IMG/VR virus record: IMGVR_UViG_3300008261_000396 | Coordinates: 1-53,205 of that record | DNA: 53,205 bases | Direction: 5' to 3' (one strand) | DNA from: a virus | Taxonomy: Duplodnaviria > Caudoviricetes | Part shown: positions 1 to 53,205 of the stretch, one piece after another | Numbering within the stretch: position 1 is the first letter of the stretch | Layout: the number at the start of each line of letters is the position of its first letter | Notes under the pieces: generated by a model | The model's database searches: none | What the model was told of the DNA's origin: nothing | Seen by the model: only the letters and a program-made list of their open reading frames with translations | Translations under genes and position numbers: made by a program

Positions 1-14
1 AAAATATATATAAT

Positions 15-524
15 ATGAAAACTAAAAAAATAACTGGTAAAAAATTAGTTAAAGCTCAAAAGGGTATAAGTACATCTCCTGTTAAAAAAATTGATTACAA
101 ATCAGGAAATAAAACTTCATTTGTACAAAAAGATGATAGAGGTACAGCTGTAAGCACATATAAAACAGAAAAGCCTGTAAATAAAAATGAGGTGAGTAAA
201 GCAGGAAGTATAGATCCAAAAAATAATACTGTTAATTCAAGTAGGTCATATAAAGCGGGATCTTATTCAAGTATTCCTAAGTATAAGGTAACTACTTATT
301 CAGACAATAAGCCAACTAGTGTATATAAGAAAGAAATGGATACAACTGGATATGCAGCTGGTAAACCTTCTTTTACAGTTAACACTTATAATAGAGTTTC
401 TGGTAAAGCTCCTGTAAAAAATTCTACAACAGTTAACAGAAGTCAAGCAATGAGTTTATTAAAAAATATGGAGTCTTCAGCAAGTAAAAAAAAGGGAGGT
501 GTTGTAAAATCTAAAAAGAAATAG
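15..524 (+). CDS. Small Lys-rich protein (possible internal virion or DNA-binding protein) with N-terminal AQKG and C-terminal KKKGG
   Basis: 169-aa ORF, very basic, coupled to the next gene by TAGTCATG. Confidence 0.75.
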   Translation: MKTKKITGKKLVKAQKGISTSPVKKIDYKSGNKTSFVQKDDRGTAVSTYKTEKPVNKNEVSKAGSIDPKNNTVNSSRSYKAGSYSSIPKYKVTTYSDNKPTSVYKKEMDTTGYAAGKPSFTVNTYNRVSGKAPVKNSTTVNRSQAMSLLKNMESSASKKKGGVVKSKKK

Positions 525-526
525 TC

Positions 527-895
527 ATGAAAAAGATGCAAGTAGGTGGTATTAAAACTTATACTGGTACCAAAGGTAAAACTACAACAACAGGAAGTAG
601 TCCTAAAATTACTACTCATAAAGGAAAGAAAGGAAGTACAGAAGTTGTAAATTATTATAGTGATAATGGTAAAGCAGTTAGACATTCAGGTTCAAAAGGT
701 AAGACAGTAATTGATTCTTCAAAAAACTTTAAGGTAAAAGAACATGAAGGTTCTAAAGGAAAAACTCATGTTTTTGAAGATAAAACTGGTAAAACAGTTA
801 ATTACTTTTCAAAAAAGAAAGGTTTAAATTATTTTAAAAATACTGACTCAAAAGGAACTAGTACTTATAAAAAAGGTGGTACAACTAAAAAATAA
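527..895 (+). CDS. Small Lys-rich protein with (H/Y)xGxKGxT repeats
   Basis: 122-aa ORF; repeats YTGTKGKT, HKGKKGST, HSGSKGKT, HEGSKGKT; starts MKKMQVGG and ends YKKGGTTKK. Confidence 0.75.
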   Translation: MKKMQVGGIKTYTGTKGKTTTTGSSPKITTHKGKKGSTEVVNYYSDNGKAVRHSGSKGKTVIDSSKNFKVKEHEGSKGKTHVFEDKTGKTVNYFSKKKGLNYFKNTDSKGTSTYKKGGTTKK

Positions 896-901
896 ATAGT
901 C

Positions 902-1294
902 ATGGCAAAGTGTATGAAATGTGGTGGTATGAAATACCAAAAAGGTGGTTCTTCAATGAAAACTACTGTTGGTTCTGCTACACCAAAAGGACAAATATTT
1001 GGAATTCCTAATGGTGGACCTACAGGTCCAAACAAACAAGGGATTGATACAATGAAAAAAGGTGGTTCTAAGTTAACTGCTGTTAAACATTCTTGCCCTC
1101 CTGGTACAGTTAGATCTGCTACTGGTGGATGTGTATCTGAAAGACCAAGTTTTAAAAAAGGTGGTTCTGCTTTTGGTATGCTATCTGTTAAAGCTGGTGT
1201 AGATAAAAACCCTAAAGCTACTGCAGCAGATAGAATAGCTGGTGCTAAAATGAGCAAAAAGAAAATGGGTGGTGCTACTAAAAAGAAGTGCTAA
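902..1294 (+). CDS. Small basic protein with multiple xKKGG motifs
   Basis: 130-aa ORF with MKCGG, YQKGG, MKKGG, FKKGG and KKMGG. Confidence 0.8.
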   Translation: MAKCMKCGGMKYQKGGSSMKTTVGSATPKGQIFGIPNGGPTGPNKQGIDTMKKGGSKLTAVKHSCPPGTVRSATGGCVSERPSFKKGGSAFGMLSVKAGVDKNPKATAADRIAGAKMSKKKMGGATKKKC

Positions 1295-1296
1295 TC

Positions 1297-1434
1297 ATGG
1301 CTGAGAAAAAAGATAAGAATTGGATACAGAAAGCAGTTAACCCTAAACATAAGGGTTACTGCACTCCAATGTCCAAACCTACTTGTACACCAAAGAGAAA
1401 AGCTTTGGCTAAGACATTTAAAGCAATGGCTTAA
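1297..1434 (+). CDS. 45-aa basic peptide (MAEKKDKNWIQKAVNPKHKGYCTPMSKPTCTPKRKALAKTFKAMA), possibly truncated; not in the ORF track
   Basis: Hand translation; the ATG follows the same TAATCATG junction as upstream genes; composition matches its neighbours. Confidence 0.7.
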   Translation: MAEKKDKNWIQKAVNPKHKGYCTPMSKPTCTPKRKALAKTFKAMA

Positions 1435-1597
1435 ACCAGTTTCTGATAAAGGTGCTGCTGCAACAACCACAGCTGTAAAAACTCCTGAAAAAGTTAAGAT
1501 ATCCAATAAAGCTAAAGCTACTGGTATTGCTGTTGGTACAGCTGCTGCTGCTGCAGGTATTTATGCAAAAACTAAAAAACATAGATCATTAAAATAA
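1430..1597 (+). pseudogene. Start-less 3' fragment of a small protein (LKPVSDKGAAATTTAVKTPEKVKISNKAKATGIAVGTAAAAAGIYAKTKKHRSLK)
   Basis: Open 55-codon frame with phage-typical codons (GCT, ACT, AAA), ending TAA just before the 1604 gene; no ATG found at its 5' end. Confidence 0.6.
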
Positions 1598-1603
1598 AAT
1601 GTA

Positions 1604-2302
1604 ATGTTAAACAGTACTATTGAAATAAAAGTAAAACAAAGGCTGAACAAGTTAGATAGCCAAGATTATGACAACATCCAATGTTGGCAAATAGTTGAGG
1701 CATTTAATAAAGCTCAGGTAGAGTGGGTAAGAAGACAGCTTCATGGATTAAACCTTGTTAAGGAAGGTGATGAACAATCTAATAGAAGAAAGGATGACCT
1801 ACAAGTTTTACTTACTACAACTCAATTGACTCCTAACAATAAACAATTTTTTTATGCTGCTCCATTACCTCCTGATTATTTAGCATGGAAAAGAGTTGAT
1901 CTTACTGGTGGTAAAGACTGCTGTAATGATCGGAGAATGATGGTTTATCTTACAGAAGAATCTAATGTATCTGAACTTTTAAGAGATAAAGCAAAGCAAC
2001 CAAGTTTTGAATGGGGAGAAACCTTTGCTACATTGAGTAATAACAATGTGAATGTTTATACTAATGGAGATTTTACTATAGGAGGATTCTCATTAATATA
2101 TTATAGACAACCAAGAAGAGTAGAATTTTTAAATTGCTCAGATCCTTATACTAATGCAATCACAGCTGCTGATGTAACATGTGAGTTTAAAGATGATATA
2201 ATTGAATTAATAATTGATGATGCTACAGCTATAATAGCAGGAGATATTGAATCCACAAATCAATACGGAAGAAATTCTCAATCATCAGAAAAAAATAACT
2301 AA
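1604..2302 (+). CDS. Tail ring / head-tail connector protein (crAssphage gene 75-like)
   Basis: N-terminal KxDSQDY...FNKAQ pattern typical of crAss-like ring proteins; lies upstream of the aux-capsid gene. Confidence 0.7.
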   Translation: MLNSTIEIKVKQRLNKLDSQDYDNIQCWQIVEAFNKAQVEWVRRQLHGLNLVKEGDEQSNRRKDDLQVLLTTTQLTPNNKQFFYAAPLPPDYLAWKRVDLTGGKDCCNDRRMMVYLTEESNVSELLRDKAKQPSFEWGETFATLSNNNVNVYTNGDFTIGGFSLIYYRQPRRVEFLNCSDPYTNAITAADVTCEFKDDIIELIIDDATAIIAGDIESTNQYGRNSQSSEKNN

Positions 2303-2304
2303 CA

Positions 2305-2760
2305 ATGCAAAGAATGTTAAAAAGACCTACTGAGGTCATGAAAAAATCTGGAGAATATGCTGCGGCACCTGCAGGTGGAAATGTAGATTCTCTTACATCA
2401 GCTTGTGTAACTGAATTAATGAATGCTGCTCAAAGCTTTCATAAGTTACATTTAAAAATAACAGGTACAGGTTCATATGCTGCACACAAAGCACTTAATG
2501 AATTGTATGATGCATTACCTGGTCATGCTGATGATTTAGCGGAAGGTTTCCAAGGTGCTACTGAAAAGCTATTAAGCTATACAGATGTGGCTCCAAGAAA
2601 ACTTGATTCAGTTACAGATGCTGTAGATTATTTAAAAGATATGTGTGATATGGTGTGTAAATTACAAGACAAGATGCCATACTCAGAGATTGTTAATGAT
2701 CTTGACACAATCAAGTCTACAATGAATTCTGCTAAATATAAATTACTTTTCTTGAAATAA
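2305..2760 (+). CDS. Ferritin/Dps-like four-helix bundle protein
   Basis: HKLHL...SYAAHKALNELYD...DDLAE matches the Dps-type H-x11-H ... D-x3-E ferroxidase pattern. Confidence 0.8.
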   Translation: MQRMLKRPTEVMKKSGEYAAAPAGGNVDSLTSACVTELMNAAQSFHKLHLKITGTGSYAAHKALNELYDALPGHADDLAEGFQGATEKLLSYTDVAPRKLDSVTDAVDYLKDMCDMVCKLQDKMPYSEIVNDLDTIKSTMNSAKYKLLFLK

Positions 2761-2761
2761 T

Positions 2762-2792
2762 TTTGATTTTATAAAATCTTTCACTATATTAT
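2762..2792 (+). promoter_or_regulatory. Putative promoter TTTG-N19-TATATTAT with an overlapping 14-bp palindrome GATTTTATAAAATC (2765-2778)
   Basis: Intergenic; spacing fits Bacteroidota -33/-7 architecture; motif recurs at other intergenic sites. Confidence 0.55.
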
Positions 2793-2826
2793 ATAGTATT
2801 TATTTATTAACTAAAACAAAACAAAA

Positions 2827-4407
2827 ATGAGTTATTTTAATCATGCGTTTCAAAAATCCTTTGTAGGAGTGAATGCTGCTTCTCCTAGTACGCAAGGGTA
2901 CACCGCTTTAAATCAGGGTGTATTAGGAACAACAGGAAACATTTTGGCTACAGGTCAATTTGCTTTTGTTAATCCTAAAGACTGGAAAGTTCAACCAACT
3001 ACATTTAGTGGAACAGGATGTTGTCCATTAATTTTGGCTTCTGGTTCATTGTTTGCAAATGACAAAATTGGACCATTCCACGGAGGATACAAAGAGTCTA
3101 ACAAGTCTAAAGAAATTAATCCTAAGTATGTAAGCAAGTTTTACTTTGCTCCTGCATGTGATGCACAAAGCAATGTAATCCATGTTGGATACACTCCATA
3201 CACAGATGATCAAGTATTAGCACTTACAATTGCTGGTGCAGGTTCAAACATTGTAGATGGTGTTTATAATCAAGTTGCTTTTTCAGGAGGTTCAGGTTCT
3301 GGATTTATTGCTAAAGTTACTGTAGTAGGTGGTGTTGTTACTGTAGTAGAAATTGTTAATGGTGGTACTGGTTATGTAGCTGGTGATACTTTAACTGCTG
3401 TAGCTGGTGAATTACAAGATAATGGTAGTGGTATTACACAACCAACATTAAGTGTAACTACTGCTGGTGCTAATCCTGCTTGTCAAAAAGATTTCTTATG
3501 TGATGAAACTTATAACTTACGTTTAGATGTTAAAGGTTCTCCAGCACTAAGATTCTTAAATCACAATGCTTACTTGACATTAACTGCTTACACAGGATGT
3601 TGTCCAGCTGGTTCAATTACACCAACACCAGTAGATGCTACTGAGGTATATATTAAATGGGCTCAACAAATTGTTGATTCTCCATTAATCTCTCCATTTA
3701 TCTTACCGGTAGTTACTGCTGAAAACAACTCATTATGGTACAAACCAGGAACAGATACGTCTGTATTGACTCCTCCTGCAGGTTACACAATTGGTGGTAC
3801 TTGGGATAAATATGTATCTCCTGGACATGTTGCTGGTCAATATGCTGGTATCACTTTCTTTGGTGCTTATGTAGATACTAAATTTGGTGATTGTACTTTC
3901 CAAGTTTCTGACTTCTATGAAAAAGAGCCAGTAAGATTATATGCTTCTGAAGTTGATTTAAATGGTGATCCATGTGCTTTCAGCGGATTGTGTGTAATTA
4001 CTGAGTGTCAAGGAAGACAAGCTAATGGTTTAGGTGAAACTGTATTGAGAGATGTAATTCTTTCTGAAAGATATAACCAAAACTTCTTCCATTCTGATTT
4101 CCGTATCCGTGAGATTACTCAAGGAAACCAAATCTTGAATGCAATTAGCAGATCTGCTTCTTACAACAGATTCTATATCCAACACCATGTTCCACGTTTT
4201 AATAATGCATCTAGTACTTTTGATGATGATCAATACTTATTAGAAGTTATTGTTGCTGACACAGTAAATCCAACAGATGGTGCTCAAGGTCAAGCATTTA
4301 CTACATTTGTTAATGACTGGTTGAATGCTTGTGGAAATAACTGTGGAGGTTTGGAAACATTTGAATGTGTAACAGCATGTACTCCTGTTATTGATATCCC
4401 TGCATAA
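2827..4407 (+). CDS. Auxiliary capsid / major structural protein (crAssphage gene 74-like) with a Gly-rich beta insertion
   Basis: 526 aa; own promoter and strong terminator; syntenic position between ring and hub genes. Confidence 0.6.
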   Translation: MSYFNHAFQKSFVGVNAASPSTQGYTALNQGVLGTTGNILATGQFAFVNPKDWKVQPTTFSGTGCCPLILASGSLFANDKIGPFHGGYKESNKSKEINPKYVSKFYFAPACDAQSNVIHVGYTPYTDDQVLALTIAGAGSNIVDGVYNQVAFSGGSGSGFIAKVTVVGGVVTVVEIVNGGTGYVAGDTLTAVAGELQDNGSGITQPTLSVTTAGANPACQKDFLCDETYNLRLDVKGSPALRFLNHNAYLTLTAYTGCCPAGSITPTPVDATEVYIKWAQQIVDSPLISPFILPVVTAENNSLWYKPGTDTSVLTPPAGYTIGGTWDKYVSPGHVAGQYAGITFFGAYVDTKFGDCTFQVSDFYEKEPVRLYASEVDLNGDPCAFSGLCVITECQGRQANGLGETVLRDVILSERYNQNFFHSDFRIREITQGNQILNAISRSASYNRFYIQHHVPRFNNASSTFDDDQYLLEVIVADTVNPTDGAQGQAFTTFVNDWLNACGNNCGGLETFECVTACTPVIDIPA

Positions 4408-4432
4408 TTTAATTAAATTATACAACAACTTT

Positions 4433-4472
4433 AAAGGAGAGTGAGAGTTTCAAACTCTTCTCTCCTTTTTTA
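4433..4472 (+). terminator. Rho-independent terminator
   Basis: AAAGGAGAGTGAGAGTTT...AAACTCTTCTCTCCTTT hairpin followed by a T-run, just after the 4407 stop. Confidence 0.85.
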
Positions 4473-4484
4473 TTTAAAGATCCT

Positions 4485-5054
4485 ATGGCAAATCATGTAT
4501 TAAGTTTAGAAGTCCCAACTGTCATGAACACTTGTATATTAAAGATATTTGATGCAAGTGTATATCAGACTAGTAACCCAAATATTCCAATACTGTGTCC
4601 TACATTGACAATAACAGTACCTGGATTCGCACACTCTATAAATATCTCAGGAACTAAAGCTGATGATTTTGTAGCATATGGGCACACAACTATAACTGCT
4701 TGTGATTTAGGATTGCAAGTAACAGATTGTGGAAGTAAATTTGGTGATATTCCTGATGGAATATACATCCTTAAATACAGTGTATCTCCAAACAACCAAG
4801 TGTATGTTGAGTATAATCATATGAGAATTACTAAAGCATTAAACAAGTATGAAAAAGTTTTATGTAATGTTGAAGTAGCTGCATGTGATCCTCCATACAA
4901 GATTAAAGAAAAACTTGAAAGATTAAGATTGATTAAAATGTACTTGGAAGCTGCTAAAGCTAAAGTAGAATTTTGTCATGAACCACAAAAAGGTATGTCA
5001 TTGTATAACTATGCAATGAAACTTTTGAATAAATTTGAATGTAAAAATTGTTAA
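4485..5054 (+). CDS. Tail fibre hub-like protein (crAssphage gene 73-like)
   Basis: IFDASVY...LTITVPGF...IPDGIYILKYSVSP pattern typical of this crAss-like family; synteny. Confidence 0.65.
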   Translation: MANHVLSLEVPTVMNTCILKIFDASVYQTSNPNIPILCPTLTITVPGFAHSINISGTKADDFVAYGHTTITACDLGLQVTDCGSKFGDIPDGIYILKYSVSPNNQVYVEYNHMRITKALNKYEKVLCNVEVAACDPPYKIKEKLERLRLIKMYLEAAKAKVEFCHEPQKGMSLYNYAMKLLNKFECKNC

Positions 5055-5071
5055 ACTAAAAACCAATAACT

Positions 5072-5284
5072 ATGACTTGTTCAAATTGTAATGCCAGACT
5101 ATCATGTGGATGCCAAAGAAAAACTGCATCTGACGGAAAAGCTTGCTGTAGTAATTGTATTGCAGCATATGAAAATAAACTTGCTCCTAGAGTACAAGCT
5201 AAACCAGCATTAGGTAAATTTACTACTCATGCTAATCCATCTGTATGGGGAGCTAACAGATACGTACAAACTACAAAAAAATAA
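5072..5284 (+). CDS. Small Cys-rich (Zn-binding-like) protein
   Basis: CSNC...SCGC...CCSNC within 70 aa. Confidence 0.7.
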   Translation: MTCSNCNARLSCGCQRKTASDGKACCSNCIAAYENKLAPRVQAKPALGKFTTHANPSVWGANRYVQTTKK

Positions 5285-5287
5285 ATT

Positions 5288-6880
5288 ATGGTTGCTATAC
5301 CACCTAAGTGTTATATATTATATCCTGTAAGAGATAATGATGCTCCAATAAGAGATGAAGTACTTTATTACAGCTCATTTGATATAATAGATTCAAATTT
5401 TTATGTAATTGATGTTTACATTAATGGTACATCATACCAAGGGACATTTTATTTAACACTTAGTTCAACTGCTTGTCCAGCTGAAACAGTTGATGCTACA
5501 ATAATAGATGAAGGTAATGCAACTCCTTATTGTTACTACATAACAAATGGATCTGTAACTTATGTAAATGAAAGTAATAATCTTACAAATGCTGCTGCAC
5601 CAACTCATGTATGTAGTAAAACAACTCCTCAAGTTAGTACTACTGGTCCAACACCAACTATAGAATTTAATGGTGAATGTCAATCTGGGATTCCTTGTGG
5701 TAGTGAACCAGCATGTTATTTATTAACTAATTGTGCAGATCCAACAGAAGTAATTCAATCTAAATCAACAGCTTTACTTCCATATTATGCTGCTAATGAA
5801 GTTGTTACTTTATCGGGTTATGAAGGTTGCTGGTCTATTGATAAAGCAGAAAATATAGAAGATTGTGATTGTGCTGTATCAGTAGTAGTAACAAAATCTT
5901 ACGGTGATTGTACAGAATGTTTACCAGTTATAGCATATAGACTTACCAACTGTTCTGACGGTAGTGTTAAGTTTACGGAAGATGATTTATCTCAGTATGT
6001 TGGTAAAACAGTTAAAACAGATTGTGAAGGTTGTTGGACAGTAGACCAAATTAATATTAAACCACCCACAGCAGAAACTATTACTGTTGTACAAGAATAT
6101 GAAGACTGTGTAGTATGCTTACGTAAATACTGGTTGCTATCAGATTGTAATGGTTCAGTTGCTCCAATTATTACCTATACTGATATGACTCAGTATGAGG
6201 GTCAAATAATTAAGATAACTAATAATGATACATGCTGGAATGTTGAACCAACTGATCTAACATACAATCCACTTGAAGTAGAAGTGTTTGGTACATATGT
6301 TGATTGTTTTACATGTGGTCCAATTTTAGATTGTAATTGTATAAGATTAACAAATGATTCAGCAGAAACTAAGACTTATACATACGAAGGTTGTTATACT
6401 CCAAGTAACACTGCACCACTTATTTTAACTATTACATTAGAGCCTAATGAGAGTAGTGATAAAATGTGTATTGCAAGATTTATCACAGTTTTAGAATCAA
6501 CTGATATAGTAGATCAATATGGAGCGTGTGTTGAAAATCCAAATCTTGTTACAACAGGTGCAACACCATTTTTTGATTTACCTCCTTTTGTTTGCCCAAC
6601 TGTTTTTACAGGTAGAGCTGTAACACCAGGATACACTGTACCAGCATGTTCTATAGAAAAGTATGAGTCAATAAGCTGTAAAGCTTCTGAGATATTATAC
6701 AAGCAAGTATTACAGCAAAGATATGGTATCAATAACTGTTGCCCGGAAGAAGATGAAATATGGTTGATAAGAAAAGAATTACTTGATCTTGCAGCTATGA
6801 GAGATGTAAACTACAATTGTGAACCTATATCTGCATGTTGTGCACCAGCACAATGTGGATGTAGCACTTGTGGAAGTTAA
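5288..6880 (+). CDS. Cys-rich virion protein with three tandem repeats of about 65 aa
   Basis: 530 aa; repeat pattern YxLxxC...CWx[IV]...YxDCxxC; C-terminal RYGINNCC and CCAPAQCGCSTC. Confidence 0.75.
   Translation: MVAIPPKCYILYPVRDNDAPIRDEVLYYSSFDIIDSNFYVIDVYINGTSYQGTFYLTLSSTACPAETVDATIIDEGNATPYCYYITNGSVTYVNESNNLTNAAAPTHVCSKTTPQVSTTGPTPTIEFNGECQSGIPCGSEPACYLLTNCADPTEVIQSKSTALLPYYAANEVVTLSGYEGCWSIDKAENIEDCDCAVSVVVTKSYGDCTECLPVIAYRLTNCSDGSVKFTEDDLSQYVGKTVKTDCEGCWTVDQINIKPPTAETITVVQEYEDCVVCLRKYWLLSDCNGSVAPIITYTDMTQYEGQIIKITNNDTCWNVEPTDLTYNPLEVEVFGTYVDCFTCGPILDCNCIRLTNDSAETKTYTYEGCYTPSNTAPLILTITLEPNESSDKMCIARFITVLESTDIVDQYGACVENPNLVTTGATPFFDLPPFVCPTVFTGRAVTPGYTVPACSIEKYESISCKASEILYKQVLQQRYGINNCCPEEDEIWLIRKELLDLAAMRDVNYNCEPISACCAPAQCGCSTCGS
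5714..6316 (+). repeat. Three protein-level tandem repeats YxL[TS][ND]C-xn-CW-xn-YxDCxxC
   Basis: CYLLTNC..GCWSI..YGDCTEC; AYRLTNC..GCWTV..YEDCVVC; YWLLSDC..TCWNV..YVDCFTC. Confidence 0.85.
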
Positions 6881-6898
6881 GATTTTTTTGTATATTAT
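6868..6898 (+). promoter_or_regulatory. Putative promoter TTG-N20-TATATTAT
   Basis: Same motif as at 2762, 11988 and 24220; lies just upstream of ATG 6915. Confidence 0.5.
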
Positions 6899-6914
6899 AT
6901 TAATAAGTAAAACT

Positions 6915-8684
6915 ATGAAACCATTAAATTTAGATAATTCACCTTGCTCACCAATATCAAGCAATTGTGTTATTTGGCAAGGACCAGACATTTCTTGTAT
7001 AAACTTGTGTGCGGGTGATTCAGTTTCTGATGTAGTGTATAAGTTAGCTACAGAGCTGTGTACAATAATGGATCAATTAGATTTGACAAACTTAGATTTG
7101 TCATGTTTAAAATTGGCACCAAACTCACCAGCTGATTTTAGTGAGTTAATGCAAATTCTTATTGATAGAATTTGTGCTGGAGGTACTGGTAGTACTGGCC
7201 CGGCTGCAATTACTGACCCATGCCCTACTAACTGTATTGTTCCTATAGCAGATTGTTTTAAAACATCAGCAACGCAAACAACAATGTTGTTGCTTGACTA
7301 TGTACAAATGATTGGTGAAAAAGTTTGTAGTATTGTTGATCAGATAGATGAGATTAATAATACTATTACCAATATTGATAACAGAGTAACTATATTAGAA
7401 AACAAACCAGAACCAGAGCCATATGAATTACCTCCAATGCTTGTAGACTGTACATTAGCTGATGGTAGTGTAATAGCAGGTAATTCATATAAATTAGATG
7501 TTGTACTTACAGCTTTAGTGAATGATGATACTCATGGTTACTGTGCTTTATTATCTTCATTAGGACAACCTGGTGATGTATATACAGCATACAACTTTCA
7601 AAGCACTACTTCGGCAGGAAACTATGTTCCTACTATAGCAAGCTCTCCATCATTATTTAATTGTGGTACAGCAATGCAAACAGAGTATAATACCTCTTGG
7701 ATTGCAACACCACAAAATTTAAGTGATAGTTTTATTAATTTATGGATCACTGTTTCTGATATTAGAAAAGCTCATAAAACATATGAGGTTGTTGCTGGAA
7801 CTAATACAACTGTTACATCTGCTACAGCTGCAACAGGATGTGGTAATAAAGATACATTTACAGTTAATGCTGAAAAAGCTATTGTTGAACAAGGTGTTAA
7901 TACAACAGTTACTTCAACAGGACCAGTTGCAGGAGTTACAACATATACAGTAGCAGCAAAAGGTGTTACTGGTTTAGCTACAAGTTCTATCACAACCACT
8001 GTTGATTCTACAGGATCAAGTCATGTAGTTTCAGCTAGAGTTAATGATACAGGTTGGGTTGATCTTTTAGGTTTTAGTTTTTATGGTACTGATTCTAAAG
8101 CTGAATATAGCCCACAATGTAGAAGAGTTGGTAACTTAGTTTATTTTAGAGGTATGGTTATGATACCTTTATCATCAAATGGTTCTGGTGGCGGTACAGC
8201 TTTAACATGGAATTATACATCATCAAGTGATACTTATATTAGTAATACATCTGTTGCTCCTTTAGATTCAAGTCTTTCTGGTGATTCATATGCTTTAGTT
8301 AGTGGTGGAGATAGTATAATATTAACAAGTGTTATAAAAATTTTTATAACAAAAGCAAAAACATTGGTGTTTCAATATTTAAGAGATAATGAGTATTCAG
8401 GAGGAGGTGCTGCATCAAATATATTTTACACAAGTGCTTATAACCTCTTAAATTCAATTGTTACAAGTGGTGAACGTGTACCAAATTATGCTCCTGGTGG
8501 TATTTCTTCAAATGCTGCTGGCGGTACTCAAAATTTAACTACTGATTTTAGAACTAATACTTATAACTTTAGCTGTGATCCAAATCAACCTCTACAAACA
8601 GGTGGTTTTGGTTGGGTTTCTTTAGATGGTTTAGTAGCTTCATTAGCACCGTGTAATACAGATATTAAAACTGTTACTTGTTAA
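6915..8684 (+). CDS. Tail fibre/spike-like protein (start reassigned from 6819 to 6915)
   Basis: The ORF-track N-terminus overlaps the upstream gene and the promoter. From 6915: MKPLNLDNSPCSPISSNCVIWQG, a coiled coil, Thr-rich repeats, and a C-terminal DTGW...RRVGNLVYFRG fibre-tip-like motif. Confidence 0.7.
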   Translation: MKPLNLDNSPCSPISSNCVIWQGPDISCINLCAGDSVSDVVYKLATELCTIMDQLDLTNLDLSCLKLAPNSPADFSELMQILIDRICAGGTGSTGPAAITDPCPTNCIVPIADCFKTSATQTTMLLLDYVQMIGEKVCSIVDQIDEINNTITNIDNRVTILENKPEPEPYELPPMLVDCTLADGSVIAGNSYKLDVVLTALVNDDTHGYCALLSSLGQPGDVYTAYNFQSTTSAGNYVPTIASSPSLFNCGTAMQTEYNTSWIATPQNLSDSFINLWITVSDIRKAHKTYEVVAGTNTTVTSATAATGCGNKDTFTVNAEKAIVEQGVNTTVTSTGPVAGVTTYTVAAKGVTGLATSSITTTVDSTGSSHVVSARVNDTGWVDLLGFSFYGTDSKAEYSPQCRRVGNLVYFRGMVMIPLSSNGSGGGTALTWNYTSSSDTYISNTSVAPLDSSLSGDSYALVSGGDSIILTSVIKIFITKAKTLVFQYLRDNEYSGGGAASNIFYTSAYNLLNSIVTSGERVPNYAPGGISSNAAGGTQNLTTDFRTNTYNFSCDPNQPLQTGGFGWVSLDGLVASLAPCNTDIKTVTC

Positions 8685-8697
8685 TAATACATAAACA

Positions 8698-9321
8698 ATG
8701 GCTAAAAAATGTAAAAATTGTAAATGTAACAAGAAGGTGGTTATTCCACCTACCCCTTGTTTTACATCTGCAGGTTGTCCTCCAAAGCCAGCTTGTGAAG
8801 ATACTTTTGACATTGATTGTGTAAACTACACAGGTGAAGATATTATTTGTAATAATGCAGTTGTTGTTGAGTCAGGTGATTCTTTGACAACTGCACTTAC
8901 AGCTTTAGTAGATCAGATATGTAACAAACAAAATTGTGATCTTCAAGTTGAATTTACATATGATAATGCTGAAGGATTATTAAATTTTACAATAAATAAT
9001 GGAGAAGCTCCATTTGATATAAAAGCTAGTATGGCTCAACAACCATTAGCGGGTATTAAGTTTGCACAACAATGTGTTTATCCTGATGGTGGGGGAGATC
9101 TTTCATGTTCTTATGGATATATTTTACAATCACAGAATGGCTTTTCTGTACAACTTTGTTGTAGCATTGCTAATTCTTATGTAACAACACCAGATGCTAT
9201 TAAAAGATTTGTGGGGACAATTAAGTTAGATATAACAGATTCAAGAGGATGTAATAAAGAAGTATTTTATACAGTTGATATAAATGAAGAAGATTGTATT
9301 TCTTGTCCTGTTTTTAATTAA
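8698..9321 (+). CDS. Cys-rich fibre-associated protein, paralog of 9328 and 9873
   Basis: Shares the DC[VFI]x[YF]xG..IxC..GD.L..AL..L...IC N-domain; degenerate SprB-like repeat (GEAPF...ITDSRGC). Confidence 0.7.
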   Translation: MAKKCKNCKCNKKVVIPPTPCFTSAGCPPKPACEDTFDIDCVNYTGEDIICNNAVVVESGDSLTTALTALVDQICNKQNCDLQVEFTYDNAEGLLNFTINNGEAPFDIKASMAQQPLAGIKFAQQCVYPDGGGDLSCSYGYILQSQNGFSVQLCCSIANSYVTTPDAIKRFVGTIKLDITDSRGCNKEVFYTVDINEEDCISCPVFN

Positions 9322-9327
9322 TTATAT

Positions 9328-9867
9328 ATGGAAACTTGTAATAAATGTAATATTTGTAATTATGTAAAATGCAATTGTGTGGAATCAACACCACCAGTTG
9401 TAGATTGCCCTACACCAAATAAGTGTGGTGACAAAGAAATGTTTACATCTGATTGTTTTGACTTTACAAGTTCTCCTATCAAGTGTGGAAACAAAAGTGT
9501 TATATATGCAAATAATACTCTTACTCAAGCATTATCAAATGTAGTTGAATTTTTGTGTGATAAGAAATGTAAATTGGATGTAACAATTAGTAATACAAAT
9601 CCTTTTGAATTAACAGCAAATGTTGCAAACGGTGTTGCACCTTATACATACTTGTGGAGTTCACCATCAAGTGGTTTTGTTGGACATAATACGGGGGGTG
9701 TTGTTAATAATCAAACTGTTACATTTGCACCTACTGAAAATTCATTTCTCAATGGTACACAAACTTATAATGTGAATAGAACAATATTTATGGTTACAGT
9801 TACAGATGCAAATGGTTGTACTCAAGAAGCTTATTATAGATATGTTAGTAAATCATCAATAACTTAA
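9328..9867 (+). CDS. Cys-rich fibre-associated protein with SprB-like repeat
   Basis: GVAPYTYLW (9631) ... VTVTDANGC (9794). Confidence 0.72.
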   Translation: METCNKCNICNYVKCNCVESTPPVVDCPTPNKCGDKEMFTSDCFDFTSSPIKCGNKSVIYANNTLTQALSNVVEFLCDKKCKLDVTISNTNPFELTANVANGVAPYTYLWSSPSSGFVGHNTGGVVNNQTVTFAPTENSFLNGTQTYNVNRTIFMVTVTDANGCTQEAYYRYVSKSSIT

Positions 9868-9872
9868 TTTTT

Positions 9873-11348
9873 ATGAGTAGTTTATCAAATTGTCAAGATT
9901 GCGCAGGCTTTTCACTTACTCAACCAGAACCATGTATTACACAAGCATGCATTCAATCTAATAAGTGTTCAGAGATATTAGATGCTGCATGTATAAGTTT
10001 TAAAGGTAATAACTTAACATGTGATGGATATACAATTGTAGAAAATGGTCAGAATATAGAAAGTGTTATTCAGAACTTATTTTCTTATGTATGTGAAGAA
10101 TGTGATCTGACTGTAAATATAACCGGAGCAGAAGCATCCTACCCTTCCCTTACCTCAGTAGTATCAGGAGGTACAGCACCATATACTTATTCTTGGAGCA
10201 TTGTACAAGCAAATGCAGTTGCTCATAATATTATAGGACCTACTAATGAAAGTACATTAAACTTAGAAACAGTAAGTATAAACTCATTATTGTCTAATGT
10301 GCCTTTTGCTTGTGAAATTTTAACACTTGAAAATACATTAGCATTTCAAAAGTTATATACTTATGTTGATTGTAATGGTGAACGAGTAAATTTAACATTA
10401 GCTGCAGGTGAAACATCAGAAATTTTTTGTAAGCATAATTGGCTTACTCCTCTACAACCTACAGATATTGTAACTACTATAGGAACTACTTGTGATCAAA
10501 GAAAATTTGTTAAATCTACATTTGTAAGATTAGATGTAACAGATGCTAAAGGATGTACTAAAGCTACATACTTTGACTATGCATGTGATTGTTATGTTCA
10601 ACCTATGGATACTCCGGGTGAATATACTGAGTATATAGGTGGGGATTTACTATTAACTGATTTTGTTATTCCTGATGCTAATTTCTTAGATAGAGAAGAT
10701 CAAATAATATCTTGTGATGAATTAAAAAACTTTAGTTGCAATGGTACTGATGATCCTTTAGTAAATCAATATAGAACTGTAAGAGATTTATTCAATAAAG
10801 CAAGTGTTTGTAAAGTTATAAGTGAACAAAAAGGAGTAACTTTTGATGATCCTTTAAATGGTTGTGATACTCAAGATTATAATTTTACACCTTGGGAACC
10901 AGGAAATTTAGCTGATCAAACAATAGTATATAAAGGAAGATTATCATTAGCTAAAATAGATTATGGCTGTCCAGAATATACATTCTGGAGATGGGATAAT
11001 ATTGTTTATCCTCAATTAAATAATCAAACACTTGCTCAAAGATTACCTAATGTAAAAACAAATATGAAGGTATTGCCTGCTGCAACACTAATAGTAGACA
11101 TACCTACAACAGGAGTAGAAGGTGAATGGTTATATTGTTTTGAAGATAGTAATTATTATGCTTGGGATCCTGTATTAAATGCTTTTTCATTTGTATTAGG
11201 TAATATAATAAATGCGGATATTGATGGTATTAAAAGAGCAAGAAGAGATGCTCAAATAAAAGCTTTTGGTCAAATGATTTTAGCACAAGATCCTTTTCTT
11301 TGGGCTGTTGATATATTTTTGCACAGATATAAATATGAATTAATTTAA
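9873..11348 (+). CDS. Cys-rich fibre-associated protein with an interrupted SprB-like repeat and a unique C-terminal domain
   Basis: GGTAPYTYSW (10167) ... VTDAKGC (10536); shares the paralogous N-domain. Confidence 0.72.
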   Translation: MSSLSNCQDCAGFSLTQPEPCITQACIQSNKCSEILDAACISFKGNNLTCDGYTIVENGQNIESVIQNLFSYVCEECDLTVNITGAEASYPSLTSVVSGGTAPYTYSWSIVQANAVAHNIIGPTNESTLNLETVSINSLLSNVPFACEILTLENTLAFQKLYTYVDCNGERVNLTLAAGETSEIFCKHNWLTPLQPTDIVTTIGTTCDQRKFVKSTFVRLDVTDAKGCTKATYFDYACDCYVQPMDTPGEYTEYIGGDLLLTDFVIPDANFLDREDQIISCDELKNFSCNGTDDPLVNQYRTVRDLFNKASVCKVISEQKGVTFDDPLNGCDTQDYNFTPWEPGNLADQTIVYKGRLSLAKIDYGCPEYTFWRWDNIVYPQLNNQTLAQRLPNVKTNMKVLPAATLIVDIPTTGVEGEWLYCFEDSNYYAWDPVLNAFSFVLGNIINADIDGIKRARRDAQIKAFGQMILAQDPFLWAVDIFLHRYKYELI

Positions 11349-11352
11349 GATT

Positions 11353-11913
11353 ATGGATCCATTTGATTATGTATTTTATAATGCATTAGGTAATACTTGT
11401 AATGGTTATACAACTACAGTAGAAAATTTATCTATTGATGATTTTGCTTCTACTAGAAATGCTACTAAAGCTGCTTATAAAAAAGCACTAGATGATTATT
11501 TTGTAACAATGATACCTGGTAAATATTTTGATCCTGATACAGGAGCATTATGCACAGGTTGTATTGATCAAAATGATTTGAACAGACTAATAGATTTTAT
11601 ACAAGGTCCTGGTGGTATATTTGAGTATTTTGAAAAAGACTACCGTGATGTAGAACTTAGATTTTGGAATTCACTTTATCCTACAGGACATCCTGATAAA
11701 AAGACAGGAACTGTAACATCAAGTTCAACTTTTAATAAAGTATATCCTATGGGTCAAATAGTAACTGTTACTATTACTACAGACTACACAAATGCTCAAG
11801 CTCCTAACAGAGCTTTATATGATGAGTTTAGACAAAAGCTTGGAATATTTTTACAGAAATTAAAAGAGTATCATTATTTAAGTTTAAAGATGCCTTTCAC
11901 AACCGTTAGTTAG
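11353..11913 (+). CDS. Hypothetical protein
   Basis: 186-aa ORF tightly packed in the operon, followed by a terminator. Confidence 0.75.
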   Translation: MDPFDYVFYNALGNTCNGYTTTVENLSIDDFASTRNATKAAYKKALDDYFVTMIPGKYFDPDTGALCTGCIDQNDLNRLIDFIQGPGGIFEYFEKDYRDVELRFWNSLYPTGHPDKKTGTVTSSSTFNKVYPMGQIVTVTITTDYTNAQAPNRALYDEFRQKLGIFLQKLKEYHYLSLKMPFTTVS

Positions 11914-11946
11914 TTGAAGTTTGTTGGTTTATTCTTACAACTACGG

Positions 11947-11980
11947 ACAAACCCCTGCACTTGTAGGGGTTTTGTTTTAT
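11947..11980 (+). terminator. Rho-independent terminator
   Basis: ACAAACCCCTGC-ACTT-GTAGGGGTTTTGT hairpin followed by TTTAT. Confidence 0.85.
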
Positions 11981-12019
11981 AGCTATATTTGCTAAACTAA
12001 CTAATTTTTACTATATTAT
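11961..12019 (+). promoter_or_regulatory. Two overlapping promoter candidates: TTG-N20-TATATTTG (11961-11991, canonical Bacteroidota -7) and TTTG-N20-TATATTAT (11988-12019)
   Basis: Exact TAnnTTTG match at 11984-11991; second motif shared with other intergenic regions. Confidence 0.5.
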
Positions 12020-12020
12020 T

Positions 12021-12602
12021 ATGAGAGAGTTTAAGAAACCTGACTTATCAGCACCAAGGTATAGACCTGAAGTACTTACACTTTTGAATAAAGAGTTCTT
12101 TGATAGCTTTAGAAAGAAATATCCTAAGTATAGTGCTTATGATAATAAAGCTTTAAAAGACATTGCTAAAGCATTTAATAAAGCATTGTATACAATGGTA
12201 ATTGACAATAGAGACGGAGTGCAAATACCAGAACAAATAGGATGGCTTTTTATTGGAACATGTCAACACAGTAAGAAGAAGAACATTGACTTTGCTAAAT
12301 CAAATCAATATGGTGTAGAAGTATCAAATAATAATTTTGCAACAGATGGAAAGCTTGCTAAAATATTTTTTACAAACTATGCACCAAAGCATAAAATAAA
12401 GAACAGAGAGTTTTGGAGTTTTGTTGCATGTAGAGATTTTAAAAGAGCGGTAGCTAAATCATATCCTGAAAATTGGAACATGTATTTAGTGATACAAAAT
12501 ACAAAAGCAATTAAAGAAGTATATCTTAAATTGCAGTATGAAAAAATAAATAATAAAGAGACTTTAAAAAAACTAGAGTCTTATAATGAATTTGACTTAT
12601 GA
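12021..12602 (+). CDS. IHF/HU-like DNA-binding protein of crAss-like phages
   Basis: Helix-helix then FNKAL...VQIPEQIGWLFI resembles the HU/IHF fold; conserved position before the ring genes. Confidence 0.6.
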   Translation: MREFKKPDLSAPRYRPEVLTLLNKEFFDSFRKKYPKYSAYDNKALKDIAKAFNKALYTMVIDNRDGVQIPEQIGWLFIGTCQHSKKKNIDFAKSNQYGVEVSNNNFATDGKLAKIFFTNYAPKHKIKNREFWSFVACRDFKRAVAKSYPENWNMYLVIQNTKAIKEVYLKLQYEKINNKETLKKLESYNEFDL

Positions 12603-13270
12603 CTACAGTAGGAGAAGCAATATCAAGAGTTAGGAATACACTGAAGGCTGTTAAAGAAGATGCATTCTTGACAGACCGTGTAATCTATTACTCTATTGTA
12701 AAGTATGGCCAGACTCTTCTTAAAAGAGAAGACAATCAATATAGATTGATGCAGATAAGTAATATATTTTCTGTATTACCTTATGTGGAATTAATTGATG
12801 TTGACAAAATAGAAGCTGGATGTACTGGTGTATATTCAGATTGTTATTTCAAAAGAACTAAGGAAAAAATTCCAGATATACTTTCTGGTTTATTTGGACC
12901 TATTATACGTACTGTATCTTCAATAGATAGCTCAGAAGTTATCTTCAGAACTAATCCTGGTACTTGGGTTTCTATAACTAAATCTACTACATTCAAATAT
13001 AATAAGAGAAAATACTTTTGGTTCCTAAATGGCTACTTGTATTTTCCAAATTTACTTTGGGATGCAGTAAGAGTAGAAGCTATATTCCAAGGTGATAAAG
13101 GAGATTTCTTATGTGATCCAGAAGAACAGTGTAAGCTTAAACAAGATATTGCATTACCATTTCCAGAATACTTATTTTCTGAAATTGAACAGATGGTAGT
13201 TAAAGAGTTAGCAATGTCATTACAAATTCCTACTGACGGACCAGATGATGGTCAAAATACTTTAAGATAA
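12599..13270 (+). CDS. Tail ring protein
   Basis: MTTVGEAISRVR...DAFLTDRVIY N-terminus and YFWFLNGYLYF; ATGA overlap; synteny. Confidence 0.65.
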   Translation: MTTVGEAISRVRNTLKAVKEDAFLTDRVIYYSIVKYGQTLLKREDNQYRLMQISNIFSVLPYVELIDVDKIEAGCTGVYSDCYFKRTKEKIPDILSGLFGPIIRTVSSIDSSEVIFRTNPGTWVSITKSTTFKYNKRKYFWFLNGYLYFPNLLWDAVRVEAIFQGDKGDFLCDPEEQCKLKQDIALPFPEYLFSEIEQMVVKELAMSLQIPTDGPDDGQNTLR

Positions 13271-14325
13271 TGGACTTCAACTACACAATAAAATACAGAA
13301 CCTTTGATCAGTTGATGGAAGATGTTCTAATTGATCTACCAACATTTGCATTGGAAAATATGATAGATCCTCAGCAGTTAATTAAACTTGCTAGAAAAAT
13401 CAATTATGACTTAGGTTTGAGACTTAATCAAACTAAAGAAGTTGTATTGGATGTTTGTCATGGTAGAGTTAAATTGCCAGATGATTTTTATGTGTGGAAC
13501 TACGGTCTTATTTGTTATGATAGAGTAGAGCATGTAGGTTATGATGGTATGGTGGGTGGAACTAATATACAGGAAGTTCCTTGGAATCCTGTAAAGTACC
13601 AAGAAGCACCAGCAACAATCAATACTTGCGCTGCTCCTACAGTAAATTGTAGAACATGTAACTCTAATCCATGTAATCATACAGCAGCATGTGAAGCAAA
13701 TGTAGCACCTACAGATGTTATTCCAACAGAGTATGATCCTAACAATCCATATGGGAATACATGTATTGCTCCAAGAGTATTTGTAAACTGCAAAGGTGAA
13801 AGTTATGAACTTGTTCAAGTTGTAAGATCCGGTGCAGTCAGAACATATAAAACACTTGTTCAACTTAGAATGAAAGCAAGTCAGAACATAGAATGTGAAT
13901 GTCCTAACTTGTATTACAATGGTCCTGATCAAGGTTGGCTTAAAGATGGTTTCTTATTTACTACATTTCAAGATGGTCATGTATATATAAACTATCAAGG
14001 AGAGCTTATTGATGATAATGGAAACATAATGGTTCCTGATCATCCAAGACTTAATGATTACTATGAGTATGCATTTAAGAAAAGAATATTTGAAAACCTA
14101 GCACTTAATGGTGAGAACATTGGTCAAAGATTACAGATCATATTACCTGAGTTAAAAGATGCTAGAGTTAATGCATTAAACTTTGTTAATACTCCAAACT
14201 TTAAAGAGATGGAGCAATTATGGTGGACTAACAGAAGAGCACAGTATTCTAAATACTATGACATGTTTAAAGCTCCAACATTTGGAAACTATGCAAGATT
14301 AAATTATAATACTAAAGTGATATAA
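13270..14325 (+). CDS. Tail tubular / ring protein with a Cys-rich insertion
   Basis: GRVKLPDDF...GFLFTTFQDGHVYINY...DDNGNIMVPD motifs typical of crAss-like tail tubular proteins; immediately precedes the muzzle gene. Confidence 0.7.
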   Translation: MDFNYTIKYRTFDQLMEDVLIDLPTFALENMIDPQQLIKLARKINYDLGLRLNQTKEVVLDVCHGRVKLPDDFYVWNYGLICYDRVEHVGYDGMVGGTNIQEVPWNPVKYQEAPATINTCAAPTVNCRTCNSNPCNHTAACEANVAPTDVIPTEYDPNNPYGNTCIAPRVFVNCKGESYELVQVVRSGAVRTYKTLVQLRMKASQNIECECPNLYYNGPDQGWLKDGFLFTTFQDGHVYINYQGELIDDNGNIMVPDHPRLNDYYEYAFKKRIFENLALNGENIGQRLQIILPELKDARVNALNFVNTPNFKEMEQLWWTNRRAQYSKYYDMFKAPTFGNYARLNYNTKVI

Positions 14326-14326
14326 G

Positions 14327-17300
14327 ATGGCTGGTAATATGCAAGATACTTCACAGAATATTACTGACAGTTTCATAAAGGGTCTGAATAAAGATTCAGA
14401 TCCATCATATGTAACTGAAGGAATGTGGACACATGCTGTAAACATGGTCAACAATTCTAAAACAGGTAGAGTAGGTTCATTATCTAATGAGTCTTCCAAT
14501 TATATTTGTTTTGAATCAGGTAAATTTTTTCCACCACAGGTTACAGAAAAGTATGTAATTGGTGCAATATATTTATACTCTGATAAATGGGTTATACTTA
14601 CTGCAGGACATAACTCATTAGGTCAACCTATCAATTCTGAAATAGGATTGTTTGAGGAAGAGAACTGTGTTTACAGACCAATTGTAATTGATCCTTGTTT
14701 AAAATTTGACAAAAGATTTTTGATATCAGGTACATCAAGACAAAGAGAAGATTGTACTTGGCAAATATATTGGGCTGATGGTTTAAATCCTGATAGATTT
14801 TTAAATATTGGAGATGCTCAAACTTGGCCATCATTAGATGATCATATATTTGGAGGTTCTACAGGAGTAAATGCTAACTATTATTTATTAAAAAATACTA
14901 GTACAAAAGTACTTTGGCCAGGTGTACAGTGGAATGAAAAATGTAAGATCATCAATGACTGTAACATATGTGAAAATGTAAATACTCTAGATTGTGAAAG
15001 AATAAGATTAGCTAGATTAATGACTACACCATGTCTTAAATTAAAGTTAGGACAAACCGGTGGTACTTTAGCTAATGGTACTTATTTTGTAGTTATTGCA
15101 TATTTAATAAATGGTCAAAAGGTTACAGATTATTTTTCACAAAGTAACTATCAGTTTATATATTCTCCAGATGATCTTAAAGGTTCATTAGATTTAGAAG
15201 TTGAAGCTGATAGATTAAATTTTGATGAGTTTGAGTTAGTAATAGTGAGTTGTACAAATCAACAAACTGTTGCTAAGAGAATGGGTGTTTATTCAACAAA
15301 CACTTCAGCAATATCATTTGATCAAATAGATCCGTCTAATATCTCAATCCCATTAGAGCAATTACCATTAAGAACTCCAGTGTTTGAAACCAGTGATCAA
15401 ATGGCAGAGTTAAATACTTACTTGTTAAGAGTAGGGCCTAAATCTAAATTTGATTTTAATTACCAGCCTTTGGCTAATATGATTAAAACTAAGTGGGCTT
15501 CTGTAGAATATCCTGCTGACTATTACATAAAAGGTGGTAATAAGACAAACTATCTTAGAGATGAAGTATATTCATTCTTTATTAGATGGGTGTATAACAC
15601 AGGAGATAAAACAGCTTCTTACCATATTCCGGGAAGAGCACCTAGAAACTTCACTGTTCCTACAACAGGTGTATCATACAAAGAAGATTCTACTTTAAAT
15701 GGAGATACAAATACTCTAACCACCAATGAAAAAGTATTTGAAGTTTATAATACTGCTACATCAGATAATAACAATTCATTAATTGGTACAAAGACAGATG
15801 ATGGAGGAACTGTTTTAGCAACAGGAGACATGGGATACTGGCAATCAACAGAGTCATATCCTGATAATAGACCAGATATCTGGAATCCAAGTAGTATATG
15901 TTGGACTGGAGCTACAGATGATTCTTTTGATTTATGTGGTAAGTATATTAGACATCATAAGTTTCCTGAAGATTTTATTAATAATAATAGCACAGAAAAT
16001 GTAATCAGATTTAGAAGTACACCTGCTCCACAATCTAATGTAGGTAATGATTATTTTATCAGATTACTTGGAGTATTTTTTGAAAATATCCAAATGCCAA
16101 AAGATAATGATGGCAATGATATACCAGGAATTGCAGGCTATGAAATACTTAGAGGATCTAGAGAGGGTAACAAGACTATTGTTGCTAAAGGTATGGTTAA
16201 TAACTACAGAACTTACGCTATTGCAGGTAATAATAATTACACAGGTTTGTATGCTAATTACCCGTTTAATACAATTACTCCAATAAGTTCAGTTTTAGGT
16301 GGTAATGTTCAAGGTCAGTCAGATCCATTTATTAAAGCAGGTCTTAAAGCTACGGTACCTACTGATGTAATTAGTTTTCACTCACCTGATACAATGTTCA
16401 GAACCCCCTTCTTATCAACTCCTGAGTTTAAACTATATGGTCATTTACAAGGTTTGTCAAATCAACAATTTGTTCAACCATCAGATCACCCTAAGTTTAA
16501 ATTACTTTCTGATGCTACAGTTGCTGTAATGATAATATTTGGTATTATGGAAGCTCTTATATCTACAGTAGGTAAAAGAACAACTGTCCAAGCAGGTCCA
16601 GGATTTCAAAGTTTGGTAGGACCTGATACAGAAGGTGAACCAATTAGTGGTGGTGGTGGTAATTTTACGTCTAATACAATAATAAGTGGTTTTGGTGGTG
16701 GTACAGCAAGTTTAAACGGATCATTTGCAGCTAATTCAGGTGGTAAAATTGTAACAAAAGCTGAAGAATATACACAAACATCAAAAGGTGCATTTGCAAC
16801 TGCTGTTGGGACATTTGAGGGAGCTCTTGCAAACTATAACAATGTTGCAGGTGCTTTACCAGATGCTATAACTACACAAGATCTTTTAGGTAAAATTTAT
16901 GAAACTGCAGCTGTTACAAATGTATCAAAAATAGGTGCTGTGTATACAGCTCCTATTTTACAAACAGAATTATCAAAAACAAGTTATTTACCATTACCAT
17001 TAAGATTACTTAATAACGTAAGTAATATTGCTACATACTTTTCTCAAGGTGTTGATATTGCACTTAAAATATTATATGCTGTAACATCTTACAAACCATT
17101 TGCTCTTCAAATGAAAGCTTATGGTTATTATTCTCAAATGCAACCTGTAGGAAATACTGATACAAAAAGATTTACACTTGAGGATGCTTTTTATTTAAGG
17201 GATAATATTCAACAGATGAGTAAGTATCTTGATCATACTGGTGTATACAGATCATATAGTATTAATAATTTAAAAAGACCTGCTACAGTTACATTAAGAG

Positions 17301-19735
17301 TTAAGAATGGAAGTAATCAAAATATAGGTCCTAAAGATTTAAATATTGATCAATCATTAGTTACGCTAGGTACTTTAAAACAAGTTAAAGGTGTTTCATT
17401 ACCTAGTTTTGGTTTAAATGATACAGATGAACCCTTTAGTTTACCGATAGCAAGTCACTATGGTGCACTTAAAGGTAGAGTAAGAAATCAGTATGGTCAA
17501 TTAGATTCAGTAAAACAGATTACAATTACTAATTGTGAACAAAAAATTACTCCAAGTATGTTAGCTGAAGTTACTCCAGTTGTATGTAATTCAGTTAATA
17601 AGAAAAGATTTTTAATTTCTAAGTCACCAATATTTTTTGGAGGAGATACTTATATAAATAGATACACTGAAAAAAATAACATGTGTTTCTTTTATGATTG
17701 GTTATATGATCAACCAGATGGATTTGAATATAATTACTATTTAAAAAGTATGATTCCTCACCCAAGGTTTAGATTAAATAGTCAGTTGTATGATTCAAGT
17801 GATTTAGCAAGTATTTTTACTGATTTTGCAAATTTTGCTAGTAATGCTCAAACTCCAGGTACAGGTCCATTACCTTCTAATTTTTATAATTTAGATTATT
17901 TTGAAGGTTCTCAATTTTATAACTATAATACTGATAAAGCTTCTAATTATCCTGGGTTCTTTATTTGTAGAGATTCATACTTTTATTTAGCAGCATCATC
18001 AATAAGAGATTTCTTTGTTGAGTCAGAAGTACTACTAGACTTTAGAAAACAAGCAGATAACATTGGTAATAAATTTTATGATCCTTATAGATATACTAAC
18101 TACCAAGAGATGTTTGATATGAATCCACAAATCATGGGAGTAAATTCTTTTTACCAATATGATTATTCATTAAGTGTTAGTAAACTGTACAACCAATATT
18201 TTTCATTGGGATCAATGCAAAGTAGATACTATAACCCAAATATATCTGAGTTATGTTATACATACTATCCTAATAGAATTATTTACTCATTACCACAACA
18301 AGATGAAGCTATAAAAGACAGCTGGTTTGTATACTTAGTAAACAACTATAAAACATTCAAGTCTCAAATTAGTGGTGTAAAACCTATAAACAAATCAGGT
18401 ATTATAATCACTTTTAAGAATGATAGTCCTTTGATGTTCCAAGGTGTTGATACACTTCAAACTGATTTAGGAACAAAAGTTACTATTGGAGATGGTGGTT
18501 TATTTAGTCAACCTTCCCAAGCTGTAGCAAACTCTGATAAAGCATATGAATACGGTGCTTCTCAGAATAGACTTTCTGTAATATCCACACCGGTGGGTAT
18601 ATTTTATATATCTCAGGCTGCAGGTAAAATATTCTCATATGGTCAAGGACTTCAGGAATTATCTCAACAGGGGATGAAATGGTGGTTTACACTTTTCCTA
18701 CCTTACAAATTAACAGTTGACTTTCCTTTATATCCTTATCAAGATAATCCAGTAGCTGGTATTGGATGTCAATCAGTATTTGATAATACTAATACTATAC
18801 TATACTTCTGTAAGAAGGACTATCAGTTGATTGATTCATATAAAAATAGAACAACTTATGTACCTTTAAAATCTGACGGTACAGGAGATTACTTTATAGT
18901 GGATAATGATCCAGCTTTCCAATATAGATTGGGTGATTCTAAAATATTTAGAGATGCTTCCTGGACAATAAGTTATGACCCTAAGAGTCAATTCTGGATT
19001 AGTTTTCATGACTGGCATCCAGATTTATTATTACCTACTAAAGATGTATTTATATCAACAAAAGGTGCTGGTGGTTGGAGACATAACTGGTTGTGTGATT
19101 CTTATTGTAATTACTATGGTAATGATTATGCATGTGAAATAGATATTCCAATTGTGTCAGGTCAAACTATTACTACTACAAGATCTATTGAATATATAAT
19201 GGAAGCTTATAGAAAAGCTGATAACTGTGTAGATTCACATCATGTATTAGATTTTAACTTTGATACTGCTGTTGTATATAACTCAGAACAAGTATCTGGA
19301 TACTTAAACTTAAACTTGTATCCTAAAAATGATTTGATATTAGCTAGACAGTATCCAAAATTAAATCTGAATAATAATTCTTTTGATATATTATTTTCAA
19401 AAGAAGAGAATAAATATAGATTCAATCAGTTTTGGGATATTACTAAAGACAGAGGTGAGTTCCCAATTGGAAGTACTTATCCTGCAACAGGACCTGTTAT
19501 ACCTAACACAACAATATTAAATGGTAACTATGCAGGTGAAACTACATGGATTACTGAACCGGACGGTTTTAGAAGAGAACTTAATTTTAATAATTTAGAT
19601 TATTCAAAACCAGAATTTCAAAGAAAAAAGTTCAGACATTACATGAGTTTTGTTAATTTAAAGAAAAATAAATCTGGTAATACCAATATTATTTTGAAAA
19701 TTAGTAATAGTAAAAATGAAATTTCTTTAAGATAA
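14327..19735 (+). CDS. Tail stabilization / muzzle protein
   Basis: 1802 aa; FIKGLNKD, YWADGLNPDR, YLRDEVYSFFI, FGGDTYINRY, IGDGGLF, WTISY...WISFHDW motifs. Confidence 0.8.
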   Translation: MAGNMQDTSQNITDSFIKGLNKDSDPSYVTEGMWTHAVNMVNNSKTGRVGSLSNESSNYICFESGKFFPPQVTEKYVIGAIYLYSDKWVILTAGHNSLGQPINSEIGLFEEENCVYRPIVIDPCLKFDKRFLISGTSRQREDCTWQIYWADGLNPDRFLNIGDAQTWPSLDDHIFGGSTGVNANYYLLKNTSTKVLWPGVQWNEKCKIINDCNICENVNTLDCERIRLARLMTTPCLKLKLGQTGGTLANGTYFVVIAYLINGQKVTDYFSQSNYQFIYSPDDLKGSLDLEVEADRLNFDEFELVIVSCTNQQTVAKRMGVYSTNTSAISFDQIDPSNISIPLEQLPLRTPVFETSDQMAELNTYLLRVGPKSKFDFNYQPLANMIKTKWASVEYPADYYIKGGNKTNYLRDEVYSFFIRWVYNTGDKTASYHIPGRAPRNFTVPTTGVSYKEDSTLNGDTNTLTTNEKVFEVYNTATSDNNNSLIGTKTDDGGTVLATGDMGYWQSTESYPDNRPDIWNPSSICWTGATDDSFDLCGKYIRHHKFPEDFINNNSTENVIRFRSTPAPQSNVGNDYFIRLLGVFFENIQMPKDNDGNDIPGIAGYEILRGSREGNKTIVAKGMVNNYRTYAIAGNNNYTGLYANYPFNTITPISSVLGGNVQGQSDPFIKAGLKATVPTDVISFHSPDTMFRTPFLSTPEFKLYGHLQGLSNQQFVQPSDHPKFKLLSDATVAVMIIFGIMEALISTVGKRTTVQAGPGFQSLVGPDTEGEPISGGGGNFTSNTIISGFGGGTASLNGSFAANSGGKIVTKAEEYTQTSKGAFATAVGTFEGALANYNNVAGALPDAITTQDLLGKIYETAAVTNVSKIGAVYTAPILQTELSKTSYLPLPLRLLNNVSNIATYFSQGVDIALKILYAVTSYKPFALQMKAYGYYSQMQPVGNTDTKRFTLEDAFYLRDNIQQMSKYLDHTGVYRSYSINNLKRPATVTLRVKNGSNQNIGPKDLNIDQSLVTLGTLKQVKGVSLPSFGLNDTDEPFSLPIASHYGALKGRVRNQYGQLDSVKQITITNCEQKITPSMLAEVTPVVCNSVNKKRFLISKSPIFFGGDTYINRYTEKNNMCFFYDWLYDQPDGFEYNYYLKSMIPHPRFRLNSQLYDSSDLASIFTDFANFASNAQTPGTGPLPSNFYNLDYFEGSQFYNYNTDKASNYPGFFICRDSYFYLAASSIRDFFVESEVLLDFRKQADNIGNKFYDPYRYTNYQEMFDMNPQIMGVNSFYQYDYSLSVSKLYNQYFSLGSMQSRYYNPNISELCYTYYPNRIIYSLPQQDEAIKDSWFVYLVNNYKTFKSQISGVKPINKSGIIITFKNDSPLMFQGVDTLQTDLGTKVTIGDGGLFSQPSQAVANSDKAYEYGASQNRLSVISTPVGIFYISQAAGKIFSYGQGLQELSQQGMKWWFTLFLPYKLTVDFPLYPYQDNPVAGIGCQSVFDNTNTILYFCKKDYQLIDSYKNRTTYVPLKSDGTGDYFIVDNDPAFQYRLGDSKIFRDASWTISYDPKSQFWISFHDWHPDLLLPTKDVFISTKGAGGWRHNWLCDSYCNYYGNDYACEIDIPIVSGQTITTTRSIEYIMEAYRKADNCVDSHHVLDFNFDTAVVYNSEQVSGYLNLNLYPKNDLILARQYPKLNLNNNSFDILFSKEENKYRFNQFWDITKDRGEFPIGSTYPATGPVIPNTTILNGNYAGETTWITEPDGFRRELNFNNLDYSKPEFQRKKFRHYMSFVNLKKNKSGNTNIILKISNSKNEISLR

Positions 19736-20001
19736 TGTATAATAAAAAGACCCTTCTACAAGCTATGGCTGATATGAATAAAGCCAAAGCACCTAAGAAA
19801 CCTAAAGATATAATCACTGATCCAAAAGGTCAGTGGGCTCATCCTGGTGAAGTAACTAGAATTCCTGGTAATGATATTACCATGAAAGGAGTAGGTTACC
19901 CAGTATTAGGTGTAGCTAATAATGGTCAACGAAAGATAATGCTTCCCGGAGCAGTCCTTTACTTCAGAACTATAAGAATAAGGTATATGATCCAAATGTA
20001 G
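19735..20001 (+). CDS. N-terminal part of a cargo protein; reading frame breaks near 19953
   Basis: DPKGQWAHPGEVTRIPGNDITMKGV; the tail after PGA (VLYFRTIRIRYMIQM) looks out of frame, while the -1 frame reads through into the 20064 ORF. Confidence 0.65.
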   Translation: MYNKKTLLQAMADMNKAKAPKKPKDIITDPKGQWAHPGEVTRIPGNDITMKGVGYPVLGVANNGQRKIMLPGAVLYFRTIRIRYMIQM

Positions 20002-20063
20002 ATTACTTTCAAGATGGAGGTGAAAAAGATACTATAATATATCCTCCAGGAGATTCTGAATAT

Positions 20064-23000
20064 ATGGATCAACCATCTTATAATTATGATATTATTGAAA
20101 TGCTTAACCAAAAAGCTAGAAGAGGTTATGAAGAGTATATGCATGATCAAACAGATCCAACTAATATAAACAGAACATCACCGGCATATCAACAAAAATT
20201 TCATATGAGAGAAGGCTTGATTCAAGCTCAAGATGGTGGTGATTTAAATTTAGAACTTACACAAGATGAAATTGATCAATATGTAAAAGGTGGATACATA
20301 GTAGAAGATATATCTGTACCAGAACTCAACCAAGCTCAGAAAGGTGGTTTTAAACCTATTCCATTACCATTAGATAAAACAAGAAGTGAAACTACACAAA
20401 GAGTTTCTTTACCATCTAGACAAGCTATACAACATATTAAAAATAAACCGGGTGCTGATAAAGCTAAGAAAAAAGAAAAAAAAGAAATACAAAAATTTAA
20501 AAAACAACTTTGGAAAGAGTATGAAAAACTACCTTTATCAGAAAAAGTGTCTGATAGAGTAGGTGCTTTTTTTGTTGACCCTGCCGGTATGACCGCTAGA
20601 GCTCTTACAGGAGATCAAGCATATCTTCCAGGAATGGGAAAAGGTTTATTAAATCATGAAAATCCTGAGATAAGAGATAAGTATCTTAAAGAACTAGGAT
20701 ACACAAAAGGTGAGTTTGATGCATCAGATTTACAAAATATGGTAAACCCATTTTATTGGGCTTCATCACTTGTTAATAATACGGAAAAAGGCAACTATGG
20801 TACAGCAGCTTTAGAAGCTTTATTTATGGGATTGCCTAAGATGCCTAAAGGTACTATAAGTAGATCTAACATTACATCTGGTGCAAAGATGCTAAAGAAT
20901 GATGTAAAGAATGCTGGTGAATATTTAACTACTAAAACACCTTTAAAAAATGCTTATAAATTAAATCCTTGGGCATTTAAAGCAGATTCTGAAGCTGGTT
21001 ATAGAATGATTGGTGGAAAAGAAGGTTATTTAGATGCATTAACATCTGGTGAAATAAGACCTCAAGGTTATCATACATCAGCACATTTTAATATTGGAGA
21101 ACCTTTAAATCCAAACAGACTTTCTGCAGAAGAACTAATTCAAGCAGGAAGTCCTGGTGGATATAAAGGACCTTATATGGCTGAAATGAAACAGGGCACA
21201 TGGCAAAAAATGTCAGATGCTTTTCCTAACAATCTTGAAATGCAAGAACAGTTTAAATTATTAGGTAAAGATAAAGATGTTTGGCAGCATCCATTGTTTG
21301 GTAATATAAAAACAAATGATATAAGATTAAAACTATATAAAGAACATTGGTTAAAAGGATATAAAGAAGTTCCTAAACAATTACCTGGTTCACCTAATGC
21401 TGTAAATGATGTACAAAAAGCAGGTTTTTTAAATCCTTTTGCTATAGCAGATAGAATTATACCAAGACTTCCTACTCCATTAAATTATTTTGGGGTAGAG
21501 TCAAGTTGGAATAATGTTAGCCCTTTAAATCTTATACCAGGTTATGGTAAAAAACTTTTTAATAAAACAGATAAACTTCCTGTAGGTTTTAGAAAGTTTG
21601 GTAATTCATTAGAGGATGTAAAAACTAGCAAAACACTTTCACCAAAAGGTGGGAGTAGAATGGGTGCTAAACAAATAGAATCAGAAGGTAATTGGGCTGA
21701 ACCAAATAAAGTAAATGAAGCTTACAATGGTGTGTTTGAAGCTACTATGGATCCTAATATTGAAGGTTCAAATATAAAATTAGAAAAATGGAATAATAGA
21801 AATGGTATAGTAGGTACTACTAAAGAAGGAGATGTAGCTATTCCAATAACAGATCCTGGTTTGTCTTTTAATAGAAGACTTCCTTTTTCAAATAAATATG
21901 TATCAATTGATAAACAAAAATTAATAGATGGTAAATTTCAACTTGCAACTCAGCTACCACATGTTCAATCTTTAATAGAAAAATATGGATTAATTGCAGG
22001 ACATGCTATAGTTTTGGGATATATGATAGATGGTAAAAAAGGAGCTATTGAAAATTTAAAAACTGTAAATAAATACTCCGTTGATCCTGTTATAGATTGG
22101 TCTAAAAAACAATGGGATAGTTTTGATAAGACTCTAAATAAAAAAAAACAAGGTGGTGCAATCAATGATTCTGTGTATGTAGATTTAACACCTGACGAAA
22201 TTCAAGACTATATTGCTCAGGGTTATACTATTGAAGAAGTAGATGAGCCAGAGTTAATTGAAGCTCAGAATGGAATTATATCTACTAAAGAGCACACAGA
22301 TAAAAAAGGAAATAAAACTATTAAGGTTCAAAAAGAAGATGGAACTGTTTATACTAAAGTTATAAGTAAAGATGGTAAAGTTTATAATAGAATCTTTGAT
22401 CCTAAAAAAGACTCTTGGCTAACAGATCAAACAAAAAATTTATATTCTAAAGCACAAGGTTCAGGTAATTCAGATTGGTTTTGGGGACCAGCTGCTCTTA
22501 CAGCAATAGGAGCTGCACCATTAATAAAATCTGGAGCAACAGCTTTAGGTGAAGGACTTGTAGGTGTAGGTGATGCTGTAGCAAATGCTACATTAAATAA
22601 ACTTGGTAAAAATTCTTTTTTACAAGCAACCAAAGCTGCTTATAACGCAGCTCCATCATGGTTACCAACTGGAGCATCAGCAAGTAATCTACTTGGTGCT
22701 ACAGGTGCTGCTTATGGAGTAGATGCATATTTGGATAAAGAAAGTGATGTAAGTAAAGCAAATAAAGCAGCAATTGATGATCCTAATTTTAATACAGTAA
22801 CAAATGCTGTTAGTGAAAATGTTTTAAACTTAGCAAACTTTTTAGGTATTGGTGCAGGTGATAAAATTGGTAAAACAATTAAGCATGTGAAAAACTTAAT
22901 GCCAGGTAAAAAATCTAAGACAATTGATGATTTAATAAGTAAGGTAGAAGAGCTTAGAAATGGTAGTGGAAGTATTGAAGAGGCTGAAAAAACTTTTGAA

Positions 23001-24209
23001 AAAATCAAAAAACAATCTTTAGATTTTTGGAAAACTCCAGAAGGTGAAAGAAGAGTAAAAAAATATCTTGATGAAAATGATTTAAGTAAATATGGTATTA
23101 CTCCACAGATGTATTCAGATATGATGAGTGATATTAATTTTCTTGATCAACCAACTATTTTAAACGCAAGAGAAAAAGTTGCAAAAATCAATCAATCAAG
23201 AGATATACTAAATAAAGAAAAATTTAAAATAAGTGATAAGATTTGGGAATTAAGAGCTAACAGAAATAAATTAACTGATCTTAACAATCCTAGCACTCAA
23301 GATTTAAAAGCTATTGAAGATATAGATAATGAGTTACAAAAATTAGAAAATGAAATGTCATTTAATTCAAGTCAAGATGCTGACTATATAGAAATGAAAC
23401 TGAAAACACATAATGTTGATAAATCTACAGGTTATTATGATACTGATAAGGATATAATATTTGCTGGTGAAGATTGGTCTCAACCAGCTAACAGAGAACA
23501 GACTTTATATCATGAATGGGGTCATAGTAAAAATTTAAAACCTCATTATACTTTAAAAAAATGGTTTCCAGGATCATATAAAATTGATCCAATTACAAAA
23601 AAAGTAGAAGATTTTGGAAAAGTATCACCAATAAATAAAAGATTAAGAAGCACAATTGAGTTTGAAAAACAAAATTCTTCAGGAATTCCGGAACATTTAG
23701 CTAACAAATTAAATCTTGATGAACTTTATGAGAATGCACAAGGTATATCATCATTAGGATTACAAAGATATACTGATCCAAAATCATATTATCAAAAGGC
23801 TCATAATTACTTTTATGACAGTGATGAGTCAAATGCTTATTTACAAGAGTTACTACCTGAATTGAAAAAAAGAGGTTACCTTAATAAACCAGGTGATCTT
23901 ATTTCACCTCAAATGGTAGAAGATTTGTTTAAGGAATATAGACAAGAATCAGCTAAAAAAATTGTAGAACCTATAAGAATTTTAGATATAGCAAGACCAA
24001 CTGAAAGAACTGTGAATAGAATTACAGATGAATTAAACAATCTGCATAGTTTACTTATTGGTGCTGGTGGTGCTGGTGCCGCAGGAGCAACTTTTTCTGA
24101 TGATGATAAATCAAAACCAGAATTAAAAAAAGGTGGTGTAGTTACTGAATTATCAGAAAATGAGATTCAAGATTATATAAATCAGGGTTATATAGTTGAA
24201 GAACAATAA
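20064..24209 (+). CDS. Modular (polyvalent-type) cargo protein with two possible ART-like domains, hydrophobic helices and a zincin-like HExxH; frame open from 19923
   Basis: HEWGH at 23511 with later ESNAY; YRMIG..GYLDA..SGEIR and FRKFG..LEDV..SKTL segments; three copies of an acidic module. Confidence 0.7.
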   Translation: MDQPSYNYDIIEMLNQKARRGYEEYMHDQTDPTNINRTSPAYQQKFHMREGLIQAQDGGDLNLELTQDEIDQYVKGGYIVEDISVPELNQAQKGGFKPIPLPLDKTRSETTQRVSLPSRQAIQHIKNKPGADKAKKKEKKEIQKFKKQLWKEYEKLPLSEKVSDRVGAFFVDPAGMTARALTGDQAYLPGMGKGLLNHENPEIRDKYLKELGYTKGEFDASDLQNMVNPFYWASSLVNNTEKGNYGTAALEALFMGLPKMPKGTISRSNITSGAKMLKNDVKNAGEYLTTKTPLKNAYKLNPWAFKADSEAGYRMIGGKEGYLDALTSGEIRPQGYHTSAHFNIGEPLNPNRLSAEELIQAGSPGGYKGPYMAEMKQGTWQKMSDAFPNNLEMQEQFKLLGKDKDVWQHPLFGNIKTNDIRLKLYKEHWLKGYKEVPKQLPGSPNAVNDVQKAGFLNPFAIADRIIPRLPTPLNYFGVESSWNNVSPLNLIPGYGKKLFNKTDKLPVGFRKFGNSLEDVKTSKTLSPKGGSRMGAKQIESEGNWAEPNKVNEAYNGVFEATMDPNIEGSNIKLEKWNNRNGIVGTTKEGDVAIPITDPGLSFNRRLPFSNKYVSIDKQKLIDGKFQLATQLPHVQSLIEKYGLIAGHAIVLGYMIDGKKGAIENLKTVNKYSVDPVIDWSKKQWDSFDKTLNKKKQGGAINDSVYVDLTPDEIQDYIAQGYTIEEVDEPELIEAQNGIISTKEHTDKKGNKTIKVQKEDGTVYTKVISKDGKVYNRIFDPKKDSWLTDQTKNLYSKAQGSGNSDWFWGPAALTAIGAAPLIKSGATALGEGLVGVGDAVANATLNKLGKNSFLQATKAAYNAAPSWLPTGASASNLLGATGAAYGVDAYLDKESDVSKANKAAIDDPNFNTVTNAVSENVLNLANFLGIGAGDKIGKTIKHVKNLMPGKKSKTIDDLISKVEELRNGSGSIEEAEKTFEKIKKQSLDFWKTPEGERRVKKYLDENDLSKYGITPQMYSDMMSDINFLDQPTILNAREKVAKINQSRDILNKEKFKISDKIWELRANRNKLTDLNNPSTQDLKAIEDIDNELQKLENEMSFNSSQDADYIEMKLKTHNVDKSTGYYDTDKDIIFAGEDWSQPANREQTLYHEWGHSKNLKPHYTLKKWFPGSYKIDPITKKVEDFGKVSPINKRLRSTIEFEKQNSSGIPEHLANKLNLDELYENAQGISSLGLQRYTDPKSYYQKAHNYFYDSDESNAYLQELLPELKKRGYLNKPGDLISPQMVEDLFKEYRQESAKKIVEPIRILDIARPTERTVNRITDELNNLHSLLIGAGGAGAAGATFSDDDKSKPELKKGGVVTELSENEIQDYINQGYIVEEQ

Positions 24210-26954
24210 ACATATTAAGTTTATTTAGTAAATTAAAATTTAGTATATTATTTATATACCCAAGTTATGGAAAAAAGAAAAGTAAGAATTTACAAATCTC
24301 CTGATGGAGAGGGTAAATATATAAACAAAACAAAGCAGTTTTTAGAAAAAGCTCAAGATGGTATGCAAGTATCTGGTGGTCAAGATGATGTCCAAGAACA
24401 ACTTGAGAATGTTAAGCTTTACATAAAAGGTTTAAAATCTGAAGATATTGATGATCAGGATATATATAAAGTTCTTGTAAGTAAGGGTATAAGAAAAGAT
24501 ATTGCTTCTTATTTACTGGAAGAAATTAATTCTGAAATTGAAGAGGAAGAAGCTGCTGCTGAACAAAAAGAAAACGGTGCTACAGAAGAAGGTGAAAAAC
24601 AAGAGCAAGAAATGTCTCAAGAAGAAGCTCCTGCTGAAGAAGAGCCTGATCAAGGTATGGAATACTATAATTCATATGCAAATGAAGAAGATGATTACAA
24701 CCCTAATATGGAATATCAGTATGGTGGTAAAACATCTAAAAGAAACTTTACTAAAAATGTATTAAGCTTACTTAAAAAGCAAGAAGGAGGAGCTGAAAAA
24801 GAACCTGGTAAAGGAGAAAGGTTTGATACAATCAATGGAGATGTTTCTAAAAAATCTGAGTTTGTTTCTAAAATAAAAGAAATTGCTGATAAAGCAGCAG
24901 TTGATGAGCTTTATAAGAAAATGATGGGTTCTAATAATCCAGAGTTAATTGAAGGTGCTCAGAAAATTGCAGAGCAAAGAAATAAACCATCTATGGGTAC
25001 ATTTCAAGAAGCACAGTCAGGTGGTCTAGTTGGTGGTGATAAACAACCAGAAATGTTTATGTATGGAGGAACTGAATTACCATTCTATGAAGCAGATTTC
25101 TTACCTGAAGCACGTTATGGTTATTCTGTAGGTAATTTAAGAAAAGCTCAGAATGGTGATAATGGTAAACTTACTGAAGAAGAATTAAAACAAGCAAAAG
25201 AACTTGGTATTAATGATCCGGGATTTAGTCCTAGTGGTACAAGAAGAAGAATTGATGAAAGTAGAAGAAATAAATGGATTGATGAACAAATGCAATCTAG
25301 AAGTAATTCAACTGAAAAAAATAACAAAACTTCTAATGATAAAAGAACTTATATAGGTACACCATATAATGCAAGAACAAGAGAAGCTTATACAGATTCT
25401 TTTGAAGGATTAAACCCATATGCTAAAACAGTTCACAAAAGAGGATTATTTGGAAGACCTAAGCAGTGGACTGAATATTATTCTAAAGGTTCTGGTCCTG
25501 GTAAACCATTAACACCTGGTCAAGAGATTAAAGCTGCTTATGAAAAGCAAATGGCAGAAAATAAATCTTTAAAGCATGGTGTTGAAAAAGATGTTTGGGA
25601 TGATTTATCTGGTAAAGCAAAAAGAGAAATCAGAAGAGGTGAAAGACAATTAGGTAGAGAGGCTAGAAGAGGATATAAGTCAATGATTGAGGATGCTGAA
25701 TTTAACAAAGGTGTGCATGCTCAATATAAATATAATAGTGAAGAAGATTTAGAAAGAGATTTAAAAAGAGCTGATAAAGCTTGGGATAAAGATGAATCTT
25801 TTGTATCTGATATAGATCATGAAGGTGTACCATACAAAGATATCATTACTAAAAAAAGAAATCTTGGAAATGGAGAATACCGTTGGGATCCAGTAAATAT
25901 TTTTGATAAAGTTTATGGTCCTGCATATAGTGATTTAGATAATGCTAAATTACCAACAGTAGTGGATGAATTTAAGTATAAGGATCTGATTACACCAATA
26001 GATTTTGAGAATGCATCTGTAATGAATGAAAGAGATCAAGCAGATTCAGAGTTGATAAAAAATTCAGGTAGCATGAAAGATTTTCTAAAATTTCATGGTA
26101 ATAAGATGCAAAATATACTAGATACAGAAGAAGAATACGGAGCTGATGAATTAGAGGAACCTATGTTACCTCAAACATATCAGTTTAAACCAGGTAAATC
26201 TAGAAATACATTAGAAGAAGATTTTATAAGAAAAGCTCAAGAAGCTGAAGAAGCTGATCAATTTAAGAACAATATGCTTGGACGTAAACTTGGTTTTAGA
26301 TATGGTGGCTTACCAAAAGCACAAACTGGTCCTCCAGTTAAAAAACCTTCTGATCCATCAACTAATACTACTGATTTATCAGGTATGTTAAAACCTGCTT
26401 CAAATCCAAATAGTTTTATGGGAGCTACACAATCATTTCCAGGTGCTCCATCTGCTCCTGTTAATCCTGATGCTGGTAAAGTTAAAACAGTAGAGATGGA
26501 TCCTAATCAAACTAAGGGTCAAACAATTACTTCTGAAGACTTTGGTGATCCAAAAAATGATGATATAATTGCTGTTGACAAACAAAGAGCTCCTAGTAAC
26601 TTTGATGGTGAAGATGCTGTTAATAAATTTAATGTTGCAGCAAATGCTGTAACAGGATTTATGAATAACCTTGATACAGCTAAGCAACAGAAAGAGATGT
26701 ATGAAAAAAACTTTACATCTGATAATATGTATGCGGCAACTAATACAAGAGATAGAGGAGATTATGTAGACTATGGTCAACAGTTAGGTCAATTTAGATA
26801 TGATCAAATGGGAAGTGATACCAGTGGTAGATTTGCATATGGTCAAATGGGTGGATACATGCAAGATGGTGGATTCACTGAAGGAGATGAAGTTGATATG
26901 ACTGAAGAAGAATTAGAAGAATTCCTTGCAAATGGAGGTGAAGTAGAATATTTA
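20253..26954 (+). repeat. Dispersed acidic module of about 20 aa, [ED][LM][TS]xxE[IL]xx[YF]xxxG[YG]x[VI]E; four copies at 20253, 22182, 24147 and about 26895
   Basis: ELTQDEIDQYVKGGYIVED; DLTPDEIQDYIAQGYTIEE; ELSENEIQDYINQGYIVEE; DMTEEELEEFLANGGEVEY. Confidence 0.85.
24206..24251 (+). promoter_or_regulatory. Palindrome ATAAAC-N7-GTTTAT overlapping promoter TTTA-N20-TATATTAT
   Basis: Same palindrome arms and spacing as at 29754. Confidence 0.6.
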
Positions 26955-26957
26955 TAA
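24267..26957 (+). CDS. Acidic, low-complexity virion cargo protein with many xxxGG motifs
   Basis: 896 aa, no Cys seen; YQYGG, KQEGG, AQSGG, FMYGG, FRYGG, GQMGG, MQDGG; ends in the acidic module. Confidence 0.75.
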   Translation: MEKRKVRIYKSPDGEGKYINKTKQFLEKAQDGMQVSGGQDDVQEQLENVKLYIKGLKSEDIDDQDIYKVLVSKGIRKDIASYLLEEINSEIEEEEAAAEQKENGATEEGEKQEQEMSQEEAPAEEEPDQGMEYYNSYANEEDDYNPNMEYQYGGKTSKRNFTKNVLSLLKKQEGGAEKEPGKGERFDTINGDVSKKSEFVSKIKEIADKAAVDELYKKMMGSNNPELIEGAQKIAEQRNKPSMGTFQEAQSGGLVGGDKQPEMFMYGGTELPFYEADFLPEARYGYSVGNLRKAQNGDNGKLTEEELKQAKELGINDPGFSPSGTRRRIDESRRNKWIDEQMQSRSNSTEKNNKTSNDKRTYIGTPYNARTREAYTDSFEGLNPYAKTVHKRGLFGRPKQWTEYYSKGSGPGKPLTPGQEIKAAYEKQMAENKSLKHGVEKDVWDDLSGKAKREIRRGERQLGREARRGYKSMIEDAEFNKGVHAQYKYNSEEDLERDLKRADKAWDKDESFVSDIDHEGVPYKDIITKKRNLGNGEYRWDPVNIFDKVYGPAYSDLDNAKLPTVVDEFKYKDLITPIDFENASVMNERDQADSELIKNSGSMKDFLKFHGNKMQNILDTEEEYGADELEEPMLPQTYQFKPGKSRNTLEEDFIRKAQEAEEADQFKNNMLGRKLGFRYGGLPKAQTGPPVKKPSDPSTNTTDLSGMLKPASNPNSFMGATQSFPGAPSAPVNPDAGKVKTVEMDPNQTKGQTITSEDFGDPKNDDIIAVDKQRAPSNFDGEDAVNKFNVAANAVTGFMNNLDTAKQQKEMYEKNFTSDNMYAATNTRDRGDYVDYGQQLGQFRYDQMGSDTSGRFAYGQMGGYMQDGGFTEGDEVDMTEEELEEFLANGGEVEYL

Positions 26958-26967
26958 TCTTATTAAA

Positions 26968-29757
26968 ATGAGAGTTAGAATTAAAAAAGTACCGCAAGCT
27001 AGAACAGGATACCAAGTACAAGGTTCATTAGCTAATGATGTACCAGCAATGGGTGGTGCAGATTACAATACTTATATAGGTAAACCTAAGATGAGTGTTA
27101 GTAAATATATCACAGCTGTTCCTAGAGAAGATGCTAATCTTGAAGCAGAAGGAGGTGAAACTGTATATGGTGACATCAATGGAGATGGAATACCAGAACA
27201 CAAAATCATCAAAGGCCCAAGACACTCTGGTGGTGGAGTTCCATTGAACTTACCAGATGACACTTTCATATACAGTGATTTTAGAGGAATGAATATAAAA
27301 GATCCTGTATTGTTAGCTCATTTTGGTAAAGGTTCAAAAGGTAAGAAAAGCTTTACTCCTGCACAATTAGCTAAACAGTATGATATTGATAAGTATAGAA
27401 AAATACTACAAGATCCAAATTCTGATAACATTGATATTAGAACTGCAGAGTTAATGATTGGTAATTATAATAAAAAATTAGCAGCACTAGCTTTAGTTCA
27501 AGAATCTCAGAAAGGTTTCCCACAAGGTATTCCTGCTGTGGCTAAACCATATATGGCTGAAAATAAACATGATGAATCAACATTTATTAACCCTGAGATT
27601 AAGCAATTTGGTAATCAAGTTAGTCAAAAACTTGCACAATCAGAACAACAAAATGTTGAAGAGACAGATGAATCAAATACTGAATTTCAAGATAATGAAG
27701 CTCAAGAAATGAATCAAGGTCAACCAGTAGCTATACCAGAACAACAGTATGGTGGTATGTTTATTGGTGGTTTTGATTTCCCTTACTCAGATGATATACC
27801 AGAAGCTGAGTATGGTATGGCTATGGGTGCTAATCCTAGAAACTATATGGGTAGACCTAAATCTCCTATGTATGCTAGAGGTGGTGCTTTAAGAACATAC
27901 CAAGGTGATAAAGGTGCAAGTTCTACTGGTGCTACTGGTGGTGCTAATCCAGCTGGTGATGCATTAGATATTACTGGAATGGATGATGAAAAAGCTAACA
28001 AAGCTTACTACATGTGGAAAAGAAAAAATCCAGATAAAGAACCATCAATTATGAAAGGTGGTAAAAAGATGAATTACAAAGCTCCAGATCCACAAAAAAC
28101 TGTAGGTCTTAATGATCTTAAAGCTGTAAATGCTGCTGGTCAAAAATTTTTAGAAACAGAATTAAAAAATCCTGATTCTAAAGTTAGAGCTGAATTACTT
28201 AAAGAAGCAAAAGCTGCCTATAATGATTCTACTACAGGTGGTAAAGGTGGAATAACTAAATATAGAAAAGATAAAAAATCTTTAAATGATGATGAAATTA
28301 TAAATGGAATCTTATCTGGAAAGAAAAGAAATGATGCAATTAAGGAAGCAGGAATTGACATGGCTTATCTTGATAATGGAGGTAATGGTTTTGCAAAATT
28401 TGATGATTTGAAAAAAAGAGGGCTTGTAAAAGATCAAGCTGAATATGATAAAATAAAAACTGATTATAAAGCTAAAGGTTGGGATAGTAAAGATAAAATA
28501 GCAAAAACTTTAAATATAAAACTACCTACACCTCAAGAAACATTAGTTGAACAAGCGGGAGCTCACGGTTTTGCAAGAATGCAAAAAAATAAAGTTGCAG
28601 GTACTTATAACTCTTTTGATGATGATTCTCTATATGCTATGGATACTGTCTTAGGTAAAGAACACAGTAGAGAAACTAATACGGGTGGCGCTGATGAAAC
28701 TGAAATGGCCAAATTGTATGGTTCTGAATATGCTAGTTTATCACCTATTGATGGTTATGCAGGTAATAGTACACTAGGTCATGGTATAAATCCTAATATG
28801 GATAGAGGAAAGTTTGAAGAAGCTCCTGGAACAGAAGAAGTGAAAAAAGAAGAAGTAGTAGAAGGTGATCCAGAACCAGGACAAGAAGAAGAAACAGAAC
28901 AAGAAGAAATAAAACAAGAAGTAGAACAGAAAGAACCTGAGATGTGGTTGCAAGATAAATTAAATATAGGTAATGCTGCTATAGATTTTCTTTCTGCTAA
29001 GAAATATATGCCAATGGGAGCTGCTAGAGTAGACTTGCAAAATCAAAAACCTACTTTCATGGATCCTACCAGAGAACTTGCTGCTAATGCAGAACAAGCA
29101 AATATTCAAACAGCTGGTATGGCTCAGTTTGCAGGACCACAAGCATTATCTGCTAGATCATCATCTATTCAAGGACAAGGTGCTAAAAATGCAGCTGATG
29201 TATTAGCTAGATATAATAATCAAAATGTTGGAATTGCTAATCAATTTGAAGCTGCTAATACAGCAATTAACAATCAAGAAGCTGCAATTAATCAAGCTAA
29301 TCAACTTAAATTGTATGACCAAAATACAATTGCTAATCAACAGTTTGATAATAGTAAAAGAGCTTTTAAAAACAATCTTGTTAATCAGTACAATGCAGGT
29401 GTTACCAATATGTACAAAACAGATGCATTAAATCAAATATATCCTGAATATCAAGTTGATGAAGGTGTTGGAGGTAGAGTAAAATTTGATCCAACTAAAG
29501 CTAGACAAATTAAACCTGAAGTTAGTGGAAATAGTGAACAAAAGTTTTATGAGGACTGTAGTAAAATGTATAAAGAAGAAGCACAAATTCAAAAATGTGT
29601 TGAGTCAAAAAAGAAAGCTGCAGGTTCAACAGGTACTACAACTACTGGTATAGATGCTCATAATGCACATTCTCAAGTAGGTACAAAGACTGCTCCTCCT
29701 GAAGCAAAACATGGAGGTTTTATCTATGGTGATATTACTTATCCGTTTATATTATAA
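26968..29757 (+). CDS. Virion cargo protein (conserved crAss-like ANLEAEGGE...GPRHSGGGV...FIYSD family)
   Basis: 929 aa; conserved N-domain and Asn/Gln/Ala-rich helical C-region typical of ejected proteins. Confidence 0.72.
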   Translation: MRVRIKKVPQARTGYQVQGSLANDVPAMGGADYNTYIGKPKMSVSKYITAVPREDANLEAEGGETVYGDINGDGIPEHKIIKGPRHSGGGVPLNLPDDTFIYSDFRGMNIKDPVLLAHFGKGSKGKKSFTPAQLAKQYDIDKYRKILQDPNSDNIDIRTAELMIGNYNKKLAALALVQESQKGFPQGIPAVAKPYMAENKHDESTFINPEIKQFGNQVSQKLAQSEQQNVEETDESNTEFQDNEAQEMNQGQPVAIPEQQYGGMFIGGFDFPYSDDIPEAEYGMAMGANPRNYMGRPKSPMYARGGALRTYQGDKGASSTGATGGANPAGDALDITGMDDEKANKAYYMWKRKNPDKEPSIMKGGKKMNYKAPDPQKTVGLNDLKAVNAAGQKFLETELKNPDSKVRAELLKEAKAAYNDSTTGGKGGITKYRKDKKSLNDDEIINGILSGKKRNDAIKEAGIDMAYLDNGGNGFAKFDDLKKRGLVKDQAEYDKIKTDYKAKGWDSKDKIAKTLNIKLPTPQETLVEQAGAHGFARMQKNKVAGTYNSFDDDSLYAMDTVLGKEHSRETNTGGADETEMAKLYGSEYASLSPIDGYAGNSTLGHGINPNMDRGKFEEAPGTEEVKKEEVVEGDPEPGQEEETEQEEIKQEVEQKEPEMWLQDKLNIGNAAIDFLSAKKYMPMGAARVDLQNQKPTFMDPTRELAANAEQANIQTAGMAQFAGPQALSARSSSIQGQGAKNAADVLARYNNQNVGIANQFEAANTAINNQEAAINQANQLKLYDQNTIANQQFDNSKRAFKNNLVNQYNAGVTNMYKTDALNQIYPEYQVDEGVGGRVKFDPTKARQIKPEVSGNSEQKFYEDCSKMYKEEAQIQKCVESKKKAAGSTGTTTTGIDAHNAHSQVGTKTAPPEAKHGGFIYGDITYPFIL

Positions 29758-29799
29758 ACTTGGCATGTTTATGATAAATATAAAAAATTTATAGATTTA
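29754..29799 (+). promoter_or_regulatory. Palindrome ATAAAC-N7-GTTTAT overlapping promoter TTTA-N20-TAGATTTA
   Basis: Same architecture as 24206-24251. Confidence 0.6.
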
Positions 29800-29817
29800 C
29801 AATAGAAAAAAAATACT

Positions 29818-30462
29818 ATGGCAACATATATACAATCATCATCAGGAATATATAAAATCATAAACATTGTGAACAATAAAATATATATTGGTTGTGCTTC
29901 AAATATAAGAACAAGAAAAAATGGTCATGTGTATGATTTAAGAAAAGGTGTTCATAAAAATGATTATTTACAAAAAGCTTGGAATAAATATGGAGAAGTT
30001 AATTTCAAGTTTGAAGTTGTTGAGATATGTGATATTAAACTTTTACATGAAAAAGAACATTTTTGGGTAAATTATTATAATTGTTTAGATAGAACTAAAG
30101 GTTATAATTTAAAACCAACAGATCCTAAAGGTTGTTCAATTCACTCAGAAGAAACAAAAGAAAAATTAAGACAAGCTAATAAAGGTAAAAAACCTTCTCA
30201 AGCATGTATTGAAGCTGGTAAAATATATAATGCTTCAGAAGAATGTAAAATGAATTTAAAAGAAGCTAGAAAAAAATTAAAAGATGTAGATTTTTATAAA
30301 GTAAATAGTGGTAAAAGAAAAAGAATAAAAAATACACTTACTGGTGAAATTTATGAATCAGTTAGAATAGCTTCTGAACAGTTGAATATACCTAAATATG
30401 AATTATCTAGAAGACTTTTAGGTAAAAGAATAAATAATACAAATTTAATTTACTTATTATGA
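29818..30462 (+). CDS. Free-standing GIY-YIG homing endonuclease with NUMOD3- and NUMOD1-like DNA-binding motifs
   Basis: SGIYKIINIVNNKIYIG...R...H; EKE..W; GYN; HSEETKEKLRQANKGK; IYESVRIASEQLNI. Confidence 0.92.
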   Translation: MATYIQSSSGIYKIINIVNNKIYIGCASNIRTRKNGHVYDLRKGVHKNDYLQKAWNKYGEVNFKFEVVEICDIKLLHEKEHFWVNYYNCLDRTKGYNLKPTDPKGCSIHSEETKEKLRQANKGKKPSQACIEAGKIYNASEECKMNLKEARKKLKDVDFYKVNSGKRKRIKNTLTGEIYESVRIASEQLNIPKYELSRRLLGKRINNTNLIYLL

Positions 30463-32999
30463 GTACATATATTACAGGTGTAACTGACTACATTCCGGAT
30501 TATCAAACCTTTCAACCTGATTTGAATTTCTATGCTCATGTTTTGCAAACAAAACAAAGCCAGTATGACTCAAATTATAAAGCGTTAAATAATTTATATG
30601 GTGAGTTGTATCATCAAAGAGTTACTAGAGATGATAGTAACAAACTGAAAGATGACTATCTAAAGAAAGTTGACTATGAATTAAAAAGAGTCAGTGCTTT
30701 AGATTTATCTCTTCAGCAAAATGTTGACCAAGCAACTCAAGTATTTAAGCCTCTTTATGAAGATGCTCACTTGATGAAAGATATGGCTCTTACCAAAAAT
30801 TATGACAATGAAAGATCAAGAGCTGTAGCATTAAAAAATGCTAAAGATCCTAAAGTAAGTGCTGGTTATTGGAATAATGGTATTAAAGCTATGGACTATA
30901 GAATAGAAGAATTTAAGAATGCTGCTAAAGAAGATGTTCTTAGTTTTGGTAATATTACATATACTCCAAATGTTAATGCTTTTGAAAAATATAAAGAGAT
31001 AGCAGAAAGTATGGATTTATCAGTTGATATAACTCAACCAGATAAATCAGGTATGTATTTGGTAAGACAAAAAAATGGAGATTTAATATTACCAAGTATT
31101 CAAAAAATGTTTTTATCAGCTTATGCTAGTGATCCATCATTACAAGCTAAATATGCAACAGATGCCTATGTTAAAAGAAAAGATGAGATTAAAGGTAGAG
31201 CTGAGAAGTATAAGGGTAATGAATTATTAGCTGAACAAGAATATCTAAAAGAACAATATGTAATTTTAAAAGATTACACAAATGAAAAAACTAAGGTTTC
31301 TGAAGAAGTATTAGATGCAAATAAATCTAAAGCTAACATAGTTCAGAATGATGTTGATTCCGGAAAGGTAAATGTTAAACAACCTGCTTTCATGGAAAGA
31401 ATCAATCAAGCATTACAAGTTGATAAAATTGTTTATGAACATAACTCTAAGTTAAATGAGCAAATCAACCGGGGTAACTCATCTCCATATACAGACAAAC
31501 CTGTTCCTACAGTAGATGGTTTAGACTTAGACAATATTGAATTGGCAAGAGAAATGGTAGACTCTAACTTAGCTGCTTATTTAGCTGAGAAGGATATATT
31601 ACTTAACTCAGATATTTTTGCTAAGAAAGATATGATTGTAGACTATAAGGTTAATCCATTTGGTTTAGAAGAAGTAAGACATTCTCATAACATGAGTAGA
31701 GATGCTGCTAATAATGCAGCTGCAATAAACAGAGATAAAATTAAATTTGAAAGAGATTTAATATTGAAAAAAGTTGATGCTGACAATGACCTTATTAAAT
31801 ATAAACTTGAAAATGGTTTTGCTTATTTAAATGAAAAAGGAGAAGTAGTTCCAATACCAACACCTGGTCAAACTCTTGAAGAAATAGAAGCAGGTGACAC
31901 AGCTATTAAAAATATTGGTATTCTAAAAGATAACAGAAATTTATTTTTAGAAGATGCTGATAAAAATGCTGGAGAATACTTTAACCATTGGCTTGATAAT
32001 ATTAGAAAAGGAATTGATTCACAAGAAATCAAGAAAGCTGACTTAGCTTATCTACTTGGTCAAAATAATAAATGGGTAGATAAAATTTGGGAAAAATATA
32101 ATAATCAAGCTGAAACTCCAGAAGGAAGAAAAAAATTAGTACAAGAATTAACATTAGGTACTAAGATGTTTGATTTAAAGAAAAGAATGGATACTTGGGC
32201 TGAAAAACATGATGCTTTAGAAACAGCTCAATCATACAACTCAAATCAATTAGCATTATTTAAATTAGATCAAGTTCAACTTAAATATTCTGCTCACATG
32301 CAGATTAAAAAAGAAAATGATAACAGAATACAAAAGCAGTTGTATGCAGCATTAGCTGAAACAAATTTATCAGATAAAGCAAAGTATTCTATTATTGATG
32401 CTTATCAAAAACATTATGTTAATGATGGTAAATTATATCATGATGAAGATTTTGATGATTATATAGAAGATTTCTTAGATAAAATTGGAGAAGGTAATAA
32501 AACTACTGTAGTAAAAGCAAATTGGAAAAATACTGAAATGAATGAAGCAAACGCTAAATTTGCTTCACCAACTAAAACAGTTAATAAAGTTCCATTTGCT
32601 CAAATATTATCAGAAGCATATGATAAAATTACAACCAATCCTAATCATAAATTAGGTTTGTTATCATATAGAAAAACAAATGTTGATGCTAATACTGGTA
32701 GAGCTACTATAGCAGCAAGACCTTCATCTATTCCTGTTAATCTTGGAAGAAGAGATGAGAACTTAATAAGCTTTAAACAGTTTGTTCAAGATATTAAAGG
32801 TATTAATTTCTTAAATGATCCAACAAACTTTAGAATATCTACAAAAGGTAATGTTTTAGATCCAAAATATGATTCTGATTATTTAGCTGCAAATCAATCT
32901 AATTTGAAGAAATTAAAGAATATGATGAGGCTAACGGTATTACTTTCATGGCTCCTCAATCAAATTGGAGAAATAATTTATATCAATCTAATAAGATAA
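30459..32999 (+). CDS. Virion cargo protein, N-terminal part; frame breaks near 32903
   Basis: MSTYITGVTDYIP...KQSQYD helical protein; the last ~30 aa (LKKLKNMMRLTVLLSWLL...) look out of frame. Confidence 0.72.
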   Translation: MSTYITGVTDYIPDYQTFQPDLNFYAHVLQTKQSQYDSNYKALNNLYGELYHQRVTRDDSNKLKDDYLKKVDYELKRVSALDLSLQQNVDQATQVFKPLYEDAHLMKDMALTKNYDNERSRAVALKNAKDPKVSAGYWNNGIKAMDYRIEEFKNAAKEDVLSFGNITYTPNVNAFEKYKEIAESMDLSVDITQPDKSGMYLVRQKNGDLILPSIQKMFLSAYASDPSLQAKYATDAYVKRKDEIKGRAEKYKGNELLAEQEYLKEQYVILKDYTNEKTKVSEEVLDANKSKANIVQNDVDSGKVNVKQPAFMERINQALQVDKIVYEHNSKLNEQINRGNSSPYTDKPVPTVDGLDLDNIELAREMVDSNLAAYLAEKDILLNSDIFAKKDMIVDYKVNPFGLEEVRHSHNMSRDAANNAAAINRDKIKFERDLILKKVDADNDLIKYKLENGFAYLNEKGEVVPIPTPGQTLEEIEAGDTAIKNIGILKDNRNLFLEDADKNAGEYFNHWLDNIRKGIDSQEIKKADLAYLLGQNNKWVDKIWEKYNNQAETPEGRKKLVQELTLGTKMFDLKKRMDTWAEKHDALETAQSYNSNQLALFKLDQVQLKYSAHMQIKKENDNRIQKQLYAALAETNLSDKAKYSIIDAYQKHYVNDGKLYHDEDFDDYIEDFLDKIGEGNKTTVVKANWKNTEMNEANAKFASPTKTVNKVPFAQILSEAYDKITTNPNHKLGLLSYRKTNVDANTGRATIAARPSSIPVNLGRRDENLISFKQFVQDIKGINFLNDPTNFRISTKGNVLDPKYDSDYLAANQSNLKKLKNMMRLTVLLSWLLNQIGEIIYINLIR

Positions 33000-33355
33000 C
33001 ACCTACGGAAGCTATAATGAATACTGGAAAAGGGTTGAGTTTTGTAGATCCTAGTTATGGTCATAACTATATTGTTAGAAGAGATAATGTAACTGGTAAT
33101 TATAGTATTACTGGTAAGATAAATTCTGTTGATGATAATGGTAAACCTATTGTATATTCACTAAGTGAAACAGTTCCATATGGAAATAATATTGATGATA
33201 AAATTTCTAAAATAATGATAGATATACATAATACTAATGTGCATCTTAAAAAAGTTTATACAAATTTTCATAATCTTGAGGATACTCAAAAGAAAATGAA
33301 TATGGAAAAAGCATTTGGTAAAAGTTTCAAAAACGCAGGACTAAAAATTATATAA
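32948..33355 (+). CDS. Probable C-terminal part of the 30459 cargo protein (frame open from 32903)
   Basis: Upstream in-frame FEEIKEYDEANGITF leads into MAPQSNW; overlaps the previous ORF by 52 nt. Confidence 0.6.
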   Translation: MAPQSNWRNNLYQSNKITPTEAIMNTGKGLSFVDPSYGHNYIVRRDNVTGNYSITGKINSVDDNGKPIVYSLSETVPYGNNIDDKISKIMIDIHNTNVHLKKVYTNFHNLEDTQKKMNMEKAFGKSFKNAGLKII

Positions 33356-33358
33356 AAA

Positions 33359-36300
33359 ATGGCTAAGACTATAATTAATTCTGGCTCAGGTTTAGATTTA
33401 AAAAATGCATCTGTTGCAAATAAAGTAATAAATATCAATGATGCTACAGCAGGTATTACACCAAACAAACCTGCTATTGCTACTAAATCTGATAATCCAG
33501 TTAAAGATTTAAATGATCATGTACAAGGAGTAATACAAAGACAAAAAATGCTTCAGACTACATTGCGTGATGACAATGAGTATGGTAAGACATTTACATT
33601 TGATAACAGTCCTTCTAGTGCATCATTTAAAGCTAGATATAAAGGTTATGGTCAAGAAACTTATAACAGAATTGGTTTTGATCCAGATGTTAATAATGAA
33701 TCTATTTACAATCAAAATACAACCACATTTGATGACATGGGTAGATGGTTAAAACATTCTGCCGCACCAATGTTGGGATTGGGATTTTTAGCACCTGTAC
33801 ATTCCTACGGCAAGCTCCTAGGTTCTGGAGATGTAGGAGCAGATAGACAAGAAGCAAAAGATTATGAATACTACAATTCCATTGGATACTCAAGTAGAGG
33901 TGGTATAGGTGGATTTGCTACTAACTTATTAAACTCTGTTTCTTACTCCGCAGGTATATTACTTGAAGGTGCTGTAGAAGGAGCTATGGTTAGTGGTGCT
34001 ATTGGAGCAGCAACTGGAGGAGAATTAAATCTACTAGGTGGTGCATTGGGTGGTATGAAGGCTTTGACCAAAGTCCCATCTGCATTATTTCAATCTGCTA
34101 AAAATATTGGTAAAATATCTAAATCACTTCAAGCATTAAAAAATATAAACAATGCTAAGAACTTTTGGAAAACTGCAGGAACAATAGGTCAAAAAGCAGG
34201 TGAATTTATAAATCCTTTTGAAAATACTTTAGATGCTGTAAAGTTATTGAAAGAAACAGATGATGTTAGCAAGCTTGCAAGAACTGCAAGAACTGCTGGT
34301 GCTTTCTGGCATGACGTTATGGGTATAAACATGGCTTTATCAGAAGGTAGATTAGAGGGTGGTTTTTCTGAGCAAAATGTATATAACAAGTTATACAATG
34401 ATTACTATGCAAAACATGGTAAAGCTCCTTCTATAGAATTACAACAAGAAATGATGTTGGATTCTAAAAAAGCTGGTTTCAAAAATACACTTTACAATAC
34501 TGGTTTAGTATTCTATTCAAACAAAGTTGCATTCCCTTCTATAACAAGAGCAAAGTTTTTAAAGGGTGCACCTAGACTTAATTTTGGAAAAGTTGTAGGT
34601 GAGGTTGGTAATGAGTTTCAAATCATGTTCAATCCTGCAGATGACGTTGCAAAAGCAACATATACTAAAGAAGCAATTTCTTTAAAGAATTCTATCAAAG
34701 CATTAAAGAGTCCTAAACAATGGGGTAAACTTGGCTTGAATTACTTTAAAGGTAACTTAATGGAAGGTATTCAGGAAATTAGTCAAGAGGCATTAGCGTC
34801 TGCTGTTGAGAAATACTATGTGGATAGTTTTTATAATCCTTCTGTAAGAGGGTATAGATATGGAATGGCTGCAATGTTTGATGGTTTAGACAAACAATTA
34901 AATGCACAAGGTGGAGAAACATTTGCATCTGGGTTTTTGATGGGTAGTTTGTTAGAAGGTCCAAGCAAGATGTTTAAGTTTGGTACCAAAAACTTCAGCA
35001 GAATCTTTAAGGATAAAGCAGTAAATGAAGAGTATGTAAAACAAAGAGAAGCTCAAGCAAATGCAATAGTTAACTCTTTGAATAACATGCATAAGAATGC
35101 AAAGTACTTTTTTGACCCAAGAATAAATAACTACTCAAATCAGATGTTGACTGCTAAAATGGTTGACAATCCAGATAATGTTGAAACAAAAGTTTTAAAA
35201 GATGCGGAGTTTGCTGCATTCCAAAGTTCTGTTCAAACTGCTTTAAGAACAGGTACATATGATACTTTTCTTGATAACTTAAAAGAATATAAAAATACTA
35301 CACCTGAAGAGTTAGAAGAAGCTTGGTCATTAGAACCAGGTCAAGGTGAGAAAGCATTACAAAATATTGATAAAGCTATAACTTCAGCAAAAGAAACTGC
35401 AGCAAGATATAAAATGGCTAAAGATAAGTTTAAAGACTATGTTGATCCACAACAGTATAAAGAAGGATCTCCAGAATATACTGCTGCTATAATTTATAAC
35501 AAAGCTTATGAAGAATCTATTAATAGTTTAGTCTTTTTACAATCTACATTTGATAATCATATTGATAGATTAGGTAAAATGTATAATCAACTGGATAAGT
35601 TAAAATCAATTTCCAGTAGTCCATTTTCAAATTTTGATGTTATTACTGATGCTGTTAAACTAAATGAACAAATAAATTATTTAAAACAAGATATTGAGTC
35701 AGGAGAAACATCAACTTTACCAGAAGCTGTAGCTCAAGTAAGACAAAAAAGAGAGTTATTAAAAGCTTTAGATAGATTTCAAAAAGCTCAGGATAGTAAT
35801 TCTGGAGAAAATCTTAATTTATTGTTGAATGCAATTAATGAAGGTAACACAACACCTGAAATGAATGAGTATTTTAATTCATTTCTGAATTTACTTGAAA
35901 CAATTGCTGGATCAGAAGAAAATAAAGTTACATTAAGAAATGAAATTGATAAGCTTGGTGGTCATGAAGATTTGTTTAGTTCATTAATTGACATACACTT
36001 TTTAAAACATGAACAATTAAATACTGCTAAGTACATAAATATTCTTGCAGATCCTGCAGGTTTCCGTGAAAGTGTAAACAGAAACTTTGACTGGATGAAA
36101 AGAATGTATGACAACAGAAAAGAATACTATAAAGATATTGTAAATCAAGAGATTACTAATGTTGAAAGAAATGAAATCTTAAACACATTAGCTGCTGATG
36201 GTATTTTTGTTGACTTAGATGAATTTGCAAAATTTGTTGAAGATCCTGAAAACTATTTACCAGAGTATTTTATTGATACTACAAAAGAAATGATAATTAA

Positions 36301-38200
36301 TAAAGACAGTGTTCTTTATGAAAAGTATGCAGGAATATTTATAGAAGCTGCTCGGTTATCTCAAAAGAAACCAGCTGGTGACCCTGCTACAGAGAAACAA
36401 AAGCTGGATGATGAGTTAACAGATCTTGCAAAATATAAAAATGATGAGTTAAGAGTTGCAGCTCAGGATTATGACCAATCTTTTATTGATGAAGTTGGTA
36501 TGTCAGTACAAGAAGCAACTGCAAAAAACCAAGATGTTGAAGAATCAAATGCTCAATTAGAAATAGATCAAAAAGCTGCAACAGAAAAAATTGGTAAGCT
36601 TCAGAACTTATTAGAACTAGTAGGTAAAGATCCTATTGACTCAAATGAAATAGTAAAACTTTCTGATGAATTATTAAATAAAGGTGAGTTAGAGTTAAAT
36701 GCTGATGAGATAGATCCTGAAGCTATGGGTGCTATAACATCCCGTAAGTTTAAGAAAGCTGACCCGGATACTATAAATGAAGCAGTTTTTACAGTATATG
36801 TTTTATCTGAAAAATTCCCTACACTATTAGCTGATAAAATTGCTGAGCAAAAAGAAATACTTAAAAAACAAAAAGAGTCTTTGATTGATATTGAAGGTAC
36901 TAAAAGTTTTAAAGTAAATGCAGAAAGAGTAGCTCAAATAAATGAAAGATATACAGCTTTAGAAAATCAGATACTTAACAAGTATAAAGAAAAAGGTGTT
37001 GACAAATCTACTGTAGATGAGTTTACTCCACAAATGGGTTATGCTAATTTTCCAGAAGATTTGCAGTCTCAGATTGATACTGAATTCAATGCTTATTTGA
37101 CTAATGAACTTGAGATGGATCCAAAAAGTTTGATGGATACTAACATCAAAAAATATGAGGAGATTAGACAAAACTGGATTGAAAAAGAAGGTATAGAGTT
37201 ACTTAAAAAATATAATGAGCAAGTAAAAGCAGAGGGTGCAGCAAGAGCAGAAGCTTTGACCAAACCTCCTGTACTAACTTCTAGAATTTTTAAGAACATA
37301 AAAATTGAGGCTAGCATGCCTACAGGAACATTGAATGTTATCCTAGATAAAATGGAAGCAACATTGAAGAGTAAAATCTTTAATGATGGGGCTACTGAAT
37401 TTAAACTTTCAGAACAAGATATCAATGAAATCAATGAAGATGTTCAGAAACTTAAAACCTTCCTACAGTACAAACAAGGAAAGTTACAACCTGTAAGTGT
37501 AGCAGAAAAAGCATTTAATAGTTTTAGAAAAAATGTTCTAGCTAGACAAGATGAACTTGAGGATGTATTTGATGAAGATGGAAACAAGATAGGTAGAAAG
37601 TTTGCAGGAGATCCTGATTCAAAACTAACCACAAGAGCAACTAATATTTCTGACGGTATTGCTTCTGAATTATCTGATGAAACAAAACCAGGTTATTCAG
37701 ATGAGAATGTTGACAAAATAGTAAATGTGTTTTTTGGTGTGTATAATGATCATATTAAAAAAGGTGATCCAGATGCATTTAACAAAGCTTGGGAAGCATT
37801 TTCTATTGCAGCCAGAGATTCATATAAACAGTTGAACACAGAAGATAAAAAAGCTAGAATAAGAGCTTCTTTAGAAAAAAACACAACTGAAGAAAACTTT
37901 AGAAAGCTTATTGGTAAAGAGGCATTCTCAAATAACTCAGAAGCTGGTACTAATCTTGATGCTGCTGTAAGAACATTCTTTACTATAGATGATAATACTG
38001 GTACTTGGAAGTCTTTCAAATACAGTGACACTATTGAAATTGAAGGTAAAGAAACTAAGATTTCAGACATCATGAGTGAGACAGCTTTTGATAAAATGTT
38101 TGGAATTAGAGGTATTGTTACAAGATTTAGAGAAAGTTTAACTGCTCAAAATTATATACCATTAACAAACAATGTAAAACTGTTTGATAAAAACTTATGA
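33359..38200 (+). CDS. Large ejected cargo protein with Gly/Ala-rich membrane-like helices and coiled coils, ending in an apparently incomplete PD-(D/E)xK-like region
   Basis: 1613 aa, no Cys seen; AGILLEGAVEGAMVSGAIGAATGG, EGIQEISQ, FASGFLMGSLL; SEAGTNLDAAVRTFF near the end. Confidence 0.75.
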   Translation: MAKTIINSGSGLDLKNASVANKVININDATAGITPNKPAIATKSDNPVKDLNDHVQGVIQRQKMLQTTLRDDNEYGKTFTFDNSPSSASFKARYKGYGQETYNRIGFDPDVNNESIYNQNTTTFDDMGRWLKHSAAPMLGLGFLAPVHSYGKLLGSGDVGADRQEAKDYEYYNSIGYSSRGGIGGFATNLLNSVSYSAGILLEGAVEGAMVSGAIGAATGGELNLLGGALGGMKALTKVPSALFQSAKNIGKISKSLQALKNINNAKNFWKTAGTIGQKAGEFINPFENTLDAVKLLKETDDVSKLARTARTAGAFWHDVMGINMALSEGRLEGGFSEQNVYNKLYNDYYAKHGKAPSIELQQEMMLDSKKAGFKNTLYNTGLVFYSNKVAFPSITRAKFLKGAPRLNFGKVVGEVGNEFQIMFNPADDVAKATYTKEAISLKNSIKALKSPKQWGKLGLNYFKGNLMEGIQEISQEALASAVEKYYVDSFYNPSVRGYRYGMAAMFDGLDKQLNAQGGETFASGFLMGSLLEGPSKMFKFGTKNFSRIFKDKAVNEEYVKQREAQANAIVNSLNNMHKNAKYFFDPRINNYSNQMLTAKMVDNPDNVETKVLKDAEFAAFQSSVQTALRTGTYDTFLDNLKEYKNTTPEELEEAWSLEPGQGEKALQNIDKAITSAKETAARYKMAKDKFKDYVDPQQYKEGSPEYTAAIIYNKAYEESINSLVFLQSTFDNHIDRLGKMYNQLDKLKSISSSPFSNFDVITDAVKLNEQINYLKQDIESGETSTLPEAVAQVRQKRELLKALDRFQKAQDSNSGENLNLLLNAINEGNTTPEMNEYFNSFLNLLETIAGSEENKVTLRNEIDKLGGHEDLFSSLIDIHFLKHEQLNTAKYINILADPAGFRESVNRNFDWMKRMYDNRKEYYKDIVNQEITNVERNEILNTLAADGIFVDLDEFAKFVEDPENYLPEYFIDTTKEMIINKDSVLYEKYAGIFIEAARLSQKKPAGDPATEKQKLDDELTDLAKYKNDELRVAAQDYDQSFIDEVGMSVQEATAKNQDVEESNAQLEIDQKAATEKIGKLQNLLELVGKDPIDSNEIVKLSDELLNKGELELNADEIDPEAMGAITSRKFKKADPDTINEAVFTVYVLSEKFPTLLADKIAEQKEILKKQKESLIDIEGTKSFKVNAERVAQINERYTALENQILNKYKEKGVDKSTVDEFTPQMGYANFPEDLQSQIDTEFNAYLTNELEMDPKSLMDTNIKKYEEIRQNWIEKEGIELLKKYNEQVKAEGAARAEALTKPPVLTSRIFKNIKIEASMPTGTLNVILDKMEATLKSKIFNDGATEFKLSEQDINEINEDVQKLKTFLQYKQGKLQPVSVAEKAFNSFRKNVLARQDELEDVFDEDGNKIGRKFAGDPDSKLTTRATNISDGIASELSDETKPGYSDENVDKIVNVFFGVYNDHIKKGDPDAFNKAWEAFSIAARDSYKQLNTEDKKARIRASLEKNTTEENFRKLIGKEAFSNNSEAGTNLDAAVRTFFTIDDNTGTWKSFKYSDTIEIEGKETKISDIMSETAFDKMFGIRGIVTRFRESLTAQNYIPLTNNVKLFDKNL

Positions 38201-40566
38201 GAATTTCATTAAAAAATGCTACACCATTTGTTACTGATGTAACTGTTGGTGGAGAAAAAAATAGGGATACTGAGTTAGTACCATTAGTACCAAATACTGC
38301 TAAGTTATTTAATACACTTGAGCTTGAATACTTACCTGATGTGGAAGGTAAGGGTATCACTATGTCTGTACCTACTATTGAAAGTAGTACACCTTTAACC
38401 CCTACTACAGAAGATATAGAAGCTAAAAAAGCTGACATAGAAAGAAGAAGACAAGAAGAATTAGAAGGAGAAAAATATTTTGTAAAAACTAATGCAGAAG
38501 GACTCAAAGCTGCTAAAGAATTTGTTGATAAAATCAATGCTAAATATGATGCAGAACTAGCTGCTTTAGGTAAAACTACTATAGAAACAAGTAAATCACA
38601 AATAACCACTTCAGACACATCTAAATTAACACTTAATGATAATGTAGGTAAACAAGTAGTTTTCAATGGTAGAGTTGGAACACTGATTTTACAAGATGAT
38701 GGGTCATATGGAGTTGAAGTTGATTTAGGTTTTGAGCAATCTATGGGTGAAACTTTAATAACAGCATTAGAAGGTGATTTGGCTTCTGCTAGAGGGGAAT
38801 TTGGAGATCCTGAATTAGCTGAAGAAATTCAAAAACAAATTGATGATTTACAAAAGATTAAAAAAGGTAAAGAAATATATACAGTTACTTCTGAAGGAAA
38901 GCCTGCAACTAATGGTTCTTCTGAAATTACTAGTGTTGGTTTATCTTTGATTACTCCTGTAAAAAATGTTGGTCAAATTTCTGTAATTAACAACCAAGTT
39001 ATTGATGCAGCATTTGAAGATGAGAATGAAACAATAGCAATTGTAAATGGTGTAAGGTATACTGTATCAAGAGGTCCTTCTGGTGATATAAACCAACTGG
39101 TTTATTTTAAAAATGATAAGAGAAGAGAAGACATTGATAACATCATATTTGCTATCAATACTAAAATTGCAAAACTAAGACAAAACATTACTGGTGTATA
39201 TGCAGCAAAAGCTAATCTTCAACAAAGACTTAGTGAATTAGAGAAGCAAAATGCTCCAGCTTCACAAATTAAAAAAGTAAAACAAGATTTAGCTATCTTA
39301 TCTCCTCAATCAATATTGAGTAAAATCAATAAAGGTAAAGAAGAGATTGAAAGACTTACTGCAGAAAGAGACAGTTTATCTACAGATGACAAAGTATTTA
39401 TTTATGAAGGTAATGTTAATGATGTAATATTTGCTTTAAACAGATTACCAAATTCTTTTCAGAAAAATAGCTTGGGTACTAAACCTCAAGACATAGAAAA
39501 AGAACTTAAAAAAATACATAGTTTATCAGATGCTTCACCTAAAGTTCAGGAAGAGATTACCATGATAATGCAAAAGAATCTTCCTAAAGAACTAACTGAA
39601 GTAAGACTACAAGGTATATCAGCATTAGGTAGAGGAGCTAAAAAGTTAGAAGCACTTAGAAAGGGTATCCAAAAAACAATAGATGCATTAAAAGAATATG
39701 AAACTTTTAAAATGTATAGTAATGATCCTTTTGGAGTAGCTGCTACTAATAGACAAATTAATGTATTAAAAGATTTACTTGATCACTTAGTTTTAATTAA
39801 CTTAACAGAAACAAATAGAATTGCTAAAAAACAAGATTATGAACAAGACCTTAACAAAATCTTCGGAGCAGAAACCGGAGATGAATCAAACATTGGTGTA
39901 TCTGAGATTCAAAGCCCTACCGGAACAACAACAGAGGGAGTTTCTGGAATGGAGGAAGCAGGAGAAACAAAAGAAATCCCTTTTAATGAACTCCAAAAAA
40001 TAGTTAATTCTTCTATTGATGAGCTTGCTGAACTAACTCCTGAAGTAAATAAAGCAACAGAAGCCTTTGCAAAAATCAAAGATACTATTGAGTTATTTAA
40101 TAAGAAAAAAGAGTTAATAGCTAAGATGTCCAAGAATAAACTCAATTTAGCTCAAATAGAGTCTGCATATCAAAATAGATTAGCTGAGTTAGAGAATAAT
40201 GTTGATATCAATTCATTAAAAAAAGGTGATCTTTTACAAGATGTTACTAACTTTACAGAACAAGATTCTCCTGTACAAGTAGTGGATATTAAAGAAAATT
40301 CTGTTATATTAAAGTATGGAGATACAAAAAGAGAAGTAACTGAAGAGGAACTTCAAAATAATTTTGTTAAACCTTCAAAAGAAACGCAAATGACTCAGAC
40401 AGAAAAACCATCACAAGAAACTGTAGAAGCTTCAGAACAAACTAAAACTGATGCTAAAACATTCTTTGAAAATAAAGAAACTGAAGCTTCTGATTATAAA
40501 GAAGCAAAGGAATCAAATGAAGATGATTTATTCAAAAACTTAGAAGATAACTCAAAAACTTGTTAA
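38197..40566 (+). CDS. Coiled-coil cargo protein, or C-terminal part of the 33359 protein; ends in Cys
   Basis: 789 aa; ATGA overlap; DIEAKKADIERRRQEEL...INAKYDAELAAL module; its only Cys is the last residue. Confidence 0.7.
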   Translation: MRISLKNATPFVTDVTVGGEKNRDTELVPLVPNTAKLFNTLELEYLPDVEGKGITMSVPTIESSTPLTPTTEDIEAKKADIERRRQEELEGEKYFVKTNAEGLKAAKEFVDKINAKYDAELAALGKTTIETSKSQITTSDTSKLTLNDNVGKQVVFNGRVGTLILQDDGSYGVEVDLGFEQSMGETLITALEGDLASARGEFGDPELAEEIQKQIDDLQKIKKGKEIYTVTSEGKPATNGSSEITSVGLSLITPVKNVGQISVINNQVIDAAFEDENETIAIVNGVRYTVSRGPSGDINQLVYFKNDKRREDIDNIIFAINTKIAKLRQNITGVYAAKANLQQRLSELEKQNAPASQIKKVKQDLAILSPQSILSKINKGKEEIERLTAERDSLSTDDKVFIYEGNVNDVIFALNRLPNSFQKNSLGTKPQDIEKELKKIHSLSDASPKVQEEITMIMQKNLPKELTEVRLQGISALGRGAKKLEALRKGIQKTIDALKEYETFKMYSNDPFGVAATNRQINVLKDLLDHLVLINLTETNRIAKKQDYEQDLNKIFGAETGDESNIGVSEIQSPTGTTTEGVSGMEEAGETKEIPFNELQKIVNSSIDELAELTPEVNKATEAFAKIKDTIELFNKKKELIAKMSKNKLNLAQIESAYQNRLAELENNVDINSLKKGDLLQDVTNFTEQDSPVQVVDIKENSVILKYGDTKREVTEEELQNNFVKPSKETQMTQTEKPSQETVEASEQTKTDAKTFFENKETEASDYKEAKESNEDDLFKNLEDNSKTC

Positions 40567-40568
40567 TA

Positions 40569-43500
40569 ATGATATGTTCACTCAATGAAACTCAGCTTTC
40601 AGATTTAAGAAAAATAACATATAAAAAACTTTCTGGACTTAAACCTTCAGAAAGTTTTGATTTAAAGGTATATATAAAAGATATATACCAAAGAATTGAG
40701 AAAGCTGCTGGTGAAGAAAAAGCTTTACAATATGCTCAAATCATTCCTCTTACTATACATTTTGTGCAGGGTGATGATGAAATAAATAGCATATTAGCTA
40801 AAACTGATTTTAATCCTTCAGATATAATGAAGTTGAGAGCAGAATTTAATGACATTAAGAATGTTAAGAAATATGTTACTACACCAGTAAGAAAAAAATC
40901 TAAGAAAGAATTAAAGAGTGAGTTAGAACATGAAAACTTTCAATTAGATAATTTGGAGATTACAGATCCTGATTATTCTGTATTGGAAAAAATGGATAAA
41001 GCTAAAATTGAATATCCTAATGTTACAACATTTCAATTTGGTGAAGATAAAAATCCAGATGATCCAAATACACAAATTCAAGATGATGTTTTAGCTGAAG
41101 ATAAAAAAGTTTTTGACACAGTGATTAAAAAAATCATGAAGGCTCATAAAGAAAAAACTGTTGATCAAGACAATCCTGTTATTGGTGGTACAGAAGTTTT
41201 TTTAAAAATGATGTCTTCAGAAAGCTTTGAAAATAAGCACAAATTATCTAATCATAAAACTGTAACTGCTAAATCTTACAAAGGTGTTTTTGCTGTTGTT
41301 ACAGATATTGATGGTAATTACTTATACTTTGATGAAAATGGTAATTTAACTACTGAAGATAAAGGTACAGTTGTTTATCAGTTTATAAGAAAACCTTATT
41401 TGTTGGAAGATAAACTAAATAAAAAACAACATGCTTTGTTTATGATTTATCATAACCTTGGTAAAATGTATAAAAATACATTGGTTGCAGCAAGTAAAAT
41501 TGCAAAAAGAGTTGGTTTATCTAGTAAAGAAGTTTTAAAAAATCAAACAGAAAACATGAATGGTGTTTATAATATGCGTAAAGATATTATAGACAACAAC
41601 ACTTCATACATTACTCAAATTAATGGTGGTAGTTTTGGTATATTGAGTGCAAAAAATAAAAGAAAGATTAATGATCAATTACAAAAAACTGTAAAACTTA
41701 CAAGAGAAATTGTTAAAGATGCAAAAATTATATCAAGTACAGATTTAAGTGAAGGTTTTGCTCAATTCTTTGTTCAATATAATACTCCAATTTTTGGTGA
41801 AATAAGTATGCCTGTAAACATACAGAGGGGTAATTTTGATCAAGAACTTGCTAATAAAGTAGCTGATGTTATTACAACTAAAGCTACAAATAAAGGTAGA
41901 ACTTTGTCTGATGATGAAAGAATAGCTTACTTCAAAGTATTTTTAAATAATCAAAAAGTAAGTAAAAAAGGTGTTAAAAATAAAAATAACATTTTTTTAG
42001 ATAAAGTTGCTGGTGGACCACTTACTTTAACAATTAATGGTGAAAAGTTTGAAGGAGATGCTATCTTTACTACTGCTGTAAGAGACAAGATTGCACAGCA
42101 TTTACCAACAGCAATTAAGTTTGGTGACAAGGGTTCAATTGGAGCTAATGTAAATATTTCTAATAGCTATAAAGATAAGGGGACCTACACAGATTATGAA
42201 ATTTCTGGAGATAAGTTTAAACCTGTTGAAAAAGATTATATTGATGAAGTAGTATTGAAGTATGCAAAGCCACAATTTACTAATGAAGGTGGTTCAATGA
42301 TTTCAGGATTCAATCCTTATTTAAGTTATTCTATACCTAGTCAGTTTACAGAAGATGCGGATTCATTTTTTGATATTGCATTAGACTCAAAGACTGCAGC
42401 TCCAGTTAGGAAAAAAACTCAGGCTGAAAAGAATGAAACTGCTGAGAAAGTTGTAAAAGAAAAATCAAAAGCTGTTCAGAAAAAAAGAACTACTAAAGTA
42501 CCAGCAGCTACTGAGAATGTTGAAGTTATTATTGAGCACAATTGGTTTACACCATTTAAGAATGATTTGTCAGAAGAAGATGCTAACGGTTTTAATTTAG
42601 ATAGAAGTAAAGCTTTAGATAATTTTTTAGATAAGGTTTTCACTACTGAAGCTGACAAAGCAGCAGCAGAAACTTGGTGGGCTAACTCTCCTTTGAGTAA
42701 GTATATTAGCTTAAACAGAATAACTCAGATTGTAAACTCAAATGCATTTGCAACATTTACAGGAACTGGTATCACACTTTATGAAGGTGATGGTGGTACT
42801 GCTGTAGATTTATACCATGAAGCATGGCACGGATTCTCTCAGTTATTTCTAACAAGAGATGAAAAGATTAAGTTATACAATGAATTAAAGGGCCAACCAA
42901 AGTGGGCCAATAAATCATTCTTTGATATTGAAGAAGATATTGCAGAAGACTTTAGAGATTATGCAAGAAGCAGAGGTAAAAAAGAAGCACCTAAAGGATT
43001 TTTGGGTAAAGTATTTCAGAGAATTTACAACTTCCTACAGAACCTCATAGGCAGAGTAAGCAAACAAGACTTAGCTACAAGACCAAGAGACATTGAATCA
43101 GTAAAAGAATTGTTTGACAAATTGTACAGAGCTTCTGAGAATCCAGAGCTATTACAAGATATGCAACCTTCTACTGACAACATGATGTTTACTCAGTTGA
43201 ACAGAGCTAAAGCTATTACTTCTGTAAAAGATGTTGCTACTAAGTATGAACCATTTGATTCTGCTGAATCTTTGAAAGTTGTGAATTATTTGGACAGCTT
43301 AATTCCTGACATTTTTAATTCTGTAAACCAACAAAGAAATAGTTCTTCTGCACCAGTTAGAGTATTACAAACTAATGCAAATAGAAAACATTTATATAAG
43401 CTTTTAGAAAAGAAAATATCTGAAAGATTTAATCAATTAAGAGAAGACTTTGCAAAAACTGCAGCTGAGGGTGGTGATATTGATACATTGGAATTAAATC

Positions 43501-46500
43501 AACTTCCATTTTTAGGAAGAATGCTAGATAATTTTGGGAATGTTGATGCAACAATTGACGGTAAAGATCAGAAAGGTGTTATTGCTTTTCACATGCAAAA
43601 TTCTAGATTCAAAATTTTAGCAAATAAATTTGTTGAGTTAGAAGAAGATCCAACTGACATAAATAATTCTAGAATTGTTAGACTTGATGGTGGTAATATT
43701 TTCTCTTCAAGAGAAGCAGCTAGTCAAGAGACTAAAACTATTTTATCCAGTATTTACAAAGTAGACAGAAATAAAACAAAAGTTACTGTAAATGATGAGG
43801 GTAAACAAGTTTTATCTATTGAATATGAAGTAGACCCTCAAACAGGTTTATACATGCTCTTAGATGAAAGAGAAATGTGGAGTAAAGTTGCTAAAGTATT
43901 AGCAGGTTCTTTTGTAAACATTACCAAAACAGCTGATGATGTATTAGCAGAAGCAAGAGTACAAAGAACAGATTTTGATAGAACTAAAGTTTTAAAAGAT
44001 TGGGAAATAAATTTTCTTACTGTTGCTGACTCTAAATTTATTGTTGAAAATAAATCAGGGCAAAGAGTATTAGATTTAGACAAGTTTGTAAAACATTTTA
44101 AGAATAACATAAATTCTAAAAATGTTCTTGAGTTCTTAAATGCATTAGGTATTGTGATGGATACATCAAATCCTACAATTGCTAGTGTTGTAGCTGATCC
44201 TAACTTTGTAAATAAGTTTGCAATTGGGCACATCTTTGATTCTTTAGAGCATATAAATAAAATGTATGATCCTGAAAAATTTACTTTTTTAAGAAACCCT
44301 CTTGCATATTTAAAAACAAGTTTGCCTAAGACATTAGATCCTGGTCAAAAATTTGATTCTTCTTCAAGAATAAAAGAACTTGCAAATATACAAGTAAGAT
44401 TTTCAGATAAGTATTCTAACTTTAGTGCAGTTAGTCCTGAAGGAAATAGAGTATGGGAGCATTTCTTGGATAATACTTTTACAAGAATTATGACTTCTTT
44501 AAATCATACAAAATCTTGGCAAGAACTTACAAATCCTGATGCTGATCCAAATGGTTTGTTCAGACATATGCGTTACTTAGCATATGACAACAATACTTAC
44601 ACAAGACATTCTGTATTACTAAAATCATTATTTAATGATTTGTTGGCTGTAAATAATCCTGGTGGTAAAAAAGATAACACATTGGTAATTCAAAATGTGG
44701 CGGGAACACAGTTAATTGACACTAAAACTAATAATCAACAAGGTGTTTCTACAGCATCAATGGATGCTACAAGTAAATACTTGCAAGAGATCCATACTAT
44801 GTTGATGAGTGGTGTAGAAGAGTTCATGAGACATGCTTCTAAACAAATGTCACAAGGTATTGTATTAAAAAATGGTCTTAAAACTTATGATAATAAAAAT
44901 GCTAAAAACTTATATGTTGATATAGAGAAGTTTTTACCAACTACAAACTCTGGTGAAGACTATGCATTTGATATTTTATCTGGATACTTGACTGGTGAAG
45001 TAAATAGAATTTTTAGATTTAGTTCTGATTTAGAAAAATATTCTCAATTTACAGGTTATACAAGAACTGTAAATAGAAAAACAGGAGAAGTTGTAATGGC
45101 TGGACAAGCTCTTACTGCTTTTGAAGATGTATTATCTAAAGATACTCAAGCAAAAATATATGCTATAGTAGATAAAGCTGTTGCTGATAAACAATCTGAT
45201 TTTGATTTCTCAGATATATATGATGACAACGCTAAGCTAACAGAAGAGATAAGAAAAGATGTTGCTAAGTATTTTAACAGTATAACAACTGAGTTGAAAC
45301 AAAGACTTGATAAAACAAAGTTTATTGATCCTGCTTTAAGAGGTAGAGTTGAAAACAAAGGTGTTGAACTTACAGTAGATGAATCTGATACAACACTGAT
45401 GAAAGCATATGCTTACAACTCTTGGATTCACAAGTTTGAAACTGCTATTCTTGGTTATGGAGACTTAGCACAATACAATCATGCTAAAGAAGAATTCCAT
45501 AAAAGAAATGCTGGTTTTGGTTCTGGTGGTTTAGGCTTTGCTTCTGATTTAAAGTCAAGAAGTTTTGTAAATAAAATGCCTAAGTTATTTAATAAAATAG
45601 CACCAAGTAAACCATTTGATGGTACTTTAACTACAGCAATCATAAAAGAAAGAGTTATAGAAAAGTCTGTGTATTATGATGAGTACTATGATGCTCTTGT
45701 AAAAGACTATACAAAAAGATTTGGTGATAAAACTAAGGCAAAAGAATTAGCAAAAACTGCTTTAAAAGAATATAATAATATGAAGATTGGTGATGGTCAA
45801 GGCCACATTAGTTTTGAATCATATAGAATACTTAAAAATCTTGAAGGTAACTGGTTACCAGAACAAGAAGAGTTGTATAAAAAGTTAGCTAATGGTGAAG
45901 AAGTATCTGTAGAAGATGTTGTACATTATTTTCCTCCATATAAATTACAGTATTGTGGAGCTATGGAAACTACAGGCTTACCTGTTACTTCATTCCATAA
46001 ATTCTCACTTGCTCCAATTATACCAGGAGTAGCTAAAAAAGGTACACCACTATATGATTTGCACCAAAAAATGATGCTTAATGATGTAGACTATGTTGTA
46101 TTTGAAACAGGTTCTAAAGTTGGACATTTAGGAACTGGTGATGAAATATATGATGAAAATGGTAATATTCTTATGGATGAACCATTTACAAAAAATGTAA
46201 TCTTCACAGAGTTCTTAAAGAATCAAACAGAAGTTAACTCTGAGTATAAAGGTAAATCTATTTTTTCTACTCAGATGAGAAAGTTAGTTTTAGATAACTT
46301 GTATGAAAATGGTGTAATCAATTCTCCTGATGAGAAAGATGTAGTATCACCATTAGTAAAAAGATATCTTGATAATGTATCAGATTATACTGAGTTAGTT
46401 AAATTAGAATTATTAGAAGAAATTGGTTTTGATGAAACTTCTGACGGTGAATACAAAGCAAGAGACAAAGAAAGTATAGGTAAATTATTATCACTTGTTA

Positions 46501-49500
46501 GAAATAACTTAGATAGAGAAGAATCTTACAGTGATGAAATGCTCAACTTTATTGATGCTCTTGATAGTGGTGAGTTATTACATGATTTATCATTACACCC
46601 AGAAGCATTAAAAATTGAGAAGCTTTTATTATCTCTGATTAACAAAAGAGTTATCAAACAAAAAGTAAAAGGAGAACCACTTGTACAAGTATCTTCTGCT
46701 TTTTATGAAAATAACCTTACAGAGTCTCCTAATTTTAGAAATGCAACTGATGCAGATAAGAAAAAATGGGTAGGTAGTAACTTACTTCCTACTTATCATA
46801 AGAAGGCGAATGGTAAAACTGCAGCAATGAAGGTTATGATTGCATTACAGGGGGACTATGTTAACTTGTTGAATCTTGAATATAAAGGGGCAACTATTGG
46901 AGATATTGATACATTAAACAAAGCAATCAAAGATGATAAATGGTTAGATGCAAATGATAGTGCTAACAGAAAAGCAATAACTCTTGTAGGGGTTAGGATT
47001 CCAGTTCAGGGTCTAAACTCTATGGAGTTTATGGAAGTTTATGAGTTCTTACCTCCACAAGCAGGTAATATAATCATTCCTCCAGCTGAGATAGTTGCTA
47101 AGTCAGGGGGTGACTTTGATATTGATAAACTTACAATCTTTATGACCAACATAGACATAGATGGTAAGCTTAAAGAAAGAACCTATAAAAATACTGCGGA
47201 GCTAAAAGCTTCTCTACAGAACATCAAAGATAATGAGGATGAATCCATAACTAAAGCTTTCAAACAACAAAAAGCAGGAGTAGAGAATGACTTGATGAAT
47301 GATATCAAAGAAATACTTGAGCTTCCACAAAACTTTGTTTCTCTTATTACACCAAATGGTACTTTCTTATTGAAAGATATTGCTGACAAACTAGCTGCAG
47401 ATGTGATGGAATATGATCCATTCAAAAATTACATGACTGATACAACAACAGAACCTGAAAAAGGTAAGAAAATTATCAGTGCAACAAGAGTATTAGAACC
47501 TCTTTATAACTTATATAAACATGAATCTAATATTGTTGGTAAGAAAACATTAGGTTTAGGTGCTATAGAAAATACAATGAATGTATTGTTAAACTCTATT
47601 GGAGCCCTTATGCCAGAAACATATACCAATGCTTATTCAAAAGTAACAAGAACCACTAATATAGGTTTAAGACATAATGTAAGGAAAGTTGATGGTACGG
47701 ATAGAATATCCCTATCTAACTTATATGATGTTAACAATGTGAATAAAATAGCTGATGTATTCTCACAAGCAATGAACGGCTGGGTGGATGTTGAAAAAGA
47801 TGCATGGATTTTCTTTATCCAAGGTAACTATGAGGTAGCACCTATATTATTATATTTAATTAAAGCTGGTGTTCCTGTTAAAGAAGCTATTTACTTTGTA
47901 TCACAACCATTAGTAAGAGAATATGTAGATGAACAGCGTCTTGCTAAATCTACATTTGCTTCTGTATTAGGAAAAGCTCCAGAAGAAAAGACATTTGTGA
48001 AGTATCAATCAGCTTCTAATATCATTAATAAATATTTCAATCCTTCTGTATTACCAGCTAAAGGTGAAGCATATGTTAGATTTGAAACAGGACGTAAGTT
48101 ATTTGATAAATTAATGAAGGATAGAAAAGATAAACATTTTACAGAAAAAGAAATGTTACAGTTAATACAAGATTCTAAAAAGAATAATAATTTTAAATCT
48201 TCTGACTTATCATTAACTATGTTCTTACACTACTTGGATATTGAAGACCAGATTAAGGGTATTACACAGGTTAAAATGAACTCTAATCCAGATACTAATA
48301 CTAAGTCAGTATTATCTGATATTGAGACATCAGAAGCAAGATTAGAAAACTTAGAAAATAATCCTGAGTTACAACCAATAATATCTGCTTTGATGAGCAA
48401 CTCAGTTATTAGCTCATTCTTTAATAACAAACTAGCATTGTCTTTAGCTGCACCATTGTTTAAATTAAGATACAATGATGCAATCCGTAGATTTATTAAA
48501 TCTGAAGATGATTCCAATACTTTAAGCAAAAATATAAAATCTACATTTGGTGAAAGTGGTAGAGATAATTATTTGAATACTTTCAAAAATGATTTAGTAA
48601 GTTACATTTTTCAAAATAGATTGGTTAAAACAGACATTAAAAAAGGTTACATATCTTATGATGCAAAAGAATTACCAAGTAAACAGATGCTTTCTGATAA
48701 ATTTGGAGCTTTTGTAAAAACAAATAAAGATGGTAGCAAAACTTTGTTTTATAATCTTAAAAATTTAGAAAAAGAATATACATCAGGTGTATGGAAAGAA
48801 GATGCAGAGAAACCAAACCATTATTCACAGTTAGGATTACATCCTGTTCCAGCAAATACATTTACAATTGCTAAAGGAAACAACACACAAGCTTATGCTA
48901 GATTTGTAATGGAAAGAGAGTATTTAAGATCTATTTATCCAATTGCAGAAACAGGTTTAGAAAAAACAGCTTATGAAGAGTTTCTAGCAAACAGAGCACT
49001 TGATAATACTTTTAATGTTAATCATTTATTTAGTGATCCAAAAAATGCTTTTGCTGTAAGATTATATGACATAATCTTGACTAACCCTAAGCTTGTAAAT
49101 AAATTTGATGTGTTATCAAAACTAGAGCTTGATAATAATACTCAAAATACTATGTTCAATCTTAACTTGATTGACCGTGATATTGACAACATCAAAGCAA
49201 ATATTTACACTAAAAATTTAACAGACTTAGCAGATCCTGTTTTGTTAAAAGCATTAGCTAATGAATTAAGTTTGAGTGACCAAGATATAGAAAACATTTC
49301 TTACTTATTCTCTAGACTTCCTTTGTTTGCATACTTGCAATCAGGTATCAATAAAACTAAATCTAACTTAGTTCCTTATGTAAGTACAGAATCATTCTTA
49401 AACATTATGGATGATGCTGTCAAAGACTTTACTGAACTTCTTTCTAATCCGGATAAAGCTGAAAGAGTATTAAGAGATTTTTATGACAAGTTTAATGCTC

Positions 49501-51893
49501 AGAATAGTTATAAAAATAAAGACAAAAACAGATTTAAGAACTATTTTACTGATATTGACTTTAATAAAGTAGGTACTGGAGGAGCTATACAAGTAAAAAA
49601 AGGAACTGTTGAAAAAACAAATAATATTATTTTAAGAAGTAATTTAAAGGCAAATCCTGCAAGTTTGTATTTATTTGGGGATAATGATGTAAGAAAAGGT
49701 TTAGGAGGTCAAGCAAAAGAAATGCGTGGTGAACCAAATGCTATTGGTATATCTACTAAAAAATTACCAGCAAGAGGTGAAGAAGCATATAAATCAGATG
49801 CTGAACTAGAAGAAAACAAAAAAATCATTACTGAAGATATAAACAAAGCAATTGCTGAATGGAATACAGGAAAGTATAACAAACTTATTATTCCACAAAT
49901 GGGTGTTGGTTTAGCTGAGTTACCTACAAGGGCTCCAGAAACATATAAGTTTTTACAACAAGAACTTAAAAGATTAGAAAATCATGTTGCTCAACCAGCT
50001 ACTAGTGTTAATGAATTAACTGAAGAAGATGTTAAATGGTTGCGTGCTAATAGAAAACTAATTGAAACAACATATAAGAGTAGTAATCTTTTTGGAGCTA
50101 GAGACACTGAATTAAAAACTCCTTTATTCTTTGATAATAATAAAACTAAAGTTATTCGTATTGATCCTGATCCAGCTGATACTTCTAGAATTATATTTGA
50201 AAAAGATTCTAAAACATGGATGGTTAAACTAGAAGAAAAAGATAATAAAGTAAGTCCACGTTTATATGAATGGAAAGATGTTTATGGTAAAGGAGAATTT
50301 TCATTTTATGCAACTGATGGTTCTACTAAGAGTGATTTAGAAAACATAAATAAAAGTGGATTAATGAATTTAATTAATCAGCTTTATGAAGATACAAATA
50401 TTCCTGATCCAGGAGATAAACAACTTATAGTATCAAATGCTCTTCAACAAAAATATGGCTTAAAAAGAACTTATAAAGATATAATTAATGAGTTAAATCC
50501 TACTATTCAACCAACTACTGAAGCTGTAGATGTTAAAGTAATTTCAAAAGATTATGGTGTTGTTGTAGCTGAGACTAAACCAAACAATACAAAAACTAAA
50601 GAGTTTGTAAAAATTATACAATCACAAATTAAAGCACAAGCATACCAAGAAAATAAAACAGGTAATAAAATGTTCATGTATGGTCTTAGATGGACTAGAA
50701 AAGCAAAAGCAATTAAACCAATAGTTAACAAAAGTTATGCAAATGGTGGTTTACCAACAACAGATGCTAAAGCAACTGATGGATATGTATATGATACTTT
50801 GGACCAAAATGGTAAACCATTAGCACCTTTATCAGATCTACAACCTATAATTAATGAGATTCAAAACGCATTAGGTATTGATATGTCTAACTATGATGCT
50901 GTAATTGGTAACATTTATTTACCCGGACAAAGAATTCAGACACATAGAGATACTACTGAAAGTTTAAGTGCTAGAAATTATCCTGTTGTAGTGTATACAA
51001 TAGGTGCAGGTAATGCTATTAATATTTATGAAAATTTAAAAAATCCGGGTTCGGCTAGTTTTGCAAGTGATAAAAAAATATCTATACCTACAGAAAACGG
51101 AACTATCTATACATTTGGTATGGATGGTAAAGGAAGATTTGAATTAGGTCACGATACACCACATGCAGTTCAAAAAGGAGATACTCAAGAACCAATTACT
51201 ATGCCTGATGGTACAGTAATTAAAGATTATACAATTACTCTTACATTCAGAAGAGCTGCTGATTTAGAACAAGGTATGCCTACAGCTCCTGCTAAAACTA
51301 AAGTAATATCATCAGCTATTGAAGCTGTAGAAGAACAAACTAATGATCTTATTACTACACCAGATCCTAACATCTTTTTGTATGATGATTCAAAAGATGA
51401 CAGTGCTGCTTTCTACAAAAAATTAACCAGTACTAATTCTACAGTAGGTTTTGTTTATAATGCAACCAAGTTTGAAATAGATAATAATAAAGATCTTCCT
51501 GGACAAGGTTATTTAAGATTAGTATCCAAAGATACTGCCTTACCTTTTGTTACAAGTTTGACTAGTAATTTTGATAACTTTAGTAACTTAGCACCTGAGA
51601 ATTATCAAATTGTGAAAAACTATTTTGATAGAAAAATTCAGGAGCTTAAAAATGCTAAAGACTTAGGTAACAAAATAGCACTTCCTAAAGCAGGAATAGG
51701 TGATGCTAAGAAAATGCCTCAAGAATTATTTGTATATTTAAGTAAGAGGTTATTTGAAGAGTTAGGTTATTTAAATCCTGGTTCTTCAGCTTACAAAGAC
51801 ATAACTGAAGTAATAAGTAATAAACAAGGTATATCAGATGATGAAATTCTTGCATCACTAGGTTTTGAATCTGATCCTTTTAACTGTGTATAA
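40569..51893 (+). CDS. Virion RNA polymerase (phi14:2 gp66-like, double-psi beta-barrel) with an N-proximal zincin-like domain and C-terminal macro-like, AlkB-like and degenerate macro-like domains
   Basis: HEAWH 42816 plus EEDIAE; DGQGHIS 45792; RIPVQG 46995; catalytic DFDIDK 47112; WVDVEKD near 47781. ATG 40569 preferred over TTG 40560, which overlaps the upstream gene. Confidence 0.92.
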   Translation: MICSLNETQLSDLRKITYKKLSGLKPSESFDLKVYIKDIYQRIEKAAGEEKALQYAQIIPLTIHFVQGDDEINSILAKTDFNPSDIMKLRAEFNDIKNVKKYVTTPVRKKSKKELKSELEHENFQLDNLEITDPDYSVLEKMDKAKIEYPNVTTFQFGEDKNPDDPNTQIQDDVLAEDKKVFDTVIKKIMKAHKEKTVDQDNPVIGGTEVFLKMMSSESFENKHKLSNHKTVTAKSYKGVFAVVTDIDGNYLYFDENGNLTTEDKGTVVYQFIRKPYLLEDKLNKKQHALFMIYHNLGKMYKNTLVAASKIAKRVGLSSKEVLKNQTENMNGVYNMRKDIIDNNTSYITQINGGSFGILSAKNKRKINDQLQKTVKLTREIVKDAKIISSTDLSEGFAQFFVQYNTPIFGEISMPVNIQRGNFDQELANKVADVITTKATNKGRTLSDDERIAYFKVFLNNQKVSKKGVKNKNNIFLDKVAGGPLTLTINGEKFEGDAIFTTAVRDKIAQHLPTAIKFGDKGSIGANVNISNSYKDKGTYTDYEISGDKFKPVEKDYIDEVVLKYAKPQFTNEGGSMISGFNPYLSYSIPSQFTEDADSFFDIALDSKTAAPVRKKTQAEKNETAEKVVKEKSKAVQKKRTTKVPAATENVEVIIEHNWFTPFKNDLSEEDANGFNLDRSKALDNFLDKVFTTEADKAAAETWWANSPLSKYISLNRITQIVNSNAFATFTGTGITLYEGDGGTAVDLYHEAWHGFSQLFLTRDEKIKLYNELKGQPKWANKSFFDIEEDIAEDFRDYARSRGKKEAPKGFLGKVFQRIYNFLQNLIGRVSKQDLATRPRDIESVKELFDKLYRASENPELLQDMQPSTDNMMFTQLNRAKAITSVKDVATKYEPFDSAESLKVVNYLDSLIPDIFNSVNQQRNSSSAPVRVLQTNANRKHLYKLLEKKISERFNQLREDFAKTAAEGGDIDTLELNQLPFLGRMLDNFGNVDATIDGKDQKGVIAFHMQNSRFKILANKFVELEEDPTDINNSRIVRLDGGNIFSSREAASQETKTILSSIYKVDRNKTKVTVNDEGKQVLSIEYEVDPQTGLYMLLDEREMWSKVAKVLAGSFVNITKTADDVLAEARVQRTDFDRTKVLKDWEINFLTVADSKFIVENKSGQRVLDLDKFVKHFKNNINSKNVLEFLNALGIVMDTSNPTIASVVADPNFVNKFAIGHIFDSLEHINKMYDPEKFTFLRNPLAYLKTSLPKTLDPGQKFDSSSRIKELANIQVRFSDKYSNFSAVSPEGNRVWEHFLDNTFTRIMTSLNHTKSWQELTNPDADPNGLFRHMRYLAYDNNTYTRHSVLLKSLFNDLLAVNNPGGKKDNTLVIQNVAGTQLIDTKTNNQQGVSTASMDATSKYLQEIHTMLMSGVEEFMRHASKQMSQGIVLKNGLKTYDNKNAKNLYVDIEKFLPTTNSGEDYAFDILSGYLTGEVNRIFRFSSDLEKYSQFTGYTRTVNRKTGEVVMAGQALTAFEDVLSKDTQAKIYAIVDKAVADKQSDFDFSDIYDDNAKLTEEIRKDVAKYFNSITTELKQRLDKTKFIDPALRGRVENKGVELTVDESDTTLMKAYAYNSWIHKFETAILGYGDLAQYNHAKEEFHKRNAGFGSGGLGFASDLKSRSFVNKMPKLFNKIAPSKPFDGTLTTAIIKERVIEKSVYYDEYYDALVKDYTKRFGDKTKAKELAKTALKEYNNMKIGDGQGHISFESYRILKNLEGNWLPEQEELYKKLANGEEVSVEDVVHYFPPYKLQYCGAMETTGLPVTSFHKFSLAPIIPGVAKKGTPLYDLHQKMMLNDVDYVVFETGSKVGHLGTGDEIYDENGNILMDEPFTKNVIFTEFLKNQTEVNSEYKGKSIFSTQMRKLVLDNLYENGVINSPDEKDVVSPLVKRYLDNVSDYTELVKLELLEEIGFDETSDGEYKARDKESIGKLLSLVRNNLDREESYSDEMLNFIDALDSGELLHDLSLHPEALKIEKLLLSLINKRVIKQKVKGEPLVQVSSAFYENNLTESPNFRNATDADKKKWVGSNLLPTYHKKANGKTAAMKVMIALQGDYVNLLNLEYKGATIGDIDTLNKAIKDDKWLDANDSANRKAITLVGVRIPVQGLNSMEFMEVYEFLPPQAGNIIIPPAEIVAKSGGDFDIDKLTIFMTNIDIDGKLKERTYKNTAELKASLQNIKDNEDESITKAFKQQKAGVENDLMNDIKEILELPQNFVSLITPNGTFLLKDIADKLAADVMEYDPFKNYMTDTTTEPEKGKKIISATRVLEPLYNLYKHESNIVGKKTLGLGAIENTMNVLLNSIGALMPETYTNAYSKVTRTTNIGLRHNVRKVDGTDRISLSNLYDVNNVNKIADVFSQAMNGWVDVEKDAWIFFIQGNYEVAPILLYLIKAGVPVKEAIYFVSQPLVREYVDEQRLAKSTFASVLGKAPEEKTFVKYQSASNIINKYFNPSVLPAKGEAYVRFETGRKLFDKLMKDRKDKHFTEKEMLQLIQDSKKNNNFKSSDLSLTMFLHYLDIEDQIKGITQVKMNSNPDTNTKSVLSDIETSEARLENLENNPELQPIISALMSNSVISSFFNNKLALSLAAPLFKLRYNDAIRRFIKSEDDSNTLSKNIKSTFGESGRDNYLNTFKNDLVSYIFQNRLVKTDIKKGYISYDAKELPSKQMLSDKFGAFVKTNKDGSKTLFYNLKNLEKEYTSGVWKEDAEKPNHYSQLGLHPVPANTFTIAKGNNTQAYARFVMEREYLRSIYPIAETGLEKTAYEEFLANRALDNTFNVNHLFSDPKNAFAVRLYDIILTNPKLVNKFDVLSKLELDNNTQNTMFNLNLIDRDIDNIKANIYTKNLTDLADPVLLKALANELSLSDQDIENISYLFSRLPLFAYLQSGINKTKSNLVPYVSTESFLNIMDDAVKDFTELLSNPDKAERVLRDFYDKFNAQNSYKNKDKNRFKNYFTDIDFNKVGTGGAIQVKKGTVEKTNNIILRSNLKANPASLYLFGDNDVRKGLGGQAKEMRGEPNAIGISTKKLPARGEEAYKSDAELEENKKIITEDINKAIAEWNTGKYNKLIIPQMGVGLAELPTRAPETYKFLQQELKRLENHVAQPATSVNELTEEDVKWLRANRKLIETTYKSSNLFGARDTELKTPLFFDNNKTKVIRIDPDPADTSRIIFEKDSKTWMVKLEEKDNKVSPRLYEWKDVYGKGEFSFYATDGSTKSDLENINKSGLMNLINQLYEDTNIPDPGDKQLIVSNALQQKYGLKRTYKDIINELNPTIQPTTEAVDVKVISKDYGVVVAETKPNNTKTKEFVKIIQSQIKAQAYQENKTGNKMFMYGLRWTRKAKAIKPIVNKSYANGGLPTTDAKATDGYVYDTLDQNGKPLAPLSDLQPIINEIQNALGIDMSNYDAVIGNIYLPGQRIQTHRDTTESLSARNYPVVVYTIGAGNAINIYENLKNPGSASFASDKKISIPTENGTIYTFGMDGKGRFELGHDTPHAVQKGDTQEPITMPDGTVIKDYTITLTFRRAADLEQGMPTAPAKTKVISSAIEAVEEQTNDLITTPDPNIFLYDDSKDDSAAFYKKLTSTNSTVGFVYNATKFEIDNNKDLPGQGYLRLVSKDTALPFVTSLTSNFDNFSNLAPENYQIVKNYFDRKIQELKNAKDLGNKIALPKAGIGDAKKMPQELFVYLSKRLFEELGYLNPGSSAYKDITEVISNKQGISDDEILASLGFESDPFNCV

Positions 51894-51895
51894 AA

Positions 51896-53205
51896 ATGGT
51901 TTGTGAAGTTAAAGAAAATTCTATTAAACATTTAGAAAGAGAAAAAGCTACTAATAGTGAAAGAAAAATAATTGATACAGCAAAGTTTAATGAGCTCAAT
52001 GGAAGTCTCACTAAACTTGCTGTAGACAAGTATGGCTTAGAAACAAATGGTCAAATGCTTTTTAGTAATATTCAAATAAAAGCAGAACCTAATGATTCTC
52101 TATTTGAAAAACTTCAAGAACTCAAAGTTAGATATGATGAAAGACAAGCAATAGCTGATAATGCTGTTGTACCAAAAGAAGATTACAATAATGATGTACA
52201 AGAATTATTTAATTCTAATCCTGAATTAGCTAAGATAGGTACACCACAACAATATACAGAGTATATAAAAACTATATTTCCTGATAGTCAAATAAAAGAT
52301 ATTGTTTACCACGGTACTGATGTAGAATTTGAAAAATTTATGTTGGAATATTTAGGTGTAAATACAAAAGCTTCTGATACAGATAGAGGTTTTGCATTTT
52401 CTAATAATAAAAATGTAGCAAAAACATATGGAAAAAATATAAAATCTGTAATAATAAATGCACAACATATTGAAAATGTACCACCAGTATCAGAACAATA
52501 TGATGATATTTTAAAACCTGAGTTTTTAAGTTTAAAAGAACAAATAACAAGTTTAAAAAAAATAATTGCTGAACAAGAAAAAATTAACAGTATAAATACA
52601 GTAGATCAACTTCCAAATTCATTCTATGTATATTCAGAAAAAATCAAATCTTTTGTAAAAATTGTAAAAGAGAATGGTTCTTTTTATGCATATATTAATA
52701 ATGAAAAAATAAATGATAAATTAAATAACAAACAAGTTTTATCTTTATTTGAAACAACTAAAAAAAACACAAAAGATTTAGTTAAACAATTGAATTTATT
52801 AACTGATGAAAATACTGCATTTATTTATAAAGACATAATAGATAACAGAAATATAGAAAGCACAGTTAGAACTAATGTATATTTTGCTAAACCTAATCAA
52901 ATTTACACATTGGGTTCTAAACAAGATATAGAAGGGTTTAAACAGTTTGTTAAAGGTGTTTCTAAACAAGCCATGTTTATGAAAACTCCTGAAGTAGGGT
53001 ATTCATTAAAATTAGTTACTGCATTGATGAACTTATCTTCTTCAAAAGAAACTAAAAGAACAAGGAAGTATGGTGAACAAACAGAACCTGAAAGATTAAC
53101 AATCAGATTAAACACAAAAGAAAAACCATACCTAGAAGATAACATTAGAAAAACACTTAATAACAAAGGTGTTACAAATCAACAAGTTGATTTTGTATTT
53201 GACTA
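51896..53205 (+). CDS. Next giant cargo protein (5' part, runs off the window) with an ART-PolyVal-like ADP-ribosyltransferase domain; not in the ORF track
   Basis: Hand translation, open for about 436 codons: MVCEVKENS...ELFNSNPELAKIGTPQQYTEYIKTIFPDSQIKDIVYHGT...RGFAFSNNKNVAKTYG...KPNQIYTLGSKQDIEGFKQFV. Confidence 0.85.
   Translation, partial: MVCEVKENSIKHLEREKATNSERKIIDTAKFNELNGSLTKLAVDKYGLETNGQMLFSNIQIKAEPNDSLFEKLQELKVRYDERQAIADNAVVPKEDYNNDVQELFNSNPELAKIGTPQQYTEYIKTIFPDSQIKDIVYHGTDVEFEKFMLEYLGVNTKASDTDRGFAFSNNKNVAKTYGKNIKSVIINAQHIENVPPVSEQYDDILKPEFLSLKEQITSLKKIIAEQEKINSINTVDQLPNSFYVYSEKIKSFVKIVKENGSFYAYINNEKINDKLNNKQVLSLFETTKKNTKDLVKQLNLLTDENTAFIYKDIIDNRNIESTVRTNVYFAKPNQIYTLGSKQDIEGFKQFVKGVSKQAMFMKTPEVGYSLKLVTALMNLSSSKETKRTRKYGEQTEPERLTIRLNTKEKPYLEDNIRKTLNNKGVTNQQVDFVFD

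Follow-up and report, generated by a model that had tools for sequence, protein, structure and literature searches.

The closest described counterparts of the genes studied here are the three-protein modules gp67/gp66/gp65 of phage phi14:2 and gp47/gp50/gp49 of phage crAss001; below, A denotes the gp67/gp47-like protein, R the gp66/gp50-like polymerase and C the gp65/gp49-like protein. According to the accessible parts of the literature, the proteins of both modules are packed in the virion and injected, and a DFDxD motif is named for the crAss-like virion polymerases (10.1101/2020.03.07.982082). In crAss001 virions, gp47, gp49 and gp50 lie in the capsid cargo zone and need partial unfolding for their exit, and many structural disulfides are present, concerning the gp57 portal-vertex protein, the tail hub and the ring proteins, as stated in the openly available portion of the structure paper (PMC10172136). 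In some lineages the module is fused: the AR giants of Suoliviridae and the RC giants of Intestiviridae keep the same domains and domain order, with a peptide bond in place of the junction, and the literature, as far as its texts are available, assumes that such polyproteins are cleaved into their components.

Two other systems are alike in part. N4-like phages (N4 gp50, DEV gp71-gp73) likewise have a giant injected virion polymerase with partners and a near-total suppression of Cys. Their polymerase is of T7 type, not of DFDxD type, and we know of no chaining proposed for their ejection proteins. In adenovirus, a Cys beside the C-terminus of a virion protein, in the pVIc peptide, forms a disulfide with another virion protein; pVIc is however a protease-activating cofactor in an animal virus, where neither a chain nor threading is involved, unlike what is proposed here for A, R and C. 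For N4-like ejection proteins, the available sections of a recent source give a Cys frequency of essentially zero and explain it by passage through the periplasm (PMC11445570). These proteins are without conserved terminal Cys, while A, R and C keep theirs.

The polymerase module of the window

The DNA analysed here, called the window, is the whole stretch of 53,205 nt given by positions 1 to 53,205 of the IMG/VR record IMGVR_UViG_3300008261_000396 (Duplodnaviria; Caudoviricetes), taken as one strand, and all features below lie on its plus strand. Judged by homology, the window encodes a predicted three-protein RNA polymerase module of crAss-like phages, with the same gene order and the same terminal Cys pattern as in phi14:2 and crAss001. 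The cargo protein A is present as an N-terminal part (33359..38200, a separate ORF of 1613 aa with zero Cys) and a C-terminal part (38197..40566, 789 aa), whose sole Cys is the last residue (..NSKTC, TGT codon at 40561..40563). The giant virion RNA polymerase-like protein R (40569..51893, from an ATG, 3774 aa) starts with MIC and ends with ..FNCV, having Cys3 (TGT, 40575..40577), the penultimate Cys3773 (TGT, 51885..51887) and only one internal Cys, C1796 (..QYCG..). The gene of C (51896..53203) starts with MVC and is cut by the window end; Cys3 (TGT, 51902..51904) is the sole Cys in its 436 visible residues. Both junctions have gaps of 2 nt, TAA-TA-ATG for A/R and TAA-AA-ATG for R/C. Overall, 4 of the 5 Cys in these 6,612 residues are within 3 residues of mutually facing termini, and the chance of finding at least four of five in the 12 positions within 3 residues of the four facing termini is P = 5.4e-11.

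These Cys positions and gaps, read again from the ORF sequences, agree with the preliminary description in every detail, and so does its remark that Cys-rich upstream genes speak against a genome-wide bias: the Cys content is 1.0-8.2% in the genes at 902..19735. Such Cys-rich structural genes match the inter-subunit disulfides on which crAss001 particles rely, and which however stabilise a fixed assembly, while those proposed here would join mobile cargo and open after delivery. From 20064 to the window end, the ORFs have 7 Cys in 10,799 aa when the GIY-YIG homing endonuclease gene (29818..30462, 6 Cys in 214 aa) is left out. This gene interrupts five further ORFs (20064..33355), presumed to encode cargo, with 2 Cys in 4,187 aa and with terminal Cys absent from those of the window that are Cys-free. 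The chain of consecutive giant cargo proteins suggested at first is thus kept for A, R and C, and these other ORFs are excluded from it.

The products of the ORFs at 33359 and 38197 were at first taken as two proteins, which has to be revised, as they belong to one gene, present in relatives as an undivided ORF of about 2,430 aa. Relative to G001, 211 nt are missing from the window at 38197-38203. This place is unbridged by any of the contig pieces listed from four public runs, the pieces stopping there, and unmatched piece ends reported in two of the four runs match the segment present in G001. The splitting of A into two ORFs here probably arose as an artefact of assembly.

R is identified, by homology to phi14:2 gp66 and by its DFDID motif, as a predicted crAss-like virion RNA polymerase. 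With R as the query, tblastn finds 108 phage records, all below 60% identity, with phi14:2 g066 at E 2e-14, and blastp gives 24% identity over 497 aa with phi14:2 gp66 (E 3e-21) and a match to crAss001 gp50 (E 8e-20). The motif (47112..47126, residues 2182-2186, within GGDFDIDK at 2180-2187) has the DFDxD signature of crAss-like virion polymerases, and D2182, D2184 and D2186 are invariant in an alignment of 39 sequences. R is flanked by the gp67/gp47-like and the gp65/gp49-like genes in the window. A match supporting the RNA polymerase identity is found neither in Pfam, where R has only DUF7831 and a sub-threshold 2OG-Fe(II) oxygenase match (27.9 bits against a cut-off of 31.2), nor in PHROGs, where only phrog_2072 of unknown function is hit, nor in the PDB, where no chain is matched at E up to 0.01. 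Proteins of the window clade are larger than those of the known module, R having 3,774 aa versus 2,180, and R of this clade differs by a variable, putative effector insert that precedes a conserved C-terminal domain. The insert (49566..51335, residues 3000-3589), which contains the DUF7831 and the weak oxygenase match, is aligned by about 1-26 of 120 homologs per 100-residue bin, while 118 of 120 homologs align through to the end of the C-terminal domain (51348..51890, residues 3594-3774, ending ..DPFNCV). Kinase-type Pfam labels are found in relatives of R. A zincin-like HEAWH motif (42816..42830, residues 750-754), with H750, E751, W753 and H754 invariant in the 39 sequences, is also located in R; this HExxH domain is in R rather than in A in the window clade.

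For the neighbouring proteins, A of G001 matches crAss001 gp47 by blastp (E 6e-11), and the full-length C homolog of G001 has 1977 aa with Cys3 only and is the last gene in its strand block. Alignments show a conserved N-terminal domain of about 95 aa in C (51896..52180). Residues 1-85 of P0241, a C protein 88% identical to that of G001, share 39% identity with residues 1-84 of phi14:2 gp65 (E 5e-12); the remainder of the two is barely alignable, and the C-terminal part of C matches crAss001 gp49 (E 2e-5). An ART-PolyVal match in C has 23.3 bits, below the cut-off of 31.2. Polyvalent proteins have swappable effector modules within giant virion proteins.

Conserved cysteines at facing termini and their coupling to gene architecture

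The preliminary description had named non-conservation of the terminal Cys in homologs as a refutation of its reading, and these Cys are conserved in about 120 homologs per protein (the best 120 of 370 matches for R, all 119 for A, and the best 120 of 216 for C). In the R family, so sampled, Cys3 is present in 117 of 121 sequences and a Cys within the last 5 residues in 120 of 121, with no internal Cys in 102 of 121. The A homologs have a Cys within the last 5 residues in 116 of 119, an N-terminal Cys in only 1 of 119, and zero other Cys in 93 of 119. Among the best 120 of the 216 C matches, 105 have Cys3 and 1 has a C-terminal Cys. Depending on which terminus is considered, 87-99% of family members keep the terminal Cys, against a family-wide Cys frequency of 0.063% in R, 0.052% in A and 0.044% in C (415,000, 279,000 and 266,000 residues respectively). 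At the C-terminus of R, the motif has a profile of D94% P96% F95% K73% C, and 58 of 63 library representatives of the C-terminal domain have a Cys in their last 5 residues.

We then present an overall view of 27 genomes, including phi14:2, crAss001, the p-crAssphage type and Flavobacterium phage Fpv1, all of which show the pattern. The architecture is A|R|C in 9 of them, AR|C in 13 and A|RC in 5. Of 72 junction-facing termini, 71 have a Cys no more than 12 residues from the end, and 68 of these within 6 residues, versus 0 of 50 outer termini (Fisher P 1e-33, relatedness ignored). The polarity is hence the same throughout the survey: ends that face a junction have Cys and outer ends do not. In crAss001, DAC15, cr126_1, cr128_1 and cr116_1, A is encoded on the strand opposite to the polymerase gene and still keeps its terminal Cys, which shows the pattern to be a feature of the protein level, not of the nucleotide level. 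The varying offsets of the Cys, and TGC in 6 of the 71 junction Cys codons, likewise speak against a nucleotide signal. The tight translational coupling proposed at first accordingly fits the window, with its 2-nt gaps, and fails across the group.

Presence or absence of the Cys pair is coupled in the 27 genomes to the unfused or fused state of the junction. Fused junctions (AR in Suoliviridae, RC in Intestiviridae) have no terminal Cys positions, while the remaining junction keeps its pair. For example, the fused giant of cr1_1 has 2 Cys in 4,551 aa, at positions 4026 and -4, and that of Fpv1 has 1 Cys in 4,401 aa, at position -2; the joined junction is Cys-free in both. This covariation rests on few independent events, a quick polymerase tree needing three architecture changes (minimum two) and its well-supported branches forcing fewer. 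By blastp, the fused giants consist of a gp47-type zincin segment plus polymerase, with the HExxH zincin-like domain upstream of the polymerase core, or of polymerase plus a gp49/gp65-type C-terminus. The A|R break point is not homologous between lineages: in the window clade the YHEAxH domain belongs to R (residue 750), in crAss001 to A (gp47 residue 2157), 184 aa before the A end.

The survey also yields a few single cases. Some other cargo-type proteins, the 861-aa protein of LMMB (-2) and crAss002 gp30 (-8), have a single Cys close to the C-terminus and are followed by an N-terminus that offers no partner for it. In crAss002 gp33 the Cys is at position 35 as annotated, and on our own re-reading an in-frame ATG two codons upstream would give MSC. 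The rule of Cys at facing ends has pointed to an unannotated gene (cr10_1) and to a start that is probably mis-annotated (crAss002 gp33).

A proposed disulfide chain and its alternatives

Three Cys-poor proteins with conserved Cys at their facing ends suggest a head-to-tail tie into one chain. The pairing put forward in the preliminary description, of a protein's C-terminal Cys with the N-terminal Cys of its successor, is backed by the comparative evidence, namely the roughly 120 homologs each, the distant crassviruses, the Cys-free outer ends and the missing pair at fused junctions; from it we infer a disulfide chemistry, together with its timing and its roles in threading and release. That two inter-chain disulfides join A, R and C into one linear threadable chain has, on sequence comparison, an about even chance of being right. 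Selection has purged nearly all Cys from the three proteins and spared one near the A C-terminus, at both ends of R and at the C N-terminus. The four thiols would form two disulfides, A-S-S-R and R-S-S-C, within the virion, the conserved end domains first holding the termini together and oxidation then joining them. The product would be one linear chain of about 6,000-8,000 residues, which, having its links at the extreme ends, would be unbranched and able to traverse a narrow tail channel. It would pass the tail partly unfolded, each protein pulling in its successor, while the lack of other Cys would avert off-pathway cross-links, and the reducing cytoplasm would finally open the links and let the three proteins separate.

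In fused lineages a peptide bond would do the same job, so that both termini and Cys pair are missing at that place, and the disulfide chain would functionally correspond to the fused polyprotein. A more far-reaching version, which we offer tentatively as somewhat less probable, is that of a split polyprotein stitched by disulfides, used by crassviruses and their relatives: a Cys pair would arise at every new gene break, even a non-homologous one, one continuous chain would thread the tail as a unit, reduction in the cytoplasm would be the cleavage step freeing active polymerase, and the purge of Cys would keep the chain linear.

A complex prediction for the R-C junction, using R 3590-3774 and C 1-100, scores 0.52 versus 0.00 for the best control, with no contacts returned; at least 76% of contacts are shared between the runs, with a partner pLDDT of at least 79. 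Of 80 solved complexes 58 reach the pass mark, as do 2 of 110 mismatched pairs; at scores up to 0.60 it is reached by only 7 of the 80 solved complexes and by both passing mismatches, counts that hold only roughly because our own alignments were used. The prediction, a weak pass, weakly suggests an end contact between R and C. Against the disulfide chain count the variable offsets of the junction Cys (-1 to -11 and 3 to 6), the small number of independent architecture changes, the unpartnered Cys of the LMMB protein and of crAss002 gp30, the annotated Cys35 of crAss002 gp33, and an A-like protein of 3,918 aa with zero Cys (P0240). Our literature searches found no description of paired terminal Cys linking cargo proteins and no statement for or against a covalent A-R-C species or an S-S bond, and the Cys pattern is unmentioned in the searchable texts on the phi14:2 and crAss001 modules.

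Capsids fill in the reducing cytoplasm and gut crassviruses are anoxic, which counts against oxidation in the virion, although crAss001 does show structural disulfides, and would favour a bridge by a metal such as zinc, or another non-disulfide thiol contact, reversible and independent of redox state. The pairing, the polarity and the loss on fusion fit such a bridge equally, and the conserved acidic residues beside the C-terminal Cys of R (E86% E72% D94% at -6 to -4) speak for it. With only two thiols per junction, no conserved His or second Cys near the ends, and flanks that are basic, not acidic, in Steigviridae (MSKRC, MAKKC), we consider it unlikely; a single four-Cys site common to A, R and C is ruled out by the lineages with one junction, which retain exactly two Cys.

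The comparative pattern would equally fit links formed after ejection, by host thiol-disulfide oxidoreductases in the oxidising periplasm, where they would create or reinforce an assembly across the envelope or keep the polymerase back until entry has finished. The suppression of Cys in phage proteins that are ejected is attributed to the disulfide-catalysing periplasm in the available part of one source (PMC11445570). The polymerase must however enter the cytoplasm for early-gene transcription, and N4-like phages cross the periplasm without any Cys, so the four retained Cys need a positive role, and we regard post-ejection linking as quite improbable.

Separate partners for each terminal Cys, such as the portal, the inner capsid surface, other cargo or an acyl group, would make the pairing a by-product of free-end location. 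Lone C-terminal Cys in other Intestiviridae cargo-type proteins, with no adjacent N-terminal partner, would agree with this; but it fails to explain why Cys are at 71 of 72 junction-facing and 0 of 50 outer ends, and why they are nearly absent from the A N-terminus (1/119) and the C C-terminus (1/120), and we give it very little credence.

The weakest alternative, no thiol function at all, with the pattern due to inheritance, to relaxed selection at disordered ends or to a nucleotide signal for coupled translation, could draw on the adjacent genes with 2-nt gaps in the window and on the codon usage of the junction Cys (65/71 TGT), as expected in AT-rich genomes, but is already contradicted by the conservation data, as Cys is the only invariant end residue across proteins of at most about 24% identity, is elsewhere purged to 0.04-0.06%, and stays at the facing ends with A on the other strand while outer ends are Cys-free.

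Meaning for cargo ejection in crassviruses

The mechanism and the order by which podovirus-like phages push several very large proteins along a narrow tail are not yet understood. In its accessible text, the structure paper on crAss001 regards the ejection order only as likely set by packing and mutual interactions (PMC10172136). The rule of paired Cys at facing ends makes this order concretely and cheaply testable, as phi14:2, crAss001 and DAC15 are in culture and mass spectrometry data of reduced and unreduced virions exist. If the disulfide chain is true, it would be a covalent multi-protein thread made from separate genes, with its release triggered by delivery, and it would account for the free exchange between fused and split architectures in the phages that are most abundant in the human gut.

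Cysteine content of the cargo block

All large ORFs of the window are carried on the + strand. The genes at 902..19735, several of which match virion structural PHROGs, are Cys-rich with contents of 1.0-8.2%, while the ORFs from 20064 to the window end have 7 Cys in 10,799 residues, the homing endonuclease at 29818..30462 (+ strand) being excluded. This GIY-YIG/NUMOD3 gene (6 Cys in 214 aa) sits among Cys-free cargo genes and is the sole gene of the cargo block with ordinary Cys content. Among the Cys-rich genes, 5288..6880 has 38 Cys in 530 aa, and in the consecutive genes 8698..9321, 9328..9867 and 9873..11348 about nine Cys recur at the same intervals within the first 80 residues, which points to a common Cys-rich N-terminal domain; a PHROG match is not found for any of these four genes.

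Most of the few cysteines of the three giant cargo proteins lie at the ends that face each other. The three proteins are A (gp67/gp47-like, read here as two ORFs), R (the gp66/gp50-like giant RNA polymerase) and C (gp65/gp49-like, cut by the window end). The C-terminal ORF of A (38197..40566, + strand) ends in ..NSKTC; R (3,774 aa, ATG at 40569, + strand) starts with MIC, ends in ..FNCV and has one further Cys at residue 1796; and C (from 51896, + strand) starts with MVC and shows no other Cys in its 436 visible residues. On the whole, 4 of the 5 Cys in 6,612 residues fall in the 12 positions nearest to the facing termini, with a chance probability of 5.4e-11. The claim of the preliminary description, that consecutive giant cargo proteins carry Cys at facing termini, is thus confirmed in the window, and it proves general across crass-type phages.

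At the nucleotide level, megablast of the window at 38000-53205 against the phage collection matched nothing. R found no match in the PDB sequence search and no polymerase match in Pfam or PHROG; it is regarded as a polymerase because tblastn reaches 108 crass-type phage records, among them phi14:2 g066 ('Catalytic RNA polymerase subunit'), because blastp gives E values of 3e-21 against phi14:2 gp66 and 8e-20 against crAss001 gp50, and because the DFDID motif is invariant. Pfam and PHROGs returned no families for A and the other cargo ORFs; A is related to crAss001 gp47 (E 6e-11), and C to phi14:2 gp65 and crAss001 gp49. R is modular: its body (residues 1-3000) is conserved, as are its final 180 residues, present in 118 of 120 homologs, and between the two lies a variable insert (49566..51335, + strand, residues 3000-3589). 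The insert, which here matches DUF7831 and, below threshold, a 2OG-Fe(II) oxygenase, differs by lineage, with kinase or zeta-toxin-type Pfam labels in relatives. In C, about 95 conserved residues are followed by a window-specific stretch (52196..52600 region) with a sub-threshold ART-PolyVal match, where relatives have LysM.

The reading of A (33359..40566) as two ORFs, 33359..38200 and 38197..40566, needs a comment. Compared with G001, a close relative with a complete record of 121,857 bp, 211 nt flanked by short repeats are absent from the window at 38197-38203, and this absence shifts the frame and creates an ATGA overlap, so that A is read in two. The missing segment encodes ..IVDIKTS.. 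in G001; a PD-(D/E)XK nuclease Pfam label (PF12705, precomputed) is found on 2 of 119 A homologs. We compared the contigs of four public runs that contain this sequence. Among the listed contig pieces of these runs none bridges 38197-38203, the pieces stopping at 38203 or starting at 38197, and in runs X2 and X3 the unmatched contig ends at the split correspond to the segment present in G001; for these reasons the split probably reflects either an error of assembly or a rare variant. If real, it would be a junction without a Cys pair. At 38380-38600, stretches of the contigs that have many small joints and a very high summed depth look like repeats from other organisms. Runs containing the window at 37600-38800 (20 rows, 17 studies) are labelled mostly as lake water or freshwater metagenomes, and in 9 of the 20 rows at least half of the sampled words are present.

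Terminal cysteines in near and distant relatives

Within the window clade the positions are strongly conserved. For R we took the query and the best 120 of 370 matches (42-92% identity); in these 121 sequences Cys stands exactly at position 3 in 117 and among the last five residues in 120, and 102 are otherwise Cys-free. The exceptions (four lack Cys3, one lacks the C-terminal Cys) are shorter proteins or begin with a non-Met residue, and so have the look of truncated gene calls. All 119 matches of A (25-100% identity) give Cys in the last five residues in 116, no other Cys in 93 and an N-terminal Cys in 1. For C, the best 120 of 216 matches include 105 with Cys3 and two with Cys4, and in a further two the called start is longer and the same motif follows it; a C-terminal Cys occurs in one. 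The residues around these Cys are conserved as well: the N-terminal motifs are M-A-C-x-L-N for R and M-x-C-[EQ]-V-[KQ]-x-N for C, and the C-terminus of R reads E-E-D-P-F-K-C, its D, P and F each being shared by 94-96% of sequences. A full-library search with the last R domain yields 63 representatives. Cys is among the five final residues of 58 of them and at -7 in a further one; for the remaining four the match ends before the domain end. In G001, A is a single ORF of 2,430 aa ending in ..NSKTCY, R carries Cys3 and Cys-2 plus a single internal Cys, and C (1,977 aa), the last gene of its strand block, has Cys3 as its only Cys and none at its C-terminus.

The same holds for distant relatives with three separate genes. 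In phi14:2 the pattern is exactly that of A, R and C in the window: the single Cys of gp67 (1,797 aa) is its last residue, gp66 (2,180 aa) has Cys3 and Cys-2 and no others, and gp65 (1,421 aa) has Cys3 and no others. It is also present in crAss001, DAC15, cr111_1, cr126_1, cr128_1 and cr116_1, the offsets of the Cys being 3-6 and -1 to -9. In five of these six genomes the A gene is opposite in strand to R and C, and therefore neither adjacency nor the tight translational coupling, which had been seen as fitting a 1:1 pairing, is required. As side observations, the polymerase gene of cr116_1 (11242..22107) is broken by a 215-aa ORF with 6 Cys, and its first piece, as annotated, ends in Cys; rather than a true protein end, this may mark an intron that carries a homing endonuclease gene. 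A small thioredoxin-domain or thiol-disulfide isomerase gene is annotated in the replication block of cr108_1, cr111_1, cr128_1 and ctcc615.

In other lineages two of the three proteins are fused. Eleven Suoliviridae, cr108_1 and Flavobacterium phage Fpv1 have A and R in one giant of 4,300-5,800 aa, which joins the gp47-type zincin segment to the polymerase; these giants have no N-terminal Cys and have Cys at -1 to -11, and the protein after them has Cys at positions 3-5. Five Intestiviridae including the p-crAssphage type (represented by the Carjivirus record LMMB) have polymerase and gp49/gp65-type C-terminus in one protein, which has an MSC start and a C-terminus free of Cys; the protein before it has Cys at -1 or -2. 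Over the 27 genomes tallied, which are related to each other, Cys is found within 12 residues of the end at 71 of 72 junction-facing termini (within 6 at 68) and at 0 of 50 outer termini. The sole miss is crAss002 gp33, in which the annotated protein has Cys35; read from an in-frame ATG that lies two codons ahead of this Cys, it would begin with MSC like its relatives, and the annotated start is probably 32 codons too early. In cr10_1 the giant gene is directly followed by an open frame that is not annotated, about 1,200 codons long with an MKIIC start, which extends from about 21744 to the end of the record. Besides, Intestiviridae have another cargo-type protein with its sole Cys near the C-terminus (LMMB 4539..7124, at -2; crAss002 gp30, at -8), and the protein after it has no N-terminal Cys, leaving this terminal Cys unpaired.

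Probable pairing of the termini and alternative readings

The fused forms bear on which cysteines belong together. A fused junction loses its terminal Cys as a pair, together with retention of the other pair, which argues for pairing of the A end with the R start and of the R end with the C start. In two giants no relic pair is left: near the fused junction neither cr1_1, with 2 Cys in 4,551 aa, nor Fpv1, with 1 Cys in 4,401 aa, has any Cys. In the other giants a single relic Cys may persist; that of cr4_1, for example, has one 178 residues past the zincin motif. A quick polymerase-core tree of 26 rows (cr130_1 left out, its polymerase core being missed by phmmer) requires three architecture changes, with a minimum of two, and fewer are forced by well-supported branches; cr108_1 and Fpv1 are long branches in it. 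When R 3590-3774 and C 1-100 were predicted as a complex, on alignments made for this analysis, support was weak: the score was 0.52 (best control 0.00), with at least 76% contact agreement between runs and partner pLDDT of at least 79, contacts not being returned. Of 80 solved complexes 58 reach the pass mark, as do 2 of 110 mismatched pairs, and at scores of 0.60 or less it is reached by only 7 of the 80 and by both passing mismatches; to the present alignments these counts apply roughly.

The position of the A|R break is informative as well. The zincin-type motif YHEAxH is located in R in the window clade (42816..42830, + strand, residue 750), versus gp47 in crAss001 (residue 2157, 184 residues ahead of the gp47 end), and in the fused giants it is upstream of the polymerase core. 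The break is thus not positionally homologous, and for this reason the location of the Cys pair seems to be set by the break point and not by the local sequence; alternatively, the domain may have been relocated with the protein ends conserved. A second HExxH (LHEFSH type) is present near residue 211 of C, and likewise at residue 245 of phi14:2 gp65.

Several other readings were weighed. A generic anchor at each protein end is argued against by the empty outer ends. Crossed pairing (A end with R end, R start with C start) and cyclisation of R through its own two terminal Cys are both rejected, as fused AR giants have the C-terminal Cys only and still pair with C. One four-Cys metal site common to all is rejected in view of the single-junction lineages, which keep exactly two Cys. 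A nucleotide-level coupling signal is rejected in view of the opposite strand of A in five genomes and the variable Cys offsets. A 'cysteine switch' on the zincin domains, being one metal site, would leave the four conserved Cys unexplained, and likewise the two that in fused forms remain at a distance from the zincin domain.

Relation to reports on injected proteins

Suppression of Cys in injected proteins is known in N4-like phages, where it is ascribed to passage through the periplasm (PMC11445570). For phi14:2 gp66, the preprint (10.1101/2020.03.07.982082) describes all three proteins in virions, fusions in some phages, and a few residues at each end of gp66 unresolved; a term search of it found neither cysteine, Cys nor disulfide. 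The crAss001 atlas (PMC10172136) assigns gp47, gp49 and gp50 to the cargo zone of the capsid, considers partial unfolding to be needed for exit, and reports virion LC-MS/MS on reduced and unreduced samples; the word 'cysteine' is absent from it, and the seven mentions of 'disulfide' all concern structural proteins. A description of the terminal Cys rule was not found in full-text searches covering the main texts of openly available papers; one paper that came up names cysteine, but as a component of a medium.

Overall, terminal Cys at the junctions of the giant cargo proteins is a rule across crass-type phages. Of the head-to-tail chain proposed earlier, the pairing of a C-terminal Cys with the N-terminal Cys of the next protein is well supported by the comparison of genomes, while a disulfide between the two, and a role of it in threading the A-R-C cargo, would be plausible extensions of that pairing.

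Follow-up and report, generated by a model that had tools for sequence, protein, structure and literature searches.

An accessory array with an AlkB-family module and DUF7831 domains at the C-terminus of a giant crAss-like RNA polymerase

The window, a 53,205-nucleotide stretch of DNA from a tailed-phage record analysed over its whole length, contains the gene of a giant crAss-like RNA polymerase. It occupies one open frame (40560..51893, + strand) encoding 3777 amino acids. The alignment of a close relative, P0123, begins at window residue 4, which is an ATG, and this ATG is therefore the likely start. All the strings from which the original prediction had built three C-terminal domains, here segments a, b and c, lie in this frame, on the C-terminal side of the GGDFDIDKL motif.

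Table 1 Features and motif strings of the polymerase gene (amino-acid numbers count from the start of the open frame)
Feature	Coordinates	Strand	Remarks
Giant crAss-like RNA polymerase gene	40569..51893	+	ORF list start TTG 40560; likely start ATG 40569
HEAWH (HExxH), zincin-like motif	42816..42830	+	aa 753-757; motif only
GGDFDIDKL, DFDxD catalytic motif of two-barrel RNA polymerase	47106..47132	+	aa 2183
Segment a, DUF7831 domain	49620..49961	+	aa 3021-3134; Pfam E 1.4e-35
LYLFGDN (a)	49665-49685	+	aa 3036
GISTKK (a)	49746-49763	+	aa 3063
LIIPQMGVGLAEL (a)	49884-49922	+	aa 3109
Stretch between a and the AlkB module	49995..50516	+	aa 3146-3319; no family assigned
Segment b, AlkB-like Fe(II)/2OG dioxygenase module	50517..51329	+	aa 3320-3590
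YDAVIGNIY (b)	50892-50918	+	aa 3445
HRD (b)	50943-50951	+	aa 3462
VVVYTIG (b)		+	aa 3476
ELGH (b)	51141-51152	+	aa 3528
ITLTFRR (b)	51234-51254	+	aa 3559
Segment c, degenerate DUF7831-like terminal domain and conserved C-terminal tail	51327..51890	+	core aa 3618-3731
FVTSLT (c)		+	aa 3663
IALPKAGIG (c)	51675-51701	+	aa 3706
MPQELFVYL (c)	51714-51740	+	aa 3719

The expected assignment to the crAss-like RNA polymerases holds. The central part of the protein finds tblastn matches in 110 phage records, mostly crAss-like, with 21-28% identity among the matches listed, and a profile of 14 relatives retrieves a single PDB entry, 6vr4_A (gp66 of phage phi14:2), at E 2e-24. Residues 1001-3000 of the window protein alone give no PDB match at E<=0.01, so the link to gp66 comes from the family profile and tblastn; by these comparisons the protein is homologous to the virion RNA polymerase of phi14:2. 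Both are single-chain two-barrel polymerases with a DFDxD motif, whose D, F, D and D are invariant across the 14 relatives. The gp66 chain has 2194 residues, however, and the window protein adds ~800 residues before the motif and a tail of ~760. The zincin-like HEAWH keeps its H, E, W and H in 14 of 14 aligned relatives, and no Pfam peptidase matches this region.

On sequence evidence, the polymerase core is followed by an accessory array that varies among lineages and makes up the last ~760 residues. It consists of an intact DUF7831 domain (a), a stretch of ~175 residues, a complete AlkB module (b) and a degenerate DUF7831-like C-terminus (c); a, b and c each score as conserved domains far beyond chance. 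P0123 is 76% identical to the window protein over residues 4-3041 and 72% over 3582-3777, a pattern implying that the window has a ~540-residue insert holding a, the stretch and b. The stretch matches nothing above noise in Pfam, PHROG, NCBIfam or PADLOC. Relatives conserve no more than its last ~60 residues, and those in which a abuts c (P0124, P0127) lack it altogether.

The C-termini of relatives bear out such an array, their modules being shuffled and including NADAR, SLOG, P-loop kinase and SF1 helicase domains. Tails combine cpYpsA with AlkB, an AAA_33 kinase with c, NADAR with AlkB and an SF1 helicase, or AlkB with NADAR; DUF7831 and AlkB are found in both orders (P0194, P0199), and in cr130_1 NADAR precedes DUF7831. 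The NADAR domains in the tails of L014 and cr130_1 also give weak Phage_30_3 matches. Among 14 giant relatives ending in c, Pfam detects DUF7831 in five, AAA_33 in one, and AlkB or NADAR at E<=1e-3 in none. Absent from most of these giants, the enzymes are dispensable for this polymerase family.

Segment a matches Pfam DUF7831 with 122 bits (cut-off 27), and a second search, across genomes, returned identical coordinates. The family counts 370 homologs at E<=1e-5; an alignment of 53 of its sequences has 17 invariant columns, and segment a retains every family-invariant residue, among them F3039, G3040, D3041 and N3042, G3049, G3050, Q3051 and A3052, as well as E3054, R3056, N3060, K3067 and G3115. 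In an AlphaFold2 model (pLDDT 95.4) the invariant residues map to the ends of strands 2, 3 and 4 and the loops after them. Foldseek with this model finds no PDB match at E<=1e-3, the best being dual-specificity phosphatases (E 0.1-0.4, TM ~0.3). DUF7831 probably acts as an enzyme whose polar pocket sits at the C-terminal edge of a small α/β sheet of four strands.

The original prediction had taken a and c for DarG/TARG1-like macrodomains that, together with AlkB, would erase DarT-type and alkyl marks. The motifs of a do resemble macrodomains: a strand leads into a Gly-rich loop (N-x6-GG), the T-K pair holds an invariant Lys, and P-x-x-G-x-G-L runs into a helix. The DarG macrodomain 5m31 is the only enzyme among four weak PDB profile matches, and its alignment, at E 0.92, covers the G-x-G loop and helix; Pfam Macro touches two of the 53 DUF7831 members (best E 0.077), an Atlas feature search gives clusters with 10-11% Macro (score 0.80), and relatives contain NADAR, a proven de-ADP-ribosylase family. 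The likeness is confined to these short motifs, and the signals favouring a macrodomain are all at noise level. Structure prediction points elsewhere: no macrodomain occurs among the 49 PDB and 50 BFVD matches listed for the model of a, and that model, of ~115 residues, is smaller than a macrodomain and has four strands, whereas macro folds have six to seven. An hhalign comparison of DUF7831 with a profile of 30 MacroD-type sequences reaches 0.6%, the same background as unrelated controls. PADLOC, which includes DarTG models, gives no match for a at E<=10, and c is devoid of the Lys and of both Gly-rich motifs. We therefore regard the macrodomain assignment, which neither predicted fold nor profiles uphold, as improbable.

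Elsewhere, DUF7831 is found in Mimiviridae-type viruses and, in two clusters, as a fusion with the RNA polymerase subunit Rpb6 that has a giant-virus-like acidic linker. It is thus tethered to two unrelated kinds of RNA polymerase, crAss-like two-barrel and Rpb6, which could make it a transcription-linked RNA-processing module acting, for example, on 5' ends, NAD caps or 2'/3' phosphate ends of nascent RNA; AlkB would then clean RNA, and the tail would serve early transcript quality instead of counter-defence. The AlkB domains of plant RNA viruses do repair RNA. Standalone DUF7831 genes in three phages have mixed contexts, one lying two genes from a CCA-adding enzyme, another among replication genes and the third after rIIA/B. 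Yet DUF7831 has further fusion partners in DNA polymerase B exonuclease and helicase domains, and relaxase-linked proteins of conjugative-type elements contain it without any polymerase: all 14 of 14 large proteins from Acidobacteriota join it to DUF488-N3a, two of them with a YpsA SLOG domain too, and one adjoins a MobL relaxase gene. No RNA-end-processing family matches at any threshold. We hold the RNA-processing role to be unlikely, although it is the foremost of the alternatives. The domain neighbours of DUF7831 hint at NAD/ADP-ribose chemistry, a link that we consider possible but doubtful.

Segment b had been read as AlkB-like, and its predicted structure agrees. Among sequence profiles, Pfam 2OG-FeII_Oxy_2 matches at E 3.4e-6 with 27.9 bits, short of its cut-off of 31.2, and NCBIfam AlkB matches weakly (E 0.0018). 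The AlphaFold2 model (pLDDT 84.5, pTM 0.88) has 171 Foldseek PDB matches at E<=1e-3, headed by E. coli AlkB (E 2.5e-10, TMt 0.72) and followed by ABH2, then ALKBH6/5/3; TMt values are 0.72-0.74 for E. coli AlkB and ABH2/ALKBH3. The segment has the N-x-Y (N3451, Y3453), H-x-D (H3462, D3464), distal His (H3531) and T-F-R common to these enzymes, and its lid-like N-terminal part aligns with that of AlkB (GY-Y-...-D-Q...KP). No exception to N-I-Y, H-x-D, H and T-F-R-R occurs among 15 fused relatives or among 26 standalone homologs, the latter having 261-286 residues and spanning 93-96% of the module. The model thus assigns b to the AlkB fold with its metal triad intact.

The module differs from AlkB in its length (~270 residues, ~50 of them additional at the N-terminus), in its fusion to a polymerase and around the co-substrate. 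In an HMM alignment to 5xeg, YtitltFR pairs with grlnltFR, which places T3558 at R204 and T3560 at N206; an extra Arg follows R210 (T3558-x-T3560-x-T-F-R3564-R3565, or TxTxTFRR), and the D135 position is also Thr. This alignment confirms the suspicion that another residue replaces the first AlkB Arg, and use of 2-oxoglutarate (2OG) may differ or be lost. Since Thr replaces R204 in all 26 standalone homologs too, the module looks like a distinct AlkB subclade and not like a product of decay; the TxTxTFRR pattern recurs in 13 of the 15 fused homologs and in every one of the 26 standalone ones. The altered 2OG/substrate pocket (T3558, T3560 and the Thr at D135) would also suit a non-canonical substrate, and AlkB, instead of mending damage, might reset methyl marks, either host protective adenine methylation or phage epigenetic marks. 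Its sporadic occurrence (none of the 14 giants surveyed) fits this idea, which the available part of PMC7824862 argues for the few jumbo-phage AlkB-like proteins. Foldseek nevertheless ranks AlkB and ABH2, which repair 1mA/3mC, at the top and the m6A demethylase ALKBH5 lower, and Pfam finds no methyltransferase partner in the window's tail, so that we judge mark resetting quite improbable. More probably, the module would remove 1-methyladenine/3-methylcytosine-type alkyl lesions by oxidation, from the single-stranded template or nascent RNA handled by the polymerase.

Segment c had been described as a diverged copy of a, and the profiles support this. A direct BLASTP comparison with a gives E 0.005, and hhalign aligns c with DUF7831 at 97.4% (E 9e-12), or at 94.1% without seven bridging members. 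Its representative relatives number 63 at E<=1e-3, and the match ends at most 10 residues from the C-terminus in 20 of 20 relatives of at least 3000 residues. At the FGDN, E, N and K positions the alignment has other residues, and GGQA and TK are lost too. By this alignment c is a remote DUF7831 homolog that has lost most invariant residues, and with FGDN, GGQA and TK gone it probably lacks catalytic activity and may have a role in binding, anchoring or packaging. A terminal domain so degenerate yet so constantly placed could mean that the main function of the whole tail is structural, in packaging, capsid anchoring or ejection, and that its enzyme-like domains are relics; most giants ending in c lack recognisable enzymes, and R204 of AlkB is substituted. 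But the 17 invariant columns of a are common to 52 free-standing homologs, and none of the 15 fused or 26 standalone sequences departs from the metal triad and 2OG contacts of b. This invariance indicates purifying selection on active sites, and we consider a structural tail the least probable of the alternatives.

As giant multidomain proteins delivered with DNA, with shuffled enzymatic modules and an invariant HExxH, the polyvalent proteins (Iyer et al. 2017, PMC5512222) resemble this polymerase; the main text of that study has no mention of AlkB, NADAR, YpsA or DUF488. Virion-packaged NAD/ADP-ribose enzymes (Iyer et al. 2022, PMC9503650) are a second parallel, as the relatives contain NADAR and SLOG, and neither crAss nor AlkB is mentioned there. 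In the literature searched, we found no crAss-like polymerase array with AlkB and DUF7831. Phage NADAR members are reported, in the accessible part of a preprint (bioRxiv 10.1101/2024.07.11.602962), to reverse DarT1 DNA ADP-ribosylation, and the anti-DarT factor AdfN (T4 gp30.3) shares with the array a proposed role as phage-borne eraser of this modification. DUF7831 is unrelated to NADAR in sequence, however, and the window protein has no NADAR match in Pfam; the co-occurrence of both domains in cr130_1 indicates that DUF7831 is not simply a NADAR substitute.

We favour, by a little over even, an accessory array of DUF7831, the stretch, an AlkB subclade and a degenerate copy that enters the cell with the genome and acts on nucleic acid. 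Homologous crAss-like polymerases are virion components translocated along with DNA, as described in the available part of PMC7886860; the polymerase is probably injected into the host, and its tail would for this reason enter with it. DUF7831 would be expected to act there on a nucleotide-type ligand or an adduct on nucleic acid. Of the de-modification kit first envisaged, an injected repair or counter-defence array thus stays plausible, and it would work in these phages through AlkB, NADAR and DUF7831, not through macrodomains.

The virus record, which is linear, comprises 53,205 bases (about 31% GC) with an estimated completeness of 44% and carries nearly all of its long ORFs on the plus strand. 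The features discussed here belong to one giant reading frame. Its listed TTG start at position 40560 overlaps the end of the upstream 789-residue ORF (38197..40566); alignments with relatives begin at codon 4, an ATG (40569), which is therefore the likely start. Every sequence string quoted in the original prediction is present where it was placed.

Features of the giant polymerase gene and its C-terminal tail
Feature	Nucleotides	Residues	Strand	Remarks
Giant polymerase frame	40560..51893		+	Open frame of 3777 codons; the AlkB/DUF7831 tail lies in its last fifth
HEAWH (HExxH), zincin-like motif	42816-42830	753-757	+	N-terminal third of the giant protein
GGDFDIDKL motif		2183 (DFDxD at 2185-2189)	+	Position in the window protein
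Segment (a), DUF7831 (PF25176)	49620-49961	3021-3134	+	Pfam E 1.4e-35
Stretch between DUF7831 and AlkB	49995-50516	3146-3319	+	No family match; missing where (a) adjoins (c)
Segment (c)		3590-3777	+	Terminal domain of the giant protein

The giant protein is a crAss-like virion-type RNA polymerase, of the same type as gp66 of Cellulophaga phage phi14:2. Taken alone, its residues 1001-3000 have no match in the PDB at E ≤ 0.01. When 14 full-length relatives are combined into a profile, it retrieves a single entry, the gp66 DNA-dependent RNA polymerase itself (6vr4_A, E 2e-24), and one of those relatives, the protein P0123, is 76% identical to the window protein over residues 4-3041. Together with the DFDxD motif, these matches bear out the polymerase identity first suggested. 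With tblastn, the central 1000 residues find counterparts in 110 deposited phage records, mostly crAss-like and two of them from Cellulophaga phages, at 21-28% identity among the matches listed; the genes concerned are annotated variously as putative RNA polymerase, DprA-like, helicase or DUF1768 proteins. According to the literature, homologues of this polymerase are packed into virions and injected (PMC7886860; bioRxiv 10.1101/2020.03.07.982082), and by analogy we infer that the window polymerase would share this fate.

The N-terminal third holds a zincin-like motif, whose residues H, E, W and H do not vary among the 14 relatives; a similar YHEAFH occurs in the polymerase protein of cr130_1, a primate-gut phage. 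A Pfam scan of the giant protein gives no peptidase match for this region, and the motif suggests that the giant protein may process itself. The other very large ORFs of the window (14327-19735, 33359-38200, 38197-40566 and 51896-53203) are mostly without a PHROG match. Only one of them, of 1802 residues, has a match to phrog_37948, a virion structural family (E 6e-45). The two ORFs immediately before the polymerase, of 1613 and 789 residues, and the open-ended one after it match no PHROG at E ≤ 1e-5.

Segment (b) of the tail is an AlkB-like module. Pfam 2OG-FeII_Oxy_2 (PF13532) aligns with residues 3401-3539 at E 3.4e-6, its 27.9 bits lying just below the gathering score of 31.2; the relative L022 reaches 31.8 bits, and PF13532 is precomputed for many homologues. 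Other single-sequence searches score lower: NCBIfam AlkB models are sub-threshold (E 0.002-0.004), PADLOC returns a weak 2OG row (E 0.032), and E. coli AlkB chains come first in the PDB at E 0.5, aligned over GY-Y...D-Q..KP...N-Y-PG...H-D. IMG/VR relatives delimit the conserved unit to residues ~3315-3585. An alignment of 15 sequences, the most distant at 40% identity, keeps N-I-Y, H-x-D, the distal H and T-x-T-F-R-R without exception.

The AlphaFold2 model built on this 15-sequence alignment has a pLDDT of 84.5 and a pTM of 0.88. Compared with the PDB by Foldseek, it yields 171 matches at E ≤ 1e-3, the top sixteen all being E. coli AlkB; the best is 3khb_B (E 2.5e-10, TMt 0.72, with TMt up to 0.74 in the top rows), and ABH2, ALKBH6, ALKBH5, OsALKBH1 and ALKBH3 follow. 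Since E. coli AlkB heads this list, the model confirms the predicted AlkB-type double-stranded β-helix, and with the conserved metal-binding residues it upholds the original reading of (b) as an AlkB-like dioxygenase. The Fe(II) triad, H3462, D3464 and H3531, is invariant in 15 of 15 relatives and in 26 of 26 standalone homologues, and the putative 2-oxoglutarate (2OG) contacts N3451, Y3453 and R3564 are kept in (b). A profile of the (b) alignment gave as its best PDB match an RCC1-repeat protein (E 0.0041), which we read as an artefact of G-x-x-Y-x-F-G repeats; OsALKBH1 (5xeg) comes next at E 0.0043.

In E. coli AlkB, R204 and R210 contact 2OG. The HMM alignment to OsALKBH1 sets Y-T-I-T-L-T-F-R of (b) against g-r-l-n-l-t-F-R, so that T3558 is the equivalent of R204 and T3560 that of N206, while R3564 occupies the R210 position and is directly followed by an extra invariant arginine, R3565. 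The first 2OG-binding arginine is thus indeed substituted, as had been suspected: threonine stands at the R204 position in 13 of the 15 fused relatives, and arginine in the two most distant, L022 and L024. Standalone homologues (P0224-P0249, P0258, P0260 and P0261), proteins of 261-286 residues on contigs of up to 368 kb, are 38-49% identical to (b) over 93-96% of the module. Every key residue is as in (b) in all 26 that were aligned, including both threonines and the Arg-Arg pair (TxTxTFRR, against the canonical RxNxTFR), which argues for a conserved AlkB-like subclade and not a decaying copy. R3565 and the equally invariant R3526 are candidates for holding the C5 carboxylate of 2OG. Two of the 57 protein-search matches to (b) carry AlkB as their source name, and tblastn of (b) against deposited phage genomes found no match at E ≤ 0.1.

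Segment (a) is a DUF7831 domain, with a Pfam score of 122.1 bits against a cut-off of 27 and all 17 invariant columns of the family. The PHROG that it matches, phrog_2072, is labelled 'unknown function'. Among proteins of 72-231 residues there are 370 homologues at E ≤ 1e-5; all 120 of those listed match PF25176, and none has an informative name. Relatives of (a) also occur in 95 deposited phage records, mostly from Caulobacter, Rhizobium, Brevundimonas and roseobacter phages, annotated as 'hypothetical protein'. In the 53-sequence alignment the 17 invariant columns read F-G-D-N, G..G-G-Q-A.E.R...N..G...K..P, then G and P; in (a) they include K3067 and are accompanied by the loops G-x-GGQA and G-x-G-L. 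AlphaFold2 models the domain with high confidence (pLDDT 95.4, pTM 0.88) as strand, helix, strand, short helix, strand, long helix, strand and two helices. The invariant residues of this four-stranded model are found where strands 2, 3 and 4 end and in the loops beyond, and would thus mark the usual ligand-binding edge of a parallel α/β sheet.

The original prediction took (a) for a DarG/TARG1-like macrodomain. The motif likeness behind this reading is genuine: K3067 and the glycine-rich loops resemble, by motif rather than by alignment, the catalytic lysine and ADP-ribose loops of TARG1. Yet fold, profile and PADLOC searches each speak against this reading or are silent on it. The macro fold is a three-layer α/β/α arrangement around a mixed sheet of 6-7 strands. 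With the four-stranded model of (a), Foldseek against the PDB gave 386 matches at E ≤ 10, none of them at E ≤ 1e-3; the best are dual-specificity phosphatases (E 0.1-0.4, TM ~0.3), and no macrodomain appears among the 49 listed. Against BFVD, which contains many viral macrodomains, none appears among the 50 matches listed. The nine matches that reach E ≤ 1e-3 either bear the DUF7831 label or are segments of giant crAss-like proteins; they come from Hyperionvirus, Tupanvirus, Yasminevirus, Caulobacter and Rhizobium phages, the crAss-like cr130_1, cr272_1 and cr131_1, and one UniParc entry.

At the sequence level, (a) alone has no match in the PDB at E ≤ 10, nor with Pfam Macro (PF01661) at the same threshold, and a PADLOC scan gives none. 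The DUF7831 profile retrieves four PDB rows at E ≤ 10, three of VTA1 and one of the DarG macrodomain 5m31 (E 0.92), the last aligned only over the G-x-G loop and the next helix. Macro is found in 2 of the 53 aligned members at E ≤ 10 (best E 0.077), alongside equally weak unrelated families. The profiles compared by hhalign were a MacroD-type one, made from 30 bacterial Macro matches, and one for cpYpsA SLOG, made from 17; both are shallow and without secondary structure, and the former is MacroD-type rather than TARG1/DarG-specific. With these profiles DUF7831 scores 0.6% against Macro, the level that unrelated pairs reach (0.6% for Macro with cpYpsA, 0.3% for DUF7831 with the AlkB alignment). 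Its 0.2% against cpYpsA is likewise background, hence SLOG membership is rejected. In two Atlas feature searches, clusters with 10-11% Macro score 0.80 and the best named neighbour, 'A1S_2505 family phage non-structural protein', 0.87-0.88, all below the 0.9 lead threshold. Altogether the macrodomain label for (a) is tempting and unsupported, and a very derived mini-macro seems to us quite improbable. DUF4326, described for jumbo phages with a fusion pattern like that of DUF7831 (PMC7824862), was also considered as an identity; it matches no member of the alignment at E ≤ 10 and occurs in none of the 41 genomes sampled.

Segment (c) proved to be a diverged copy of (a), as originally proposed. 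The two align by BLASTP at E 0.005 over 55 residues, and the DUF7831 HMM from the (a) alignment directly matches the terminal domains of several other giants (P0181 at 8e-13, P0170 at 1e-7, P0174 at 1.5e-5 and P0165 at 7e-5). By hhalign, the 49-sequence (c) family aligns with DUF7831 at 97.4% (E 9e-12, 108 columns), and at 94.1% (E 1.3e-7) once the seven members that match the HMM by themselves are removed, against 0.1% for the AlkB negative control; it scores 0.6% with Macro and 0.1% with cpYpsA. These three lines of evidence make (c) a remote DUF7831 homologue, below the level of Pfam membership. In the window it has N-A-T for G-D-N, P-G-Q-G for G-G-Q-A, a gap for the glutamate and lysine for the asparagine. 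At the positions of the lysine and the two glycine-rich loops of (a) it carries S, P-G-Q-G and A-G-I-G, and keeps mainly one Gly-Gln, the arginine and the A-G-I-G loop. Judging by these residues, (c) is probably non-catalytic.

A full-library HMMER search with (c) reached 63 representative clusters at E ≤ 1e-3, with an E-value of 1e-10 or lower for 49, and in 20 of 20 matches of at least 3000 residues the domain ends no more than 10 residues from the C-terminus. In 14 giants the chain after it conserves L-S..L, N-P and Q, with an invariant penultimate cysteine. That the domain is fixed at the end of the chain, with a conserved tail, suggests that it may serve in binding or packaging. As a single sequence, (c) has only chance matches in the PDB (tau and Fab chains) and, by tblastn, none in deposited phage genomes at E ≤ 0.1; a PADLOC hit to JetC (E 0.016) was also read as chance.

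The tail differs widely between relatives. In P0123 the polymerase core is joined directly to (c), and relative to it the window protein carries an insert of ~540 residues made up of (a), a 175-residue stretch and (b). The stretch could be either a linker or a small domain that has escaped recognition. Segment (a) adjoins (c) in P0124 and P0127, precedes AlkB with a shorter gap in P0194 and follows it in P0199. NCBIfam gives only sub-threshold rows for the four tail segments of the window. Pfam scans of the tails of six IMG/VR relatives revealed a cpYpsA SLOG with AlkB (L001), an AAA_33/Zeta-type P-loop kinase with (c) (L002), AlkB alone (L004 and L022), a weak NADAR with AlkB and an SF1 helicase (L013), and AlkB with NADAR at E 4e-11 (L014). 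Among 24 IMG/VR loci, (b) occurs in 19, a close (c) in five and a weak (c) in two more, with (a) within reach in none. Among the 14 full-length giants that end in (c), five have a Pfam DUF7831 and one an AAA_33; AlkB or NADAR occurs in none of them at E ≤ 1e-3. The cr130_1 polymerase (L026, 1-14880) is a protein of 5801 residues when TAG is read as sense: TAG occurs in frame 56 times in its gene and is the sole stop codon to do so in the examined part, which fits TAG recoding. Its tail runs from a G-G-A-Y-G-A-D SLOG-like motif through NADAR (E 4e-7) to DUF7831 (E 1.7e-6). UniProt labels the cr131_1 protein 'DUF7831 domain-containing', so the polymerase-DUF7831 fusion is already present in databases. 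The tail is thus an array of shuffled cassettes; those that can be recognised act on nucleic acids or on NAD/ADP-ribose-type ligands.

DUF7831 is also found outside crAss-like polymerases. Longer proteins fuse it to 2OG-FeII_Oxy_2 (two cases), helicase domains (two), an RNase H-like/DNA polymerase B exonuclease (one) and RNA_pol_Rpb6 (two). The last two, the metagenome proteins P0213 and P0214 of 293 and 335 residues, have Rpb6 at the N-terminus, an acidic serine-rich linker and a fully conserved C-terminal DUF7831, a style that resembles a giant-virus gene. One standalone phage copy has a CCA-adding enzyme and a calcineurin-like phosphoesterase nearby, another lies among replication and repair genes, and a third follows rIIA/rIIB, with a T4 30.3-like (NADAR-type) gene ~3.5 kb away. 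Prokaryote genomes carry the domain at 25 loci, in Alphaproteobacteria and Acidobacteriota. The large Acidobacteriota proteins (L031, L037-L047, L049 and L050), up to ~2030 residues long and some ended by a contig edge, place DUF7831 and then DUF488-N3a near the protein start in 14 of 14 cases, preceded by a YpsA SLOG in two. In the one neighbourhood scanned, that of L031, the upstream 832-residue gene is a MobL/MobA-type relaxase; with this neighbour as signature, the proteins look like delivered polyvalent proteins of conjugative elements. Literature searches returned nothing useful on DUF488-N3 and no paper naming DUF7831.

We propose that the tail would be an accessory cargo array travelling with the polymerase. 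Within it, the AlkB-subclade enzyme would most likely remove alkyl lesions oxidatively from single-stranded template DNA or nascent RNA; its best structural matches are 1mA/3mC repair enzymes. From the model, (b) almost certainly has the AlkB fold; it is rather probably active, and we hold its substrate class tentatively, at slightly short of even weight. DUF7831 would be an enzyme for a nucleotide-type ligand or adduct, a reading for which we see the balance as even; a specific link to ADP-ribose, drawn solely from its NADAR, SLOG and AlkB neighbours, appears unlikely. The terminal copy (c) would be non-catalytic in this scheme. The broad idea of erasers arriving with the polymerase is genuinely supported by the NADAR domains that relatives carry, but the macrodomains fall away as a route and NADAR is absent from the window. 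In phages, NADAR proteins reportedly clear phage DNA of DarT1 marks (bioRxiv 10.1101/2024.07.11.602962). A bolder conjecture, to which we give little weight, is that DUF7831 is a new enzyme class removing a bulky nucleotide-derived adduct (ADP-ribose or related) from DNA or RNA, tethered independently to crAss-like RNA polymerases and, via Rpb6, in giant-virus-like genomes, recruited also into delivered conjugative-element proteins, and forming with the TxTxTFRR AlkB a polymerase-borne cleaner of template or transcript as infection begins.

That virions deliver multidomain proteins with counter-defence enzymes is already an accepted idea: proteins of the polyvalent kind have been described, as have Macro, NADAR and Nudix enzymes packaged in virions (PMC9503650 and PMC5512222); the array of the window is a polymerase-borne variant. 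AlkB-like enzymes have been noted in a few jumbo phages (PMC7824862). The main text of Yutin et al. 2021 contains none of the terms NADAR, DUF1768, oxygenase, macro or ADP-ribos, and searches for AlkB or NADAR with crAss-like phages returned nothing relevant. The literature searched contains no example of an injected RNA polymerase that bears an AlkB-type dioxygenase; the supplementary domain tables of PMC9503650, PMC5512222 and PMC7886860 might list such fusions. The original observation is confirmed and its interpretation in part, the AlkB module and the diverged copy standing while the macrodomain label for the DUF7831 segments is corrected here.

The solid new element of the window is an AlkB-subclade enzyme on a virion-type polymerase. 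Small, confidently modelled, without a PDB neighbour and with 17 invariant columns, DUF7831 makes a well-defined experimental target; in phages, giant viruses and conjugative elements it recurs in the company of NADAR, SLOG, AlkB, helicases and RNA polymerase subunits. If the AlkB module is active, direct-reversal repair would sit on the very enzyme that first reads the incoming genome.
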